Positions 1 through 64,000 of a stretch of 64,000 bases of DNA are shown here, piece by piece. The position numbers and the translations under genes were made by a program. Location of the stretch: contig JAUCBJ010007522.1 of the NCBI GenBank assembly GCA_032718475.1, positions 73,263-137,262 on the forward strand, written 5' to 3'. The notes below the pieces were generated by a model. The model saw nothing but the letters and a program-made list of their open reading frames with translations, had not been told where the DNA came from and searched no databases. Source of the stretch: Nemertoderma westbladi (Eukaryota > Animalia > Xenacoelomorpha). The number at the start of each line of letters is the position of its first letter. Position 1 is the first letter of the stretch.

Positions 1-2742
1 AGGAGGCCGCACGCCGACAACAAGTCGCTGAGGAAGAAACGCAACGACAATTGGCGCAGATTGCGATGGAAGGAGAAAGACAGCGTAGAGACGATGTAGC
101 GAACTTTGCGAAACTCCAGGCTCAAGCCGAATTTGAAGCTTCAGAAATGCGGAGAATGGAGGAGGACTTAGCGCGAGAAGCAGCGGCAGCAGCTGGCGAG
201 TTAGCACGACAGGCGGCAGCTGACGTGTTAGCACGACAGGCAGCAGCTGACGAGTTACCACGATAGGCGGCAGCTGACGTGTTAGCACAACAGGCAGCAG
301 CCGACGAGTTAGCACGGAAGAAAGCAGCATCCGACGCTCGTGCCAAGTTGGAGGCGCGACAAATAAACGCTCGTTTAGCTATACAGGAAGCGGAGTTAGC
401 AGCACAACAACAGGAAGCAGATTGAGAGATGCAGCTCCAGTTCGAACAAAATCGCAGATCGCGCAAGGCGGCAAACGCGCAAGAGGACCTCGAACTCGAC
501 GCGAGAGATAGATCTATAAGGTCTCGAGCTGGACACGACTTGTCTGCCCTGGATTGCATGGAGATCGATCCCGCGGAATTCAGAAGCGAATCGAGGAAGG
601 AAGTTTGGGAGCGATAGATCGAGGAGAGGAGTTCGTCGAGGATTACTGTCAACGTTTTCCCCAAGTTATTCCTATGCTCAAACCCACGACTCCAGTAAAA
701 CCGGTTATGGTTGCAAAACCGAAGGAAATATCACCCGTGCAAGGTAATAGGTTTGTTATGTCGGACCCGAGCGACTTCATCGCCGATTCTCCCAGGTAAG
801 ATAAGTAGTCCACCTACTATAAGCCGTAGTTTACTGTAGAGAGAGACGAACCTGCGTTTATGACGGTAAAACAGGTGAGTAAACCATTACAAGTTAAACC
901 TGTGACGTGCTGCGCGAACCCAGTCATTTAAAAACCTACAGTAGACCTTAACTCTGATGTTTTTACTAGACTCCTTACGCAATGTTTATCGAGACCTACG
1001 ACTTCGTGGAAGGCTTGCGAGCCTACCGAACAACGGAGGAGGACGGATGTGTGTAGTACCCACAGGATCGAACCGAGTTCAACGAGACCTACGACTAGGT
1101 GGAAGGCTTGCGAGCCTGCCGAACAACGGAGAGCCGTAGATCCCAGACCACAACAAACTCGACCAAGAGTAATACACCGGACGCGAACCCGCCAACCACC
1201 TTATCCGGACGATAGCGACTCATCTAGCGACTCGGAGTCGACGGAACGGGAAATATTCCGTACTGGAGCAGCGGCTGATTACAAACGGGAGGAGAGATCA
1301 ACGAACCCATACATCTACAATCCACCACAAGAAACACCCCAACAGAAATCTACGTTGCAACCATTGGAAGCGATCAGCACCAACCGACTCGCCGAAATAA
1401 TACGACCTGTAACGGACCGACTAGCTCAGATAGAAGAGCGACTCGAAGCGCAACCGTCGGATCGATCATGAACCAGCGTGGAGTTAGAACAACCTAGACA
1501 ACATCGACCACCAAGGCTAGAACAGGAGACTAGACAGACTTTGAACCATCGAGAAGAAGATCCCATTAATATTTCCTACCGACGGACAAAGCGCGGAAGG
1601 GAACGACTGGACAACGCAACCGAACAGGGATGCGGACAGCTAGATTTGGTTAATGAGATTGCGAAATTCGCGGCTAGACACGGATTACCGGCACAACAAC
1701 CGCCGAAGTTCTCTGGCAACACGAAACACTGGCGTACACTGGTAGACTACGTAGAGTCCCAGATCGCTAAGTGTGCTTTCACCTCGACGGAGAAGTTTAA
1801 TTACTTGCTCCTAGTCCTGTCTGGTGAGCCGAAACAATTAGCAGAAACCTTTATTGGTGTTCCAGGTGCTTTCGAGTTGGCGTACGACTGTTTGTATTCG
1901 ATTTACGGCGGTAATGTCGCCATGGCAAAATCCATTATCGAAGACCTCTGCAGAGGAGGCAGCATTTCGAAACCGATCGACCTTCTACGACTCGCGGACG
2001 GAATCAAGAACGCTATAGGGACTTTACGGTCCATTGGACAACTCGAGTACGCTAATGCACCAACGGTTCTCATCAGGATAATCAGTCGACTTCATCATCG
2101 ACTACGACGAGAATGGCGACGCATCGAGTACCAGCGTGAAGAAGCCGGCGGGCTATTAAAACTCACCGACATCTACCAACTGATTTCACGGGAGGCCGTG
2201 ATCGAGACTCGATCAATTACACTGATCACCATATCGCGGCAGAAGGGATAGCTATTTCTGCGCCGACTCGGACAAAACCATTTCCGACGAACGCGAAAGC
2301 CGTTACCTACACCACCCCTACTGAGTCTTCTAAAATTCTGACGCCTATCGGCACCACGCAGCCACGACAACAGTTGCTGGCGGACTTTGTGGGATGCTCA
2401 TACTGCGAGCGGAACAGCAGAAACCAAAGCGGACATAAACTACGTGGATATCGCGCTTATAAGGAGTTAGGAATCGAAGAGAGAAGACTTCAAATTCGAT
2501 CTTTGGATTCTTGCTGGAGATGTACGAAGCCAGGACACGTCCGGAAGGATTGCCCGAGCGACGATACATGTCCTCTGTGTGGACGTAACCATGACGCGTT
2601 ACTTCACACTACCAGTCATACTCCGACCAGACGCTTTCGACGAGAGCATCCAGATAAAGCGGCTAGATGCGACGCGCTTTATAAGGAGCGTGCGCCGCGC
2701 GAGATCCGTACGTTTTATACGGACTGTATGGATCAATCATGA
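1..2742 (+). pseudogene. gag: BEL-A gag (coiled-coil N-terminus, DUF1759-like capsid region, three Cys/His knuckles), broken by stops and frameshifts
   Basis: ORF 1478-2251 has PPKFSGNTKHW...EKFNYLLLVLSGEPK. ORF 2374-2742 has CSYC..H, CWRCTKPGHVRKDC and CPLCGRNHDALLH. Ala/Glu/Gln-rich helical fragments with in-frame stops lie at 1-620. Confidence 0.88.
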
Positions 2743-3610
2743 TCATCGGACGAGGACGAGGAGGAAGACGACACTTTCTACGTGCATGCAGGTGAGGAAC
2801 AGCCATCGGTAACACTCCTCACACAGAACCAATTGAAAGGGTTTAGCGTGATTCCTATAAAGATTACCGGAACCCGAGGGTGCAAGCGTATATACGCTAT
2901 CTTAGACTCTGCGTCATCGCATAGTTATGTCGATGAACAAGTAGCCGATGTGGTTACGGACATGAGTCAAGGTAAGACAGCCCAGTATACTGTAAGCAGC
3001 ATGCATGGTAAGAGAGCGATCCCTGTGACGAGAGTAAAACTAACCTTAGACACTCTTCTTTCCAAAGCGGAACACAGCAAGGAGGAGCGCTCATTACTTC
3101 CGGTAAGAAATTTGACCTTTGCAGCTACAAAGGACTTTAGTAACTTGCTCGGCCCTGTGCCAGAGCAATCACCGGAAGATCGTAAGTATTTCTGACACCT
3201 TGGAATACTGGAATGTCCTGTTAACTATCGCTCAATCGCGATGTTGATTGGGACAGACCAGTTTAACTTACATCAGGTATGGGAGACACGCCCATCTGTT
3301 ATTATAGCGGGCAACCCCTACGCATGTAGAACTCTCATAGGTTGGTATGCTAGTGCACCAATACGTTCACTAGAGGTAAGTGACCAGGAGGACGACGTTT
3401 TGAGTACATGTAGTTTACTGACTAACACGATAGATAATTCTCCTTCACACTCCTGTGGTCCAATTGTACAGACTGCACTACGACAGACTTGCGTCGCTAA
3501 CGCAGACGCCACCGATACTGACGTAACTGATCTGGACACGACCACACGGACCTCTGACTTACAACTACTTGCAGTAAACCAGGTTGTATTGACTACTGAA
3601 GACCAAAGGG

Positions 3611-3861
3611 ACTCTCGCAGGACATTGGACCCCGGGACGGCTTAGATGTTAGAGGTCTGGCGGGTTTGTTGGGTACTGGCAGTGGCAGAGTGGCAGACTG
3701 GTGATGGGTACTGAACCAATTTGTATTGTTTGTATTGTTGCTAGGTAACAGTTTGAATCAGCTGATGGTGGGTTATATTTGTACTTGTTTTGGTGCATTT
3801 TTATATTCGAATTATTGTTTGTTAATATTATAATATATGGAGGCTTTTGAGTAAAAAAAAA
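3611..3861 (+). mobile_element. Short retroposed insertion (SINE or LINE 3' end or mRNA fragment) with A-tail and 16-bp TSD
   Basis: ACTGAAGACCAAAGGG occurs at 3595-3610 and 3862-3877. An A9 tail lies at 3853-3861. Removing the insert rejoins pol ...LTTEDQR|VVAVDD. Confidence 0.85.
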
Positions 3862-6080
3862 ACTGAAGACCAAAGGGTTGTTGCTGTGGATGATTCGATG
3901 AACGAGGGTTTTGGAAGGCTTGCGAGCCTACCGAAAAATCCGAAGGTCATTGACCCCACCCACCAGGTTTCGACACCGGTCGTTGATCTAGGAAGGCTTG
4001 CGAGCCTACCGACAGATCAAAAGGTTGTCAAACCGCCGCACGATGATTCGACGCCGACTAGTGACACCGGAAGGCTTGCGAGCCTACCAGACACATTGAC
4101 ACTAGCCACCGCAGCGGACGAAGACGTGGACGAGGACCATGGCGCAGTGCAAGCAGTGCTTGACCGACTGCTGACTGAATGGACCATTCAATGGTTGGAA
4201 CAGGACTCAGCAGAACCCGGTAGTTATGAGACCGCTATGTCAGAACAGGAAAAACGGTCATTAAATATTATGAGAGATACCATTCGCCAGACCGCGAATG
4301 GCCACTACGAGGTTGGCATGTTGTGGCGCAATGGACAACCTAAGCTCGTTAACAATTACCCGCTTGCTTTGAGGCGACTCAAATCAATAAGGCAGCGATT
4401 GTTGCGAGATGAGACGGCCCATATGCAATACAATGCGCAACTTCAGACGTATCTCCAAAAGGGATACGCCATTAGGATGTTAAATCCCGAGGTGACTACA
4501 GATCAAACATATTACCTGCCACATCATTTTGTTTGACACCTGGACAAACCTGGCAAGGTGCGTGTAGTCAACGACTGCGCCGCACTTTACCAAGGAATGT
4601 CTATGAACAGCGAACTGATGGACGGGCCGAATATGAATAATTACCTCATGGGAGTCCTAATGCATTTTAGACAAAGCAAAGTGGCTTTCACCTGTGACGT
4701 AGAGGCCATGTTTCACCAGGTTAAGGCTTTGGAGTGGGACAGGGACAGCTTGAGGTTTCTTTGGTATCCGGACGGAAACTTAGAACTTCCACCAGAAACA
4801 TACCAAATGCAGGTAAGAGTTTTCGGAGCCAGGGACAGCCCCAACTGCACCATGTACTCCTTAAAGCAGACCGCATTGGACAGACGAGACCAATTTGACC
4901 CAGAAGTAGTTCGGACAGTGGAACGAGATTTCTACATGGATGACGGCCTCAAGAGTTGTGACACTTTGGAGCGCGCTACGACTGTAGCACACCAACTCCA
5001 GGATTGTCTCGCTGAGGGCGGATTCCACCTTACGAAGTTCGCTTCCAATGAACCCGAACTGGTGAACTCATTTGACCCGACGGATCGCAGTGGAGGTGAC
5101 TTGGACTTAGACCTAGAACCTCTACCGACGACCAAAGTATTAGGACTTAGTTGGGACCCTAACACCGACAATTTTAGGGTACGTGTAAGGTCCAACGACC
5201 AGACTAGACCTCTCACTAAGAGGACTTGCTTATCGACCATGAGTCGATTGTACCACCCATTGTGTTTCATTAGTCCAGTGATCCTACATGCTAGGATCAT
5301 ACTCCGCAGCATTTGGCAAGCCGGACTGGAATGGGACGATCCCATCCCAGAAAAGTTAGCTGAGCAATGGAGGGACTGGGAAGCCCAACTGACGTTCCTA
5401 CAAGACTAAACTATACCAAGGGTATACTTTCCTTTGCAGACCACCTTTCCTGCCGATTTAGAGCTTCACAGCTTTAGTGACGCTAGCAAGGATGGATTGG
5501 GGGTTACTTTATACCTTAGACGACAAGTGACATTGGACAGCTACGAAGTGTCTCTCGTTACTTCAAGGGCTAGAACAATGCCATTGAAGTATATGACTGT
5601 ACCTCGTGGAGAGCTGCAAGCCGGGACGATATCCACCGATATTGTCAGTCTAGTTCAACGCGAGCTGGAGGCTAACTTGAAGGTCACATATAGGACGGAT
5701 GCGACGTTGGTACTTTGGTACATAAACAACGAAGCGTTTGAGTTCAAGACTTTCGTAGCCAACAGACAGGCTGAAATATTAGACCGGTCGCTCAAACAAG
5801 ATTGGCGTCACTGTCCAGGGAAGCTGAACCCAGGTGACATCGCGTCACGGGGGATGAAACCGCTTGACTTTTGTAAACCAGACAATAAATCCTTTTGGTT
5901 TAGAGGACCCAATTTCCTACAGCGACCATCAGACGAATGGCCACCGTTATTCGATGCGACAACCAATACCATACCAGAGGGTGCCGAGATAAAAATCGAC
6001 AAGGTTGTCAAATCTAAAGCGAAAGCCAACGCCAAGGTCAAGAGGAAACAAGGACGGACGAAATCTGATGACCTGGACAC

Positions 6081-6476
6081 TAGACCTGACATTACGCCAG
6101 ACATCTCACCAGAATCTCGACCAGACACTTGTACAAATCTTTCACCGTATGTTCCGCGGGAGATTTCACCAGACGTTTCGCCAGATTGTTCTCCAGATTA
6201 CTCGCCAGATTATTCACCAGATTGTTCTCCGGATTGTTCACCAGATTGTTTTATGGAACTCTCGACAGATTGTCTACCGGACGTCTCACCAGACTTTCCA
6301 CCAGACATCTCGACAGACTGTCCACCAGACTTTAGACCAGACTTTCTGACAGAAACTACGCTTGACTCTCTTTGGGACCGACGACAGGACATTTCGCCGG
6401 ATTTTCCGCGCTATGTCTCACCAGACGTCTCACCAGACTGTTCACCGGACGTTTCACCAGACTGTCTACTAGACAC
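6081..6476 (+). repeat. Degenerate in-frame 12-bp minisatellite (CACCAGAYRTYT-like; SPDx peptide) in the RNase H-integrase linker of BEL-A
   Basis: Repeated CCAGAC/CCAGAT at 12-bp spacing; the translation reads SPDVSPDCSPDYSPDY. Confidence 0.85.
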
Positions 6477-8305
6477 TCCAGTAGAAGACCCATTGGAGCG
6501 GACTTTTAGAGACTTACCAAATTTGACTTCTTTGGACGACAGAGGTGTGGCCACAGCTATCACACTCCGCTCAAAGAAAGTACTTGACTTACCACCTACA
6601 GGTAAACGTGTAACTAAGGTTAGGAAGCTTACAGGCTCACAGGAACACACTAACACTGTAGAGTTGAAACCGTTACTGCCAGTCGACTCACTAGAAGCGG
6701 AAAGTTAAGACCGTAAAGATTGACATACTTGGGGACTCAGACAAACCTACCGGAAGGCCCGTGGGCCTACCAAGTCCAGACAAGTATCCACACTATAACT
6801 ATACCTTACCTGATGACGTCACTAACACTTACGTTGACCGGATAGTAAACCTAACTAGATCATGGACTGACGCGTGCCGCAAGTTAGCATGGCTCAAACG
6901 TTTGAGACAATATGCCAGAGGCAAACGCGACTTTCCTAGAAGACTTACCTTAAAGGAAGTTGGTCATTGTGAAGTTGATATCATTCGCCATTATCAATTG
7001 CGATATTTCGCACGAGAATTCACAGCGATCAACCAAGGTAAACAGATCAAGTCTTCACCAATTTTGAGTTGGAGTCCGATTATTTATCGGGGCTTACTTT
7101 GTCACAAGTCCAGACTCCAAAACATCGACTTTGCACTTGACTTTAGGTATCCTATCACCATACCGCAACACCACGAGTTACAGCGCGCTATGATACTGGA
7201 CGCACATGTACAACTCAAACACGTGGGTAGACATCACTGCCTATCACATTTACGATCGAGGTTTGTACTGATTAGGCCTAGCAAGGCACTGAGTTCGGTA
7301 ACACGGAACTGTATGATTTGTAAGAAGGTGCACGCGCAGATAGGACACCAAGAAATGAGTGAACTACCACTTGCAAGATTACAGGCATTTAGACCCCCTT
7401 TCACTGAGACGGGGATAGACTGTTTTGGACCCATAATCGCGAAACGCGGAAGGGTACAAGTAAAACGTTGGGGATTAATTTTCACTTGCATGGCCAGCAG
7501 AGCTGTCCATATAGAGCGTGTGACAGATTTAACCACCAATGCCTTTATCCTAGCCTTACGGCAATTTATCACTAGACGTGGATTGGTCAAATCCATTTAT
7601 TGCGACCAAGGGACAAACTTTGTGGGTGCACGGAACGAAATAACCAGAGCTTTAAGGAAGTTGGACCAAAACCAGATTTCCGAGGAACTACGTCCTCACC
7701 GTATTGTTTTGAACTTTAACACTTCAGACAGTCTGTGGAGAGGCGGCATTTGGGAAAGGCTGATTAGGCTCAATTAAGACAGCTATGGCTAAAGTAATAC
7801 CGACGCAACACATCTTGACAGACGACCAACTGACGACGTTACTAATAGAAATCGAAGCGATTTTGAACACTCGACCGATCGCTTTGATCCCAGACAATAA
7901 CGACGCACAGTTTGCCTTGACACCAGCGCACCTGCTTATGCAGGCGCCGACGACATTGTTGCCCATTTCGGTACCCGTTAATAGCGACAGATACGGCAAC
8001 AAAGCTTGGAAAATCACTCAACTGCTTGCAAATAAATTCTGGGAAATATGGCAGAAGTATTATTTGCCCTCTATTTCAACCAGAACCTCTTGGTATCTTA
8101 ATACCCAATGTTTGAGACGCGGAGACCACGTTTTATTGGCTGAAGCCAATCTGAAAAGACGGTTTTGGCTGACCGGAGTCATTTTGACCACGCACCCTAC
8201 ATCTGGTGTAGTAAGGACAGTTACTGTATGGACTATCGACGGACGTACCGTAGACAGGCCTGTACAACGTCTCGTACTCCTTGAGGAGACTAGAAACGAG
8301 ACAGG

Positions 8306-9455
8306 TCTTCGCGCTTTTAGACTTTTAGCAGTTTAACCTGCCAAATTTAGGTGTCTTCTAGGTTATAAATCGACTTTAGCCTATGACTAGTATTTGATAC
8401 ACATAAACACTACATTAGCCGAAGCCAGCCTATGCGCGACCATTCACCCACTGGATTTACCCGGGAGACTGGATTCGGAAGCTCTGACCTTATTGCGGTG
8501 TAGGCCTACTGTACTATTCGATTGATCGTTAATATATAATCTCTGACAAATATTATTCACTTTCGGGAAATACTAACAGTTCCTTTAGGACGTGGCGCTC
8601 TAAATATGTAAACAGAGTTATGACTTACACTAAACACAACGGGATGGCTATTGATTTACGTATAAGGCGCATTCTTTAGGAAATGCTTGTTATCTGTCAC
8701 ACTCATGCACACTAACGCACAATGCTGCACACCGATCTGCCGACCTTCACAAATTTTAGTCATATATAAAGAGAACAGCAACCGACACATGTAGGGCCTA
8801 TGAAATAGCATTCATTTCACTCCAAAACCACTATAATGTAAGTCGCAATTGCTATATGTAACCGGTCTCTCTAACCTTCAGTATATCAAGAAGATTGGGG
8901 TTGTTTTATGGTGATTTATCGATATTCTCCAAATATAACAATATTCCATCAACTGATACAATTAATAACCGACAGTAAATAGCAGTAGAATAATGCGTCA
9001 TGCATATGTATGCACTGATAACAGTTATACGTTTCTATAATCAAAGCCGTTCTAATGTTTGGCTAAAGTCTGAAACACAGAATAATTCCATGGCCGGTGT
9101 TCTAGGCTTAGGAAAAATACACACTGACTGAATTGCGTGAGTTTCTGTATGCACTGTCCAACACAGAGGGAAAACCGCTCTGATGGTCGAGCCGAACAAA
9201 GAAAGCCAAAAGCTACACGTCGACATCTCAGCTGATAGATGTCGTCATCTGAAATACACTGTATTAAGAGTATTTTTGGTGCATTGCGGCATAAAATTGC
9301 TAGTTATGTCCGCTAAAGTACACATACAGAAGAAATGGCTTTTTATGTCCACTAAAACACCTGTACAGTAAGGAAACGGCTTTTTATGTCCACTAAAACA
9401 CCTACAGAGTACTTTGCGGGGAAAATAACCAGCTAATTCCGCAAAAGCCTTTACA
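8306..9455 (-). repeat. BEL-B 3' LTR (1150 bp)
   Basis: Direct repeat of 19336-20480. Begins TGTAAAGG on the minus strand and is preceded by the PPT-like GGGAGCAG (plus 9456-9463). Confidence 0.95.
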
Positions 9456-9533
9456 CTGCTCCCAGAAAATGGGATTTAATTCTATAAAATATAAAAAATC
9501 ACAGTTTCTAAAATATAAAAATACTCTAAACAG

Positions 9534-11049
9534 TTAGTCTTTCTTGCGAGGACGGCGTTTACGCAGTTTTTTGAGGCTAGCAAGAGTCCTTTTCTCTTTG
9601 GGGCGAGCCACTTTACTAGGAGGGCCATAACTCCTGGGTGAAGGATGCAATACAATTGCATCGGAAGGTTTAGGATTACGGTCGGTGTATCCGCCGGTTG
9701 AGGTACCCGGTTGATCGACCTCAGTGGAATGAGGTCGAACAACCTGGAGAGCGCATTTTAAGACAGCAGCTCTTATTGGTCCCTGACGGGTCGTTTGCAC
9801 AAAAGCTGTAGGTGGACCGTATGTAGTAAGAAATTTCCTCGGTTTGATGATTCCTTTCAACTCGCGTTCTCGGGCTCTATCGTAATCGATATGCTTCTCC
9901 TCGAGCTGATTTTCCTCCGCTTGTCATTGAAAGCATTCGTCCAACGATATCTTCTTAGAGATTCCGGATTTCCTGATTGAACTGAGATAAAGCTAATTCG
10001 TTTACCGCTTGGACTTGCTGCTGCAATTTACATTTCTCTAAACAATTATAGGTTCCTTTTCCGATATTTTGACGAATAGTGTCCAATGCGTTTCGTACAA
10101 CTCTCTCCTCCGCCTCGGTGACAGGTTGTATCGGGTTAAACCGGGACGATGATACGGTTGAATGGTGATATTAGATGTCCGTGTCTCAATCCGGCTAGGT
10201 AAGATGGGCGAATATCTAGGGAGCCCACAACCGGAGTGCCACCGACTAACCGTTTGGGTAACACTAGATCTTTGAACAGTGAGTACAGTTCGGGAGGATC
10301 CGTGATACTATTAGGATCAAGAGTCTGAGGTCTAACTAGGGAATGAGGAGGTCTGACCGAGTATTCCGGAACTCTGATCATAGGTTTATTTAAGGATCGT
10401 TTGAATCGAACGAGCGTAGGTGATACATTGAACAAGTTTCGCTCGAAACTCCCGTAAATATAGCGAGTAAAACCGTGTTTAAAGCAACGTCTCCGAGGAT
10501 GTTTATGTCTTTCCATTTGTTGGTTGGGTCTTGGGCATTCATCGCAATAATACCAAAGACGCACGTCTTGTAGGGGAAACGCGGGTGATATTTATTCGGT
10601 TTTACAATGTTTCTCTCAAAAATTCCAAATATACATTGGAGTTACCGCGTCTATCCGGTTCTTTAACGTCTTTTTTTTTCAAGTCGATTTCGAATAGAAT
10701 TTTCGCATTCGATTCTCAATTTATCGTTCCGACTCCGCTGGGTATGATATTTAAATAGGACCATTTCCCTTTCGGTGTCGACATCGTCCGTATCGTGTAA
10801 ATCGATAGGATGGCCAGTAGTTAAGAAGTCCATATACGTACCATTACGATGCGTATAGCGAGCGATGAATTTTCTATAGTCCAATTCACGCGTAAGTTGC
10901 TCCTGGGACATCGGCGGTTCGATATAACGACCATCGTCCTCCGTAGTAGTTGGACTAGCGTCGCCGCGTATCAAGCTATCAACAAACGCTTGTAAAGGTA
11001 GAGTATATCGCTCCCTGATACCAAGATCATCTTCTATCAACTCAGTCAT
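9534..11049 (-). pseudogene. BEL-B accessory ORF region of unknown function in the env position (ORFs 11049-10663, 10564-10136, 9860-9534)
   Basis: Same strand as gag-pol, between IN and the 3' LTR. The N-terminus MTELIEDDLGIRERY...RYIEPPMSQEQLTRELDY matches BEL-C 50957 onward. No signal peptide or TM segment is visible. Confidence 0.7.
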
Positions 11050-11085
11050 AGCTGCAATATGAGTTTATCAATATCATAATGAGTT

Positions 11086-11308
11086 TATAATTAGGCTAGC
11101 GGGCGTCGCTTCCTACCCCTCACGGCCCCCGGACAGTGCAAGATCCTCAGCGCCGATGTACCGTCGTCGCTGTGTTCTTCGCCAACGTGTAGCTACACAA
11201 CGACAACGACAACCAGCACGAGTCACTCCACTGTCCGTCCCAAAGGCTTAGATTTACTTCAGGTTCTTACTGCAGAGTTAGGGTTACTTTCACAATTGCG
11301 ACTCGCTA
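11086..11308 (-). ncRNA. Putative structured RNA module upstream of the BEL-B accessory ORF
   Basis: Long imperfect hairpin (GGACAGTG/CACTGTCC; TGTCGTTGTGT/ACACAGCGACG) plus a 3' hairpin. The 11086-11256 part is highly similar to Gypsy 44178-44353. Confidence 0.65.
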
Positions 11309-12751
11309 CTGTAAACACACTTTAGTAGTAACATTCACCTATAAACGCACAAATTCCACACAACTGTCACAAACCGCACACATTTGGGCCATTTGTCCGT
11401 TAGTCAAGTGCCTTCCAGAATGCCACGTTATTATTGGGTATCCTTGGATACTAGCAGTGTGCTATTTATTCCTTATGCTATTCAATGGGGCAAGCCTTTA
11501 TTGTTCTTTTAACTCGCTTCTAATTCTAGCGTGGTTGTTGCTATGGTGACATTATGGAAAGCTAGCGGTAGAAATAGGGTAATTCCCATGCATACAGATC
11601 TGGGATGCTATTTAATAGTAATTCTTTAATTGTCAATATCCCCTTTATACATGATTTTATGAATTTTATCGGCTATTGACTATATATTGGAGATTCTCTC
11701 ACACTAATATACTTAATAGGGTGAATCTCCGCTCCCATGATCTATTAATTAATGGAATTTTGGGAATGTTATAAATTGTATAAAAATGACAATTTATCAA
11801 ATTCATTAAAAGATATGAATTTAAATTTATTCCCGTAAATTTTATTATTTAATATTAAATAGACACAATTTTATTCCAGAGCATGTCTGGGGACTAGGAT
11901 CGTGAATTCTAAGAAATTTGTCCTTTTAAGAGTATCGGTAAGTGCTACGATATCTTAATAGACTAGAATTTTAAAGGATCTAAAATTTCACAGATTTTAA
12001 TTTATAGATTTTCTAGAGTTAACGTGTAAATAGTTACTCTATTGTATTTATTTGACAGATTTTACAAATATTAATAGTTAATATTTAAGATGGGCACCAG
12101 TTTGTTCCAGAACATGTCTGGGGACGTTAACCACTGATTCTAGAATTTTGTCTTTCAAGTATATCGGTGGGTGCCGCGATATCTTAATCGACTAGAATTA
12201 CAGATGGTCAAAGGGTTTAACAGATTTATTTTGCGTTTTAAGCTACTGTTAAAGGGACATCACGCTACTATATGTATTATTTAATATACGGTATGAGAGC
12301 AATATCGCACAAAGCAATGTCAGTGAGAAGAGGCAAGTCATTTCCAAGGTCTACCCAGAGCTTGGTTTAGCCGAGACACGAGGATCTGAATTTTGCATTC
12401 CTAATACTCTACTTACCCATAATACTTGAATATAGTAGGAGCTTTATTGTACTTTAATAAGTACGGACATTTCATCTTACTGTAGTCACATATTTATAAT
12501 GTAATACGGACAGTAAGGAAAGAGAAAAAGAATTATTTCTCGCCGTCGCACTAAATATATAATATATAAGTAATTAAGTAATAAACACTAATATATATTG
12601 CACTAATTTACTAAATAATCACTAAAATAACATTCTACTAAATAAAATTAAAGAAAACGATTATAATAAAATTACATAATAATACATACATAAATATAAA
12701 AATAATAAAAATATATGAAATAATATAGTCACACACCCACTCCAAACGCTG

Positions 12752-14905
12752 TTACGTTGAGGAGTCCCTAGATGTTGGTTGGATTGGGGAGGTGGTCGTG
12801 GGAAGAGCATCTTGCCTTCCATAGTTTCCGGAGAGTTCTCTGTCTCTTTCCAGTAAACATAAACGACCAACTGGGCGATTGAGCTGCTGTGTCTCGAAAA
12901 CAATCCCAGGTTTCCTCTTCTTCCTGGAATAGTGACGATAGAAACATCGCTTCAAATACACGACTGCCTTACAAAGCCGATTCCAGGAGCTATAGTGGTC
13001 CATCGCTCCCGGCAGGAGAGGTGAGAGTCCCTGTGAGACGTCTGATGTTCCAGATCTCCAGTTTCTCTCTCTGATCTCCACAACAGATCTGTTCGCGGTG
13101 GGGGAATTTAGATCCACAGCGTCGTCCCTGGCAATGTGTAATACAGACAGATCTATCACGGGTTTAAATAACCTCGATTTACTCGTCCGGGTTTTAGGTT
13201 TGACTTTCTCCGCTCCCTTGGCTTGTCTAATCTCAGCCGTGGTAAGATGGGGAGGCCATTCATCTTCTTTACTTAGGAAGTCGGGTCCACCTAACCAGTT
13301 TGGAGTATCTGTCAGTTCTTGAGGAGTTGCTCCTCTGGAAGCGATGTCGTCTAGATTAATCGTCTCGGGGCAATGTCTCCATTGATCTACATTAGAGTTA
13401 ATATCGTCATTATCTGAGGAGTATGGTGTTCCCTCAGTTGGGTCGTCTCCCTCACTGGTCTCATCCTCCCATTCACTCACCTGGTAGACCCGTTCTTTGT
13501 GTAGCCTTTCCATGAGAGTTCTACGGGAAGGTCCAGTAAAGTACCAACCTACTCTAGTTCTTCCCGCATAGGTTTGTAGTGGTTGCGGTTGAGCAGGCCG
13601 TTTCTCCAATGTCTCAAGCGCCTCATGCGCATTTTGGCCGATGAGTATTTGCACTCCAGGGTAGTCTGTGTTGAATCTAGGTATCTTATGCTGCTGGGTG
13701 AAGTCGTCCTCATCCCAGTTATAAGGTTCCACTTGGCTGGTAGCGAAGTTCTTTATTGCCACCATTTTTACTGACCTTATACTGCATTCTCCTAGTTCAT
13801 CCTGGGGGGTGGACAACGCACCTACATAGTAATCTGTAGTTACTGTAGATTTCCAAACCTGCATAATTCCTGACATGTTCAATTTAGTTCAGAACTTGGG
13901 TTGTCCAGCAAAGATGTCTTCGGCTAGTTCTTTGTCGATGAATGTTCCTGTGCTGCCGGAGTCAAGGAGGGCGTTCACTATATAACTCTTTTTAGGCCCG
14001 TGGACTCTCAACTGCACTACGGGAAATTCTCGGATTCCTACGTTGGAAGTTGGTGCTTTCCAAGATGGTTGTCGGTCAGGAGTAGTCAGGGGGAACTCGC
14101 TTTCAGTTTCTTTCTCATACGTAAGTGCTCGATACACTGCGGTATTTATTAGGTAACAGGATTCGTTTTCGTCGGAGAATTCATCCGTATAAAATCCTTC
14201 CATCTCAGAACTTTGGTCAGTGTCGTTCACATCACTGAATTGGACATGTAATTCGGACTCACTTACCTGACTCGGGCTGTTTCTTTCGAATTCAGTGTGC
14301 AACAAGATATGATGTTTCGCGCCGCACTTAGCACACCTTGCGTCGGAGTAACAGGTTCGCCGTTGGTGTCCTTGTCTGAGGCAATTATAACACAACCGCT
14401 TATTCCACATGACTTCACGTCTATCTATTAGGGATTTCCTCAGGAATTCATCACACGCACTTAAACGGTGGGGCCCGTCGCACAGCACACATTTTGGTTT
14501 GATGTTACTTACCTTACTTTGGGTAACGTTGTGCACTCTCGTTCTTTCCTCGGGCTTTCTTCCATGAATTCTCTTAGGAGACGTAGGAGGAGTTCTTGTT
14601 ACCTGTTCTCTCCTGTCATCGGTTCGAGACTTAAATTTACTTACGTCTTTAGGCGCTTTGTTAACATAGTAAGATCTTCCAGTGTCTTTCCCGCTGTCCT
14701 CCTCTTGAGAGGCCTGGCTTTCGCCGTCGTCTGTATAACACACTGGTGTTACCTTTCTCCTAGAAACGGGTTTCTCACTTACCTTATTTTCCGGTGTCTT
14801 CTCTCTGGACTGCTTTAGGAGCTGTAATTTTACCTCTCCATCTAAGAATGACATGAGATCAGCCATGGTAGGGTCTCGTCGTTGTTGTTCCATCATATAT
14901 AACAC
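12752..14905 (-). pseudogene. pol: BEL-B gag C-terminal knuckles, protease, and fused remnants of RNase H and integrase C-termini
   Basis: CVLCDGPH, CYNCLRQGHQRRTC, CAKCGAKHHILLH and ALLDSGSTGTF. Then ...DINSN|VDQWRHCP and ...HYS|RKKRK..LNRPVGRLCLLE. No RT motifs. Confidence 0.9.
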
Positions 14906-17661
14906 TTTCTTGTACCTACTCCACCCTTTGGCAGAGTTGATGCTAAGGCTCCTACAACCATAGAATTCTGGTATTCATGAGACTTACCTAACCAATATAG
15001 CTGTCTACAGATCTCCTGAATCTCGTCAGAAAACTCTATAATCCCGCTGCTAAGAAACTTTCGGGGCGCCATTAATTTTGCATACAAATACCTAGCTATG
15101 TTTGTCCTATTACCATACCTGATGTTTAGTGTATCCCAAACTTGTCTTAATCCATCTGGATGTCCAATAAACTTTAATGCCATTAACTTGGGAGGTCCTT
15201 CCAAACACTCGATGAGGAATCTAAGTTTCTCTCCGTTAGATAGTACAGAGTTCTGTATGTTATCTTTGTAATATTCATTAAAAGGTAACCAATTCACCTC
15301 ATCTCCATTGAACTTGACGATCTCTCCCATCTTTACCGCTTGACGAGCTTCAGTTCTAGCCATTTGACGCGTAAAACTTTCTTGGGCCATCGTGTTATTT
15401 AATATCGAGTTATCGGTATATAAATTTGACGGATTATGATCAGGTCTATATGGAATATCATTGTCAACAGGTTTATAATTACCCTTAATAGGGTTTACTA
15501 TAGGAGTTTCTACTTCACTAGCAGTATAGATGCGTGTAGGCTCCACACCTTGCGCATGAAATACTTCAGACCTAACAGGTTGACACATTGTTACAGGTGG
15601 TGGTGGTATACCCCTTTGTATATTTACTAATTTATCGCGTTCTAACGCGATACTCTGCTGCACTTCTTGCAACTCTAACCTACTTTCCCTTACTGTTCCC
15701 TTGAACTGTTGAACAGTCTCCTGCATCTGCCCGAGCAGGAGATCCATCCCCCGCCGTCCCTCATCCACCCACTCGACCGCCGAAGCGGGAGCCGCCAACA
15801 TAGTAGCGGGTAGACGAGGGACGACGGGCGATAAATCGTTGATGTCTCGCTCGGCGTCCAGGACAGGAATTGTCTCAGGGGCTGTTCTACTGGGCACAGG
15901 TAGTTTAGTGCTGTGCAACGGGAATTTCGAGGTAGGTTCTGGGAGTACAGGTGTCTCTATCACCAAAGGGGTGGCTTCGAGAACAGGCCTAATTGTTTCA
16001 GGCTCATCTACTATAGTAGGGAGTCTTTTTATTCTAATAATTTGGTCTGTGGGTTCTGTACTACCTAAGTCTGTGCTAGCTAGTTGCCTTCTCACAGCTG
16101 GGGGCAAATCAGGCAATTTCTGATGGTGGGGCATTCTTCTACGCCTGCTGAGACGAGATCTATTTCCTCCGCCTTCAGGATCGGTGGTATCGCCTTCATC
16201 AGATGATGTATAGCTCTGTCGCTTGGGAGTAGATCTACTTATCATCTGCATTTGACTAGCTGTTAACTGTTTATCTATGTAGTCTTGCGTCTCTTGCAGA
16301 TTTTCCAACTCTAGTTGGGTGGTCTCTTCAGATGCTCTCCATTCTGCTTCTGCCACTGCCTCTGCCGCTTTTCTTTCCGCTTCTACCGCTGCTCGCTTTC
16401 TTTCCGCTTCTACCTCTGCCGCTGCCGCTGCCGCTTTTCTTTCAACTTCTGCCGCGGCCGCTGCTGCTGTCTTTCTGTCTTCTATACGTTTTTTCTTTAC
16501 CAATTCTTCTTGGAGCCTAGCGATGCGGAGGCGTTCATCAAATTTAGTTTGGTTCGCAGCTAACATTTCCGCATCTAATGCGTCCAACACACACTTGGCT
16601 CCTTCACTATTAGGGCGAAGTCCAGCCAGCCGTCTCCTCAACTCTTCGTCTCCTTTAAATCGTTGATTGTCTGACAGATTGAGGTCAATAGCGTCCTTCT
16701 TCTGCGGTTTCTCTGCTGTCGCTTCGTTTTCCACTTGAGAAAAGGTAGCGTCTGTTGATTCTCCATGGGTTGAGCGCTCAGCCAGGTGAGATTTCCACTG
16801 GGCCATTCCTTGAACCTTGAGACTCACCCGTTGGAACCAAGTCTTCAACCGCTGCAACGACGTGTCCTGTCTTCTTTTCGAAGCTTCCTCAAAGGCCGAT
16901 AGGATTAGTCTGATTCTTAGAGTTCTTTCTCGAACTTGATAAAGCAGCTCTCCCTGCTCTTGAGGTCCTTGGGGTTGTTGAAACAGTTGTTCCTCTAATC
17001 GCTCCAAAGAGCTGAAGAAACTCTGTACATATCCTGCTGCCGACCTCTTCCACACAGCTGGATCACTAGTGTCTTTTGTCACTCCCATCCTGTGTAAGTC
17101 CTCCCAGGCAGCTTCCGATAAGTTAAATGGGAGTTCGGGTCTGGGGAAGTTCCATTGCGTCTCGACAATAGACTTCAGTTCCTCCCTTGTGTATCCCGCA
17201 TAAATGTCCTTGGTCGATTGCTTACTTCTCGCCCAATCGATTTGGTGTTCCTCCACCGCAATCAATACCCTAGTGAGTACAGCTGCAGGAAGAATGAGAA
17301 GGGGATCCGAATAAACCGCATCTGCCATCTTTGCTCCGCACTCGGGTGTCAGCTCTACAGTATCCGAACTACTGGAGCTGTCGGGCCGCTGAGAAATAAG
17401 TTCTCGGATCGGGTGTTGCTGCTGTTTAACAGCAGCAACTCCCTCTTGGTCCCGCTTGACTTGAGCCCTAGTGCCTATGATAGACCTATGGTGCTCTACT
17501 ATCCTAGGGTCTGACACTACTACTGTAGGGATGACCTTGCTTACAGTAGGAGGGGACTTGGACTTTGGTCTCAGACGTTCTATACTCTTAGCTGAGTCCC
17601 AGATCTTTTTAAGACCCTGTCTAACACTCATTCTAGCACTTTCTAAGAGACTATCTGACAA
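14893..17661 (-). CDS. gag: BEL-B Gag, long N-terminally extended form (922 aa to frameshift)
   Basis: KFNGDEVNWLPF...EKLRFLIECLEGPPK capsid motif and a coiled-coil Ala/Glu/Lys region. Collinear with BEL-C Gag. Confidence 0.88.
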   Translation of the reverse strand: MSDSLLESARMSVRQGLKKIWDSAKSIERLRPKSKSPPTVSKVIPTVVVSDPRIVEHHRSIIGTRAQVKRDQEGVAAVKQQQHPIRELISQRPDSSSSSDTVELTPECGAKMADAVYSDPLLILPAAVLTRVLIAVEEHQIDWARSKQSTKDIYAGYTREELKSIVETQWNFPRPELPFNLSEAAWEDLHRMGVTKDTSDPAVWKRSAAGYVQSFFSSLERLEEQLFQQPQGPQEQGELLYQVRERTLRIRLILSAFEEASKRRQDTSLQRLKTWFQRVSLKVQGMAQWKSHLAERSTHGESTDATFSQVENEATAEKPQKKDAIDLNLSDNQRFKGDEELRRRLAGLRPNSEGAKCVLDALDAEMLAANQTKFDERLRIARLQEELVKKKRIEDRKTAAAAAAEVERKAAAAAAEVEAERKRAAVEAERKAAEAVAEAEWRASEETTQLELENLQETQDYIDKQLTASQMQMISRSTPKRQSYTSSDEGDTTDPEGGGNRSRLSRRRRMPHHQKLPDLPPAVRRQLASTDLGSTEPTDQIIRIKRLPTIVDEPETIRPVLEATPLVIETPVLPEPTSKFPLHSTKLPVPSRTAPETIPVLDAERDINDLSPVVPRLPATMLAAPASAVEWVDEGRRGMDLLLGQMQETVQQFKGTVRESRLELQEVQQSIALERDKLVNIQRGIPPPPVTMCQPVRSEVFHAQGVEPTRIYTASEVETPIVNPIKGNYKPVDNDIPYRPDHNPSNLYTDNSILNNTMAQESFTRQMARTEARQAVKMGEIVKFNGDEVNWLPFNEYYKDNIQNSVLSNGEKLRFLIECLEGPPKLMALKFIGHPDGLRQVWDTLNIRYGNRTNIARYLYAKLMAPRKFLSSGIIEFSDEIQEICRQLYWLGKSHEYQNSMVVGALASTLPKGGVGTRKCYI

Positions 17662-17826
17662 TGTTTGTTTTGTGTCAATGTTTGTGTCAATGTTTGATTG
17701 TACAGTTGAATGCCTACTGCTATAATTACAGTTAGAGCAAGTCTAGTAATTCAGTATCACAGTTAGCCTAGTAATTAATTACCGATATCGTTACTCTATG
17801 TAACATGATATATATACAATATATTA

Positions 17827-18080
17827 GAATACCGGTATACACTTATAGTATATATATAAGTATTATTACAGACTAGGTTTGTCACAGAATACCGGTATAT
17901 AATTTCAGCGCAAATATATAGATATATAATAAGCCTAACGTGAATACCGGTATACAGCTTACACTTATAGTATATATAAGTATAATTATAGACTAGAATT
18001 AATTACAGAATACCGGTATATAATTTCAGCTCAAATTTATAGAAATAAATATAATAAGCCTATTGTGAATACCGGTATGT
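17827..18080. repeat. Five ~60-bp-spaced copies of palindromic GAATACCGGTAT in the BEL-B 5' UTR
   Basis: Copies at 17827, 17887, 17942, 18008 and 18067, with alternating flanks giving a ~120-bp dimer. Confidence 0.85.
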
Positions 18081-19335
18081 CAATTATTTTAGAATAATTG
18101 AATTTCTGAATTTTAGGGGTTACTTGGTTACTTTACTTTACTTTATTACCGTTATTTAAGCAGTAGTCCAACTGATATTAAGGCCTACTATTTTATAAAT
18201 CGGTTGGAGTTGATTTATAATATATATACCCGTTTAACGGGTTTTTGTTACAATATTTGAAATAAATGTTATTATTTCTGGGACGGAGTCACTACACCGA
18301 AGGTATACGCTCTCAGTGAAGTGCTACTTGTTGGACACTAAAACAAATAATTCTACTTGCCTAAGTTACTTAATACTACAAATTACATACAATTACGGGG
18401 TGAGATTACAATCTCTAAATAAACACAAAAATTACACGTACGAATTTTTAGGGTTAATTTTACAGGGAATCTACAAACCGGCCTAACAAGGAGTTAGAAT
18501 GTCTGGTTATTACGAACGGACAGGATACTACAGTATTTGAAAATAATAAAGCAGTAGTAAATATATTGCGTTGTCTAGATAGGAAAAATACCACCGTCTG
18601 ACGACTTATAGCCGTAGTGCTATAAGTACTATGTTATGTATCACGGAGTGTTCCTACCTAGAAGTTAATTACCACAGCCTACTATATCAAACGTGCCTAT
18701 TAACCACTTTACAACACAAATATACTGCCTACACACTAATTACCTTCGGAAAGCACTGTACACTAAACCCTAAATTAGGTACAAGTACTTATACAACAAA
18801 TAACCAGCAGTTAAAAATACTTGTACAGCTAAAAGAACCACGGTATCTGCTGGAGTGACCAATGCACAAAATCACCAGTCTTTACCTACGCCAAACAGTC
18901 CTGATGTAGTACCGGGGTTAATTTAACTATAACGGTATGTATAACAAGCACAATTACTGTAGGAATAAACTTGGGGTTGTGAATGTTGTGAATAATCGCA
19001 TAAACTCTGAATAATAAATATTACGCTACGCGTACAGACTACACAAACAAAATACAGACCAAACGCTGGCAGACTACTATCAAGCCCAAATAAACTACAG
19101 TATATGTAGACTCCGAAATGGTTAGTTAGTATGCGTTCTAACTGAGTAGTACGACTTATTCTTTCGGGGGGGATTTACCTTACAGCACTGGATGCCCCCA
19201 CGTTCCTAACTGGTACTTTATCGGACATACACTCTACACACACCGCAATCTCTTCAGGCCTACTGGTTACCGGTCGACCGGTACTTTTGCCCTTTTTATT
19301 GCCTATGTTGCAATAAAGAAAGCTATAACTGTTAT

Positions 19336-20480
19336 TGTTCGTGCTTTTAGACTTTTAGCAGTTTAACCTGCCAAATTTAGGTGTCTTCTAGGTTATAAAT
19401 CGACTTTAGCCTAAGACTAGTATTTGATACACATAAACACTACATTAGCCGAAGCCAGCCTATGCGCGACCATTCACCCACTGGATTTACCCGGGAGACT
19501 GGATTCGGAAGCTCTGACCTTATTGCGGTGTAGGCCTACTGTACTATTAGATTGATCGTTAATATATAATCTCTGACAAATATTATTCACTTTCGGGAAA
19601 TACTAACAGTTCCTTTAGGACGTGGCGCTCTAAATATGTAAACAGAGTCATGACTTACACTAAACACAACGGGATGGCTATTGATTTACGTATAAGGCGC
19701 ATTCTTTAGGAAATGCTTGTTATCTGTCACACTCATGCACACTAACGCACAATGCTGCACACCAATCTGCCGACCTTCACTAATTTTAGTCATATATAAA
19801 GAGAACAGCAACCGACACATGTAGGGCCTATGAAATAGCATTCATTTCACTCCAAAACCACTATAATGTAAGTCGCAATTGCTATATGTAACCGGTCTCT
19901 CTAACCTTCAGTATATCAAGAAGATTGGGGTTTTATGGTGATTTATCGATATTCTCCAAATATAACAATATTCCATCAACTGATACAATTAATAACAGAC
20001 AGTAAATAGCAGTAGAATAATGCGTCATGCATATGTATGCACTGATAACAGTTATACGTTTCTATAATCAAAGCCGTTCTAATGTTTGGCTAAAGTCTGA
20101 AACACAGAATAATTCCACGGCCGGTGTTCTAGGCTTAGGAAAAATACACACTGACTGAATTGCGTGAATTTCTGTATGCACTGTCCAACACAGAGGGAAA
20201 ACCGCTCTGATTGGTGCCGAACAAAGAAAGCCAAAAGCTACACGTCGACATCTCAGCTGATAGATGTCGTCATCTGAAATACACTGTATTAAGAGTATTT
20301 TTGGTGCATTGCGGCATAAAATTGCTAGTTATGTCCGCTAAAGTACACATACAGAAGAAATGGCTTTTTATGTCCACTAAAACACCTGTACAGTAAGGAA
20401 ACGGCTTTTTATGTCCACTAAAACACCTACAGAGTACTTTGCGGGGAAAATAACCAGCTAATTCCGCAAAAGCCTTTACA
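19336..20480 (-). repeat. BEL-B 5' LTR (1145 bp)
   Basis: TGT...ACA termini on the minus strand. Differs from the 3' LTR by a few substitutions and two small indels. Confidence 0.95.
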
Positions 20481-21258
20481 ACAGGAGACTAGAAATCTCC
20501 ACCCAATATTAGTAAATAGAGATGTGGGACCCTTGATGGCCGCCACATAGACTTACCGTATTTTAGTAATTTAGTATTTTGTATTACTGTATGTGCATTT
20601 GTAATCCTCTTCACTGTAGATAGAGACAGCGGTGGAATTCCATTGTCTTTATATGTGAACATGGAGGGTAGTACCCTTATGTATCACATAGGAGCGGGAT
20701 TGTGTGTACAGTAGGAATGGAATTCCACTTGCAACCCACAAGTGAGACAATTTTTCAAAAATTATTAGACAAATCCATTTTGTTGGATTTAAATTTAAGA
20801 AAAATGATTCTCCAGTGAATGCGAATTCTAGAATACAGCTAGATAAAAATTAAAATTGGGGAGGACAAGAGCGGATGGAAGGCTTGCGAGCCTACCAATA
20901 AAATTTTTTTTTGGAAAAAGAAAATCGGCCTTGTTCTACGTAGTCGTGTCTACTATTATTTAGACCAAATTAATTCTCGACTGCATTATTTCTTTGGGAA
21001 TGTAGTTTGGGAAATTAAAAGGTGAGTATTTTAGACTCGCGGCTAGTTTACCCGGAATTCGTTTTTTATCGGCACAATTTTTTTTTGGATTAGGAGCCAG
21101 TGCGAAATCACACGAACCCGAAGTACCTAAAGAGGTGAGGTCTCTATAGGGGTGCTTCAAACAGGCGGCGGCGGACTCATGAGGGTCTGGGGGCACGTTA
21201 AAATATTTCGCGTATAGTGCTAGGGAGTCACTGAAGGCCCTCGTGTCTAGCGAATCAG

Positions 21259-21764
21259 CTGATCAGTTTATAAGACAACTTCAAGTCTCTGGAATGAAGA
21301 TGGGACTCGAATAAGTGACTCTGCCGTCTTTGCGGGATTACACGGAATAGACTTATCGGTCATCTGAGATCTTCAAATGTATAATATCCAGTTCAAACTT
21401 AGGCTCATTCGAAAGCTCTTTGCTTAGAGAACAAAGTTACCATTTGATTCAAGATAAAATGGTTGTGAAGCAACATAACATGAATTTGGGTAAAACATGC
21501 CTTGCAAATTTTGTTCAAGTTATGATTGCTCAGGCAGCTTTCAAGAGTTTGCCAAACCAAATGGTAACTTTGGTCCTTGAGAAAAGAGCTTTCGAATGAG
21601 CCCAAAAGGAACTCATTACGACTACTAGAACTGGAGATTATACATTTTGAAGATCTCCGATGACCGATAAGTCTATTCCGTGTATTCCCGCAAAGACCGC
21701 AGAGTCGCTTATTCGAGTCCTGTCTTCATTCCAGAGACTTGAAGTTGTCTTATAAACTGATCAG
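21259..21764. mobile_element. Foldback/MITE-like element, almost wholly palindromic
   Basis: ~135-bp outer inverted arms (CTGATCAGTTTATAAGACAAC... / ...GTTGTCTTATAAACTGATCAG) plus inner arms (GGCTCATTCGAAAGCTC / GAGCTTTCGAATGAGCC). Confidence 0.8.
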
Positions 21765-22083
21765 TAGGTCCAATAATCATAAGAAAATACCTTCTCAATT
21801 AAAATTTTGTGCTCTTTCTCATGGAGACATCCAATTAGCACCACTGAGCACAGAAATTTGCAGAAATTGAATGCAAATCCCAAACTTCATTGCCTTTACC
21901 GATATCGCGATATATCGGAGCCAGTATCTTCTATCCCAGATATCTCGAAAACTAAGCAAGATATAGGAAAACGGTTTCCATATTTGGATTCAGCATAAAT
22001 TCTGCATCAGATAGGATATGTTTCAAAAATTCGACTTTTTGGTCAGAAAATGCGCTACCCCCCCCCCCCCCCCCCCCCCTTAA
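21765..22083. mobile_element. Possible non-autonomous DNA transposon end (Kolobok-like ...CC|TTAA)
   Basis: Ends in CTACCCC...C followed by TTAA; resembles the end at 24265-24280. No partner terminus found. Confidence 0.3.
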
Positions 22084-22491
22084 TGAACAATGTGTACAAA
22101 ATTTAAAGTTATAATTTTCGTCTAATCGTTTTGCAATGCAGGATTTCTGGGGCGCAGAATAAATTGGAAAATAGTTTCTATAATAATTTCTATAAATGGC
22201 TGTTTTAGTAGGAAAAAAATGACAAAAAACAGGAAACCAGCAATTTTAAGTTTGACCACAAAACTTTTAATTTACTTATGCCAGAAGTAAGGAAGCCACG
22301 CAATGAGCGAAGTGAATGAAGTGGGGTAAATGAGCAACAAGTATAATAACCACTTATTATAGAGCGTAATATATATCAAATGCAACGCAGGCAGGTAAAC
22401 ACAATAAATGACCAGTAAGCAGCTCACAGTTGGAGATCACGACGGTACTGTAGTACAGTACAGTAATCACTGAGCCAACTCGCATACCTTG

Positions 22492-22993
22492 CAGCCCTTG
22501 CTGCTATATGGCAGCTGGTGCTAATCACTCCTGGACGGTTTATAAGGGTCCCGAATAAGATGGAATAAATAAAAACAGCACTGGACATCTCAAACTTGTA
22601 CTTTTTGGTGATGGGTACGAAATTTGGTGCTAGCATCGAAATTTCTCATATTACGTCGAAAATACGAGTAGCAATGATCTGGCAATGCCTGCCTGGTTAC
22701 AGACCAGTCAGGGCCTAAACCGGCTGGCGTTATACAATGCTATTAATTCACATTATCAAGTTTCATGGGGCGCTGATTCTAATGGAATACATTTCTAATT
22801 TGCCAGATCATTGCTACTCGTATTTTCGACGTAATATGAGAAATTTCGATGCCAGCACCAAATTTCGTACCCATCACCAAAAAGTACAAGTTTGAGATGT
22901 CCAGTGCTGTTTTTATTTATTCCATCTTATTCGGGACCCTTATAAACCGTCCAGGAGTGATTAGCACCAGCTGCCATATAGCAGCAAGGGCTG
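22492..22993. repeat. 194-bp near-perfect inverted repeat with 114-bp spacer
   Basis: 22492-22685 is the reverse complement of 22800-22993 (one mismatch seen). Mirrored ORFs appear in the ORF track. Confidence 0.92.
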
Positions 22994-23455
22994 ACATAGA
23001 GCCGCACGGTCTGCGAAAGAGCAGAACGGGGTGCCATAGAGCAACACAGGCTGCCATGCACGCGCTGGCATAGTGCAGTAATGGCTGTCATAGTGCAGCA
23101 AGGGCTATCATAGAGCAGCCTGGGATGTCATAGAACAACACGGACTGTCATAGAGCAACATGGGCTATCATAGAGCAGCAGTGGTTGCCATAGAGCAGCG
23201 CTGGCTGCCATAGAGCAGCCCGGGCTGTTATAGAGCAGCACAGGCAGCCATAGAGCAGCCCGGGTTGTCATAGAGCAGCATGGGCTGCTGTCATAGAGCA
23301 GCAGGGGTTGCCATAGAGCAGCGCTGCCTGCCATAGAGCAGCACGGTCTGTCATAGAGCAGCACAGGCTGCCATGAGCAGCCCGGGCTGTTATAGAGCAG
23401 CACAGACAGCCATAGAACAGCCCGGGCTGCCATAGAGCAGCATGTACTGTCATAG
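22973..23455. repeat. 21-bp minisatellite (CATAGAGCAGCACGGGCTGYC-like)
   Basis: About 22 degenerate tandem copies of CATAGAGCAGC at ~21-bp period. Confidence 0.9.
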
Positions 23456-24280
23456 ACATTTTTGTGTCTCTGGACCCTAAAATTGGGTGAAAATTACTTT
23501 TTGAGCTACTAAACATCGTCTGGACTGCTTAAGAATATCCAAACAAAATATTTTTAAAATAATTGGCCACAAAATGGATCCACAATGGCAATAAGTACCT
23601 TTTTGCGCCAAGGGCTCTTTCTTCACCAATATTCGTTGAAATTTGTCGAAATTTGGAATATAAGTTCAGAAGTATTCTGAAAAAATTTTGCCTCAAACGC
23701 TCTGGAGGCCTTTTAGAACGAAAAGGCCCAAAAAATTGCTTTTTTTGGACCTTTTTCATATAAAACGGCTCCAGAGCAATTTTGTTCAGAATTTTTGTTC
23801 AACAAATTTGTTCAGAAAGGTATTCTTAACAAGTGTACCAAATTTAAACTCATTTCAGTTAATATTGGCGGAGAAATAGCGTTTCTAATGAAAAAACATC
23901 ATTCTGAGATATGGGTGTTTAAAGTTTAAGGAACAATTCAAACCTTCCCGCTATTTTAGATAATAGCATTTTTCTATGTTCAACAATAACTTTGTCATAA
24001 TTGAATGAAATTCAACCAAATTTTTCATGCTTGCTAAACATATAACAAGTAAAACAACTTTATAGCAATTTTATCCACATCTGTACCGTGAGAGCCTTTT
24101 TTTTATGAAAAGGGCCCCATACAATTGTAAAGCATAGTGCTGCTCGGAGACTTGTCAAAAATCAGACTAGCTCTTGCGTTTTGGGTAATAACTTGAGTTT
24201 GAACTTTTGGCACATGATAGAATAAAAAAAGTCAATTTTATCAATTTCCAAATTAGGGGGGTGCTACACACCCCCCTTAA
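23456..24280. mobile_element. Possible non-autonomous DNA transposon portion ending ...CTACACACCCCCC|TTAA (Kolobok-like)
   Basis: Terminal C-run followed by TTAA, with the AT-rich non-coding interior typical of such elements. The other terminus was not identified. Confidence 0.35.
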
Positions 24281-24330
24281 AATCTATAAGTTAATGAAAG
24301 CTAACTCTAGACTATTTCATGTCTGTTTAG

Positions 24331-24544
24331 TTTGGCGTTTGCTAATGTTGTCATTGGAAACGATAGGGATGCTTTGAGCCCAGCTAATCGACTAATCTGT
24401 GGAATCTTTCGAGGTAATCTATCCCTCGCTACTACCTACTCCTTTCATTGCTACCTGGCTGGTAGATATATTATTATCAGATCAAAACTGACTTCGAAAT
24501 TTCTTGTTATAGCTGAACTAACCGTTCACGGTTACAATCTATAA
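24331..24544 (+). CDS. Probable last exon of an F-type lectin (fucolectin/FTP-domain) host gene
   Basis: Acceptor TGTCTGTTTAG at 24330. Translation LAFANVVIGND...NRLICG...SFHCYLAGRYIII...LVIAELTVHG* fits the FTP C-terminal half (N..C, F.C...GRYV.I, L..E..V.G). AATAAA at 24631. Confidence 0.72.
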
Positions 24545-25019
24545 GTTTACTATTTGAGATATATCCCGCTTTTGAAACGTTTGAACCAAGCCTCGGTATA
24601 TATAGTATTAAACCAATATAATGTTTGTGCAATAAATTATATATTAATATTATTATTATTAACGTGTATGTGAAACAACAACTGCAAAGTACCTTTAACT
24701 AAAGAACACTCTAGCACAAAAATAATTAAATTAAGTCCATTTAAATTTTAAGTCATAAAAAATCAATAATTTCAAATGTATTTTGTCATATAAATCACAT
24801 ACCGCATGAAAGAAAGAAATAAATAATGCTAGTTAGATTGCTAGGTTCTAGGTATGCTCTTATGTGCCTGTGGAGTGTGGGGGTCACATAGTTTTAAGGG
24901 AACTCCTCCAGTAAAGGTTACTAGAGACTGGATAATAGAGCTGGATAGTCGGTGAAGTTCAACTCGATGTACCTTTTTCGTAAGCCTAACCTCAGGGGAC
25001 AGTGGAGTAACACCGGGCC

Positions 25020-25694
25020 GGGGGGTACGAGACCAGCGGCCAGTTTCGACCCGGAATCTGTGACTTATTAACCGGATACGGGTAAACGCTATACGCTGGT
25101 AATCTGGTATGTATGGTCTTACATTGGTATAAATAGGATGAACGGACAAGTCCTTGTTCAATATACATCTGTATGTGGCGAATTTTGTCGCTGATTCTGG
25201 TTTTTCCAAAACATGAGATTTCAGTCTTTCCATTGATACGGTGGACACCGTAGCTTTTAGTAAGTAATTAAACCCTGGACTATTTGCACTTTTACAAAGG
25301 ACAAAAGCCTGAGTGATTGGAGTGTTGGTGTCGCTCTTTTGTATTTTATTATAGAGTTTTTTTCTGGCAAGCATAAAACGGCCAGGAATTGGTAACAGGC
25401 CTAATTCAATCAGACAAATATCGTTTGGGGTTTGGTAACGGACACAAGCTAATGATTTAACCATGCAACCATGCATATTAATAATATCTCTCAATAACTT
25501 TAAAATCGTTAGTGAGCCAACTTTCAGATGCATAAAGCAAGCTGGACAGAATAGCAGATTCTAGTACTTGCTTTTTGATGCGATATGGCATCGAGGAATT
25601 TACAGCACAGAAAATGCTGAATTTATTTACTGTTTCCTCTAGTTTCGGTTCTAGAATTTTAAATGTTAACGAGATTTTCCCTCCTCAGTGAAAT
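25020..25694 (-). pseudogene. Non-LTR retrotransposon (RTE/RTEX-like) RT C-terminal fragment
   Basis: YNYLGCYF, SSLLYASESW, ELGLLPI and RIRLISHRFRVETGRW motifs across frameshifts. Truncated at ~25020. Confidence 0.78.
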
Positions 25695-28089
25695 AGCAAC
25701 CCAGATAGTTATAACTAGTGCAGTGATTAATAAGTGTACCATGAGATATGATAGGAAGCAACCCAGATGTTATAACTAGTGCAGTGATCAATAACTGTAC
25801 CATGAGATATGATAGGAAGCAACCCAGATGTTATAACTAGTGCAGTGATTAATAACTGTACCATGAGATATGATAGGAAGCAACCCAGATGTTATAACTA
25901 GTGCAGTGATCAATAACTGTACCATGAGATATGATAGGAAGCAACCCAGATGTTATAACTAGTGCAGTGATTAATAACTGTACCATGAGATATGATAGGA
26001 AGCAACCCAGATGTTATAACTAGTGCAGTGATTAATAACTGTACCATGAGATATGATAGGAAGCAACCCAGATGTTATAACTAGTGCAGTGATTAATATC
26101 TGTACCATGAGATATGATAGGAAGCAACCCAGATGTTATAACTAGTGCAGTGATTAATAACTGTACCATGAGATATGATAGGAAGCAACCCAGATGTTAT
26201 AACTAGTGCAGTGATTAATATCTGTACCATGAGATATGATAGGAAGCAACCCAGATGTTATAACTAGTGCAGTGATTAATAACTGTACCATGAGATATGA
26301 TAGGAAGCAACCCAGATGTTATAACTAGTGCAGTGATTAATAACTGTACCATGAGATATGATAGGAAGCAACCCAGATGTTATAACTAGTGCAGTGATTA
26401 ATAACTGTACCATGAGATATGATAGGAAGCAACCCAGATGTTATAACTAGTGCAGTGATTAATATCTGTACCATGAGATATGATAGGAAGCAACCCAGAT
26501 GTTATAACTAGTGCAGTGATTAATAAGTGTACCATGAGATATGATAGGAAGCAACCCAGATGTTATAACTAGTGCAGTGATTAATAAGTGTACCATGAGA
26601 TATGATAGGAAGCAACCCAGATGTTATAACTAGTGCAGTGATTAATAAGTGTACCATGAGATATGATAGGAAGCAACCCAGATGTTATAACTAGTGCAGT
26701 GATTAATAAGTGTACCATGAGATATGATAGGAAGCAACCCAGATGTTATAACTAGTGCAGTGATTAATAACTGTACCATGAGATATGATAGGAAGCAACC
26801 CAGATGTTATAACTAGTGCAGTGATTAATAACTGTACCATGAGATATGATAGGAAGCAACCCAGATGTTATAACTAGTGCAGTGATTAATAACTGTACCA
26901 TGAGATATGATAGGAAGCAACCCAGATGTTATAACTAGTGCAGTGATTAATAACTGTACCATGAGATATGATAGGAAGCAACCCAGATGTTATAACTAGT
27001 GCAGTGATTAATAACTGTACCATGAGATATGATAGGAAGCAACCCAGATGTTATAACTAGTGCAGTGATTAATAACTGTACCATGAGATATGATAGGAAG
27101 CAACCCAGATGTTATAACTAGTGCAGTGATTAATAACTGTACCAGTAGTATATATATTTGTACCATGAGATATGATAGGAAGCAACCCAGATAGTTATAA
27201 CTAGTGCAGTGATTAATAACTGTACCAGTAGTATATATACTTGTACCATGAGATATGATAGGAAGCAACCCAGATGTTATAACTAGTGCAGTGATTAATA
27301 ACTGTACCAGTAGTATATATACTTGTACCATGAGATATGATAGGAAGCAACCCAGATGTTATAACTAGTGCAGTGATTAATAACTGTACCATGAGATATG
27401 ATAGGAAGCAACCCAGATAGTTATAACTAGTGCAGTGATTAATAACTGTACCATGAGATATGATAGGAAGCAACCCAGATAGTTATAACTAGTGCAGTGA
27501 TTAATAACTGTACCAGTAGTATATATACTTGTACCATGAGATATGATAGGAAGCAACCCAGATGTTATAACTAGTGCAGTGATTAATAACTGTACCAGTA
27601 GTATATATACTTGTACCATGAGATATGATAGGAAGCAACCCAGATGTTATAACTAGTGCAGTGATTAATAACTGTACCATGAGATATGATAGGAAGCAAC
27701 CCAGATAGTTATAACTAGTGCAGTGATTAATAACTGTACCAGTAGTATATATACTTGTACCATGAGATATGATAGGAAGCAACCCAGATAGTTATAACTA
27801 GTGCAGTGATTAATAACTGTACCAGTAGTATATATACTTGTACCATGAGATATGATAGGAAGCAACCCAGATAGTTATAACTAGTGCAGTGATTAATAAC
27901 TGTACCAGTAGTATATATACTTGTACCATGAGATATGATAGGAAGCAACCCAGATAGTTATAACTAGTGCAGTGATTAATAACTGTACCAGTAGTATATA
28001 TACTTGTACCATGAGATATGATAGGAAGCAACCCAGATAGTTATAACTAGTGCAGTGATTAATAAGTGTACCATGAGATATGATAGGAA
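25695..28089. repeat. 61-bp tandem satellite with 82-83-bp variant units, derived from LINE RT coding sequence
   Basis: Unit AGCAACCCAGATGTTATAACTAGTGCAGTGATTAATAACTGTACCATGAGATATGATAGGA. From ~27140 many units carry a 21-bp insert (GTACCAGTAGTATATATACTT). Confidence 0.97.
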
Positions 28090-30180
28090 CTTGTTTTCGT
28101 AAATAGAGAACCAATGGCTGACGACGTAGTGATAGTGTTATTGTTTTTATCATACATAATAAGTGAAATCTGAAGCTTAAATAGGAGATGTAAGGGGATA
28201 ATACCAAGGGATTTGTATAGCGGGCTAGGGGAGGACCGAGAGGGACTAAAAGTAATACAACGTAGCAGTTTGTTAATTAATTTTTGTTTGTAGCGGTTTC
28301 AGAGTTGTAGTGTATGTACCACCCCACAAGACTATGTTGAGTGTAAATATGGGGGTATATAATATATATACATATAGGGTTAAATATATTTGACGTAGAA
28401 TTCGGACTGGAAAATGTTCCGTAATTTTTAAAATATGCCTGAAATTTTCGATATTTTTTTGAGAATGTATTAATTTTTAACGATAGCATTCATCCGTGAG
28501 CTAGGGCACCTTATACAGAAGGTATCTGGCAACAAAAAATCGATTGAACACCTCCGTCAACGTTTAGGGGTTTGTATCCAGGTCGGTAATGCTGCATGCG
28601 TCAAAGAGTCCTTTGCTGCACATTCCCAGTCTTTTAGAGAAATTTTATTTAAATAGTGTCAGAGGAATCTAGCGTAAAAGCTAACGGGTCTGGAAGTTAT
28701 GATCAGGACAATGTTGAAGATCCACAATTAGAATTAACTCTAAGTATATAATTAACCAATGGATAACAAATTCTAGAATATAATCTTCATATATACAAAT
28801 TTAAAAATTAATTTTTAATTAAAATTTAATTTGTTAATGTTAATGCATGTTAATAATTAATTTCAAAGCCGATATTTAGTAAGCCGATATATTTCAGCCT
28901 CTCTCACCTGCTCCCATCCGGATACCATTGAGATTCGTCTGTAGAAGATAATTACAGTCGATTGTTTTTCCTCGTTTTTTTTTCCAAAAAACAAACACCG
29001 CCACTTGATCCAGGTCACCACTATGTTACCCCATATTCAATTGTTTCTAGCCCAACAATTTTTTCGCGCCCAACCCTATTGTCCATGGAACCAGAGCAGA
29101 ACAAGCATAATGTTTATGAAATAAAGGTAAATTAATAGCCGTTTCATTAGTGTTTCTATGTTATTGTGAAGTAATTATAATTTTAATGAACATTTATTAT
29201 CACATAAAATAACTTGGCCTTTTCATTCATTCAGTTAAAGTCATGAGTCGAATCGTCTTGGCCAAATTGTGTGGGACGAAACGACCGCACCGAAACCTCA
29301 TAGGTCTATACGTCTGTATACCAGCTCAGGTACTACCCCAGCGCTACGAAATGGAATTTGAGAGCCCTTCTGTAACCATGAATTTTTAGTGAAGTCCTGA
29401 TATTCACCAGCTGGGCTATTACAACACTTTAATTTTTCTCAATCAACATATTATTTGTTTTAAGAAAATTCAGGTAGGCCTATATCTAATGGTACATTTA
29501 ATGGACATTCATCAAATAGAGTTCAACAATTGACTTAACTTTAATAACTTTTTTCCAATAAATAAGACAATAATAATAATTAAACACAAAAATGTAAAGT
29601 ACCAAAAATAAATAAACAACCCACCAAAGATATATTTTTACGGCAGATATCGAAAAAATACACAATAGGCCTATCTATACATTACTATAGGCCTATCTAT
29701 ACATTACACACACAGGTTGAATCCAATATATTGCCATCATTATTTTCAGTTATTATTTAATATAAATTATTTTATTATTTAATATAATTTATGCACAGAA
29801 GCTTATCCAAAACTGTTGAATTTAGAGAGATTTGTGGCATGATATTATTTATTAATTCTATTTTACATTGACTGCTATATGCCTTTCGTAACTTACACAA
29901 TACATTATCATTAAATTAATCTCACTTCATTTGACGCTGTGAATTTCTCACATAAGTTTTTACTTTTTAACTATTTTTTGTGGTGTGTTATATAAATATT
30001 AGCTGCACCATTTATTGAAACACTCTACGAAAAATAGCAGTTTAATTAAAATTTATGTTACAAAGTGATTGCCACATATCGGAGACACGAATGCGCCGTT
30101 ATAAATATAAAGAAACAGTTAAATTGACTGACTAGCGGTACCGGAACCGGTACCGGTACCGGAATTAAATTTATTAGAAA

Positions 30181-31151
30181 CCATTGTATACCAATGTACA
30201 CCATTGTATACCAATGTACACCATTGTATACCAATGTACACCATTGTATACCAATGTACACAATTGTATACCAATGTACACAATTGTATACCAATGTACA
30301 CCATTGTATACCAATGTACACCATTGCATACCAATGTACACCATTGTATACCAATGTACACCATTGTATACCAATGTACACAATTGTATACCAATGTACA
30401 CCATTGTACACCAATGTACTCCATTGTATACCAATGTACACAATTGTATACCAATGTACACCATTGTATACCAATGTACCTCTTTGTATACCAATGTACA
30501 CCATTGCATACCAATGTACACCATTGTATACCAATGTACACCATTGTATACCAATGTATACCATTGTATACCAATGTACACAATTGTATACCAATGTACA
30601 CCATTGTATACCAATGTACCTCTTTGTATACCAATGTACATCATTGTATACCAATGTACACCATTGTACACCAATGTACACCATTGTACACCAATGTACT
30701 CCATTGTATACCAATGTACACAATTGTATACCAATGTACACCATTGTATACCAATGTACCTCTTTGTATACCAATGTACACAATTGCATACCAATGTACA
30801 CCATTGTATACCAATGTACACCATTGTATACCAATGTACACCATTGTATACCAATGTACACAATTGTATACCAATGTACACCATTGTATACCAATGTACC
30901 TCTTTGTATACCAATGTACATCACTGTATACCAATGTACACCCTTGTACACCAATGTGCACCATTGTATACCAATGTACACCATTGTATACCAATGTACA
31001 CAATTGTATACCAATGTACACCATTGTATACCAATGTACCTCTTTGTATACCAATGTACACCATTGCATACCAATGTACACCATTGTATACCAATGTACA
31101 TCATTGTATACCAATGTACACCATTGTACACCAATGTACACCATTGTATAC
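30181..31151. repeat. 20-bp satellite (CCATTGTATACCAATGTACA)n, left part
   Basis: Direct tandem repeat built as a dimer of two related 10-mers. Confidence 0.98.
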
Positions 31152-31266
31152 TGTTAATGCCACTAGTGAATGGCATTTACCTCGCAGGCTCGCCCCATAT
31201 TGTTAATTTACTTCTGCCAGGGAATTATTATGTTATACGGCAAGGGCCATGCAGAATAGCTCTGAT

Positions 31267-33801
31267 AATAATAATAATAATAATAAAATAAATTTGTATA
31301 GCGCCAAATTTACAATATTTAAACAGTACGCTAAGGCGCTTAAGTCACTATCTAGAGATATTGGTACATAGCGATAAAGTACGATAAACGAATATAATAA
31401 ACTCAATTAATGCACCAAATACAGACAAATTAGTGATAAAGTAAAATATTTTGGATATTAAAACGGACAAGTAAGCGATATGTAAAATATATGATAAATA
31501 TATGTCATAAAAAATATGTAAAATATTTAGAGCATTAAAATAAAACCGGCAAATTTTGATAATGTTACACAATTGGGGCATTAAAAACAGGCAGATATGT
31601 GACACGACAACGATCAGCATAAGTTCAGTGATACAATTACAAATACTTAAATTAATTACTACAAATTGACAATGCAGTTTGTAATTTTATTGCGTGGCGA
31701 AAAGTATCAAAATAAGACAAATTCGTGATCAACTATAAGCAAAATAATTAATTAAGGATTTAAAACGGACAATTAAGTGACAAACGAATAAGTAAAATAT
31801 TTAGAGCATTAAAACCGGCAAATTTTGATAACGTTACACAATTGGGGCATTAAAAAACAGGCAGATATGTGACACGACAACGATCAGCATAAGTTCAGTG
31901 ATACAATTACAGATACTTAAATTAATTACTACAAATTGACAATGCAGTTTGTAATTTTATTGCGTGGCGAAAAGTATCAAAATAAGACAAATTCGTGATC
32001 AACTAATATAAGCAAAATAATTAATTAAGGATTTAAAACGGACAATTAAGTGACAAACGAATAAGTAAAATATTTAGAGCATTAAAACCGGCAAATTTTG
32101 ATAACGCTACACAATTGGGGCATTAAAAAACAGGCAGATATGTGACACGACAACGATCAATATAAAGTTCAGTAATACAATTACGAATACTTCAATAAAT
32201 AAAACGGTTCAATCAACAGTTCAGTTCAAATTTTCAATATAAGTAAAATTAATTAGAGCTTAAAAGAAAAAAGTTTGTACGATATACAATGCAGTATACA
32301 TACCAACATTATTAGAGCATTAAAAGACAGTTCAATGAAGCAAATTAGATAATATAATTAAATTAAATACTAGAGGTATTCGAAACTAATTATGCGTATG
32401 CCATGGAGAAAAGGTATGTTTTGAGTCGTCGCTTGAAGGTCGGTGTATCGGAAATCGAACGGATATCTGTGGGGAGTTTATTCCAGAGTCTGGGGGCGGC
32501 TATGGGGAAGGCCCGACGGCCCAAAGTTTGGCAGTTAAAACGCGGTTCGACGAGCGAGAGTGAAGTGCACCTTCGGGTTGTGTGGTTTGCGTAGGTCACC
32601 GGGGTTAGCATTTCGCGGATGTACTGTGGTGCTCGTTGCGATCGGGACTTGTGAACGAGGAGAAGTAATTTGAATTCGATGCGTTTCCGAACTGGTAGCC
32701 AATGTAATTGCTTGAGACTCGGAGTGATGTGATCGTATTTGTGAACCTTGGTTAGTAGACGTGCAGCCGAGTTTTGTACGCGTTGCAACTTTGCAAGTTG
32801 GTAGCCAGGTACACCGTAGAGAAGACCGTTACAGTAATCGATACGGCTTGATATGAGCGAGTGTATGATGGTTTCTGCAGACTTCTGGTCGAGAAAGTTA
32901 GCGATGCGTCGAATATTGTGGAAGTGGAAGAAGGCTGCGCTACAAGTTTTTGTTATGAACTTGCTCATGGTTAGACCAGGATCGAGCCATGCACCAAGGT
33001 TCTTCACCGATTTTGCTGGATATATTTCAAAGTCCCCAACACGAATAGACTTAGTAGTTAGTTTAGATAATTGTTGCGGGGTTCCTAATATTATAAACTC
33101 GGTTTTGTCATCGTTTATTTTTAGTTTATTTTCGATGAACCATTCGCGCAAATCTGCGATGCAATTTTCTAGAGCTTTTAGTGCATCGGCTTCATCGGAT
33201 TCGTTAGTTGGCTGAAATGCGTGGTAGGTTTGTTTATCATCTGCATATCCATGTAAAGCAATCGGTAAGTGTCGCTCGATGATTTTAAATAGCCCTCTGC
33301 CAAAGTTCCCAAAGTAGTGACATGATGAGCAAGCTCCCTGGGGAAAACCATATTCTAGTAAGTGATCCTTAGAGTTCGAACCCAATGTTGTTACGTGTTG
33401 ATGACGTCCTCGGAGAAACGATGAAAACCAACGGAGACAGGTGCCACAAATTCCCAGGTCCGACTCGAATACGTTCAATAGCCGATCGTGGTCTACAGTG
33501 TCGAAGGCGGCACTTAGATCTAGTAGCACTAGAAATGTCACCTTCTTGTTGTCCATGTTGATAAGGATATCGGATTGAACTTTAATTAAGGCTGTTTCGG
33601 TACTGTGGAATCGTCGATATCCCGATTCAGTGCATGGTAAAGGATGGTGTTCATCAATGTATGGTAGGAATTGTGACATTACTGCTCGCTCTGCAATTTT
33701 TGATACAAATGGTAAACCACTTACAGGTCGAAAATTGGATTTTATAATCGAGTTCAAATTAGTTTTCTTTAAAGTCGGCGTGACTGTTGCCGTTTTCCGT
33801 T
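31267..33801 (-). mobile_element. 5'-truncated L2/CR1-group LINE
   Basis: RT ORF 33757-32390. The 3' end GGCGCTATACAAAT...(TTA)n has a GCGCC/GGCGC stem. A ~273-bp tandem duplication lies in the 3' UTR (31519-32190). Confidence 0.92.
32390..33757 (-). CDS. LINE ORF2 reverse transcriptase, C-terminal 455 aa
   Basis: NFRPVS, HSTETAL, LDLSAAFDTVDH, GFPQG, YADD, SRIDYCN, LHWLPV and GRRAF motifs. Confidence 0.92.
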   Translation of the reverse strand: MNSIIKSNFRPVSGLPFVSKIAERAVMSQFLPYIDEHHPLPCTESGYRRFHSTETALIKVQSDILINMDNKKVTFLVLLDLSAAFDTVDHDRLLNVFESDLGICGTCLRWFSSFLRGRHQHVTTLGSNSKDHLLEYGFPQGACSSCHYFGNFGRGLFKIIERHLPIALHGYADDKQTYHAFQPTNESDEADALKALENCIADLREWFIENKLKINDDKTEFIILGTPQQLSKLTTKSIRVGDFEIYPAKSVKNLGAWLDPGLTMSKFITKTCSAAFFHFHNIRRIANFLDQKSAETIIHSLISSRIDYCNGLLYGVPGYQLAKLQRVQNSAARLLTKVHKYDHITPSLKQLHWLPVRKRIEFKLLLLVHKSRSQRAPQYIREMLTPVTYANHTTRRCTSLSLVEPRFNCQTLGRRAFPIAAPRLWNKLPTDIRSISDTPTFKRRLKTYLFSMAYA

Positions 33802-36415
33802 TGATTGGCTAATACCCATTTGCATTCAGCTTACCAGCCCCAGCCTATATAGCATTATATCAGTTGGTCAGCCTAACTATTGAAGATTTATTAGTTAACA
33901 GCTCACTAGCTGTTAGTAGATTTGTGGGTCGGAATATTCACGTCAATTCGTGATATTGCCGATGTCAATTTGTGATATTGATTCGTATTATGTCGATTTA
34001 TTGTTTGTCGATTAATTAATTTGTTATATCAGTTGAATTATTGCGATTTATGTTATTATTATGTTATCGATAAAGATAAAGAGAATGGATTCAAGTCATT
34101 CTGTTGTTGATTAACGTTGGTAGCACAATAACATTGAGGTTGGTGGTCTATAGACTGTACGGTATTGCAACTCATCGCACTGGGGTGTACGTGTTACAGT
34201 ATTGTCATATGACGCCTAATATTAATAGCAAACTAACATATTTTAATACGTGCACAAAATTAATTCCTGTGACATCGGTATCTCGGATTGTCAGTTTCAT
34301 AAATCCGACTTCCATAAGTCTCGAATGAATACAGTTTTCAGTTAGACATAAAGACGTAAGCAGCCCAGATACACAACTTAAAGGAACTATTTATACGGGG
34401 TTTCAAATCTGTTTATAGTAACGCCAGTTTTATATGCAACAATAAATTATTCTACGAGTACAAGTAACGGTTACTAGCGCCCGTTTCTTGTATATACAGC
34501 TGGTCGTAAGTTTAGGCTCATTATTTGCAAAATTGAATTGTAGCGCTAACAGTGAATATTTAACTCAGTGAAGATTTCGCCAGCGAATATTATCCACCTG
34601 GTGAATTTTTCTCCTCGCATTTATTGTTGCATTGTCCTTATCTGTAATTCTAGAGTAGGCTATTTAGGACTGCGCACCCTGAATAGAATATTTTAAGTTT
34701 ACAACTGTCGGTGTTATAAATTGATTTACTGTGTATAGAATAGGAGTTGTAAAAATTTATTTACCTGAATGTTTACATTTACAGTATGTACATTTATTGT
34801 TGTAGCATTTAATAGTTCAGTGTAGATTCTGCACTCAAATATTTCAAGCGGCTAACGAACTGCGTGTCCCCCACCTTTTTGATAGGACGTCCCGCACGTC
34901 CCTTGCGTAATTATATCTCGCTTGGTGTCAATCTCGTCTTAATAGTAAATCGAGTATCTATCTAAATATTCTGGGAGAGGTATTTGAAGAAATTTTTCTG
35001 TACTGTGTTGTTTGTGTTTCGATTGTGAATTGCTTATTTGTGAGTGTGATTTCAGGTGACTGAATGTGTTTGTGCTGTTCCCGTCTTGACTGCATGAAAA
35101 CTGGATTAATTGGTCCCATATCAATCCTGTTGGTGTTCGGTATAGTGAGTACGTTTAAGGGATTTGAACGCTCAGTTGTATTGCGTTCAGCGGCAGATCG
35201 ACAGTAAGATTCCTAGCTACGTGCGAATAGGGTATCGATGATCGTTGGGTAACTGAGCAGACGTATTTCTTATTGTAAGCACGAGTTCCTGATATCAAGT
35301 TATTAAATTTTGCTTACCAGCGGGTAAGGCTAAGCAAAATTTATTCCTGTGGACAGCAGTGTTTGTTTGAAAATTGTATGCAATTAAAGAATTTCTCCCT
35401 TGACGCTGTTCGGTTTCGGAGGCTGGGGAAACTTCCACGTGTCAGACTCGACGTTGTAAATCTATGCAGGTCTCGGCGTACCATAAGTCTATGTGTGTTC
35501 GTAACCTGACAGTGGAATTGTGTGCGACAGATTGATAAATATTGTTGAAAGCAAAATGCGAAGTCCCAAAATAGTTGGAATTAAATTCCAGCTATAAACA
35601 TAAATTTACTCCCCTGATAAATCTAACCCGTTAAATTGTCCTATCCATTTATTGTAATATTTTGATTTGTAATATTTTGATTTGTAATAATTTTCTTTGT
35701 ATATTAAGTACGCATTATCATTAGGTACATTCTATTGTATTATCATTCTGTAGTAGATTAATTTATATTGCAGGAATATAAGAATAATCTATATACCAAA
35801 GCAATTTGGTCACATTTATTTCATAGACATACGGCATCAATATAACTTGTCTATATCATTCATTACAGGCATACAAGTTACTCGGAACTGCCAATATATC
35901 GAATTAACTTCCCTGCAGTCGACCCAGTTACTGTTAGTCTATATTGGAACATTGCCAAGAGAGTACAATACAATAGCTTGTAACAGAAAGCTTTAACATC
36001 AGCCCATACTGCCTTGATAATTATTGTAGGTAACTGAGCGAACAAGGAGGGCCATTTGTTATCTCCTCTGACTGCCTTAGTATAAGCCATTTACTGTCAA
36101 GCCCTATTAAATTGAATTATCCATATAGGCATCGCCAATCAGATAGCTACAGTAGCTTCCACCAGTGTAATTTCATCTGAGGGTGTTAGGCAAAGGCGAC
36201 TCCTTACGGGAATATCCAGCACTAGCATTTCTTTAACTAGCACTTGTTATCTTTCTATCAGTAGGTGGCGTGGCTTATTTCTGTTGCAGAAATCAACTGA
36301 CTGACAAGCTATATATACTGCATTAATAATTATTAATTATTTGCAGGCGCTACAGTTTATAAATAAATTATAGATTGGATCTTTTTAATTAATTATATTT
36401 AATTAATTAATTAAC

Positions 36416-39400
36416 ATGGATGATCATAAATCTACTTTAAATAACAATTCTTTTATGTCCGCACCCAGTAATGCTTCTAGTAGTGATGGGTTTGAAGTCC
36501 GTGACAAGATTTTGAGAACCCCTCCTCCAGCAAGAAGTCCAGCAGCTGTACATCCCCCAGTTAGAATACATAGTAGGGAAGTCCAAATAACTGACACACG
36601 GCTTGTAGATCGTCGTAGATCTGTGATCGGCACTAGGGCACAGAGTAAAAGGAAAGGGTTAGTACAGGCAAGTAAGGACACTGAGTTGGACAAAGACTTG
36701 CAAAAATGGAAAAATAAGACTTCCCAGCGAGAACAAGCAGCAAGTGTGGACGTCAGAACACAAAGAAGTCCCACTTATAGTAGTGACAGTTCCAATTCTG
36801 ACAGGGATGGTATTTACAGCAGAAATGACATGAACATGACTGTATTGCCTGACAATGAAATTATACAAGGTAACCAGGCCTCTCATAATACAATAGGTGG
36901 ACCGATAATAGGTGAGGCTTCACACCCCCAATCTGAATCCATTCCAGCTAGTGTAAGTGAAGTCAGTTCATCTAAAGGTTCTGGTTCTGACACCTCGTTT
37001 AAAGATCCCTTAACGAGGCTGCCACCGAATCAATTAATCCGCCTGCTAGAGGCAATAGAGACTTATAAACCAACATCACAACACTCCATGCGGGATATTC
37101 TGCCGGTGAGTTTCAAAGAGAGGTATTACGCCAGCACAATTTCCCCAAGTTACACAGGTTTTTTAACCTAGGTGATGCTACTGTAGAAGAGTTACAAAAA
37201 TTAAAAATGCAAAATCAGTGACAGAATCCATGACTTATCAAAGGATGGCGAGAACATTTAAGCAAGGCTTTAGTAAACAAATTGAGCAACTTAAAATTCG
37301 ACTCCATGCTGAGCGGAGTACACAAGTTATTGATCACTCATTAGATTTCGAAGTGGTGCAGAGAGTGTTGCGTATAAGAATAATTTTTTCGGCATTCCAT
37401 GAAGTGGCACTAAGACTTCAGGATTCTGTTTTGGATAAATTGATAAACGACTTACTCAAAGAAGTGGTTGTCCTATCCAAATCTGTTCTAGAATACAAAC
37501 AAGAAGTCCCAGTAGATGTCATCTCACAACTGACAGATCAAATAGAAATCGTGGGAGAAACAGAATTGCGCCGGCGATTGCAGGGCCTGAACCCAAGGAG
37601 TAAACAAGCTAGACGGGTGTTGGAAGACATTGACCGACTGGGCAAAGAGCGTGCTTTGGAGCAACTGGAATTAGATGCTGCTCAGAAAAGGAGGAAGCAA
37701 CAGGTGATCGAACTAGAATTAGAGGCCGAAGCAGATAAAATTAATGCCAAAGCCGAGGCAGATAGAATTAAGGCCGAAGCCGAGGCAGAGAAAATTAAGG
37801 CCGAAGCTGATACAGAGAAAATTAAGGCTGAAGCTGAGGCAGAGAAAATTAAGGCCGACCAATTAAGGGCATTGGAACTCGAACGAAAGAAAGCGGCTTT
37901 AGCTGCAGAGGATGAAATGGCAAGAAAAAGGGAGGAGATACAAAGGAAATTCTCTTCGCTTGACAAAGAACGGATCACCCGGAAGGCCACTTACTTCTCC
38001 TCATCAGATGAGGGTGCAAGTGATAGTGACATAAGCAAAGTCTATTCCTCGAGGGCCGAGAACAGTCGCAGAAAGCGAGCATCGTTATTCCGGATGCCGG
38101 ATATGCCACCGAGATCTAACCCACATGCATATTCTGACGCCTGCCAAAGTGACACATCCTCTCTAAAACAATCTGCCCCCTTGGTTACCATTATAGATGT
38201 TGATGAGGAAGCTGAAGCTGAACCTGGTCCAGATATGTCAGTTCCAGCGCAATTGACAAACAATAAAATATCAAATAATAAACAACTAAAGGTAACTCTA
38301 GTAACTGGTAAGACACCCGAACTTAATCATAATAACCCTGGCTATGGAACCGCAGCTATGTCGGCAGTAGCTCAGGCTGGACCCGCAGGTAAGACACATG
38401 GATTGAACCAGACTAAACATACTACTGTAAGTTTTGTACAAGGTGAGAAGACTATTAGTGACCCATGTATGTCCAGCACAGTCAGAGTTCCCCGGAATGA
38501 GCGTGTTTCCTTTGAGAGTGGTTTGTCACCGATTAGTCACCGTAGATTGGCCATTGAAGGAACCGATGAGACCCATGGATCCGCAGATATGTCGGAAGTG
38601 GTCATTGGTGAGCAAGGGGCCCATCCTGAACGTGAACAGTTAAGGAGGACCAATGAAACAGGTAAAGTATGTAGGCCAAAAAACATTATTAAACCAATGG
38701 ATAGTGAGATAACTAGAACCCAAATTGAGGAAGGCAAAAGGGTGCAACAGGGTCTGCGAGACACCATCTCAGAGTTAAGACATACATTAGGAAATAATGG
38801 TGAGTTTGCAAATACATATGCAGAAAATCTAAACGAATTAAAGGGAGTGCAAGATGAAATTTTGAGGTTAAATAAAGTGAAGGAAGCTGATCTAAATAAA
38901 CTCCGAGAGAATGATATAGTATTTGAAAGAAAACAAAATGAAATATATTATTCCACTCAAGTTCTGGAGGGAATTCAACAACAACTAGTAACTGCTCAAG
39001 ATACATTAGCTGCGATTAATAACCAATTACCATCATCAGAAAATGTTAGAATTGGGCAGAATGTACACATTCTTCAAAGATCAGCGCAAGCTACTGGTAT
39101 GCATGCAGAAAACATAGCAACCATGAGGACCCAAATGAGAGACACTGATCAACCACCTATTGACCCATTCTTGAACCCTAATCCCATGCAAGTACCACCT
39201 AATGTTACCCGGCCACCAGATAGCCTTGGTAATTTATCGACATCTTTTCTTAACCTCTCAATTCAAGAAAGCCTGAGTAGACAAATGGCCAGACAGGTTG
39301 TAACTGGAGGTGAAACGATAAAATTTAATGGAGATGCATTGAAATGGCTTCCTTTCCACGAGTACTTTAAAGACAATATACAGAACTCACTTTTGACTGA

Positions 39401-40286
39401 AGGAGAAAAATTAAGATTTCTCATTGAATGTCTAGAGGGACCCCCAAAAACAATGGCTCTGAAATATGTAGGTCATCCTCAAGGGTTACAAGAAGCATGG
39501 AACACACTTTCTGAAAGGTATGGTGATCAATCTACCATTGCGATGTTTGTGTTTGACAAATTAATTACAAAGAAACGTATAGCAGGTGGAGGCTTGGTTG
39601 AGTTCTCGGATGAAGTCCATGAGTTGTGTAGACAGTTAGATTGGTTGAATAAGGGAGAAATGTATGACAATTACATGGTCGTCAATAAAATAGCTGGTGC
39701 TCTACCAAAGGGAAATGTTGGTAATCGATGGGATCGTTTTGTTGTTCAAAACAAACGTGATAGACAGCGTGACGTCACCATGAGAGACTTCCTTAAATTC
39801 CTCAAGGATGAAGTCACTCTACAATTTCAAAGAGATGTCCGTGAAAGAGGAAGTGAGGCCAAACCAGCAACCGAGAAACCTGTTATTGTTCCCAGAAAAA
39901 GAGTTATGAATATCTATGACCCAGAATACGATAGCAGTATTTCTTTGAGAGAAGACATGGAATCTGATTCCCAGGAAGTCTACTATTCGAAACCAACCGG
40001 TAAACCCAATAGCCGACTCCATACACTGACAAATACGAAAGGTGATATACAAACCTCCACCCAACGTGATATAAGATCAACCAATGGGATACTACCACGA
40101 TCCCAAGTAACTAACACAAATGATAAAACGGTAACAAATAAATATCCTAATACATGCCCCTTTTGTCCAAAGGTAAGTCATCAAATGTACCAATGCCCAG
40201 AATTTTTAAAGATGAGTGATTTAAAAATTTTTAAAGATCCAGGAGATGGTTTATTAAGAACCAACGTATATGCTACAAATGCTTGA
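36416..40286 (+). pseudogene. gag: BEL-C gag, long N-terminally extended form (frameshifts near 37170 and 40230)
   Basis: RRRSVIGTRAQ, ELRRRLQGLNP and KFNGDALKWLPF...EKLRFLIECLEGPPK, collinear with BEL-B. Tandem AEAEKIK repeats. Confidence 0.9.
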
Positions 40287-43200
40287 AATTTGGTCATTTG
40301 AGGAGAGATTGCAAAATCGTAGGTATTGAGTGTCCAAAATGTAACGGTTCACATCATGCTCTGCTACATAGCGAATCTTACACCCCTAGAAGTATGGAAC
40401 AACGTGTACACTTCAGTGACGCTTGCGAAGATCCGTATGACTCTGACGAACTGGCAGGTTCTCCATATCCAGGTGAGTTTTCAGATGATAGTGACTCGTG
40501 TAATGTGTATCATATTATGATGGAAAGAGCCCTAACTTATGTCTCAAACCCGGAAACAGACGATATCACACCATTACAACACTCATCAGTTAATCAGGTG
40601 ACAAAACTGAAACAGTCCAGGAATGTAGGAGTAAGAGAATTTCCCATAGTCCAGGTGAGATTACATGCAGGTAAAAGAAGCATTATACTAAATGCATTAA
40701 TGGATTCTGGCAGCACGAATACCTTCATAGATAAAGATCTTGCTGAGACACTGTGGGACAACCACGAAATATATCCCATGCGACTTAATTTAGCCGATGT
40801 AATGCAAAAATGGACTTCAACATTGGAAACGTTCTATTGCATTGGTGCTCTGTCAGCCCCGACCAATCATGATCATATATACTCATTGGACAATGTAAAA
40901 ATGGTGGCGATAAAGAACTTCACGAGGGGACAAGCACCATTATATAATTGGGATGAAGACGAATTCACCAACGAACATAACATACCCCGTTATGATGTTG
41001 ACAGTCCTGGAATTTCCCTCCTGATTGGACAGAATGCACATGAGGCTCTCGAGATATTGGAGAAGATACCTAAAAAACCTTTACCTTTAGCACCATACGC
41101 ATGTAGGACGCGGATAGGTTGGTATTGTACGGGACCTTCAACGAAAACCTTACAAGAACGAACCGGAGCAAGTATAAAGGTAAACGAAGTTCTTAGCTAT
41201 GACTCATCACTTGAAAATGTCTTATCGACTGACAATGACCAAAACATAGACCTAGAGAATGATGAGACTGATACAGAGTTAATTGATGACGAACAGTATA
41301 TTAATTATCAAATGCAGAATTATAATTCTTTGCAAGGAAATTTTGTTAACGATGAACATGACGAATTAAGTGAAATCTTGCGAGCTCAGGCTGAATATAA
41401 TGCTGAGCAACAACTCGTTGAAGATGAGCGATCCCGTGACATACAACGGACTACCACAAAATTCTTAAAGAATGAAGGTAAGTATGAAATAGGTTTACTT
41501 TGGCGCTCTCGGGATCCCAAGTTCCATAACAACAGAATTCTAGCAGAGAAGAGAGTGGAACAATTAAAGCGACGTTTGGCTGCAAACCATAACGCATGGC
41601 ACATGTATAGGGAACAGATGGAGAAGTTCATCACAAAAGGGTATGCTGAAGAAGTGCCAACAAGGACACCAGAATCAAATCGGACATACTATATAACTCA
41701 TCACTATGTGGAACGTCCCGACAAGCCAGGTACTGTGAGAGTGGTCTTTGATGCTTCAGCTCTATATAAAGGACAGTCTCTCAATTCAGAATTAATGACT
41801 GGTCCCAACATGTTGCAATCCCTTCTAGGAATCTTGATTCGCCTTCGCCAATACTCGATCGCCTTCGCCTCAGATATTGAAGGCATGTTTTTACAAGTGA
41901 AGGCCCTACAAGTAGACAGAGATAGCCTCCGGTTTTTTTGGTGGCCAGACGGAGACTTTAGAAAACCTCTGAAGGAATATTGGATGACGGTACAAGCGTT
42001 TGGCATTAATTCCAGCCCATCTAACTCATGCTTCATTGTTCATACCACGGCGGATGATAACCAACATGATTTCTAGCCCACCATCCTAGAAAATATCAAG
42101 AAAGATATATATATGGATGACAACTTGAAGTCTGTTCTAACCGTTGAGGAGGCGATAAGCATAGCGAAAGGCACAGTAGAATGTCTTAAACGAGGAGGAT
42201 TCAAGCTCACGAAGTTCGCTAGCAACTCCAGAGAGTTTCTGGACTCAATACCATTCGAAGACCGTGGTGCGAAAAATCTGGATTTGACACGTGATGATTT
42301 ACCGGAAACAAAGACATTAGCTTCTAAAGCTCTCATTGTGAATAAAGAGTTAAGGACACGACCACCTAGGGCAGAATTGAAAGCAGGTTTCTATGCAACA
42401 ACTGTTGCTAAAAACGTGACTGAATATTTGAATTTTGAAATATCAAGGACTACATTTTGGACTGACGCTGTCTTGGTTCTAGAATATTTAACTAACGAAG
42501 TATGTCAGTTTAGTGTATATGTAACGAACAGAGTTGCAATCATGCTCAGCCGCACAAAGGTGGATCAATGGAGGCATTGCCCCGGTACTATCAATCCCGC
42601 TGACATTGCTTCGCGTGGTGCGACTACAAGAGAGTTGATTAATACCAAATGTTGGCTCAACGGACCAGAGTTCTTATGGGAGGCTGGAAACGAATGGCCG
42701 AAAAATCTGACACCGGCAGAAATCCGACAGGCTAAGGGAGCCGAAATAATAAAGCCAAGGAAAACTACAAAATCAAAGTTATTCACCAAACCACTTGATA
42801 TAACTGCCCAAATAGTTGACAATGACTTGGCCCGGAAACCAGAAACTTCTGGACTTCAGAATTCGTATTTCACTAAACATGAGGAACCCCATGAAAACAT
42901 AACGACCAATTCAGACTTACCAAACCATATTAGTGATACTTCAAAGATCACACCACGACAATCAAGTGATACATTGCCTAACATAAAACAAGGATTATCA
43001 CCCTTATTGGAAGAAGCAATGAATCACTATAGTTCTTGGTACCGGTATAGACTTTGTAAGAGCGAGACATATCTCAAGAAATACGTGCACTACCGTTTTG
43101 GTGTGTCTAGAGACTGTACACCAGCAGTGACGCGAGGAGATATTGATGAGACTAATAAACAACTACTGCGTCTTTCTCAGAAACTCGATGACCCAGCAAG

Positions 43201-43704
43201 GTACAATAAATTGGTGAGTGAACCAGGCATCACGTTGCGTGACAATTACACAAGTGTCATGATAGATGGGTTAATTAGGGTAGGGGGTAGATTGACTAAC
43301 GCTCCTGTGTCTAAGGATACCATATTCCCAATAATAATATATAGCCCAGATATACAACGTAAGTTAATTCAAGACACACATGCCAAACTTTACCATGCTG
43401 GCCGTGAACGAATTCTTAGTGAACTGCGCACTCGTTATTACTTGGTTAAACCCCGTAAGTCACTTAATAAAATTTTAAGGAATTGCATCCCCTGTAAAAG
43501 ACTGTACAGTAAGCCATTAACCCAAATTGAAGCGGAGTTACCACGTGAGAGGGTAAGTTGCTACCAACCGCCGTTCACAAACACCGGTGTTGACATGTTT
43601 GGACCAATAGAGGTCAAACGAGCACGTACCAAAGTAAAACGATGGTGTATTATATTTGTTTGTCAGACGTGTAGAGCGATACATCTGGATATGGTCAACG
43701 ACAT
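40283..43704 (+). pseudogene. pol: BEL-C pol: knuckles, protease, RT, partial RNase H, N-half of integrase
   Basis: ALMDSGS, YITHH, DIEGMFLQV, YMDD, WRHCPGTINPAD, H..H/CIPC and GVDMFGP. Stop at 42076. In-frame deletion at ETKTLA|SKA. Confidence 0.92.
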
Positions 43705-44005
43705 TGTTAGATTATGTATTGTAAGGGCTCTAGTAGACCCTGGCTTGGTGGTGGTTAGATCCAACCTACTGGTCTTTTAGCTACCGGTCTTCTTCTGGTA
43801 TTCCGGTATTCAGTCTTTCCTATCTTCTAGGTCTGTAGGTACAGTAACCGTTACCAGTACCTACTGTACTGCTGTACTGATGTGCTGTAAGGTGGTGGGT
43901 GTGTTCGTTGGTCTGTTGGTTCTTATTATTGTTTGATATGCTGTTCTGTATGTCGACCATTAATAAACTGATGCAGCTGGTATTCATTTATTTCCGATCC
44001 CAATA

Positions 44006-44016
44006 TGGCGCAGTGA
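44006..44016 (+). promoter_or_regulatory. tRNA primer-binding site of the Gypsy element (TGGCGCAGTGA; possibly tRNA-Ser)
   Basis: TGG lies immediately after the 5' LTR. The tRNA identity is from memory of tRNA-Ser 3' ends (...CTGCGCCA) and was not verified. Confidence 0.75.
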
Positions 44017-44177
44017 TGTACTTGATGTTCCTACAACCCTATTCAAATGGTGGACATTCCAGCGCATTCAGCAGGTTAGATAATTCAACATTATTCTACC
44101 GGTCGCCTCTACTGATTCTGATATAGGCCTAGCTACCTACCTATACTTCTGGTGGTGTACCTACTCCAGTACTCTTC

Positions 44178-44353
44178 TAAACTAAGCCCTTGGGACGGAC
44201 AGTGGAGTGACTCACGCTGGTTATCGTTGTCGTTGTGTAGCTACTACGTTGGCGAAAAACACAGCGACGACGGTAGCCTACATCGGCGCTGAGGACCTTG
44301 CGCTGTCCGGGGGCCTTGAGGGGTAGGCAGCGACGCCCGCTAGCCTAATTATA
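44178..44353 (+). ncRNA. Putative structured RNA module in the Gypsy 5' UTR, shared with BEL-B
   Basis: Closely matches the reverse complement of 11086-11256. Several differences are G-U/Watson-Crick exchanges within stems. Confidence 0.65.
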
Positions 44354-44555
44354 CTGTTATAACTACCGGTACCTATTCAATTCACATTCAGCAGTCAGGT
44401 GGTATTCCAGTCTGCCAGTATTCGATAACTACAGATTTTGGCTGATTTGCGTGCAAAAGTTTTGCACATTTTTGCAAAATTTTTTCTTTTCGGATTTTTC
44501 AAATTTTTTCGGATATTTAATTTCCTGAAATTTCTTTAATATTCAACAGTCAGAT

Positions 44556-47500
44556 ATGCCTACTAAAGCTGAACTCGAAACCGAACTGGAGGTTTTAAGA
44601 GAACAGTTGGCTGGTCGTGGTAATCCTGATCCCACCTCAGCTCTTCTACATGCATTAGTTAAATCGCAACGCGATTTGGCTGATTCCTTAGCACAATCCC
44701 AAGCCCAAAATGCCCATCAATTTCAACAATTACTTGGTCAACCGCATCAACCTGTAGTTCATCAGTCTGACTCAACCCCTCGTAATCTTCAAATTAAAGC
44801 ACCAATTGCTTTAGAACCGGATTTCAGTTTAGCAAAATTTGAAACTCGGAAGTCGGTTTGGGCGGATTATTATTCTGCATTTCAGATGGATAGAATGGCT
44901 AGGGATAGGCAAATCTGTATTTTCAGGAGTTACCTTTCTATAGGTATGCGCTCTACACTGGAACAAGTTATTGACATTCCTCCTGACACACATGATAATC
45001 CTTTAACAGTTCAGGTGTTAATAGATTGTATTCAAAGTTATTTTCGTGGTAAACGGAATATAGCCCTTGATTGTGTTCAGTTTGATAATAGGAAACAACG
45101 TCAAAGTGAAAATTTTGATAGCTACCTGGTTGCTATTAAAGATCTTGCTCGAGATGCTGATCTATGTCGTCATTGTTTCGATCGGCGGTTGACTACTCGA
45201 ATTATGTCTGGTATTTCTTGCGAGGACACCAGATCTAAACTTCTTGCATTGACTCCATTTCCATCGCTTGAAGATGCTGTAAATCTTTGTAGGTCTGAGG
45301 AATCAGCCCAAGCTGGAGTTCAGGATTTAAAAAACCCTTCAATCAACCAAGCTTCTCGACAATCTCGTTTTCACAACAAAAAGCCTTATAATTCCAGGCG
45401 CAACAATTCTTCTAAATCCAATTCCAGAAACAATTCTTCAACTACTGGCCCTATAGTTTGTTATGGTTGTGGTAAAACAGACCATAAACGCGCTGACTGT
45501 CCAGCAAGGAACAAAGATTGTTCTTATGGTGGCAAGGAAGGCCACTTTGCCAATGTTTGTCGGTCTAAACAAAATAATTCGAATTCATCTTCAAAACCTA
45601 AGACAAAACCCATTAGCCGCATCACCCTCAATTTGGTTGGAAGCCATAATCGACAAGCTCCGAAAGTATTTCTGAACTTCTGTCATATCGCAACAGGACA
45701 TTTATTCGGTTCTCTCAAAGCAACTCCAGATACTGGTGCTGAGGCCACTGTTGCCGGCTTAGATTTTCTTCAGGCCCTTTCTATTGACAAAGAAAATTTA
45801 CTTCCACCAGACCATGATGATCTTTCTGCTGCTAATGGTAGTCTTCTTTCATGCATTGGTCTCCTCCACACCACAATTTCCTATGGCGAATATTCAACTG
45901 ATGAGCTCATCTGCATTTGTGAAGAAGTCGATGGAATTCTTTTGGCATGGTATACTTGTCAAAACCTAGGAATTATTTCAAGTTCATATCCAGAACCAGT
46001 GGCAGAAATTCAGTCTGTTACTTCTTCTAATTCTTCTAATATGTCACCTATTGGTATTAAAAACTCAATTCCAACAACATCATTCAAGGTTGACTTCCAT
46101 CTTTCTGATGAACCTTCGCCTTCAGAATGGGATACTGTTAAGCAGAAACTCATAAAGGCTTATTCTGATGTTTTTGACCAAGATGACAAACTTCGTCCAA
46201 TGAATGGCCCACCCATGACCATTTCATTAAAAGATGATGCCCAACCATATGCTATTCATACAGCCAGGCAACTTCCTTTAGCCATTAGAGACTGGGCTAA
46301 AGCTCGCTTAGAGAAAATGGTTGAACAAGGTATTATTTGTCCAGTTCTGGATAACGAACCAACTGATTGGGTCCATCCTTCCGATATCACTTCTGATATC
46401 ACTTCCGATATCATTTCCGATATCACTTCCGATATCACTTCCGATATCACTTCCGATATCACTTCCGATATCACTTCTGATATCACTTCCGATATCATTT
46501 CCGATATCACTTCCGATATCACTTCCGATATCACTTCCAATATCATTTCCGATATCACTTCCGATATCACTTCTGATATCACTTCCGATATCACTTCCGA
46601 TATCACTTCCGATATCACTTCCGATATCGATTCGATTCCAGACGCACTTTCCCGTGCCCCTGTTTCGGATCCTACTCCAGAGGATATTCTTTGTGATACA
46701 GATGTCAATGACCATGTCTCCGCAGTCATACGTCACGTGTCTACCTCAATTGTTGTCTCTGATGCTCCAAGTCATCTCAAGGATTCATATATTGAGTCTA
46801 TCCGATCATCTGCAAAGGATGATATTTCTTACATGGCTTTGGTGGATGCTGTTATTTCTGGATTTCCCTCAACATCCACACAATGTTCTGTGCACATACG
46901 CCCATTCTGGAATGTGCGACATCAGTTATCTTGTGAAGATAATCTTCTTTTATTAGGTTCCCGGATTGTAATTCCATCTTCCCTCCGTAAGGATGTCCTG
47001 AAGCACCTTCATGATGCTCATCAGGGCATTGAACGTTTTAAGAGGAGAGCTAGGCAAACTGTATTCTGGCCTGGTATCAATAGCGATATTACAAGCATAG
47101 TCAATTCTTGTCCCCAGTGTCAACTTTATCAACCAAGTTTACCTACAGAGTCTCTCCAAAGCGACCCTCATCCATGTCTTCCAATGGAGGATTGCTCTGC
47201 TGATCTTTTCTACTTCAGCACCTGGTCATACCTGGTTTATGTCGATAGATATTCTGGGTGGCCATGCGTTCATTCTTGGTGTGCCGATCCTTCCAGCTCT
47301 CAAGTTATTTCAGCTCTTCGAGGATGGTTCAAAGATTTCGGTATTCCAAAACGCCTTCGTTCTGATGGTGGTACACAATTTAATTCAGCACATTATCATG
47401 ATTTCTTATCCGAATGGAATATCATCCCTGAGTATTCTACTCCTGAGTATCCTCAGTCTAATGGCCATGCAGAGGGGGCTGTAAAGGCCATGAAATCATT

Positions 47501-48020
47501 GATAAAAAAGTTAGATATCAAAGGAGATCTAAACTCTACTTGCTTTGTTCGTGGTTTGCTGGAATGGAGAAATACTCCTAAAGAACATGGTATGTCTCCA
47601 GCTCAACTGTTGTTTGGTAGATCCCTCCGTTCCACTATACCAGCTCATTCGTCCACACTGGCAGGTGATTCATTCCCTATCCCTGGTCCTTCAACGTCTT
47701 CAGCAACTGAATCATATTATAATGATCATGCTCACGACTTAACCCCGATTCCTATTGGTTCCCGAGTTTGCATCCAGAGTGCACATTCCAAACTATGGAA
47801 CAAATCTGGTATCGTCCTTTCCCGTGGTACTAGGCAAGATTACAGGATTGAACTAGACAATGGTCGGGTGTATTGGAGAAATCGTCGTTATCTGCGTTCC
47901 ATCCCAGATGACTCTTCTCTTCGTGACATAATGCCTCAAAAACAGGTACAGTTCGCTGATGATCTTCCCAGGCGCAGTTCGAGAACTCACAAGCAACCAG
48001 CAAGATTCGGAGTTCAATGA
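44556..48020 (+). CDS. Gypsy Gag-PR-(RT/RNase H replaced by repeat)-IN single ORF, 1154 aa
   Basis: Two knuckles (CYGCGKTDHKRADC, CSYGGKEGHFANVC), PR PDTGAE, RT start ...WVHP, then (SDIT)n, then IPDALSR. IN: LHDAHQG..CPQC, SDGGTQF, PQSNGHAE. Confidence 0.92.
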   Translation: MPTKAELETELEVLREQLAGRGNPDPTSALLHALVKSQRDLADSLAQSQAQNAHQFQQLLGQPHQPVVHQSDSTPRNLQIKAPIALEPDFSLAKFETRKSVWADYYSAFQMDRMARDRQICIFRSYLSIGMRSTLEQVIDIPPDTHDNPLTVQVLIDCIQSYFRGKRNIALDCVQFDNRKQRQSENFDSYLVAIKDLARDADLCRHCFDRRLTTRIMSGISCEDTRSKLLALTPFPSLEDAVNLCRSEESAQAGVQDLKNPSINQASRQSRFHNKKPYNSRRNNSSKSNSRNNSSTTGPIVCYGCGKTDHKRADCPARNKDCSYGGKEGHFANVCRSKQNNSNSSSKPKTKPISRITLNLVGSHNRQAPKVFLNFCHIATGHLFGSLKATPDTGAEATVAGLDFLQALSIDKENLLPPDHDDLSAANGSLLSCIGLLHTTISYGEYSTDELICICEEVDGILLAWYTCQNLGIISSSYPEPVAEIQSVTSSNSSNMSPIGIKNSIPTTSFKVDFHLSDEPSPSEWDTVKQKLIKAYSDVFDQDDKLRPMNGPPMTISLKDDAQPYAIHTARQLPLAIRDWAKARLEKMVEQGIICPVLDNEPTDWVHPSDITSDITSDIISDITSDITSDITSDITSDITSDITSDIISDITSDITSDITSNIISDITSDITSDITSDITSDITSDITSDIDSIPDALSRAPVSDPTPEDILCDTDVNDHVSAVIRHVSTSIVVSDAPSHLKDSYIESIRSSAKDDISYMALVDAVISGFPSTSTQCSVHIRPFWNVRHQLSCEDNLLLLGSRIVIPSSLRKDVLKHLHDAHQGIERFKRRARQTVFWPGINSDITSIVNSCPQCQLYQPSLPTESLQSDPHPCLPMEDCSADLFYFSTWSYLVYVDRYSGWPCVHSWCADPSSSQVISALRGWFKDFGIPKRLRSDGGTQFNSAHYHDFLSEWNIIPEYSTPEYPQSNGHAEGAVKAMKSLIKKLDIKGDLNSTCFVRGLLEWRNTPKEHGMSPAQLLFGRSLRSTIPAHSSTLAGDSFPIPGPSTSSATESYYNDHAHDLTPIPIGSRVCIQSAHSKLWNKSGIVLSRGTRQDYRIELDNGRVYWRNRRYLRSIPDDSSLRDIMPQKQVQFADDLPRRSSRTHKQPARFGVQ
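46380..46628 (+). repeat. 12-bp tandem repeat (TCCGATATCACT) x ~21, in frame
   Basis: Direct tandem copies with a palindromic GATATC core. Confidence 0.97.
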
Positions 48021-48392
48021 ACTGACCTATTGGTGGTGGTTGGATTTTTTTTTTTCAGTACAAATGTCTCCTACATTGTTCTTGGGGGAGATGGTAGATT
48101 ATGTATTGTTAGGGCTCTAGTAGACCCTGGCTTGGTGGTGGTTAGATCCAACCTACTGGTCTTTTAGCTACCGGTCCTCTTCTGGTATTCCGGTATTCAG
48201 TCTTTCCTATCTTCTAGGTCTGTAGGTACAGTAACCGTTACCGGTACCTACTGTACTGCTGTACTGATGTGCTGTAAGGTGGTGGGTGTGTTCGTTGGTC
48301 TGTTGGTTCTTATTATTGTTTGATATGCTGTTCTGTATGTCGACCATTAATAAACTGATGCAGCTGGTATTCATTTATTTCCGATCCCAATA

Positions 48393-49277
48393 GACATGTC
48401 GATGGATAGCTTCCTTTTGTGTTTGAGACGACAGATAGCACGGTTCGGCAGCAGTCAAACTATACGTTCTGACCAAGGAACCAATTTCGTCGGCGCTAGC
48501 AGAGAAATCACCACATATGTTGATAGATGGAACCAGGAACAAGTTGATGAGTTATTGAGAGTAAACGCGGCAACTTGGACATTCAACGCAGCTGATGCAC
48601 CATGGTGGGGAGGTAGCTGGGAGCGGATGATCCGAAGTGTTAAAATAGCATTCCACCACGTGATACCATGCGGGGCATACCTAACAGATGAGTTACTTCG
48701 CACCTTTCTGGAAGAAATAGCAGCTTACATTAACGACCGCCCATTGATGCCTGCTTCGTCTGATCCGAAGTCATTGGAGTCGCTGACACCTGCCCACTTC
48801 CTGATGAAGAAACCTATCGTTATGGTACCTGTTTCTAATTCGGAAGATTCCCATATATACTTACGTCAAACATGGCGGATGATGCAATTACTTTCCAATA
48901 GATTCGCCATACACTTCGAGAAACACTACTTACCATCTCTCCAACTGCGCACCAAATGGTTTAGTCGTCAGGAAAACCTTCAAATTGATGACGTAGTACT
49001 AATAGTCGACGACGATATCCCGAGGAAACGATGGCAAACTGGACGTGTCACAGTTGTCCATACATCCGCTGACGGACTTGTGAGATCAGTCGACCTCATC
49101 GTAATGAGAAAGAAGAAACAAAGGGAGAAGGATAAGAAGAAATTAGAATTCGTACCTCAAACATTGAATAGACCAATTGGACGGCTCTGTTTGCTGGAAA
49201 TAGCCCGCGAGGAATCAGGCGATTATGGTCGTAAAAAACCAACACTGTATTCCTTTGAACACATTAATCCAAATTAA
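48393..49277 (+). pseudogene. pol: BEL-C integrase C-terminal half
   Basis: SDQGTNFVGA, APWWGGSWERMIRSVK, LTPAHFL, DGLVRSV and LNRPIGRLCLLE. Confidence 0.93.
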
Positions 49278-50644
49278 TAAACATTGGATACGATTGTGAT
49301 AACATTCCATCAAATCGTGGGAACGGGTTATTGTAAATTCGGATTAACATAGCAAATTTTTTTAAAAAACTTAAAGAGTGCAGATTCTTAAAGTTTAGCT
49401 TATTTACGCTGTAAGAATATACTGTATGTACGCTCTAAGAATATCATGTATGTACGCTGTACCTGTAAGAATATAATGTAAATATTTAGGCTACATAATA
49501 GTGACACAAAATAAATTTGGCTTTATTGTACATTAATCTACGAGTCTATAATAGGCTTATACTCTGAAAGTGTACAGTAAAAGAAGTCCCATAGCATGTC
49601 AATAAAATATGACAAATCACGGGAACGGAATAAACTCCCACTGCTGAGTAAAAATTTTGTTCAACACCCCGTGTAATTATACTATATATCCCATTTGGTC
49701 TTATTGTACAATAACTTATGTTATAAATTGCTTAATGTTCGCCGGTGTACAATAAGAGAAGTCCCCACATAACAATATGAATAAATATATTGTTTATACC
49801 TTTGACAAACTGAATGTTTGGATGTCCCAAGGCATCGTTGAACCTATCCGATGTACTTGCACATCATAATAAGCATCAGTTGTTAACGTCGTATTATAAA
49901 TAAAATATTAAAAGATCAAGGGAACGGATGGAGAAATTGAATATTTCTTTAACCGATGCACTTGCTGCGCTTTATAACAAACATTATTTGTTATAAATTT
50001 AAATAATTATGGGAACGGATTGCAAAATAAACCCAATAAAATAACCAATTTGGCCTCCTTGTACATTAATTCACGGATAGATATATTTATATTCAACCGG
50101 TGTGCAACGAGGGAAGTCTTCACAACAGTCAAATACTGTTGTCATTTTGACCATTTAAAGCCACAAGTCATCCCTGAATTAATCAGATATATTTGTGCGC
50201 GCAATAACGTCAATTGCTAACGTCTTTATATCTAATATAAATGTTAAATTGCAAAATTTTCAAATAGAAGGAACAAAATAAATTATTTCAATCAGACAGA
50301 AATATATTAATATTTCATGTCACGTTATTTAATGTCACAGATGATAAATAAGATATAAATCTGTTATATGACATTACCTCTATTTGAATGCATGATAACT
50401 ACTCTAACTATTCTCGTTCTCCTAGATGCCGCAGTTATAGTTGATTAATTCGAAAGATAAAGCATAATTATTGTTCAATTTTTGTCAAACAACAAATAAT
50501 GGGATAATAATATGTATACAATTAGTAACTAGCTATGAAATTTAATTAGCGGCATCGTGGAAAACACCAAATCAACGGAACCTTTGTATTTGTGTCGCAC
50601 CGTGAAATAAACAATTGATCTCAGCTAATCTCTGTGTGTTACAG

Positions 50645-50906
50645 TAGCGAGTTGCGGTATCTATTGGCAGTTTATATCTCACGAGTAAAGTTAAAGCTTT
50701 TGCCTCAATATTTTGTGACTTGCCGGCAATGATCAATAGCGGCCCGCAGCTCTGGATGGTTTTGAGGGACTCGGCTTAAGTTTATTGTCCGCCACCGGAT
50801 TGGTAGTTATATCCGAAGGTGCGGAACAAAACAATAAACTGCCCGAGAAACTCAAACCATACTGCGGGTGAAAGGGAAGAGGTGGCGACGTCCGCTAACC
50901 TCAATT
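50645..50906 (+). ncRNA. Putative structured RNA module upstream of the BEL-C accessory ORF
   Basis: Long hairpin CCCGCAG(50743)...CTGCGGG(50868). Conserved flanking motifs TAGCGAGTTGC and GCGACGTCCGCTA, as in BEL-B. Confidence 0.55.
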
Positions 50907-50956
50907 TCGACAAGCACTTATAACTCTTGATATCTTTGGATCATATATATCGAACA

Positions 50957-51306
50957 ATGGATTTAATTGAAGATGATCACGAATTAAGGGAGCGATATAT
51001 TCGGGCTATGAAGGAATTATTGGATGGTCTCTCAATTGGATCACCGACGAACAACCCCTATCTCGATATGCTGAGCCGTAAATGATGGATGAGCAACTCA
51101 GATGGGAGTTCAACTATTGTAGTTCCCCGAATTACCTTACACAAACCGAGATGTTTGAACTCTCTTTGACGAGCGAACCAAGAATCGCAATCCTTGATCA
51201 CCGAATCCTTTATCACATTTGGACGCTTTTGACTAGAGAGTACAGTCAAGTGAGTTCCCCGAGATCAGCGAGTATTCCCCTCCACGTCAACCGCTGCCCA
51301 TTGTGA
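50957..51306 (+). pseudogene. BEL-C accessory ORF homologue (disrupted); may extend toward 52260
   Basis: ATG at 50957 gives MDLIEDDHELRERYIRAMKELLDGL; the shifted frame reads RYAEP*MMDEQLRWEFNY. Aligns with BEL-B 11049-10663. Confidence 0.7.
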
Positions 51307-52328
51307 ATGTGGCGACTGTCACGATTTAATGAATAGACTCTAACTGACTCGAGACATCATCCGTGGAACAGTTGTCTCCAGTATATCTGAAGTCAATCAG
51401 AAATTCTCGATCCTTTCGACTACTGCATATATGAGTCGAATGACATCATGTATCGAGATTCTAGCGTTGTTGGAACAGCTCAACCAAACCATGGAAATTG
51501 AGCTGACCGCCAGTCTGGTGGCGAGTATAGGACACAGTAGACTCTGTACGAACAACAAAGAGTTTGGTCGCCCGACATAGAGTTATAACATAGGGTCATT
51601 GACCGTATGGACAGCTGTTTCGAACGAAATTACCTCCATAGTACAATTCCTGATGATAATGAGTCCTACAGTATCGTCAAAGTAATTCAACAAGTTCCCA
51701 AAGACGGCGATTCCTTCTTCGAGAAATCATCCCGAGTTGAGGGAGACGGGGTGCCGCAAGGTTAAAACAAATCGACATCGGGACCATGTATCCAATTTCC
51801 AATGAACCTAAGCAGTTCATGACAACAACTAAAACATTCGCAGTCCCGACGCAGCCGTATTAATACATGTGTTGGACTTACCTCCGATAAAACCGAGACG
51901 AGATACCAATATTGGGTATGGGAAATTACTGAAGCGGTCTACTGCGAGACAGCACCGATAACTTCAGACGGGTAACGAACAGCTGAACACCTCTATCCAT
52001 CCGCGCATATGCTGGAAAGGTTCTTGTTGCTGACGTTCTAGAACTGCGCCCATTCCCAGATGACACCTTGGTGGAGTCACTTACCCATTACCCAAACACC
52101 CTCGATATGATTACCAAGGGCGAAGTTGGCAGATTAAAGTCGGAAAGGTCAAGAAGGAAGGTTAAACAAGGTAGATTGAGCCTGCTGCGGAGATTAAGAG
52201 AATTGAGTCTTCCAAATTGTAAATTCTGTTTATTTAACAAGAACTTGTTAAATTTGTAGACTTTGTTTATTAAGCAGAACTTGTTTTACAAGTTGTAGTA
52301 TGTACTTAGCCTCAACTCTCGGGAACGG

Positions 52329-53195
52329 TGTTAATGCCACTAGTGAATGGCATTTACCTCGCAGGCTCGCCCCATATTGTTAATTTACTTCTGCCAGGGA
52401 ATTATTATGTTATACGGCAAGGGCCATGCAGAATAGCTCTGATTGGCTAATACCCATTTGCATTCAGCTTACCAGCCCCAGCCTATATATAGTATAGCAT
52501 TATATCAGTTGGTCAGCCTAACTATTGAAGATTTATTAGTTAACAGCTCACTAGCTGTTAGTAGATTTGTGGGTCGGAATATTCACGTCAATTCGTGATA
52601 TTGCCGATGTCAATTTGTGATATTGATTCGTATTATGTCGATTTATTGTTTGCCTATTAATTAATTTGTTATATCAGTTGAATTATTGCGATTTATGTTA
52701 TTATTATGTTATCGATAAAGATAAAGAGAATGGATTCAAGTCATTCTGTTGTTGATTAACGTTGGTAGCACAATAACATTGAGGTTGGTGGTCTATAGAC
52801 TGTCACGGTATTGCAACTCATCGCACTGGGGTGTGTGTTACAGTATTGTCATATGACGCCTAATATTAATAGCAAACTAACATATTTTAATACGTGCACA
52901 AAATTAATTCCTGTGACATCGGTATCTCGGATTGTCAGTTTCATAAATCCGACTTCCATAAGTCTCGAATGAATACAGTTTTCAGTTAGACATAAAGACG
53001 TAAGCAGCCCAGACACACAACTTAAAGGAACTATTTATACGGGGTTTCAAATCTGTTTATAGTAACGCCAGTTTTATATGCAACAATAAATTATTCTACG
53101 AGTACAAGTAACGGTTACTAGCGCCCGTTTCTTGTATATACAGCTGGTCGTAAGTTTAGGCTCATTATTTGCAAAATTGAATTGTAGCGCTAACA
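52329..53195 (+). repeat. BEL-C 3' LTR (867 bp)
   Basis: TGT...ACA termini. ATTGG (CCAAT) at ~52442, TATATATA at ~52484, AATAAA at ~53085. Confidence 0.95.
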
Positions 53196-56100
53196 TATAC
53201 CAATGTACACCATTGTATACCAATGTACACAATTGTATACCAATGTACACCATTGTATACCAATGTACCTCTTTGTATACCAATGTACACCATTGTATAC
53301 CAATGTACACCATTGTATACCAATGTACACCATTGTATACCAATGTACACCATTGTACACCAATGTACACCATTGTACACCAATGTACACCATTGTATAC
53401 CAATGTACACCATTGTATACCAATGTACACAATTATATACCAATGTACAACATTGTATACCAATGTACACCATTATATACCAATGTACAACATTGTATAC
53501 CAATGTACACAATTGTATACCAATGTACACCATTGTATACCAATGTACACCATTGTATACCAATGTACACAATTATATACCAATGTACAACATTGTATAC
53601 CAATGTACACCATTATATACCAATGTACAACATTGTATACCAATGTACACAATTGTATACCAATGTACACCATTGTGCACCAATGTACACCATTATATAC
53701 CAATGTACAACATTGTATACCAATGTACACCATTGTATACCAATGTACACAATTGTATACCAATGTACACCATTGTATACCAATGTACACCATTGTATAC
53801 CAATGTACACCATTGTATACCAATGTACACAATTGTATACCAATGTACACAATTGTATACCAATGTACACCATTGTATACCAATGTACACCATTGTATAC
53901 CAATGTACACCATTGTATACCAATGTACACCATTGTATACCAATGTACACCATTATATACCAATGTACAACATTGTATACCAATGTACACCACTGTATAA
54001 CAATGTACACCATTGTAAACCAATGTACACAATTGTATACCAATGTACACCATTGTATACCAATGTACACCATTGTATACCAATGTACACCATTGTATAC
54101 CAATGTACACCATTGTATACCAATGTACACCATTGTATACCAATGTACACAATTGTATACCAATGTACACAATTGTATAGCAATGTACACCATTGTATAC
54201 CAATTTACACTATTGTATACCAATGTACACCATTGTATACCAATGTACACCATTATATACCAATGTACAACATTGTATACCAATGTACACCACTGTATAC
54301 CAATGTACACAATTGTATACCAATGTACACCATTGTATACCAATGTACACCATTGTATACCAATTTACACCATTGTATACCAATGTACACCATTGTATAC
54401 CAATGTACACAATTGTAAACCAATGTACACCATTGTATACCAATGTACACCATTGTATACCAATGTACACCATTGTATACCAATGTACACCATTGTATAC
54501 CAATGTACACCATTGTATACCAATGTACACAATTGTATACCAATGTACACCATTGTATACCAATGTACACCATTTTATACCAATGTACACCATTGTATAC
54601 CAATGTACACAATTGTATACCAATGTACACCATTGTATACCAATGTACACCATTGTATACCAATGTACACCATTGTATACCAATGTACACCATTGTATAC
54701 CAATGTACACCATTGTATACCAATGTACACCATTGTATACCAATGTACACCATTTTATACCAATGTACACCATTGTATACCAATGTACACCATTATATAC
54801 CAATGTACAACATTGTATACCAATGTACACCATTGTATAACAATGTACACCATTGTAAACCAATGTACACCATTGTATACCAATGTACACCATTGTATAC
54901 CAATGTACACCATTGTATACCAATGTACACCATTGTATACCAATGTACACCATTTTATACCAATGTACACCATTGTATACCAATGTACACCATTGTATAC
55001 CAATGTACACCATTGTATACCAATGTACACCATTGTATACCAATGTACACCATTGTATACCAATGTACACCATTGTATACCAATGTACACCATTGTATAC
55101 CAATGTACACCATTGTATACCAATGTACACCATTGTATACCAATGTACACCATTGTATACCAATGTACACCATTGTATACCAATGTACACAATTGCATAC
55201 CAATGTACACCATTGTAAACCAATGTACACCTTTGTAAACCAATGTACACCATTGTATACCAATGTACACCTTTGTAAACCAATGTACACCATTGTATAC
55301 CAATGTACACCATTATATACCAATGTACACCATTGTATACCAATGTACACAATTGTATACCAATGTACACAATTGTATACCAATGTACACAATTGTATAC
55401 CAATGTACACAATTGTATACCAATGTACACCATTATATACCAATGTACACAATTGCATACCAATGTACACCATTGTGAACCAATGTACACCATTGTAAAC
55501 CTATGTACACCATTGTATACCAATGTACACCATTGTATACCAATGTACACCATTGTATACCAATGTACACCATTGTATACCAATGTACACCATTGTATAC
55601 CAATGTACACCATTGTATACCAATGTACACCATTGTATACCAATGTACACCATTGTATACCAATGTACACCATTGTATACCAATGTACACCATTGTATAC
55701 CAATGTACACCATTGTATACCAATGTACACAATTGTAAACCAATGTACACCATTGTATACCAATGTACACCATTGTATACCAATGTACACCATTGTATAC
55801 CAATGTACACAATTATATACCAATGTACAACATTGTATACCAATGTACACCATTATATACCAATGTACAACATTGTATACCAATGTACACAATTGTATAC
55901 CAATGTACACCATTGTGCACCAATGTACACCATTATATACCAATGTACAACATTGTATACCAATGTACACCATTGTATACCAATGTTCACAATTGTATAC
56001 CAATGTACACCATTATATACCAATGTACACCATTGTATACCAATGTACACCATTGTATACCAATGTACACAATTGTATACCAATGTACACAATTGTATAC

Positions 56101-57926
56101 CAATGTACACCATTGTATACCAATGTACACCATTGTATACCAATGTACACCATTGTATACCAATGTACACCATTATATACCAATGTACAACATTGTATAC
56201 CAATGTACACCACTGTATAACAATGTACACCATTGTAAACCAATGTACACAATTGTATACCAATGTACACCATTGTATACCAATGTACACCATTGTATAC
56301 CAATGTACACCATTGTATACCAATGTACACCATTGTATACCAATGTACACAATTGTAAACCAATGTACACCATTGTATACCAATGTACACCATTGTATAC
56401 CAATGTACACCATTGTATACCAATGTACACAATTATATACCAATGTACAACATTGTATACCAATGTACACCATTATATACCAATGTACAACATTGTATAC
56501 CAATGTACACAATTGTATACCAATGTACACCATTGTATACCAATGTACACCATTGTATACCAATGTACACCATTGTATACCAATGTACACAATTGTATAC
56601 CAATGTACACAATTGTATACCAATGTACACAATTGTATACCAATGTACACAATTGTATACCAATGTATACCAATGTACACAATTGTATACCAATGTACAC
56701 ACTTGTATACCAATGTACACAATTGTATACCAATGTACACAATTGTATACCAATGTACACAATTGTATACCAATGTACACCATTGTATACCAATGTACAC
56801 CATTGTATACCAATGTACACCATTGTATACCAATGTACACCATTGTATACCAATGTACACACTTGTATACCAATGTACACAATTGTATACAAATGTACAC
56901 AATTGTATACCAATGTACACCATTGTATACCAATGTACACCATTGTATACCAATGTACACAATTATATACCAATGTACAACATTGTATACCAATGTACAC
57001 CATTATATACCAATGTACAACATTGTATACCAATGTACACAATTGTATACCAATGTACACCATTGTGCACCAATGTACACCATTATATACCAATGTACAA
57101 CATTGTATACCAATGTACACCATTGTATACCAATGTTCACAATTGTATACCAATGTACACCATTATATACCAATGTACACCATTGTATACCAATGTACAC
57201 CATTGTATACCAATGTACACAATTGTATACCAATGTACACAATTGTATACCAATGTACACCATTGTATACCAATGTACACCATTGTATACCAATGTACAC
57301 CATTGTATACCAATGTACACCATTATATACCAATGTACAACATTGTATACCAATGTACACCACTGTATAACAATGTACACCATTGTAAACCAATGTACAC
57401 AATTGTATACCAATGTACACCATTGTATACCAATGTACACCATTGTATACCAATGTACACCATTGTATACCAATGTACACCATTGTATACCAATGTACAC
57501 CATTGTATACCAATGTACACCATTGTATACCAATGTACACAATTGTATACCAATGTACACAATTGTATACCAATGTACACAATTGTATACCAATGTACAC
57601 AATTGTATACCAATGTATACCAATGTACACAATTGTATACCAATGTACACACTTGTATACCAATGTACACAATTGTATACCAATGTACACAATTGTATAC
57701 CAATGTACACAATTGTATACCAATGTACACCATTGTATACCAATGTACACCATTGTATACCAATGTACACCATTGTATACCAATGTACACCATTGTATAC
57801 CAATGTACACACTTGTATACCAATGTACACAATTGTATACAAATGTACACAATTGTATACCAATGTACACCATTGTATACCAATGTACACAATTGTATAA
57901 CAATGTACACAATTGTATACCAATGT
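53196..57926. repeat. 20-bp satellite (CCATTGTATACCAATGTACA)n, main part, with higher-order duplication
   Basis: Tandem array; rare variants recur 1150 bp apart. A remnant continues at ~60139-60187 beyond the LINE. Confidence 0.98.
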
Positions 57927-60105
57927 AATAATAATAATAATAATAATTAAAATATTTATATAGCGCCTTTCCTAAATTAAGAGCAAGGCGCATGGCACTG
58001 TTAAAATGTAGGATTGCTAAAAAATTAGATAAAAACAGTTTAATTAAAAACGGACATTGATAACATCGTTTGAATAATGATTATGCAGATTTACTCGTAC
58101 TCCAGGTGGAAGTAGTGTATTTTTAGCCTCGACTTAAAAACCGCGATGGTTGGTGATTGTCGAACGTTGATTGGCAGTTTGTTCCAAATAGTCGGGGCAG
58201 CAACTGAGAAAGCGCGCTTGCCGTAGTGCACCATGTTGAATCTAGGGATCACCAGCAGTTCGTAGTGGGATGACCTCAGTGACCGGGAGGGCGTGTAGGG
58301 TGACAGTAGATCTCGCAGATATACTGGTGCTGTTCCATTCAGACACTTGTAGGTAATCATCGCAATTTTATAGTCTATCCGACGTTGCACTGGAAGCCAA
58401 TGTAGTCGCATTAGTACAGGGGTCATTCGTTGCCTGTCACTTTTCTTGAGACCAACTAAAAGACGCTCCGCACAGTTCTGCACAAATTGTAGCTTTTTAA
58501 TGGAATCAGTCGAAAGACCGTAATAAAGGGAGTTGCAGTTGTCCAATTTACTTGTGACAAGTGCATGAATCAAAATCTCAAGATTGTCTTTGGATAAATA
58601 GCGCTTAATTTTTCCAAGATTCCTGAGGTGATAGAATGCTTCTCTGACAGTAATTCCAATGTGCTTGCGGAGTGTCAGATGAGAATCGATTTCAACACCG
58701 ATATTACGCGCAGTTGCGCTACAACCAATAGTCTCGGAACCGATTATCACGTGCGGGGATTCAACTTGTTTACCGAATTGCGACTGCAGCATGACCACTT
58801 TAGTCTTATCTGAGTTCATCTTTAAAAGATGTGAGTCCATCCATGCTCGAACTTCGGAAAGGCACTTTTCAGTGATATCCACTGCATCATTCAGGTTTGA
58901 TTTCTTAAATGTTATGTATTTTTGAGTATCATCTGCGTAGAGATGCAGGGACAGTCCGTATTTCCTTATCACATTTGCGAGTGAACGTGTATAAATAGTA
59001 AATAGTATTGGGCCAAGTACTGATCCTTGTGGGAGGCCGTATCTTAATTGCTGAGGTTGAGAATATGAGATGTTAATGCGTACTTGTTGTGAGCGGCCCG
59101 ACAAGTAGGATCGAAACCAATCTAGTGCTGTCCCTGCAATGCCGATCTCATGTTCCAGAGTATTTAATAAGATACTGTGTTCGACAGTATCAAAAGCAGC
59201 ACTGAGATCGAGCATTATTAACAGTACTGCACAACCATCATCAATTCCCCTCAGAATCTCATCGCTGACCCTAAGGAGTGCAGTTTTGGTTCCATGGAAT
59301 GGTCTATAGGCACTTTGCATAGGCTCGTGTAGATTATGTAAGTTCAGATAGAGCATCAGTTGGTTTGCAACAGCTTTTTCAACTAACTTCGAAATGAACA
59401 AGAGGTTTGAAACAGGTCTAAAGTTTTTCAGTATCTCGGGGTCAAGGCGTAACTTCTTGATGATGGGATTGAGCACAGCTTCTTTAAATAATGATGGAAA
59501 TGTAGCAGTTGTGAGTGATAAATTAATTATCATTGTAATGACACCTAAGAGAGTTGTAAAAGGTATTGCTTCACAATATGTGTAGGGAGTGGATTACGGG
59601 GGCTGGATTTGGGTTTTTAATATTTGATAAGCTTGGCAACATCATCAGTTGATATTTCCTCGAAGTGATCAAGTTTTGGTACTGAAAAAGAGAATTGAGA
59701 GTCAATTGGGCTACAATACTCTTCATCAGGGGCTACCTTGGCCCCAACCTCAGATTCAGCACTTCCGCAGTTCATAGTCTGATTTGGCAGATTTTGTCGA
59801 AGTTCGTTATCAACACCCAGCATTTCATCGCGAATATCACTGCAAACCTGTCAGCTAACTCATATGCAGAGTCATGAGTCGGTAGGACATTACTTTTACG
59901 GTGAAGAATTTTGTCAACCACTGAGAAGAGCTTTCTATTATCACCAATGTTTGAATCAATAATACCCCTGTAGAATTTCTCTTTTGTTGATATTAATAGC
60001 TGTGCCACGACATTACATTGTTGCCTGTAAGCATCACAGTCTATCTGAAGTTGAGTCTTTCTATACCGGCGCTCGAGTCTCCTTCGCTTCCTTTTAGCCT
60101 CCATT
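57927..60105 (-). mobile_element. 5'-truncated L2/CR1-group LINE inserted in the satellite
   Basis: ORF2 fragments at 60104-59617 and 59533-58091. The 3' end has a GCGCCTT...AAGGCGC stem followed by TATATAAAT...(TTA)n. Confidence 0.92.
58091..59533 (-). CDS. LINE ORF2 reverse transcriptase, C-terminal 480 aa
   Basis: NFRPVSNL, LDLSAAFDTV, GLPQGSVLGPILF, YADDTQ, LHWLPV and GKRAFS motifs. Confidence 0.93.
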   Translation of the reverse strand: MIINLSLTTATFPSLFKEAVLNPIIKKLRLDPEILKNFRPVSNLLFISKLVEKAVANQLMLYLNLHNLHEPMQSAYRPFHGTKTALLRVSDEILRGIDDGCAVLLIMLDLSAAFDTVEHSILLNTLEHEIGIAGTALDWFRSYLSGRSQQVRINISYSQPQQLRYGLPQGSVLGPILFTIYTRSLANVIRKYGLSLHLYADDTQKYITFKKSNLNDAVDITEKCLSEVRAWMDSHLLKMNSDKTKVVMLQSQFGKQVESPHVIIGSETIGCSATARNIGVEIDSHLTLRKHIGITVREAFYHLRNLGKIKRYLSKDNLEILIHALVTSKLDNCNSLYYGLSTDSIKKLQFVQNCAERLLVGLKKSDRQRMTPVLMRLHWLPVQRRIDYKIAMITYKCLNGTAPVYLRDLLSPYTPSRSLRSSHYELLVIPRFNMVHYGKRAFSVAAPTIWNKLPINVRQSPTIAVFKSRLKIHYFHLEYE

Positions 60106-60960
60106 ATTGAATTATTGTATTGTTATTGTATATTATTGACACCATTGTATACCAATGTACACAATTGTATACCAATGTACACCATTATGTGTTAATATTT
60201 ATTATTGGTTCTCCAGGTACCTTGACATTTTTGTAACTTTTGTGAGATTCTGTAATTAATTGTACGGGTATTCGAATCTTTTAAAACCCTAATTTAGTGA
60301 GTGTAGACATCATCATAACATATTATACTAGGTATAATTATATTGAACAAAAATTATACAAACTAAACTATAATGGCGCATTCGAACCCCCGATAGCCGA
60401 ATCAATGTGGTTCTCTCGATTATGAAGAAACTTAAGTTTTCGCTACAGTAGATCGATTCACGGATTATAATGGGGTTACTTTAGCAGATAGGGGGGAAAC
60501 TGGACGCAATAAAAATCCATCCTTCTACAGGGGAAATTCGACGCAAATAACAGATGATTACTCTAAAATGTAAAGCTGTAACCTGTTCTATTTTGTTTAG
60601 TTTATTGTTTTGGTTAAATCAACGTGCCACTGTAACCTGCTCCTTTCCTTAAATTGAGAATTTAACGTTGAGGCGGGATATTAATTCGCCAAGGCGGGTT
60701 TTGCGTCCAGTCCCCACCCCCTCTCTACTTTAGAGGCACCGCATCATATTTTGTGTATCTCGAGAAACAATTATATATTGTAGGCCTACACTTTATTTAG
60801 AAGGCACTTGATGTGACTTGTTTTGACACCAATTAAGTCGGCCGTTATTAAATATTTTGCCTGGCTTGAAATACTAAACTAAAATAAACCGAAATCTGAC
60901 GTAACATCTTCAGTAAATCGAGTAAATTCTTTAGAGAAACATTTGTAACATTTTCTATAA

Positions 60961-61510
60961 TGCTGTATGATTCTTGCAGTAGGCCTACTACGTCCATGCT
61001 GTATGATTCTTGCAGTAGGCCTACTACGTCCATGCTGTATGATTCTTGCAGTAGGCCTACTACGTCCGTGCTGTATGATTCTTGCAGTAGGCCTACTACG
61101 TCCATGCTGTATGATTCTTGCAGTAGGCCTACTACGTCCGTGCTGTATGATTCTTGCAGTAGGCCTACTACGTCCATGCTGTATGATTCTTGCAGTAGGC
61201 CTACTACGTCCGTGCTGTATGATTCTTGCAGTAGGCCTACTACGTCCGTGCTGTATGATTCTTGCAGTAGGCCTACTACGTCCGTGCTGTATGATTCTTG
61301 CAGTAGGCTTACTACGTCCATGCTGTATGATTCTTGCAGTAGGCCTACTACGTCCATGCTGTATGATTCTTGCAGTAGGCCTACTACGTCCATGCTGTAT
61401 GATTCTTGCAGTAGGCCTACTACGTCCATGCTGTATGATTCTTGCAGTAGGCCTACTACGTCCTACATAATGCTGTATGATTCTAGCAGTAGGCCTACTA
61501 CGTGTAGGCA
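60961..61510. repeat. 36-bp minisatellite x ~15 (TGCTGTATGATTCTTGCAGTAGGCCTACTACGTCCR)
   Basis: Head-to-tail copies without spacers, each containing the palindrome AGTAGGCCTACT. Confidence 0.97.
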
Positions 61511-62147
61511 CTACGTCCTACACTTAATATAAATTGTGGTAATTAAATTACAGCATTTGTATGCATAACGTGTATGAAGACATTTATATTTATTATATTT
61601 ATGTGTAGGTCCTATTACTGTACATACATTAAAATATATGCACGCAGAAAACATATATTTACTATTAAATTAATAATGTTACAACAGTAAATTTCGTTAC
61701 TACATAATTAGAGTATTTCGGGAAATGATTGTGGTAAATATTTATTGTCTCATTTCGCACCAAATTCCCGAATAGTCATCTTCTTTATGAGCATCTCAGT
61801 TATATTCAAAGTAAATCACAAAGAATTTATTCTGTTTTGTTCTACCTAAATAAAAATATTGAAGTTATAATAATTAATTACGTAGGCCAACTATTATATT
61901 TTGTAACGTTACAACCACGGCTTATACAGTAGCTACAATCACTTTAATTTTCATAAATGTTACATATCGTCCCTTTCATTTTCAAACAACCTAAATGACA
62001 AACTTGACTTTTCCTGTAAAACTGCTTTATTTATTCTAATTTTGTTTGCAATTAATATTCCAGGATTTTGGTCTTATTTACTTTTAAATACATGAAATGT
62101 AACGATTTTAAACAAAAATAGTTTTGGTATTGGTATTATGTAACATA

Positions 62148-64000
62148 AGTAGTATACATTACTAGCCAACTCGATCAAAGTCACCCGTAGCCCATCATTA
62201 CCGTCCATTTTTAGTAATCCATCCAATCAGAAGCCACCATTTCAACCTTTAGCAGTGGTCGTTATTATTTCAACCAATCAGATGTCAGCATTTCATCCGT
62301 AACCATGGCAACTTCTCAAGTTCCCGCATCTTCCGCTAGAGGCGTTATTAGTCACCCCGACGCTAGTACTCCGTCCAATCACCAACCTTTATTTTACAGG
62401 TGTTCGGGTGTCTACACTTAGCATCAGGTAACTTCTACTATTTTTCAAATCGCTATTTTTCACCAACCTTTATCTTACAGGTGTTCGGGTGTCTACAGGT
62501 AACTTCTACTATTTTTCATTTCGCAATTTTTCAACAACCAGTATTTTTCATATTCACCAACCTTTATCTTACAGATGCTAGAGGTGTCTACAGGTAACTT
62601 CTACTATTTTTCACCAGTAACTAAATTTAATTTTGCAATTTTTCAGATAACAAAATATTCAACAGGGTTCGAACTCAGGATCGTTATAACCCCCCTCATT
62701 TCTCAACTCACTTTTCCATCCAACCTCGAGAGAAAAAGGCAATAAATATCCGAGTTATACCATAGTCATTGAATTCTTCATCTTCATCACTGGTAGCAGA
62801 TGATTATAAATAGCATCTAGTTCCTTAACATAATTACTATAGCGTAGAATACATTAATTCGACTATTAATAATAATCGATTTCTTTTATCGATGTAACTG
62901 GTCGATCAACTAAGTTGAATATAAGTTAGAATGACAGGGCTAGCATTGATCACGTTGCATCTGTTACACGTTACTGCTATTTCACTCTCTAACTCACGCT
63001 AATGTAATAAATTTAGCTGTACACGTTGCATCTATTACACGAAGCAACTATATTCCTCACTGTAAGTCACTCTGTTTTATTAAAGCAAGCATATAAACCG
63101 AAGTTTTACATTCTAATAATCATTTATTTAGTTTTTATTTTTCAAAATAGTTTTCATTCTAATTATGGATTTATTTAAAAAAACTTCAAGCAATACTTGG
63201 AAATTTACATTTAATAAATATACCTGTAGTATTGTTTATGGCAAGTACTTTATATTACTCTCAAGCGATAGCAATGTAACAACGTGCTTCTCTTACCTGG
63301 ATACACTCTACCTTCTAGACGTCTTAGAAATATTAATCAACCGACAAAAGGAATCACCAGTTTCAAGAGGTAATATTTATCCTAATATAGAATTTACAAG
63401 AGGAAAGTTAAATATTTCCACCTGTGTTATTACTGAAAACGTATATATTCAGAAGCAAGGCAAATGTCAAATTCTAAACAAATCACTCATTAATTTATTG
63501 CTTCAGAGTAAGACAGAAATATTAGAATTGTTATCACCACCACTCGAAATAATAAATCAGTGTTCTGTTGTTAATTTAACCAACCCATCTTTTGTTGGTT
63601 TTGTAAGCAAATATAAAGGAGCGACTTATATGGGACTATGGGAGATTTCAGCTAGATATTCTGATGCTATTGGTCTTAGGTATTATAATGGGTTTAACTT
63701 AACAGCATCGGAAGTAAATTCATTGTGGTATGAATGGAATTATGAAATTAGTAACGAAGGTGTCTTTTCAGAGCTAGATACGGACGATAAAGCTTTATCT
63801 GACCGACTTAAAGTAAAAATAAATGTACAAGAAAAAAAAGTAATTATTACAGACAAGGAAAGCAAATATTTACAGTTACATTACGATAAAGACATACCAT
63901 ATATAGAGTTTCTCTACGATATGATGTTAAAGGTTTCATCAACTGATATAGCAGACGGTTTCACAATTCTATATCCACCAACTTGGAAGTTTAAGGTTAA
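62148..64000 (+). mobile_element. Possible Polinton/Maverick-like element, left end
   Basis: Starts AGTAGT at a compositional shift. CCAATC boxes, GTAACCATGGCAAC and short direct repeats follow, then an intronless AT-rich ORF. No hallmark gene lies inside the window. Confidence 0.4.
63165..64000 (+). CDS. Open ORF running off the window (>=278 aa) with a PC4/p15-like segment
   Basis: Hand translation MDLFKKTSSNTWKF... has no stop to the window end. VSKYKGATYMGLWE...NGFNLTASEVNSL resembles PC4 V..FKGK..IDIRE...KGISL..EQW..L. Confidence 0.65.
   Translation, partial: MDLFKKTSSNTWKFTFNKYTCSIVYGKYFILLSSDSNVTTCFSYLDTLYLLDVLEILINRQKESPVSRGNIYPNIEFTRGKLNISTCVITENVYIQKQGKCQILNKSLINLLLQSKTEILELLSPPLEIINQCSVVNLTNPSFVGFVSKYKGATYMGLWEISARYSDAIGLRYYNGFNLTASEVNSLWYEWNYEISNEGVFSELDTDDKALSDRLKVKINVQEKKVIITDKESKYLQLHYDKDIPYIEFLYDMMLKVSSTDIADGFTILYPPTWKFKV

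Follow-up and report, generated by a model that had tools for sequence, protein, structure and literature searches.

We analyzed a 64,000-nt stretch of DNA (the window) containing nested animal retroelements and found that one of them, the BEL/Pao element BEL-B, carries directly past its 5' LTR a 12-nt sequence complementary to nt 425-436 of the LTR itself. Judging from the letters, these post-LTR bases probably pair with the LTR site and serve in self-priming of the kind known from Tf1. Our confidence in self-priming was higher for the group of elements as a whole than for BEL-B; the BEL-B copy is a defective, palindrome-confounded example. BEL-B most likely represents a variant of a known self-priming mechanism within a family that is defined as tRNA-primed.

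BEL-B and its primer-binding position

BEL-B (8306-20480, minus strand) was delimited by its pair of LTRs and a 5-bp target duplication. Self-BLAST, alignment of both copies and the sequence itself placed the 5' LTR, 1145 bp in length and bounded by TGT...ACA, at 19336..20480 (minus), and self-BLAST and alignment placed the 3' LTR of 1150 bp at 8306..9455 (minus). Their alignment of 1150 columns showed 12 substitutions and 5 columns with gaps (98.6% identity; alignment and self-BLAST). The 3' LTR had a substitution at one end and the LTRs were otherwise TG...CA. The target site duplication, ACAGG, was found at 20481..20485 (plus) with its twin at 8301-8305, and BEL-B was inserted into the 3' end of the pol of BEL-A, another BEL element. 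Since the LTRs were nearly identical and the ACAGG duplication was intact, the boundaries of BEL-B are firm and its insertion was recent.

The gag frame of BEL-B carried the Pfam domain DUF1759 (14893..17742, minus). The next frame contained a zinc knuckle and an aspartic protease (13889..14974, minus; weak Pfam matches, 45% identity to BEL-C, a further BEL element in the window), and a fused pol remnant (12752..13888, minus) was detected by tblastn against BEL-C and BEL-A. Three blocks of this remnant matched BEL-C by tblastn: one just past the protease, one at the RNase H end and one at the C-terminus of pol. Missing from pol were RT, the larger part of RNase H and the integrase core, so that BEL-B did not have the complete PR-RT-RH-IN set; the loss of RT had been overlooked in the original prediction. 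Because of these losses BEL-B would be non-autonomous and would need a helper. The DUF1759 domain and the 44-58% identity to BEL-C, which came out closest for each of the three frames when the 82 fetched loci, BEL-A and BEL-C were compared, identified BEL-B as BEL/Pao. Structurally it also had what is expected of BEL/Pao, namely TG...CA LTRs, a target duplication and a short purine tract, GGGAGCAG, preceding the 3' LTR (9456..9463, minus). No close full-length relative of BEL-B was found; the viral contigs scanned for relatives contained none, and a protein search for longer homologs returned 9 distant proteins without genomic context.

Three other features of BEL-B were recorded. The gag of both BEL-B and BEL-C (14893-17742 and 37176-40286) had a very long N-terminus, with 700-800 aa ahead of DUF1759 and a charged alanine-rich stretch. 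A 170-bp stretch of BEL-B (11086-11254) was 91% identical to the leader (44179-44353) of the Gypsy element that lies within BEL-C, and both copies run in the same direction with respect to their element. Between this Gypsy-like stretch and the BEL-B 3' LTR, a chain of short frames (9534-11064, minus) resembled a broken extra gene; five pieces of it gave no Pfam match and BEL-C had no counterpart.

On the element strand the 5' LTR of BEL-B ended in GAACA and was followed directly by ATAACAGTTATA (19324..19335, minus), which occupied the primer-binding position without a TGG. TGG was absent from the first 60 nt past the LTR, and the element thus lacked a binding site for a tRNA 3' end. The perfect 12-nt complement of ATAACAGTTATA, our candidate self-primer, was located at LTR nt 425-436 (20045..20056, minus), and the same complement was present in the 3' LTR (9018..9029, minus). 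The original prediction had reported both the missing TGG after GAACA and the two perfect complements, and both were borne out, with boundaries set by the LTRs and ACAGG. Since the insertion was recent, some primer must have been used, and no tRNA 3'-end site was present. A search of 17700-20500 with Rfam gave no matches, and ARAGORN detected no tRNA gene in the whole window.

We assessed the chance level of the match under rules of different stringency. A flush contiguous Watson-Crick match of this length was obtained 4 times when the LTR was dinucleotide-shuffled 10,000 times and in 4 of 5,000 shuffles in a separate run, and in a control with the leader none of the 1,503 other positions reached 11 bp (maximum 10). 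When offsets of 0-4 were allowed, the match was equaled in 2 of 300 shuffles. When offsets of 0-8, splice junctions, G-U pairs and one mismatch were all permitted, the numbers rose to 17/100 for the 5' LTR and 12/100 for the 3' LTR. The BEL-B match was therefore strong under the preset Tf1-type rule and weak with every rule loosened, and taken alone it was not significant under the loosest scoring. BEL-B was also searched for a splice-junction primer, and no junction beat the contiguous match. Elements of the Tf1/sushi type are recognized by a primer-binding site complementary to the LTR over ~11 nt in place of a tRNA site; the complementarity measured 12 bp in BEL-B and 9 pairs plus one in BEL-C. 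The BEL-B site is a near-palindrome, ATAAC-N-GTTAT, which the original prediction had not noticed.

Self-matches in BEL-C and in distant BEL/Pao families

BEL-C (31152..53195, plus; self-BLAST and domains) retained RT and was flanked by the target duplication TATAC. Its LTRs were located by self-BLAST at 31152-34551, interrupted by a LINE, and at 52329-53195 (plus), and its domains were DUF1759, a BEL-type RT, an integrase zinc domain and DUF5641. The post-LTR site of BEL-C was GTGAATATTT (34552..34561, plus); it contained no TGG, the first TGG being 47 nt past the LTR. Its partner, GAATATTCAC, lay at LTR nt 249-258 (33932..33941, also 52577-52586; plus), and the two formed 9 Watson-Crick pairs and one G-U pair, flush with the LTR end. 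This match arose in 93 of 10,000 shuffles and in 29 of 300 with offsets of 0-4, and the self-match of BEL-C is accordingly a modest one. One weak-donor junction scored above the contiguous match under loose rules (8/100 shuffles) and was off the pattern of the relatives described below.

The geometry was shared between BEL-B and BEL-C while the letters were different. The LTR site was 709 nt from the LTR end in BEL-B and 609 nt in BEL-C. A CCAATCAGAGC box, which we take to be an NF-Y-type promoter box, lay upstream of the LTR site by 148 nt in BEL-B (20204..20214, minus) and, as an inverted copy, by 131 nt in BEL-C. The LTR sites were just upstream of the sole alignable LTR block of the two elements (BEL-B 457-539, BEL-C 301-391), the alignment of which was marginal (5/200 shuffles). 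The leaders were not clearly alignable, with a score of 48 against 36+/-5 (maximum 60). The RT of BEL-C fell among 81 BEL loci, with a best RT identity of 49%, and in the RT tree it had a long branch and an unsure position. BEL-C itself lies in a 20-bp satellite. Besides the LINE that interrupts its 5' LTR, it has taken up a Gypsy element with an ordinary TGG primer site (43705-48392) inside its integrase region. The ~3 kb ahead of its 3' LTR were without a frame of at least 120 aa.

The search for distant families by RT alignment yielded 82 loci, of which 80 were in metagenome contigs and the other 2 in genome contigs; none of them was close to BEL-B or BEL-C. We counted those loci in which the LTR end was defined by a direct repeat (15 of 82, representing 11 families); the other 67 loci were kept outside the count. 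Two families had a TGG site, L040/L041 and L048, in which TGG was found 3 and 7 nt past the LTR, and nine did not. In seven of these nine a match of 10-13 nt to the family's own LTR was present; it was contiguous in one of them and spanned a GT-AG junction in the other six. The contiguous LTR match, of 10 bp, was that of L014/L019 (1/1000 and 2/1000 shuffles). Perfect GT-AG junction matches were identified in L006 (11 nt), L025 (12 nt), L034/L054 (10 nt), L058 (12 nt) and L062 (10 nt), each reached in 0-2 of 300 shuffles, and their junctions had mostly GTAAG donors and pyrimidine-rich acceptors. L071 had a 13-nt match with an offset of 6 allowed (1/200 shuffles). With one locus taken per family (L006, L025, L034, L058, L062 and L071), the predicted LTR introns were 71-149 nt long; that of L054 was 67 nt. 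In the six junction families the site began with GT 0-6 nt past the LTR and an AATAAA-type signal was present downstream. The remaining two families, L063 and L081, had only imperfect, non-significant self-matches.

The elements with a TGG site served as controls. Under loose scoring they showed no self-match (L041 142/200, L048 55/200 and the window's Gypsy element 177/200), and L048 gave one 9-nt match under strict splice rules (3/300). Outside the count, L042, whose LTR end was set by eye, had an 11-nt match and L068 had no self-match. A blind LTR-end search of 15 loci, run without a null and left uncounted, gave canonical-looking junction matches in L005, L029, L030 and L051 and a TGG in L023.

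The original prediction had placed the primer 3' end necessarily flush with the LTR boundary. Wherever a family had a self-match, it started 0-6 nt from the LTR end, and the primer sites of relatives started 0-7 nt from it, indicating that the flush position is not obligatory. In the relatives and in BEL-C the primer site started with GT and the match ended with AC; since this rule was drawn from the tested families, nulls based on it are circular for those families. Under the same post-hoc rule BEL-B, whose flush register starts with AT, scored 40/500. A GT sits at offset 6 within the 12-bp helix of BEL-B, and the cut could therefore follow LTR nt 430 rather than 436.

The self-matches of BEL-C and of seven of the nine non-TGG families make self-priming in part of BEL/Pao likely and lend support to the earlier proposal of a self-primed BEL/Pao lineage. 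The letters of the self-match were particular to each of the seven families. The commoner form in relatives spans a predicted splice junction, which BEL-B and BEL-C can do without. An RT tree was built from 83 rows, 66 of them different, with L046 left out and BEL-B absent for lack of RT. The TGG families L040/L041 and L048 were placed among the self-complementary families, suggesting that the primer type has switched repeatedly. L081, a BEL element that has its two LTRs and a 5-bp duplication, comes from a contig carrying the label of a bacterial MAG, probably as host contamination.

Folding, transcription start and rival explanations

In duplexfold the BEL-B helix continued past a 2x2 loop by 5 bp (AGAAA/TTTCT), one more than the 4 originally claimed, but in folds that include the leader this extension was outcompeted by a local leader stem, and the importance attached to it was not supported. 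The cofold layout was alike in BEL-B and BEL-C and consisted of the duplex, 2 unpaired nt, a pairing with the U5 end (4 bp and 7 bp, respectively) and a leader hairpin. In BEL-B, GTGC (20039..20042, minus) was predicted to pair, after the 2 unpaired nt, with GCAC near the LTR end (19341-19344), and the predicted leader hairpin, an 8-bp stem plus 5 bp, lay directly past the primer-binding position (19294..19317, minus). Tf1/sushi elements have accessory U5-IR-like stems beside their duplex. The predicted U5 pairing and leader hairpin of BEL-B and BEL-C are at most candidates for such stems.

The probability of the duplex depended on where the RNA was made to start. For BEL-B it was 0.98 from nt 410, 0.56-0.63 from nt 385-400 and 0.02-0.05 from nt 325-365. 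For BEL-C it was 0.98 from nt 249 and 0 from the TATA-implied start near nt 187. The duplex of L014/L019 never formed in the fold, and since the method misses this duplex, folding of whole transcripts is weak evidence either way. Two motifs in the BEL-B LTR could mark a start, namely TATAGAAA at nt 415, which is TATA-like, and TCAGT at nt 323-327 past the CCAAT box, which resembles an initiator. Read as TATA-like, TATAGAAA would presumably put the site in U3, and TCAGT, if it is taken as an initiator, would put it 100 nt inside R. BEL-C had a TATA box at nt 156. The promoter-like motifs were thus ambiguous in BEL-B and pointed to a start ~60 nt upstream of the site in BEL-C. That the RNA begins with this site, as it does in Tf1, was unsupported, since promoter-like motifs would place it 60-100 nt inside. 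Contigs of one run, which we guess to be RNA, had low cover at plus 20016-20310 within 18600-20340; as contigs show neither start nor strand, this carries no weight.

The near-palindromic nature of the BEL-B site led to the strongest of the rival explanations. The palindrome TAACNGTTA had 7 matches in the window against 2.0 expected (0/100 shuffles), at 9019, 19326, 20046, 34465, 43845, 48232 and 53109, in or just past the LTRs of BEL-B, BEL-C and the Gypsy element. It was absent from the LTRs of 11 relatives and for that reason looks host-specific. Its occurrence in three unrelated or distant LTR families is possibly that of a shared host transcription-factor site, which we assume to be Myb-like; a literature search for a Myb identity of TAACNGTTA found nothing. 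Because it is common to all three LTR families of the window, the BEL-B LTR site may serve another job. In that case the two BEL-B sites would go back to a palindrome bound by a transcription factor or to a small inverted duplication, and priming would occur by other means. We consider this unlikely. The confinement of all seven matches to LTRs or their immediate neighborhood and the flush register of BEL-B, which breaks the GT/AC pattern, speak for it, but the shared 9-nt palindrome fixes only 8 of the 12 pairs, and the centre and three flanking bases pair too. It would furthermore leave BEL-B without any primer site, and the BEL-C match, which is free of TAACNGTTA, and the 7 distant families would be unexplained. 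The palindrome lowers the weight of BEL-B's own match and leaves BEL-C and the distant families untouched.

Two further explanations question the origin of the primer rather than the site. Copia-like elements use half-tRNA priming, in which an internal tRNA fragment is the primer, and the post-LTR site could likewise bind such a fragment or another small host RNA, with the LTR match being incidental. In its favor, the ICTV profile gives host tRNA as the primer of Belpaoviridae (PMC8742986), and the window has no tRNA gene with which an internal match could be compared. However, the post-LTR sequences of BEL-B, BEL-C and 9 other families differ from one another and most of them track their own LTR or predicted junction, whereas one host RNA would hold the site constant; we therefore regard it as quite improbable. 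About equally improbable is that selection has kept the pairing for a structural purpose, the closing of R-U5 for packaging, dimerisation or translation control, with the 3'-OH coming from elsewhere. Although extra helices stand beside the duplex in BEL-B and BEL-C and the palindromic site could pair between two RNAs (-5.0 kcal/mol as compared to -11.4 for the LTR duplex), the match lies within 0-6 nt of the LTR end and replaces a TGG site rather than joining it, a position that fits a primer.

Proposed mechanism and relation to known systems

For self-priming of BEL-B we propose that folding of the 5' LTR transcript would bring nt 425-436 into pairing with the 12 nt past the LTR. The site would have to be transcribed, i.e. 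to lie in the R region, and a BEL-C-type helper would provide RT and RNase H in trans. The RNase H of the co-packaged helper may cleave the RNA on the 3' flank of the duplex; in BEL-B and BEL-C this cut would fall at the 2 unpaired nt that follow the predicted helix. The freed 3'-OH would then prime minus-strand DNA synthesis, possibly with a 5' flap of 0-100 nt on the primer. In this view self-priming would extend to a wider group of BEL/Pao elements, most tested families of which would match only once an LTR intron is spliced out, and BEL-B and BEL-C would represent its contiguous form. Extended to the family, the proposal would be that much of BEL/Pao is self-primed, independently of Tf1/sushi, that host splicing builds the primer in most families, that BEL-B and BEL-C are intron-free, and that primer types have been swapped more than once; on this broader proposal we are evenly divided.

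BEL-B most likely works like Tf1 without belonging to its group. In Tf1 the primer-binding site is paired with the first 11 bases, and the RNase H cut falls between base 11 and base 12 (PMC7175516). Tf1/Tf2 of Schizosaccharomyces pombe, Tj1 of S. japonicus, Tf1/sushi elements and Tcn1 have a short LTR-derived complement of the primer-binding site and no tRNA site (PMC7175516; PMC4600332). BEL-B and BEL-C resemble them in that they too are without a tRNA site and have a short LTR sequence complementary to the primer-binding site. In contrast, Tf1/sushi elements are Ty3/gypsy elements (chromovirus), whereas the domains of BEL-B and BEL-C, and the RT in the case of BEL-C, are those of BEL/Pao. 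The R-U5 past the site is 600-700 nt in BEL-B and BEL-C, unlike in Tf1, and many of their relatives match only across a predicted intron.

Belpaoviridae are described as having an 18-nt primer-binding site for tRNA-Arg or tRNA-Gly, and their replication is called poorly understood (PMC8742986). The DUF1759 gag of BEL-B and the Pao-type pol order with DUF5641 of BEL-A and BEL-C agree with this family, as do the TG...CA LTRs, the 5-bp target duplication and the short purine tract. BEL-B and BEL-C differ from it in having no tRNA primer-binding site, and BEL-B also through the loss of its RT, of most of its RNase H and of the core of its integrase. Fungal GalEa copia elements with a Conserved Hairpin Site also lack a primer-binding site and have a short palindrome directly past the 5' LTR (PMC5445492), and BEL-B similarly has a palindromic post-LTR sequence. 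However, the partner in GalEa is 12-41 nt downstream in the leader, and its authors report no LTR complement (PMC5445492), while the partner in BEL-B is inside the LTR and the sequence varies by family.

We found no report of BEL/Pao self-priming in the literature searched, which did not extend to subscription journals, Repbase, GyDB and bioRxiv supplements. Term look-ups in two BEL/Pao papers (PMC554778, PMC3118150) gave no mention of tRNA or priming. In passages of PMC4600332, PMC7175516, PMC5443660, PMC3601003, PMC5445492 and PMC6934838, self-priming is that of Tf1-like gypsy elements and BEL/Pao is not named; the text consulted in three others (PMC13524379, PMC8220671 and PMC12451622) contains nothing on BEL/Pao self-priming. 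If our reading is correct, Tf1-like priming would have a second origin in a different LTR-element family, Belpaoviridae being defined as tRNA-primed (PMC8742986). Such elements would no longer depend on the tRNAs of the host and would escape silencing by tRNA fragments; in the relatives, DNA synthesis would be tied to splicing. It would also account for annotation based on primer-binding sites missing many such elements.

Apart from the LTR elements, the window contained two long inverted-repeat elements at 21259-21764 and 22492-22993, with arms of 119 and 194 nt, respectively, which are probably MITE-like.

Follow-up and report, generated by a model that had tools for sequence, protein, structure and literature searches.

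Results

Layout and age of the BEL-C element

The window, the whole stretch of 64,000 nucleotides analysed here, is repetitive DNA of animal-like character and contains three BEL/Pao elements, one nested Gypsy-type element, LINE pieces, and satellites. One of the BEL/Pao elements, BEL-C, spans positions 31152 to 53195 and has the following parts.

31152..31265, + strand: left part of the 5' LTR (start of U3), 114 of 114 positions identical to 52329-52442, preceded by TATAC
31266..33801, - strand: LINE fragment within the 5' LTR (RVT_1 match, ORF 32390-33808), with the LTR resuming on either side; limits approximate
33802..34551, + strand: right part of the 5' LTR, ending in CA; 745 identities, 3 mismatches, and 10 gap columns against the 3' LTR
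36407..49277, + strand: gag-pol, with matches to DUF1759, Integrase_H2C2, DUF5641, and weakly Peptidase_A17, and by tblastn against BEL-A
52329..53195, + strand: 3' LTR, 867 bp; TATAC follows it, and the primer sequence recurs at 52569-52586

The 5' LTR starts at 31152 and is split by the LINE fragment. Over 867 bp, the LTR pair shows 859 identities and only 3 mismatches, indicating that the insertion is recent. TATAC flanks both ends as a target-site duplication, although it is also part of a satellite unit. The insertion site is a 20-bp satellite (30180-31151 and 53196-57927), and further satellites with units of 61 bp (25695-28089) and 36 bp (60960-61503) lie nearby.

The element has the gag-PR-RT-RH-IN order with Pao-type domains. 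Stops and frameshifts disrupt the gag-pol, which in addition has an internal deletion in the RT/RNase H region and is interrupted in integrase by the Gypsy insertion. The match to Peptidase_A17 is weak in BEL-C and strong in BEL-A and P0001-P0003. No chromodomain match is found in BEL-C and its domains are of Pao type, so it does not carry the Ty3/Gypsy chromovirus polyprotein that defines Tf1/sushi members. A search for homologous proteins gives 3 matches, and a search of representative proteins gives 150 matches at 31-47% identity; a scan of viral contigs finds no relatives. A leader of ~1.85 kb (34552-36415) precedes the first gag ATG. In addition, U5 holds a strong donor-like GTAAGT at 34504-34511, and splicing from this donor would take the primer-binding site (PBS) described below out of the gag mRNA.

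The bases behind the BEL-C LTR are complementary to the LTR

The LTR copies match each other as far as CTAACA and part at the following base (34551 and 53195). Because the copies diverge right after CA, the LTR boundary is fixed independently of any pairing, and the LTR end at 34551 without a following TGG is as first reported. TGG is absent from the first 8 nt behind the LTR, the nearest one being 48 nt downstream, and an 18-nt PBS for tRNA-Arg or tRNA-Gly is not present. ARAGORN finds no tRNA genes in the window, and Rfam gives a single match on 33700-36500, below the gathering score. The bases adjoining the LTR are complementary to a segment of the LTR, as in Tf1-type elements.

33924..33941, + strand: putative self-primer, with a 9-nt core (33933-33941) ending in AC and a second arm (33924-33929); cut predicted after 33941 by analogy to Tf1
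34552..34567, + strand: putative non-tRNA PBS, flush with the LTR end, without TGG

Bases 34552-34561 form 9 Watson-Crick pairs and 1 G-U pair with 33932-33941, flush with the LTR boundary, in agreement with the preliminary description. Beyond a 2x1 internal loop, bases 34563-34567 form a second helix with 33925-33929. A TATA-like run at 33846-33852 would place the transcription start ~45 nt upstream of the second arm.

To reach 9 Watson-Crick pairs flush with the boundary is rare in dinucleotide shuffles of the LTR (180 of 20,000), and the null rate in this check, which had been proposed beforehand, is thus low. If offsets of 0-5 are allowed, 1613 of 20,000 shuffles (8%) reach 9 Watson-Crick pairs. 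The energy of the duplex formed by the first 17 post-LTR bases, which comprises both helices, is reached by 2 of 1000 shuffles. The 10-mer that includes the G-U pair was discarded as evidence; it is uninformative, as ~24% of 5000 shuffles reach it. In real non-repeat DNA of the window, a 9-nt flush complement lies upstream at 0.5-1.3% of positions. Taken alone, the BEL-C pairing is modest evidence, and it is marginal if an offset is allowed.

An array of sites and a competing hairpin

Two further features surround the putative primer and its binding site.

33928..33962, + strand: local hairpin able to sequester the primer core; -14.4 kcal/mol, z -2.5
34552..34617, + strand: array of four near-copies of the PBS, starting at 34552, 34568, 34583, and 34601, all of which can pair with the primer region

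The duplexes of the four array copies with the primer region have energies of -14.8, -13.1, -12.3, and -10.7, respectively. In stability, the local hairpin (-14.4) is on a par with the long-range duplex (-14.8). When the whole leader is folded, the duplex has a probability of 0.7-0.9 in three of ten folds, all of which combine a start at 33920-33930 with a shorter 3' end, and of about 0 in the other seven. Two near-identical 19-nt repeats lie just after the primer (33941-33982); each contains a near-copy of the PBS core, and both can fold back onto the primer.

The BEL-C family is present in four DNA runs (X1-X4). Among the variants listed for their contigs at a 3% threshold, none falls in the primer or the 9-nt core. 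Compared with the window copy, the single X1 contig spanning LTR and leader has an extra unit of ~30 nt right behind the LTR, and loose ends of X3 contigs agree with it; in the pieces shown, the contigs of X2 and X4 do not bridge this place. The extra unit has an identical 9-nt core and lacks the G-U pair, and its second arm, read by eye, is CCCAC opposite GTGGG, with 5 Watson-Crick pairs. The G-U pair and the ACTCA arm of the window copy belong to the second unit of the array and are not the family-typical form, while the core is unchanged. The ACTCA arm that had been described thus does pair behind a small loop in the window copy, but neither it nor the G-U pair is typical of the family. The loss of pairing in other copies, named beforehand as an outcome that would speak against selection, is not seen, since the core pairing is kept in other copies.

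BEL-B and the nested Gypsy element

Two other elements of the window bear on the pairing.

8306..9455, - strand: BEL-B 3' LTR; target duplication ACAGG at 8301-8305 and 20481-20485
19324..19335, - strand: putative BEL-B PBS, 12 Watson-Crick pairs, flush with the LTR end
19336..20480, - strand: BEL-B 5' LTR, with the putative self-primer core at 20056-20045, ending in AT
43705..48392, + strand: nested Gypsy-type element, negative control, with 301-bp LTRs and a TGG PBS at 44006; RT domain not found

In BEL-B (8306-20480, - strand), gag and protease are retained, but little is left of RT, RNase H, and integrase. Thousands of diverged contigs cover the BEL-B LTR, at a depth far greater over R/U5 than over U3. 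The LTR end of BEL-B is fixed by the LTR pair together with the ACAGG target duplication. The 12 flush Watson-Crick pairs are reached by 7 of 20,000 LTR shuffles; the duplex energy is ordinary, 149 of 1000 shuffles reaching it. None of the 40 variants listed (of 364) in BEL-B contigs falls in the primer or the PBS core.

The LTRs of BEL-B and BEL-C share no evident sequence, as had been noted, and give no alignment better than E 0.42. The two elements had been presented as independent cases, and the LTR bases indeed differ; however, among the loci compared BEL-B and BEL-C are each other's closest relatives, with 44-58% identity between proteins and an identity of 49%, compared with at most 26% for any other locus. 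BEL-B and BEL-C are sister families, not independent origins, and the geometry may be inherited. The same pairing made with different bases still counts as compensatory change.

The nested Gypsy element serves as the internal control that it was proposed to be. TGG lies directly behind its LTR, and its flush complement is 3 nt long, a length reached by 17,066 of 20,000 shuffles. The element has parts of gag, a protease-like region, and integrase, a 12-bp tandem repeat (46378-46628) lies where RT/RNase H would be expected, and its LTR ends in TA.

The matches in BEL-C and BEL-B could arise by chance or from a repeated palindromic DNA motif, e.g. a protein-binding site in the LTR and leader, and not from selected RNA pairing, whatever holds for distant relatives. 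The warning that the core is palindromic is well founded, more so for BEL-B: of the 12 positions of its core, 10 are the same in the reverse complement, compared with 6 of 9 for BEL-C. A count over both strands in 42 kb of the window gives 19 occurrences of GAATATT, and BEL-C has near-copies of its site, two in R and four behind the LTR. In BEL-B, however, the central base differs between the LTR and leader copies exactly as complementarity demands, and the motif is found only there. Moreover, a chance match would leave both elements without any primer site.

A survey of related BEL loci

We surveyed 79 related BEL loci from metagenome contigs, 38-47% identical in RT. Eleven of them were taken with an LTR end defined by the repeat, and in this subset the search for spliced complements asked only for GT..AG. 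The post-LTR bases pair with the locus's own LTR in 8 of the 11. In six, a complement of 11-15 nt exists solely across a GT..AG junction inside the LTR (reached by 0-3 of 300 shuffles each); the donor is GTAAG in all six and the acceptor is pyrimidine-rich, neither of which the search demanded. In another two, the complement is contiguous as in BEL-C (0 and 2 of 300 shuffles). The remaining three comprise one TGG-type site, one locus left unclassified (L062), and one whose "LTR end" is a contig-end overlap and thus a false boundary (L017). The TGG-type PBS belongs to a single family (L028, 56-80, and L037), lies 5 nt behind the LTR, and has no self-complement.

The full scan covers the 58 loci that have enough upstream DNA. 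A spliced complement of at least 11 nt across GT[A/G]AG..AG is found in 23 of the 58 loci (15 families), compared with a mean of 0.4 and a maximum of 1 in shuffled sequences, and all 23 end in AC or AT. This clade survey, proposed beforehand as a check, thus comes out in favour of pairing. Contiguous hits number 8 of 58, compared with a shuffled mean of 3.5 and maximum of 7, so that this class as such is not above chance; with an AC or AT end required, 6 hits stand against a shuffled mean of 0.63 and maximum of 4. The contiguous hits in L029 and L068 lack such an end and are treated as chance.

In BEL-C and BEL-B, no GT[A/G]AG donor lies upstream of the primer end (258 and 436 nt, respectively). 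A spliced primer was rejected for BEL-C, where the best complement is 8 nt, and for BEL-B, where splicing only re-cuts the same site with a poor donor.

BEL-B, BEL-C, and 22 related families make up a compilation of 24 families; because 14 of the 22 were picked by the pairing scan itself, tallies over it are partly circular, and the part outside that circularity consists of the 8 families with repeat-defined ends plus BEL-B and BEL-C. The predicted primer ends in AC in 21 families and in AT in 3, and the PBS starts 0-5 nt behind the LTR. The 24 families carry 23 distinct cores, many of them non-palindromic, and none has TGG in the first 8 nt. The same arrangement, a PBS at the LTR boundary that is complementary to the LTR at a low null rate, is thus shared by many related families that use different bases. 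On the 5' side of the primer, a second helix falls in the best tenth in 13 of 24 families (Fisher p 2e-10), but this helix alone is not significant in BEL-C (q 0.17) or BEL-B (q 0.42). The bases that directly follow the primer show no enriched pairing with U5 (1 of 24 families). Flanking helices as in the Tf1 pretzel are not enriched in a crude test either (4 and 2 of 21 families under 0.1), in which the q values are 0.53 and 0.17 for BEL-C and 0.87 and 0.27 for BEL-B. Local pairing is stronger for contiguous than for spliced primers (0.72 vs 0.48, p 0.02), a post hoc comparison that is confounded by the pyrimidine tracts of introns.

The distance from the primer end to the LTR end is 610 nt in BEL-C and 709 nt in BEL-B, compared with 47-216 nt in the 19 relatives measured. 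That the two elements are outliers in this respect would suit a chance match or a DNA motif. On the other hand, their flush position, AC/AT end, and second arm fit the pattern of the 22 other families. We consider it unlikely that chance or a motif accounts for the two matches.

Some loci resemble the window elements in detail. L079, left out of the 24 families because it has two candidate sites and no LTR pair, contains a candidate contiguous site (6138-6149 and 6474-6486) with ATAAC directly after ACA, like BEL-B and Tf1. L045 and L073 are spliced and distant on the tree; the letters of their predicted primer and PBS resemble those of BEL-C, with which they share a zero spacer, AC followed by G, and a GGG/CCAC second arm.

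The tree has 25 rows; for 20 of 81 rows, RT or integrase was insufficient for inclusion, and BEL-B has no RT. The spliced or contiguous state changes at least four times on the tree, as forced by the starred branches, gains and losses not being distinguished. L072 (spliced) and L071 (contiguous) are sisters (100/100) that share the primer end and differ in the remainder, which is still complementary in each. BEL-C and BEL-A share a long branch that lies outside the surveyed group; the identity of BEL-C to surveyed loci does not exceed 43%, and under midpoint rooting the TGG-type L028 falls between BEL-C and the self-pairing group. Because of this long branch and the position of L028, the survey supports BEL-C by analogy and not by close kinship. 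Selection on the pairing between post-LTR bases and the element's own LTR, as originally suggested, is supported, and it is the clade survey, not BEL-C alone, that decides for it.

Discussion

A proposed priming mechanism

BEL-C is a recent BEL/Pao insertion that has no tRNA-type site behind its 5' LTR, matches its own LTR there over 9 bp, and likely primes minus-strand DNA synthesis from its own transcript in a Tf1-like manner. The transcript would start upstream of 33924, and its bases 33924-33941 would fold onto 34552-34567. Cleavage of the RNA would follow the AC at 33941, with the RNase H of the reverse transcriptase as the probable nuclease, as judged from Tf1. The new 3'-OH would then lie at the LTR end and be extended over ~610 nt of U5 and R. 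Finally, the nascent DNA would jump to the 3' LTR, where U3 and the primer sequence itself would be copied.

An alternative is that RNA of the element primes, but that the 3'-OH comes from the copy in the 3' LTR, from another RNA molecule, or from a short transcript that ended prematurely, and not from a Tf1-like cut near the 5' end. This would be in line with the presence of the primer sequence in both LTRs, with the 610 nt that a loop in cis would have to span, and with the broken RT/RNase H region of this BEL-C copy. However, AATAAA is found 111 nt short of the LTR end and well downstream of the primer site, which puts the normal 3' end elsewhere. In addition, the A[C/T] at the primer end is conserved and mostly has a C behind it, which resembles a cut-site preference. 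We regard this alternative as very improbable.

It is also conceivable that the duplex is real but structural, serving packaging, dimerisation via the palindromic core, or a translation switch, and that priming falls to a cleaved tRNA or a different small RNA of the host. There are Copia lineages with half-tRNA priming and no TGG, according to the available parts of PMC6317226 and PMC10886601, and a palindromic core with competing hairpins would fit a switch. A set of host RNAs, however, would not explain 23 distinct cores each matching its own LTR, and the duplex always ends 0-5 nt from the CA of the LTR, where priming must start. A purely structural role is quite unlikely in our judgement, and we return to self-priming.

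For most relatives, the prediction is that the primer forms solely once an LTR intron has been spliced. Such an intron could persist because the spliced 5' copy would be consumed as primer while the 3' LTR serves as DNA template. BEL-C and BEL-B would carry the primer ready-made, with no strong donor upstream. Copying of a spliced 3' LTR would yield an intron-less element like BEL-C, although this direction of change is a guess. From the sequences compared, BEL-C is an intron-less example of an arrangement for which most relatives seem to require splicing.

On balance, we lean slightly towards a broader picture, in which self-priming would be normal across a wide part of BEL/Pao, the primer would mostly be built from LTR exons joined by the spliceosome, and the intron would have been lost or gained repeatedly, with at least four changes on the tree. 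BEL-C and BEL-B would be intron-less, and in BEL-C the hairpin and the array of sites would replace the splicing switch.

If true, BEL/Pao would be a third superfamily with self-priming, beside the Gypsy-type Tf1/sushi and, as predicted, some plant Copia elements. With a conserved primer end and, in most families, a primer that requires splicing, it would tie retroelement replication to the host spliceosome. Self-priming would also explain BEL elements without a detectable PBS, and it could bear on control by tRNA fragments, which work via sites of the tRNA type.

Comparison with known systems

BEL/Pao is the least studied superfamily of LTR retrotransposons. No report of self-priming or of a splice-built primer in BEL/Pao was found in the full texts searched, and an earlier mention elsewhere may exist. 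In the main text of two BEL/Pao surveys, neither PBS nor tRNA occurs (PMC3118150, PMC554778). Self-priming is described for Tf1/sushi, Tcn1, and TAR in the parts available of PMC6317226, PMC4600332, PMC6934838, PMC3601003, and PMC5443660, and the word "self" is absent from the accessible portion of PMC10886601.

The ICTV describes Belpaoviridae as having an 18-nt PBS for tRNA-Arg or tRNA-Gly; this trait is descriptive, the family being defined by phylogeny (PMC8742986). BEL-C resembles Belpaoviridae in its two LTRs, its gag-PR-RT-RH-IN order, and its Pao-type Pfam domains. Unlike the elements so described, BEL-B, BEL-C, and the 22 related families have no PBS for tRNA-Arg or tRNA-Gly.

For the plant elements TAR (Houba, Osr-1) of Copia and Tcn1, self-priming was predicted from PBS-LTR complementarity alone (PMC6317226, as far as available). 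These belong to other superfamilies than BEL-C, and a splice-built primer is not mentioned in the portion of that source at hand.

The closest likeness is to Tf1. According to the available text of PMC7175516, the Tf1 transcript's initial 11 bases anneal to the PBS, and RNase H cleaves after base 11. Tf1, Tf2, and Tj1, and Tf1/sushi (Ty3/Gypsy chromoviruses) in general, share with BEL-C a PBS that lies right behind an LTR ending in CA and is complementary to the element's own sequence, in their case over ~11 nt of the 5' RNA and with no tRNA involved (available parts of PMC7175516, PMC10085805, and PMC4600332). The Tf1 PBS starts with ATAAC, as does that of BEL-B (PMC11042837, in the part accessible). 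BEL-C differs from Tf1 in belonging to another superfamily, BEL/Pao. Furthermore, the extra helix of the BEL families extends the 5' side of the primer, and helices like those of the three-duplex pretzel described in the available part of PMC10085805 are not enriched. Most relatives of BEL-C, unlike Tf1, need a predicted splice to form the primer. By analogy, BEL-C likely acts like Tf1 at the priming step without being a member of Tf1/sushi.

What the first reader, a model, noticed from the sequence alone, without database searches (positions are those of the whole stretch)
44178..44353. ~170-nt structured RNA module shared between a Gypsy 5' UTR and a BEL/Pao internal region
Seen: CTAAGCCCTTGGGACGGACAGTGGAGTGACTC...GCGACGCCCGCTAGCCTAATTATA in the Gypsy leader aligns almost base for base with BEL-B 11256-11086 (element strand), while the flanks are unrelated. 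It folds by eye into a long irregular hairpin (GGACAGTG pairs with CGCTGTCC or CACTGTCC; TATCGTTGTCGTTGTGT with ACACAGCGACGACGGTA) and a 3' hairpin TAGGCAGCG-ACGCC-CGCT-A-GCCTA with a bulged A. It is in sense orientation and upstream of a start codon in both elements. Inference: a cis-acting RNA (IRES-like leader, packaging/export signal or new ribozyme) exchanged between two LTR superfamilies, possibly letting the RT-less Gypsy use BEL machinery. It did not match any ribozyme core I could check.
Basis: partly seen in the sequence, partly recalled or inferred. Interest (0 to 1): 0.85.

Follow-up and report, generated by a model that had tools for sequence, protein, structure and literature searches.

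The report
Folded RNA leader swapped between retrotransposons
Three jumping genes from two distant families carry the same sequence just ahead of a start codon, predicted to fold into one RNA shape; a Gypsy element likely captured it from a BEL element, and it likely helps ribosomes start translation there, which is untested.

Summary
In detail: 44179-44353(+) in a Gypsy leader matches 11254-11086(-) in a BEL/Pao element at 91% over 175 nt, with unrelated flanks.

It keeps the predicted fold: of 27 hand-matched pairs, 18 are identical, 7 changed on both sides, 2 on one side, 0 broken. The motif is therefore likely native to this BEL lineage and was captured by the Gypsy, trimmed to the edges of the fold.

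It matches no Rfam family, ribozyme core, or type IV/6 IRES hallmark, and shows no TIR or Pol III B box. The Gypsy leader has no AUG for 508 nt around it (8.3 expected). Best reading: a portable, IRES-like translation-start element (0.45). Main rival: an export or packaging signal (0.25). 'Gypsy borrows BEL machinery' is unsupported, since the closest donor itself lacks RT.

Limits: three copies, no genome-wide search, no RNA data, no homologue found outside the window.

The parts
44179..44353 (+). RNA module, copy 1, in the Gypsy leader between PBS and gag AUG
44187..44322 (+). P1 helix: 44187-44191 with 44318-44322, closing the long hairpin (predicted; ensemble probability 0.54-0.65 in this copy, 0.09-0.15 in BEL-B, 0.11 in BEL-C)
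44196..44309 (+). P2 long irregular hairpin with a conserved 3x3 internal loop (GAG-NGA-CUC opposite GAG-RAN-CUY, 44205-44213 with 44291-44299)
44324..44347 (+). P3 hairpin with ACGYC loop and bulged A; the most conserved part (GCGACGYCCGCUA in all three copies)
44048..44555 (+). AUG-free stretch of the Gypsy leader, 508 nt, 0 AUG against 8.3 expected; the 202 nt after the module are 33% GC
11086..11254 (-). RNA module, copy 2, in BEL-B between the truncated gag-pol region and ORF2
50693..50908 (+). RNA module, copy 3 (diverged, with a 41-nt segment between P1 and P2), in BEL-C before ORF2
11301..11314 (-). 14-nt motif TTACAGTAGCGAGT about 50 nt upstream of the module; possible splice acceptor; absent from the Gypsy
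50639..50652 (+). the same 14-nt motif in BEL-C
9537..11049 (-). BEL-B ORF2 region, in pieces; first piece 128 aa from AUG 11049; no Pfam family, no convincing homologue
50957..52256 (+). BEL-C ORF2 region, in pieces; N-terminus homologous to BEL-B ORF2 (45% over 38 aa plus 56% over 18 aa, E 2.7e-5)
43705..44005 (+). Gypsy 5' LTR (301 nt), preceded by target duplication GACAT, followed by a TGG-type PBS at 44006
48092..48392 (+). Gypsy 3' LTR, 1.3% from the 5' LTR, followed by GACAT
44556..48020 (+). Gypsy single open frame, 1154 aa: Gag zinc knuckle, protease motif, integrase; RT and RNase H absent
46378..46628 (+). 12-bp tandem repeat (about 21 copies) standing in frame where relatives have RT and RNase H
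8306..20480 (-). BEL-B element (LTRs about 1145 nt, 1.0% apart; target duplication CCTGT); no RT motif or integrase core
33802..53195 (+). BEL-C element, interrupted by the Gypsy inside its integrase; LTRs 0.4% apart; part of the 5' LTR displaced to 31152-31266

Best explanation
The module is a sequence shared by three retrotransposons, predicted to fold as one conserved RNA, likely native to the leader of a second ORF in one BEL/Pao lineage and likely captured by a Gypsy element, and it likely works as an IRES-like element that loads ribosomes for the next AUG downstream. Shown in the sequence: three copies, all sense, all ahead of an ORF start; orthologous position in BEL-B and BEL-C; homology between Gypsy and BEL-B that stops at the edges of the fold. 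Predicted: the P1-P2-P3 fold. Inferred: capture by template switching during reverse transcription, from a BEL-B-like donor, before the present Gypsy insertion (module 6.5% diverged, LTR pairs 0.4-1.3%); retention under selection in the Gypsy; binding of a host factor to the invariant unpaired bases (AAG, UGA, the 3x3 loop, ACGYC loop, bulged A); scanning from the module's 3' end to the AUG. The conserved fold and the BEL-to-Gypsy capture stand at about 0.85; the translation role at about 0.45.
For: A model built from the Gypsy and BEL-B copies alone ranks the BEL-C copy third of 38 matches in 64 kb (28 bits, rough E 3.5e-4; next best 18 bits, in a tandem repeat). Gypsy against BEL-C: 27 pairs, 18 same, 7 changed on both sides, 2 on one side, 0 broken; simulated chance 0.0003-0.005 (helices matched by hand after inspection, so optimistic). 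Gypsy against BEL-B: 4 stem changes are Watson-Crick/GU swaps, 1 breaks a pair. The module window has the lowest folding energy in each of the three leaders or spacers (1 of 11, 1 of 23, 1 of 23 windows). Upstream lie 9 AUGs in the Gypsy LTR and leader, 22 in the BEL-B spacer and 26 in the BEL-C spacer. There is no AUG in 508 nt before gag (expected 8.3, P 0.0002) and none in 256 nt of BEL-B (expected 4.6, P 0.01). BEL-A, which shows no ORF2, has no module. Precedent: IRESs move between virus families (PMC7354566, abstract), and gypsy, LINE-1 and VL30 leaders have IRES activity (PMC10974842, passages).
Against: There are only three copies and two independent lineages, and no RNA or activity data. 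P1 is a minor state in two copies (0.09-0.15 and 0.11; forcing it costs 0.8 and 1.2 kcal). BEL-C folds better on the antisense strand (z -4.2) than on the sense strand (z -2.9), so strand bias is seen only for the Gypsy copy by z-score and for BEL-B by energy. The permutation test on the 9 core substitutions is significant in one direction only (P 0.003 against 0.23). BEL-C has 2 AUGs inside the module, and BEL-B has an out-of-frame AUG (11077) between module and ORF2. The spacing from P3 to the AUG varies: about 43, 54 and 208 nt. The stretch after the module alone is only weakly AUG-poor in the Gypsy (P 0.04), and the ends of the longer AUG-free stretches were set at the last upstream AUG, which favours low P values. 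A possible splice acceptor upstream in both BELs could give a capped ORF2 message that needs no IRES. No known IRES hallmark is met.
Confidence: 0.45

Rival explanations
1. The same captured RNA would act in trafficking: a nuclear-export signal (CTE/RTE-like) or a packaging/dimerisation signal for unspliced genomic RNA.
For: It is a long hairpin with a conserved internal loop, and it works, if at all, at two very different positions. In the Gypsy it lies about 170 nt after the PBS, where packaging signals lie (recalled), with AG sites in a U-rich stretch just before the AUG. An export element gained by recombination between retroviruses is documented (PMC11379458, abstract). All three carriers have internal deletions in pol.
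Against: No Rfam match, and no AAGACA motif (recalled CTE core) in any copy. It does not explain the AUG-free stretches. Packaging signals are usually Gag-specific (CaMV/RTBV example in PMC5902531, passages), and Gypsy and BEL Gag proteins show no similarity.
Confidence: 0.25
2. The RNA would be functional only in the BEL lineage (for example gating splicing or damping ORF2 translation), and the Gypsy copy would be a passenger picked up where reverse transcriptase stalls at hairpin edges.
For: Only one Gypsy copy is known; one direction of the permutation test is not significant (P 0.23). The upstream 14-nt motif shared by both BELs is missing from the Gypsy.
Against: The Gypsy copy has the most stable fold and the best P1. 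Its extra 5 nt add pairs. The one broken pair is in BEL-B, at a position paired in both Gypsy and BEL-C. Divergence about five times the LTR divergence implies the Gypsy lineage kept it through replication (inference).
Confidence: 0.17
3. The module would be a small free mobile element (SINE, MITE or Helitron-like) that inserted separately into the BEL ancestor and the Gypsy.
For: Sharp edges; a 5-nt direct repeat near both ends of the Gypsy copy; a GC-rich hairpin followed by CTAG near the 3' end recalls Helitron ends (recalled).
Against: No terminal inverted repeat, Pol III B box or A-tail. The left copy of the 5-nt repeat lies inside the shared homology, and homology runs 10 nt past the CTAG. 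It holds an orthologous position and fold in two BELs only 44-58% identical in protein. All 3 of 3 copies in 64 kb lie in LTR elements, in sense.
Confidence: 0.08
4. The module would be a new self-cleaving ribozyme that makes the 5' end of a subgenomic RNA.
For: Invariant unpaired bases in a variable scaffold; HDV-like ribozymes do this in non-LTR elements (recalled).
Against: No Rfam ribozyme match. No recalled core motif is shared by the three sense copies. No conserved pseudoknot partner for the P3 loop was found. Cleavage after the PBS would sever the genomic RNA (inference).
Confidence: 0.05

Closest known systems
Viral IRESs spread by horizontal transfer (type IV; type 6) - PMC7354566 (abstract), PMC13273307 (abstract, first quarter of Results), PMC13034579 (passages)
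   Same: A compact structured RNA of 120-260 nt ahead of an ORF, found both in an intergenic region and at a 5' end, moved by recombination between unrelated lineages, with conserved loops in a covarying scaffold.
   Different: No IIId GGG apical loop or IIIe GAYA hairpin, no detected pseudoknot, an AUG 40-210 nt downstream, and hosts that are LTR retrotransposons rather than RNA viruses.
Retroelement IRESs of Drosophila gypsy, LINE-1, VL30 and mussel Steamer-like SLE-1 (PMC10974842, passages; the primary gypsy and VL30 papers were not held)
   Same: Internal initiation in a retroelement leader rich in upstream AUGs.
   Different: In the passages read these are defined by reporter activity; this motif is defined only by a conserved predicted fold, is shared by two superfamilies, and has no activity data.
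Constitutive transport elements, e.g. the MER11-derived CTE of SERV-K (PMC11379458, abstract)
   Same: A cis-acting RNA between coding region and 3' LTR, gained by recombination with another retroelement.
   Different: No Rfam CTE match; sits directly ahead of start codons; the exchange here is between superfamilies, not within HERV-K.
Pararetroviral ribosome shunt (PMC5902531, passages)
   Same: A stable leader hairpin followed by AU-rich sequence before the main AUG.
   Different: No short uORF ends in front of the stem (nearest stops 60, 43 and 147 nt away).
Glycoprotein gene shared by BEL/Pao and Gypsy elements (PMC13524379, one passage)
   Same: The same cargo found in both superfamilies.
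   Different: That is a coding gene; here the shared unit is a non-coding RNA, 93.5% identical, trimmed to its fold.

Membership tests
Any Rfam 15 family (ribozymes, IRESs, CTE included where curated) | covariance-model score at the gathering threshold | tested here: not met
   0 matches in the window; best E 2.5, 0.96 and 2 around the three copies
Known small self-cleaving ribozymes (hammerhead, HDV-like, twister, pistol, hairpin) | conserved catalytic core motifs (patterns recalled) | tested here: not met
   no core shared by the three sense copies; only scattered loose matches
Known small self-cleaving ribozymes | self-cleavage | not testable with these tools
   needs a bench assay
Type IV (HCV-like) IRES | IIId apical GGG loop | tested here: not met
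   no hairpin loop with GGG in the predicted folds; feature from PMC13034579
Type IV (HCV-like) IRES | IIIe hairpin with GAYA loop (loop sequence recalled) | tested here: not met
   no sense-strand match in 3 of 3 copies
Type 6 (dicistrovirus IGR) IRES | two or three pseudoknots, the last abutting the start codon | tested here: inconclusive
   no partner for the P3 loop at a homologous position in all three copies; only the P3 loop was examined; AUG lies 40-210 nt away
IRES (functional class) | end-independent initiation | not testable with these tools
   only indirect signs: AUG pattern and position
Pararetroviral shunt | short uORF ending in front of the stem | tested here: not met
   nearest stops 60, 43, 147 nt from P1
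Pararetroviral shunt | AU-rich sequence after the stem | tested here: met
   33% GC after the Gypsy copy
CTE / RTE export elements | NXF1-binding loop motif AAGACA (recalled) | tested here: not met
   absent from 3 of 3 copies, both strands
CTE / RTE export elements | export of unspliced RNA | not testable with these tools
   needs a reporter
MITE | terminal inverted repeats | tested here: not met
   Gypsy and BEL-B copies
SINE / MITE | target-site duplication | tested here: inconclusive
   5-nt repeat (Gypsy) and 4-nt repeats (BEL-B), partly inside shared homology
SINE | Pol III B box and A-rich tail | tested here: not met
SINE / MITE | many free copies in the genome | not testable with these tools
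   no genome held
Kink-turn (definition recalled) | 3-nt bulge followed by tandem G-A/A-G pairs | tested here: inconclusive
   can be drawn by eye in Gypsy and BEL-B; BEL-C has A-A at the second pair and no matching bulge

The most novel reading that the evidence does not exclude
A new structural class of IRES belonging to LTR retrotransposons: a P1-closed long hairpin plus an ACGYC-loop hairpin that drives a second ORF in a BEL/Pao lineage and moves as a discrete unit into Gypsy leaders, as viral IRESs move between virus families.
Probability: 0.3. Interest if true: 0.8.

Novelty: new variant of a known kind. Interest (0 to 1): 0.62.

Why it matters
In the review passage read (PMC10974842), information on retroelement IRESs is called limited. 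A compact RNA with a covariation-supported fold and a few invariant loop bases would be directly testable by SHAPE, toeprinting and reporters, and usable as a search model across animal genomes. A recent, exactly trimmed transfer of a non-coding module between Gypsy and BEL/Pao would also show that these superfamilies can recombine at the RNA level and trade regulatory parts. That holds even if the function turns out to be export or packaging.

Tried and rejected
Homologues outside the window: none found.
- Pattern scans: viral contigs 0, 2 and 2 loci, metagenomes 35, prokaryote genomes 35.
- The two-copy model scored all 74 loci; best E 0.12, a bacterial stop-codon region. None of the first 37 loci encoded a relative of the window's retro-proteins.
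- L004:2870-2936(-) has a full P3-like hairpin but no long hairpin, 12 bits, in a noisy contig selected for that motif; treated as chance.
- Protein-led scans of viral contigs gave 0 of 12 and 0 of 29 stretches.

Sequencing runs: no RNA holder listed; this is no evidence either way.

ORF2 identity: no Pfam family at E below 0.18 for 11 of 11 pieces; 0 of 123 candidates; 2 hits among 1.84 billion representatives, one a repeat protein matching about 30 residues, the other with no scored stretch and not examined. The Atlas gave no answer.

Motif search in the supplements of PMC3118150 is void: the nucleotide file S1 is not held, and it may bear on how widespread the motif is. Earlier scan findings: nothing in 3 look-ups.

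Literature: 10 searches listed no description of this motif; most hits were seen as listings only, and subscription journals are largely not held.

Considered by eye and dropped for lack of fit in all three copies: twister and pistol topologies, HDV-like order of helices, SECIS, group II intron domain VI, Helitron 3' end, branch-point hairpin. The automatic three-way alignment misregisters BEL-C and was not used for counts. The pair count used a wrong 3' strand for BEL-C; one search is the corrected count.

Full report
Setting. The window (40% GC) is a nest of retroelements and satellites. BEL-A (about 900-8336, +) is interrupted by BEL-B (8306-20480, -; LTRs 1.0% apart, target duplication CCTGT). 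BEL-C (33802-53195, +; LTRs 0.4% apart) is interrupted inside its integrase by a 4.7-kb Gypsy (43705-48392; 301-nt LTRs 1.3% apart, duplication GACAT, TGG-type PBS). BEL identity rests on DUF1759, Peptidase_A17 and DUF5641. Gypsy identity rests on the integrase domains and on 316 of 4046 candidates at E below 1e-20; the five best examined are complete Gag-Pol proteins of 1424-1531 aa. No genome is held.

Observation. The Gypsy leader (44179-44353) and BEL-B (11254-11086) match at 90.9% over 175 columns, E 1e-63, with 11 substitutions and 2 indels; the Gypsy flanks match nothing else in the window better than E 0.13. Sense strands fold at z -4.6 and -3.4, the Gypsy antisense strand at z -0.3. 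Rfam gives no match at the gathering score in the window and nothing better than E 0.96 near any copy.

Third copy. BEL-B and BEL-C share a second ORF after a 1.3-1.7 kb AT-rich spacer (N-termini 45% over 38 aa plus 56% over 18 aa, E 2.7e-5). Just ahead of the BEL-C AUG lies the same 13-nt core; that core occurs exactly at 3 places in the window, and once more with 2 mismatches in a BEL-A repeat. A covariance model built only from the Gypsy and BEL-B copies ranks 50733-50908 third of 38 matches, at 28 bits against 18 for the next (E-values rough). BLASTN does not link the Gypsy leader to BEL-C at all.

Anatomy (predicted). P1 (5 bp) joins AAG-CYYUU to UGARRG and closes P2, a long hairpin of variable sequence with a conserved 3x3 loop; P3 follows, with an ACGYC loop and a bulged A. 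For 27 pairs matched by sequence anchors, Gypsy against BEL-C gives 18 same, 7 changed on both sides, 2 on one side, 0 broken; BEL-B against BEL-C gives 18, 5, 3, 1. The simulated chance that all 9 changed pairs still pair is 0.0003-0.005, an optimistic figure because the helices were chosen after inspection; the rest of P2 was not alignable and was left out. Against this: P1 has ensemble probability 0.54-0.65 in the Gypsy but 0.09-0.15 and 0.11 in the BELs, and BEL-C folds as well or better on the antisense strand (z -4.2 against -2.9). Between Gypsy and BEL-B, of 9 core substitutions 4 swap Watson-Crick and GU pairs, 1 breaks a pair, 1 faces the indel and 3 are unpaired; random placement gives P 0.003 in one direction and 0.23 in the other. 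The module window has the lowest energy of 11, 23 and 23 windows in the three regions, though in BEL-C its z-score (-2.9) is matched by AT-rich spacer windows. No conserved pseudoknot partner was found for the P3 loop.

Origin (inferred). The BEL copies are orthologous: same place, same upstream 14-nt motif, same ORF2, in elements 44-58% identical in protein. The Gypsy copy is 6.5% from BEL-B, lacks the upstream motif, and its homology ends where the fold ends. The simplest history is old residence in this BEL lineage and one capture by a Gypsy from a BEL-B-like donor, probably by template switching, before the present insertion. Replacement of the BEL-B copy from a Gypsy cannot be excluded with three copies. 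BEL-A shows neither ORF2 nor module. No terminal inverted repeat, Pol III B box or tail was found; flanking repeats are inconclusive.

Function (inferred). Each copy has many AUGs upstream (9, 22, 26). The Gypsy has none in the 508 nt before gag (8.3 expected; 0 of 3.2 expected after the module) and BEL-B none in 256 nt (4.6 expected); the stretch ends were set at the last upstream AUG, which favours low P values. The first AUG after the module is the ORF start in the Gypsy and BEL-C; in BEL-B an 11-codon out-of-frame uORF in poor context comes first, and BEL-C has two AUGs inside the module. A fold of -70 to -80 kcal/mol in a scanned leader would block ribosomes (established knowledge), so keeping it there suggests entry at or after the fold. 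The shunt configuration is not met (stops 60, 43, 147 nt from P1). Type IV hallmarks are absent. I commit to an IRES-like role at 0.45, with export or packaging at 0.25, passenger in the Gypsy at 0.17, free mobile element at 0.08 and new ribozyme at 0.05.

The helper idea. The Gypsy frame lacks about 370 aa of RT and RNase H, with an in-frame 12-bp repeat in their place. It keeps Gag, the protease motif and integrase, and has its own PBS and PPT. BEL-B lacks RT and the integrase core, and BEL-C lacks about 100-135 aa in the RT/RNase H region. RT is normally delivered as a fusion with the element's own kind of Gag (established knowledge), so a complete Gypsy relative is the likelier helper; whether one exists in this host was not testable.

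Reach. No homologue was found outside the window in 74 pattern loci or two protein-led scans; these collections hold little animal DNA (by their descriptions), so this says little. Papers seen: PMC10974842, PMC13034579, PMC13524379, PMC5902531, PMC3118150 (passages; supplement list of the last, nucleotide file not held), PMC7354566 and PMC11379458 (abstracts), PMC13273307 (abstract and first quarter of Results). Ten searches listed no description of this motif.

Verdict. A real, undescribed structured-RNA candidate with compensatory support from a third copy, and a likely recent transfer from BEL/Pao to Gypsy. Function is inferred only. New variant of a known kind (portable cis-acting RNA of retroelements and viruses); interest 0.62.

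Noticed in passing
window 19324-19335 (-) and 34552-34560 (+), right after the 5' LTRs of BEL-B and BEL-C: Neither BEL has a TGG-type PBS. The first 12 nt (BEL-B) and 9 nt (BEL-C) after the LTR are the exact reverse complement of a stretch inside their own LTR (background 0 of 1540 and 0.8% of 1789 positions). This recalls Tf1-type self-priming (recalled), but both motifs are near-palindromes and could be protein-binding sites, and the start of transcription is unknown.
   Followed up: partly
window 49319, 49621, 49920, 50011 (+); 11736, 13217 (-): The 8-mer that forms the BEL-C PPT (52321) recurs four times in the spacer before ORF2; BEL-B has two internal copies like its own PPT. Possible extra plus-strand priming sites.
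   Followed up: partly
window about 12122-12230 (-) and 49783-49890 (+): A second conserved non-coding block of about 110 nt (68%, E 2e-8) in both BEL spacers, duplicated in BEL-B (11837-11997 and 12066-12227). No Rfam match in the BEL-B copy.
   Followed up: partly
window 46378-46628 (+): The Gypsy's RT and RNase H are replaced by a 12-bp repeat that keeps a 1154-aa Gag-protease-integrase frame open, which may mean the shortened protein is under selection.
   Followed up: partly
window 9537-11049 (-) and 50957-52256 (+): ORF2 of this BEL lineage is of unknown family, about 400-500 codons, in pieces in both copies; the last BEL-B piece ends in a basic stretch.
   Followed up: partly
window 31152-31266 and 32390-33808 (-): The BEL-C 5' LTR is split by an insertion carrying a separate RT frame; another RT frame lies at 58091-59593 (-).
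   Followed up: no
window 21259-21764, 22492-22993, 23614-23880: Three long inverted-repeat (MITE-like) elements, one with 194-nt arms 99% complementary.
   Followed up: no
window 30180-31151, 53196-57927; 25695-28089: A 20-bp satellite flanks BEL-C on both sides (BEL-C appears inserted in it), and a 61-bp satellite with higher-order units lies upstream.
   Followed up: no
L004:2870-2936 (-): A P3-like hairpin with a full lower stem and a short P1-like helix, in a noisy metagenome contig; weak score, most likely chance.
   Followed up: yes

Follow-up and report, generated by a model that had tools for sequence, protein, structure and literature searches.

Retrotransposons of the window

The window, that is the whole stretch of 64,000 nt analysed here, is a nest of retrotransposons within satellite-rich DNA, likely of an animal to judge by its Pfam matches and named relatives, and three of the elements, BEL-B, BEL-C and a Gypsy element nested in BEL-C, carry the module described below (Table 1). 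Enzymes are missing in two of these three hosts. According to tblastn, BEL-B has gag and protease and lacks RT and integrase, its last ORF jumping straight from where the RT region begins to where RNase H ends, and from there to the last 41 pol residues. The nested Gypsy, whose insertion is marked by a 5-bp target duplication, has an ORF of 1163 open codons in which integrase is present and RT/RNase H is absent, this part being swapped in frame for a tandem repeat with a 12-nt unit (about 46380-46630). BEL-A likewise has 12-nt units repeated in frame in its pol (6140-6475), between RNase H and integrase. BEL-B (12752-17742, minus strand) is a deletion derivative without RT or integrase; even so, as many as 5856 contigs per run fall on its 3' region. 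The integrase of BEL-C matched no locus in viral contigs, and its best 82 protein relatives are at most 42% identical. In both BEL elements about 1.7 kb of non-coding DNA lies between the pol stop and the accessory ORF. Additionally, a LINE-type RT fragment (31267-33801) is inserted into the 5' LTR of BEL-C, and two inverted repeats, each some 500 bp long (21259-21764 and 22492-22993; 76% and 86%), are likely foldback or MITE-type elements.

Table 1. Positions of the elements and module parts in the window.
Feature	Position	Strand	Remarks
BEL-B LTRs	8308-9455 and 19338-20480	- (element)	98.6% alike
BEL-B module	11088-11330	-	host without RT and integrase; accessory ATG 11049
BEL-C		+	BEL/Pao element; sits within 20-bp satellite
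Nested Gypsy	43705-48392		splits BEL-C pol; 301-bp LTRs 43705-44005 and 48092-48392
Third copy (rod and 3' hairpin, without 5' motif)	44179-44353	+	in leader of nested Gypsy
Candidate 3' splice site, BEL-C	50624-50644	+	CTAAT branch-point-like word, GT-rich tract, TTACAG
5' motif	BEL-C 50634-50655; BEL-B 11320-11298	BEL-C +; BEL-B -	TTACAG ends at 50644 in BEL-C
Conserved 11-nt part of 5' motif	50645-50655	+	TAGCGAGTYGC; 10 of 11 letters common to BEL-B
Long irregular hairpin (rod)	50742-50869	+	46 predicted pairs; matched by covariance model of BEL-B and Gypsy copies
Symmetric 3x3 internal loop	50764-50853	+	GAG/CUC closing helices; arms 50764-50772 and 50845-50853
Small 3' hairpin	50879-50902	+	5+4 pairs, one bulged base (50897), loop ACGYC
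3' motif	BEL-C 50885-50901; BEL-B 11109-11093; Gypsy leader 44330-44346	BEL-C +; BEL-B -
BEL-C accessory ORF region	50957-52259	+	in pieces; first stop after 42 codons; basic tail at end

A tRNA primer site of the TGG type is absent from both BEL-B and BEL-C. In BEL-B, the bases directly after the 5' LTR (19335-19324, minus strand) are complementary to the LTR at about 20056-20045 over 11 nt (12 if the LTR ends in CA), and those after the 5' LTR of BEL-C (34552-34560) are complementary to LTR positions 52578-52586 over 9 nt; such complementarity was matched by 0.03% of 3259 random starts in BEL-B and 0.8% of 3025 in BEL-C. Tf1-type elements self-prime reverse transcription, and by analogy the complementarity of both BEL LTRs resembles this type of priming; no case of self-priming in BEL elements was found in the open-licence literature. 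The purine tract that precedes the 3' LTR (52321 in BEL-C; 9463, minus strand, in BEL-B) recurs four times in the BEL-C spacer (49319, 49621, 49920 and 50011) and once in the BEL-B spacer (11736), and these copies are possibly extra plus-strand priming sites. Decayed internal repeats are also held by both spacers.

An RNA module in two superfamilies

Directly before the BEL-C accessory ORF, the first-pass annotation had reported a long hairpin and two motifs conserved with BEL-B, and reading and folding of the stems confirmed them all in place; the position upstream of the accessory ATG also holds, the ATG itself being corrected to 50957. The outer stem of the rod pairs CCCGCAG (50743-50749) with CTGCGGG (50862-50868), and further stems are formed by ATGGTTTTGAG (50756-50766) with CTCAAACCAT (50851-50860), leaving one bulged T, and by AGTTTATTGT (50779-50788) with ACAATAAACT (50831-50840). 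When up to three mismatches are allowed, the two strands of the window together hold two copies of the 5' motif and three of the 3' motif, and shuffling the 400 bases that directly precede the accessory ATG never gave two colinear motif matches this good (0 of 1000 shuffles). Plain MAFFT misaligns the 5' motif. Its first half, GTGTGTTACAGTA, recurs in the BEL-C LTR (52833-52845 and 34191-34201).

The third copy lies in the Gypsy leader, downstream of the primer site (44006) and upstream of the gag ATG (44556), as a 175-nt tract 90.9% identical to BEL-B 11254-11086. The flanks of this tract show an ungapped identity to BEL-B of only 2-9 in 20, and a gapped alignment extends the likeness loosely at most. 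The common tract comprises the long hairpin, the 3' hairpin and little else, both of its ends lying close to the edges of the predicted fold. The Gypsy copy folds with a z of -6.0 in sense and -1.0 in antisense, and the BEL-B module reaches -58.1 in sense vs -37.3 kcal/mol in antisense; over these two copies, sense beats antisense by 21-26 kcal/mol. The strands are equal in BEL-C, where 50741-50905 has a z of -4.4 (100 shuffles) and its antisense strand one of -6.0, and BEL-C alone therefore does not tell the strand.

A covariance model was built from the BEL-B and Gypsy copies only and run over the window with filters off and a rough calibration of E. Its best match beyond the training copies was BEL-C 50732-50906 (plus strand), recovered at full length (27 bits, E 5e-4), and the runner-up among the 64 matches up to E 10 was the antisense strand of BEL-B (E 0.04). 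A sequence-only model of the same alignment, without structure, gave BEL-C 6.3 bits (E 0.55) in its 3' part only. Structural comparison of the three copies, which the earlier annotation had put forward as its check, recovered a common predicted fold, and the claim that structure was conserved despite sequence turnover is supported, since the structure model finds BEL-C, the sequence model does not and the inner loop is in common. In the model-fitted alignment, which leans to structure, 10 of 59 pairs are changed in both partners and pairing holds in 98% of 151 cells; it leaves the upper stem of BEL-C unaligned and was weighed lightly. The same model found no module copy in the visible 3' end of BEL-A (20481-21300). 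The module is a real RNA element, undescribed in the open-licence literature, and its oddity is its presence in two superfamilies.

The inner loop is a feature of the rod absent from the earlier annotation: both arms carry GAG-xxx-CUY, which gives a symmetric 3x3 loop following the dyad pattern GAG-NGA-CUY / GAG-NAN-CUY. Its letters are UGA/GAU in BEL-B, UGA/GAC in Gypsy and GGA/AAA in BEL-C, and its closing pairs are kept in all three copies. The pattern, picked after viewing the copies, occurs three times on the two strands of the window, once per module. The loop is a likely protein-binding site. Judged by eye against the familiar features of these motifs, a K-turn was rejected for the G-A loop, which has no 3-nt bulge, as was a SECIS, since BEL-C has no UGA arm.

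The occurrence of CUGANGA and GAAA in the BEL-B and Gypsy copies could point to a self-cleaving ribozyme, and together with the possibility of a group I intron piece this is a reading that we regard as scarcely credible. CUGANGA is absent from both strands of BEL-C, and a hammerhead, in any order of its parts, requires the CUGANGA and GAAA core in every copy. For group I introns, one-mismatch R and S core words fall on the dyad-loop arms of all three copies, with extras as one flank match in Gypsy and one on the BEL-C antisense strand, but the copies hold no exact core word. Furthermore, Rfam 15 gave no match at the gathering threshold in the window; a search up to E 10 yielded only weak matches (E 0.5-2) to unrelated families, the best being E 2 for BEL-C and 0.53 for BEL-B.

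Contigs from four DNA runs (at most three samples) were overlaid on BEL-C and BEL-B. BEL-C is uniform, with 1-54 contigs per run and 14 differences listed over 1001 bases, among which four single-letter changes and no indels fall in the module. BEL-B is far more varied (46-5856 contigs per run): 40 differences are listed (147 further ones are less supported), of which 19 lie within 11088-11256 and 17 were scored, two flank places seen in one contig being omitted. Nine of the scored differences are at paired places. Among the differences listed, all seven in the rod keep the pair, one of them only jointly with a change of its partner, one in the 3' hairpin turns a mismatch into a pair and one of the nine breaks a weak outer pair. 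Pair-keeping is partly expected by chance, because most BEL-B changes are transitions, which are tolerated more often through G-U.

These data bear on a further alternative, namely that the module has no selected role; in that case the motifs would reflect shared ancestry, the hairpins would be inverted duplications in decay and Gypsy would have captured its copy by chance. There are only two independent versions of the module, B-like and C, and this, together with the like folding of both BEL-C strands and the defects of all three host copies, would agree with such an origin. However, G-U makes up 9 of 44 rod pairs in the sense strand of BEL-B and 8 of 44 in that of Gypsy, against one in antisense, the inner loop is common in register and the family variants keep pairs, and we consider the absence of any selected role very unlikely.

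The 3' hairpin was claimed earlier as a bulged hairpin with compensated outer pairs, and both the compensation and its survival in the Gypsy copy, which has no 5' motif, support this. Between BEL-C and Gypsy, the outer pairs are changed on both sides at two places. The pairing given for it, GAGGT/ACCTC vs TAGGC/GCCTA, stands as a compensation, but TAGGC/GCCTA is the Gypsy form and the window's BEL-B copy has one mismatch, at a place that is paired in most other B-family contigs. Pair probabilities are 0.93-1.00 for eight of nine pairs in BEL-C and 0.91-0.93 for seven of nine in Gypsy, and only 0.02-0.28 in the mismatched BEL-B copy. The bulged base differs in 14-97% of the depth by run among B-family contigs, which makes it a bulge and not a fixed A. 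Searched alone, the hairpin pattern had no match in viral contigs; its sole match in metagenomes, a sequence of 64% GC otherwise unlike the window, was set aside as chance. The searches gave no homologue of the module outside this genome.

Candidate splice acceptor, possible long-range pairing and accessory ORF

The candidate acceptor of BEL-C is conserved with BEL-B (11330-11309) and is directly followed by a second AG (CAG TAG). A CTRA word precedes the AG by 16 nt in BEL-C and 13 nt in BEL-B, with CAG in both. Among the YAG sites of the spacers, 2 of 29 in BEL-C and 3 of 53 in BEL-B pass the CTRA filter, and TTACAG is the sole one that lies in a block shared by the two. Its tract is weak (5 and 8 pyrimidines of 12 in the two BELs). 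The conserved block begins 11 bases ahead of the part capable of pairing, and those bases end in CAG. In addition, donor-like sites are present in the leaders of both BELs, and the ORF3s of LTR elements are typically expressed via spliced messages (PMC5408684). An acceptor downstream of the 3' hairpin was rejected as not common to the copies, an AG lying about 40 nt after it in BEL-B and Gypsy and only AAG in BEL-C.

The mutual complementarity of the two motifs reported in the first-pass annotation is real on paper, as 10 pairs (TAGCG/CGCTA and GTYGC/GCGAC) can be drawn. From this, a two-state switch could be envisaged, in which the first exon bases and the 3' motif pair in competition with the local 3' hairpin and so set the use of TTACAG, balancing genome RNA and accessory mRNA. 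The 10 pairs are possible in both BELs, which also share the branch-point-like word, and the 5' motif ranks 2nd of 1609 spacer windows in BEL-B and 3rd of 1580 in BEL-C as partner of the 3' motif. Over the helix span, BEL-B and BEL-C differ at one G-C/G-U place and in one base unpaired either way, so the inner letters of the hairpin are nearly fixed while its outer pairs covary. Such a pattern would fit a double constraint, and equally a protein that reads the letters. Of the conformational switch as proposed, then, the possible pairing and the nearly fixed letters stand, but the switch itself finds no backing in the folds: the long-range helix has a probability of 0.00 in six of six (three window sizes each for BEL-C and BEL-B), and forcing it costs 8.2-11.1 kcal/mol in BEL-C and 3.8-8.4 in BEL-B. 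Furthermore, no compensatory change was seen in it between BEL-B and BEL-C, six of its 10 pairs follow from both motifs being short GCG...YGC palindromes, and its terminal base (11097) is replaced in many B-family contigs. Partners that outscore the 5' motif exist elsewhere in each element, the Gypsy copy has no 5' motif and BEL-C has a stronger acceptor at 50425 that is not conserved in BEL-B. We therefore consider a splice switch unlikely.

The accessory ORFs of the two BELs are related, with N-termini 45% identical over 38 aa (E 4e-4), and both have basic tails (12 and 9 K/R per 20 residues in BEL-B and BEL-C, respectively). No Pfam family was found at cut-off for 11 accessory pieces of BEL-B and BEL-C, and the BEL-B N-terminal piece had no relative among 123 candidates; of two phmmer matches to this piece, P0085 is a repeat protein and was judged spurious and P0084 is without the matched stretch. 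Calling the accessory protein 'Rev-like' would thus be an analogy drawn from the basic tail. In BEL-C the first accessory frame stop overlaps the ATG of the next frame (ATGA, 51082-51085), which is either stop-restart translation or plain decay.

Past a spacer of about 1.4 kb that is AT-rich, a structured GC-rich island ends 42 nt before the AUG in BEL-B and 54 nt before it in BEL-C. This position could suggest translation control of the accessory ORF, by internal entry, shunt or autoregulation, with Gypsy reusing the module for gag. The Gypsy module precedes an AUG too, and a leader this stable would hinder plain scanning, which would agree with such control. On the other hand, the distance to the gag AUG is 208 nt in Gypsy, two upstream ATGs lie within the BEL-C module, the stop that ends the BEL-C accessory ORF after 42 codons has no listed difference in any of the four runs, and, although the position alone fits an IRES, no IRES family of Rfam matched. 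On balance, translation control appears unlikely, if a little less so than a splice switch.

Known systems and a possible routing signal

Export elements that proteins read are built in this way, as a long irregular stem bearing a symmetric loop rich in purines; the CTE has two mirror loops where the module has one dyad loop. The CTE of MPMV is described in PMC12789967 as a 234-nt stem loop at the 3' end in all viral RNAs, and the MTE of musD, in PMC5767303, as an LTR retrotransposon element depending on long-range pairing. The module resembles both as a structured cis element, about 170-270 nt long, that is located in the 3' part of its LTR element, and an extended sense-strand stem loop with a conserved internal loop, by which likeness to the CTE and MTE was judged, is present in its predicted fold. 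It differs from them in the lack of an Rfam match, in its BEL/Pao host and in its location, which is upstream of an accessory ORF and at a distance of 1.4 kb from the 3' LTR.

The interval between the primer site and gag is the usual position of Psi, and the Gypsy copy lies in this interval; the module is also kept by RT-less elements. Unlike Psi, the BEL modules are in the 3' half; the module shows no conserved palindromic loop, and although it contains GACG, the predicted fold does not place this in a tetraloop. By analogy, the BELs would also be similar to Rev/RRE, Rex/RxRE, Rem/RmRE and CERV in having an accessory ORF with a basic tail, a likely spliced message, a long irregular stem and a purine-rich loop. 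The accessory pieces, however, match no family, Cer1 is not a BEL/Pao but a Gypsy/Ty3-type element, and, in contrast to the HIV RRE, the module would lie in an exon. CERV of Cer1 demonstrates that export proteins can be encoded by LTR elements of invertebrates (PMC10309623). The SPRE of endogenous retroviruses is presented in PMC8579622 as a post-transcriptional element with short conserved motifs in different element families; on that description it is sequence-defined and belongs to mammalian ERVs, whereas the module is mainly fold-defined and common to two superfamilies. In the open-licence literature, we found no report describing a structured element for export or packaging in BEL/Pao.

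We favour, tentatively and a little short of an even chance, a model in which the module is a cis signal for nuclear export or packaging of full-length RNA, in the manner of CTE, RRE or Psi. The same fold is predicted in two elements that lack RT and belong to different superfamilies, and together with the basic tails this is what favours such a signal, as non-autonomous elements would be expected to keep what their RNA needs in cis. The predicted fold is kept across sequence turnover, folding is sense-strand-specific in BEL-B and Gypsy, and both non-autonomous elements retain the module. Furthermore, the accessory ORF of BEL-C stops early, yet its module is nearly invariant, with no indel among the differences listed. 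Against this reading, the spacing of 42-54 nt before the AUG in the BELs fits translation control equally well, and the Gypsy capture may be recent, so that selection is perhaps not yet visible.

In the mechanism that we infer for the routing signal, a protein would recognise the rod through its shape and through the symmetric purine-rich loop, which would allow the stem letters to turn over. This reader could come from the host, as an export factor, or be the accessory protein with its basic tail, whose ORF lies directly downstream and which is itself probably made from a spliced message using TTACAG. Template switching would likely have brought the rod and the 3' hairpin of a BEL-B relative into the Gypsy, which has no RT of its own and would have kept the captured module at the usual place of a packaging signal. 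A transfer from BEL to Gypsy is suggested by the common position of the module in two diverged BELs. In a bolder version, which we hold to be rather unlikely, this BEL/Pao lineage would have its own Rev/RRE-like system of a spliced basic-tailed protein and a dyad-loop RNA, in elements seemingly primed without tRNA, and the RT-less Gypsy would have stolen the RNA element to ride on BEL export or packaging.

Two sequence solutions to one predicted fold and a transplant into another superfamily delimit a unit of 170 nt. If the module is a routing signal, it would show how invertebrate LTR elements deal with RNA left unspliced, as well as that BEL and Gypsy elements can exchange such signals, and, should the bolder version also be true, it would represent parasitism across retrotransposon superfamilies by means of a portable RNA signal.
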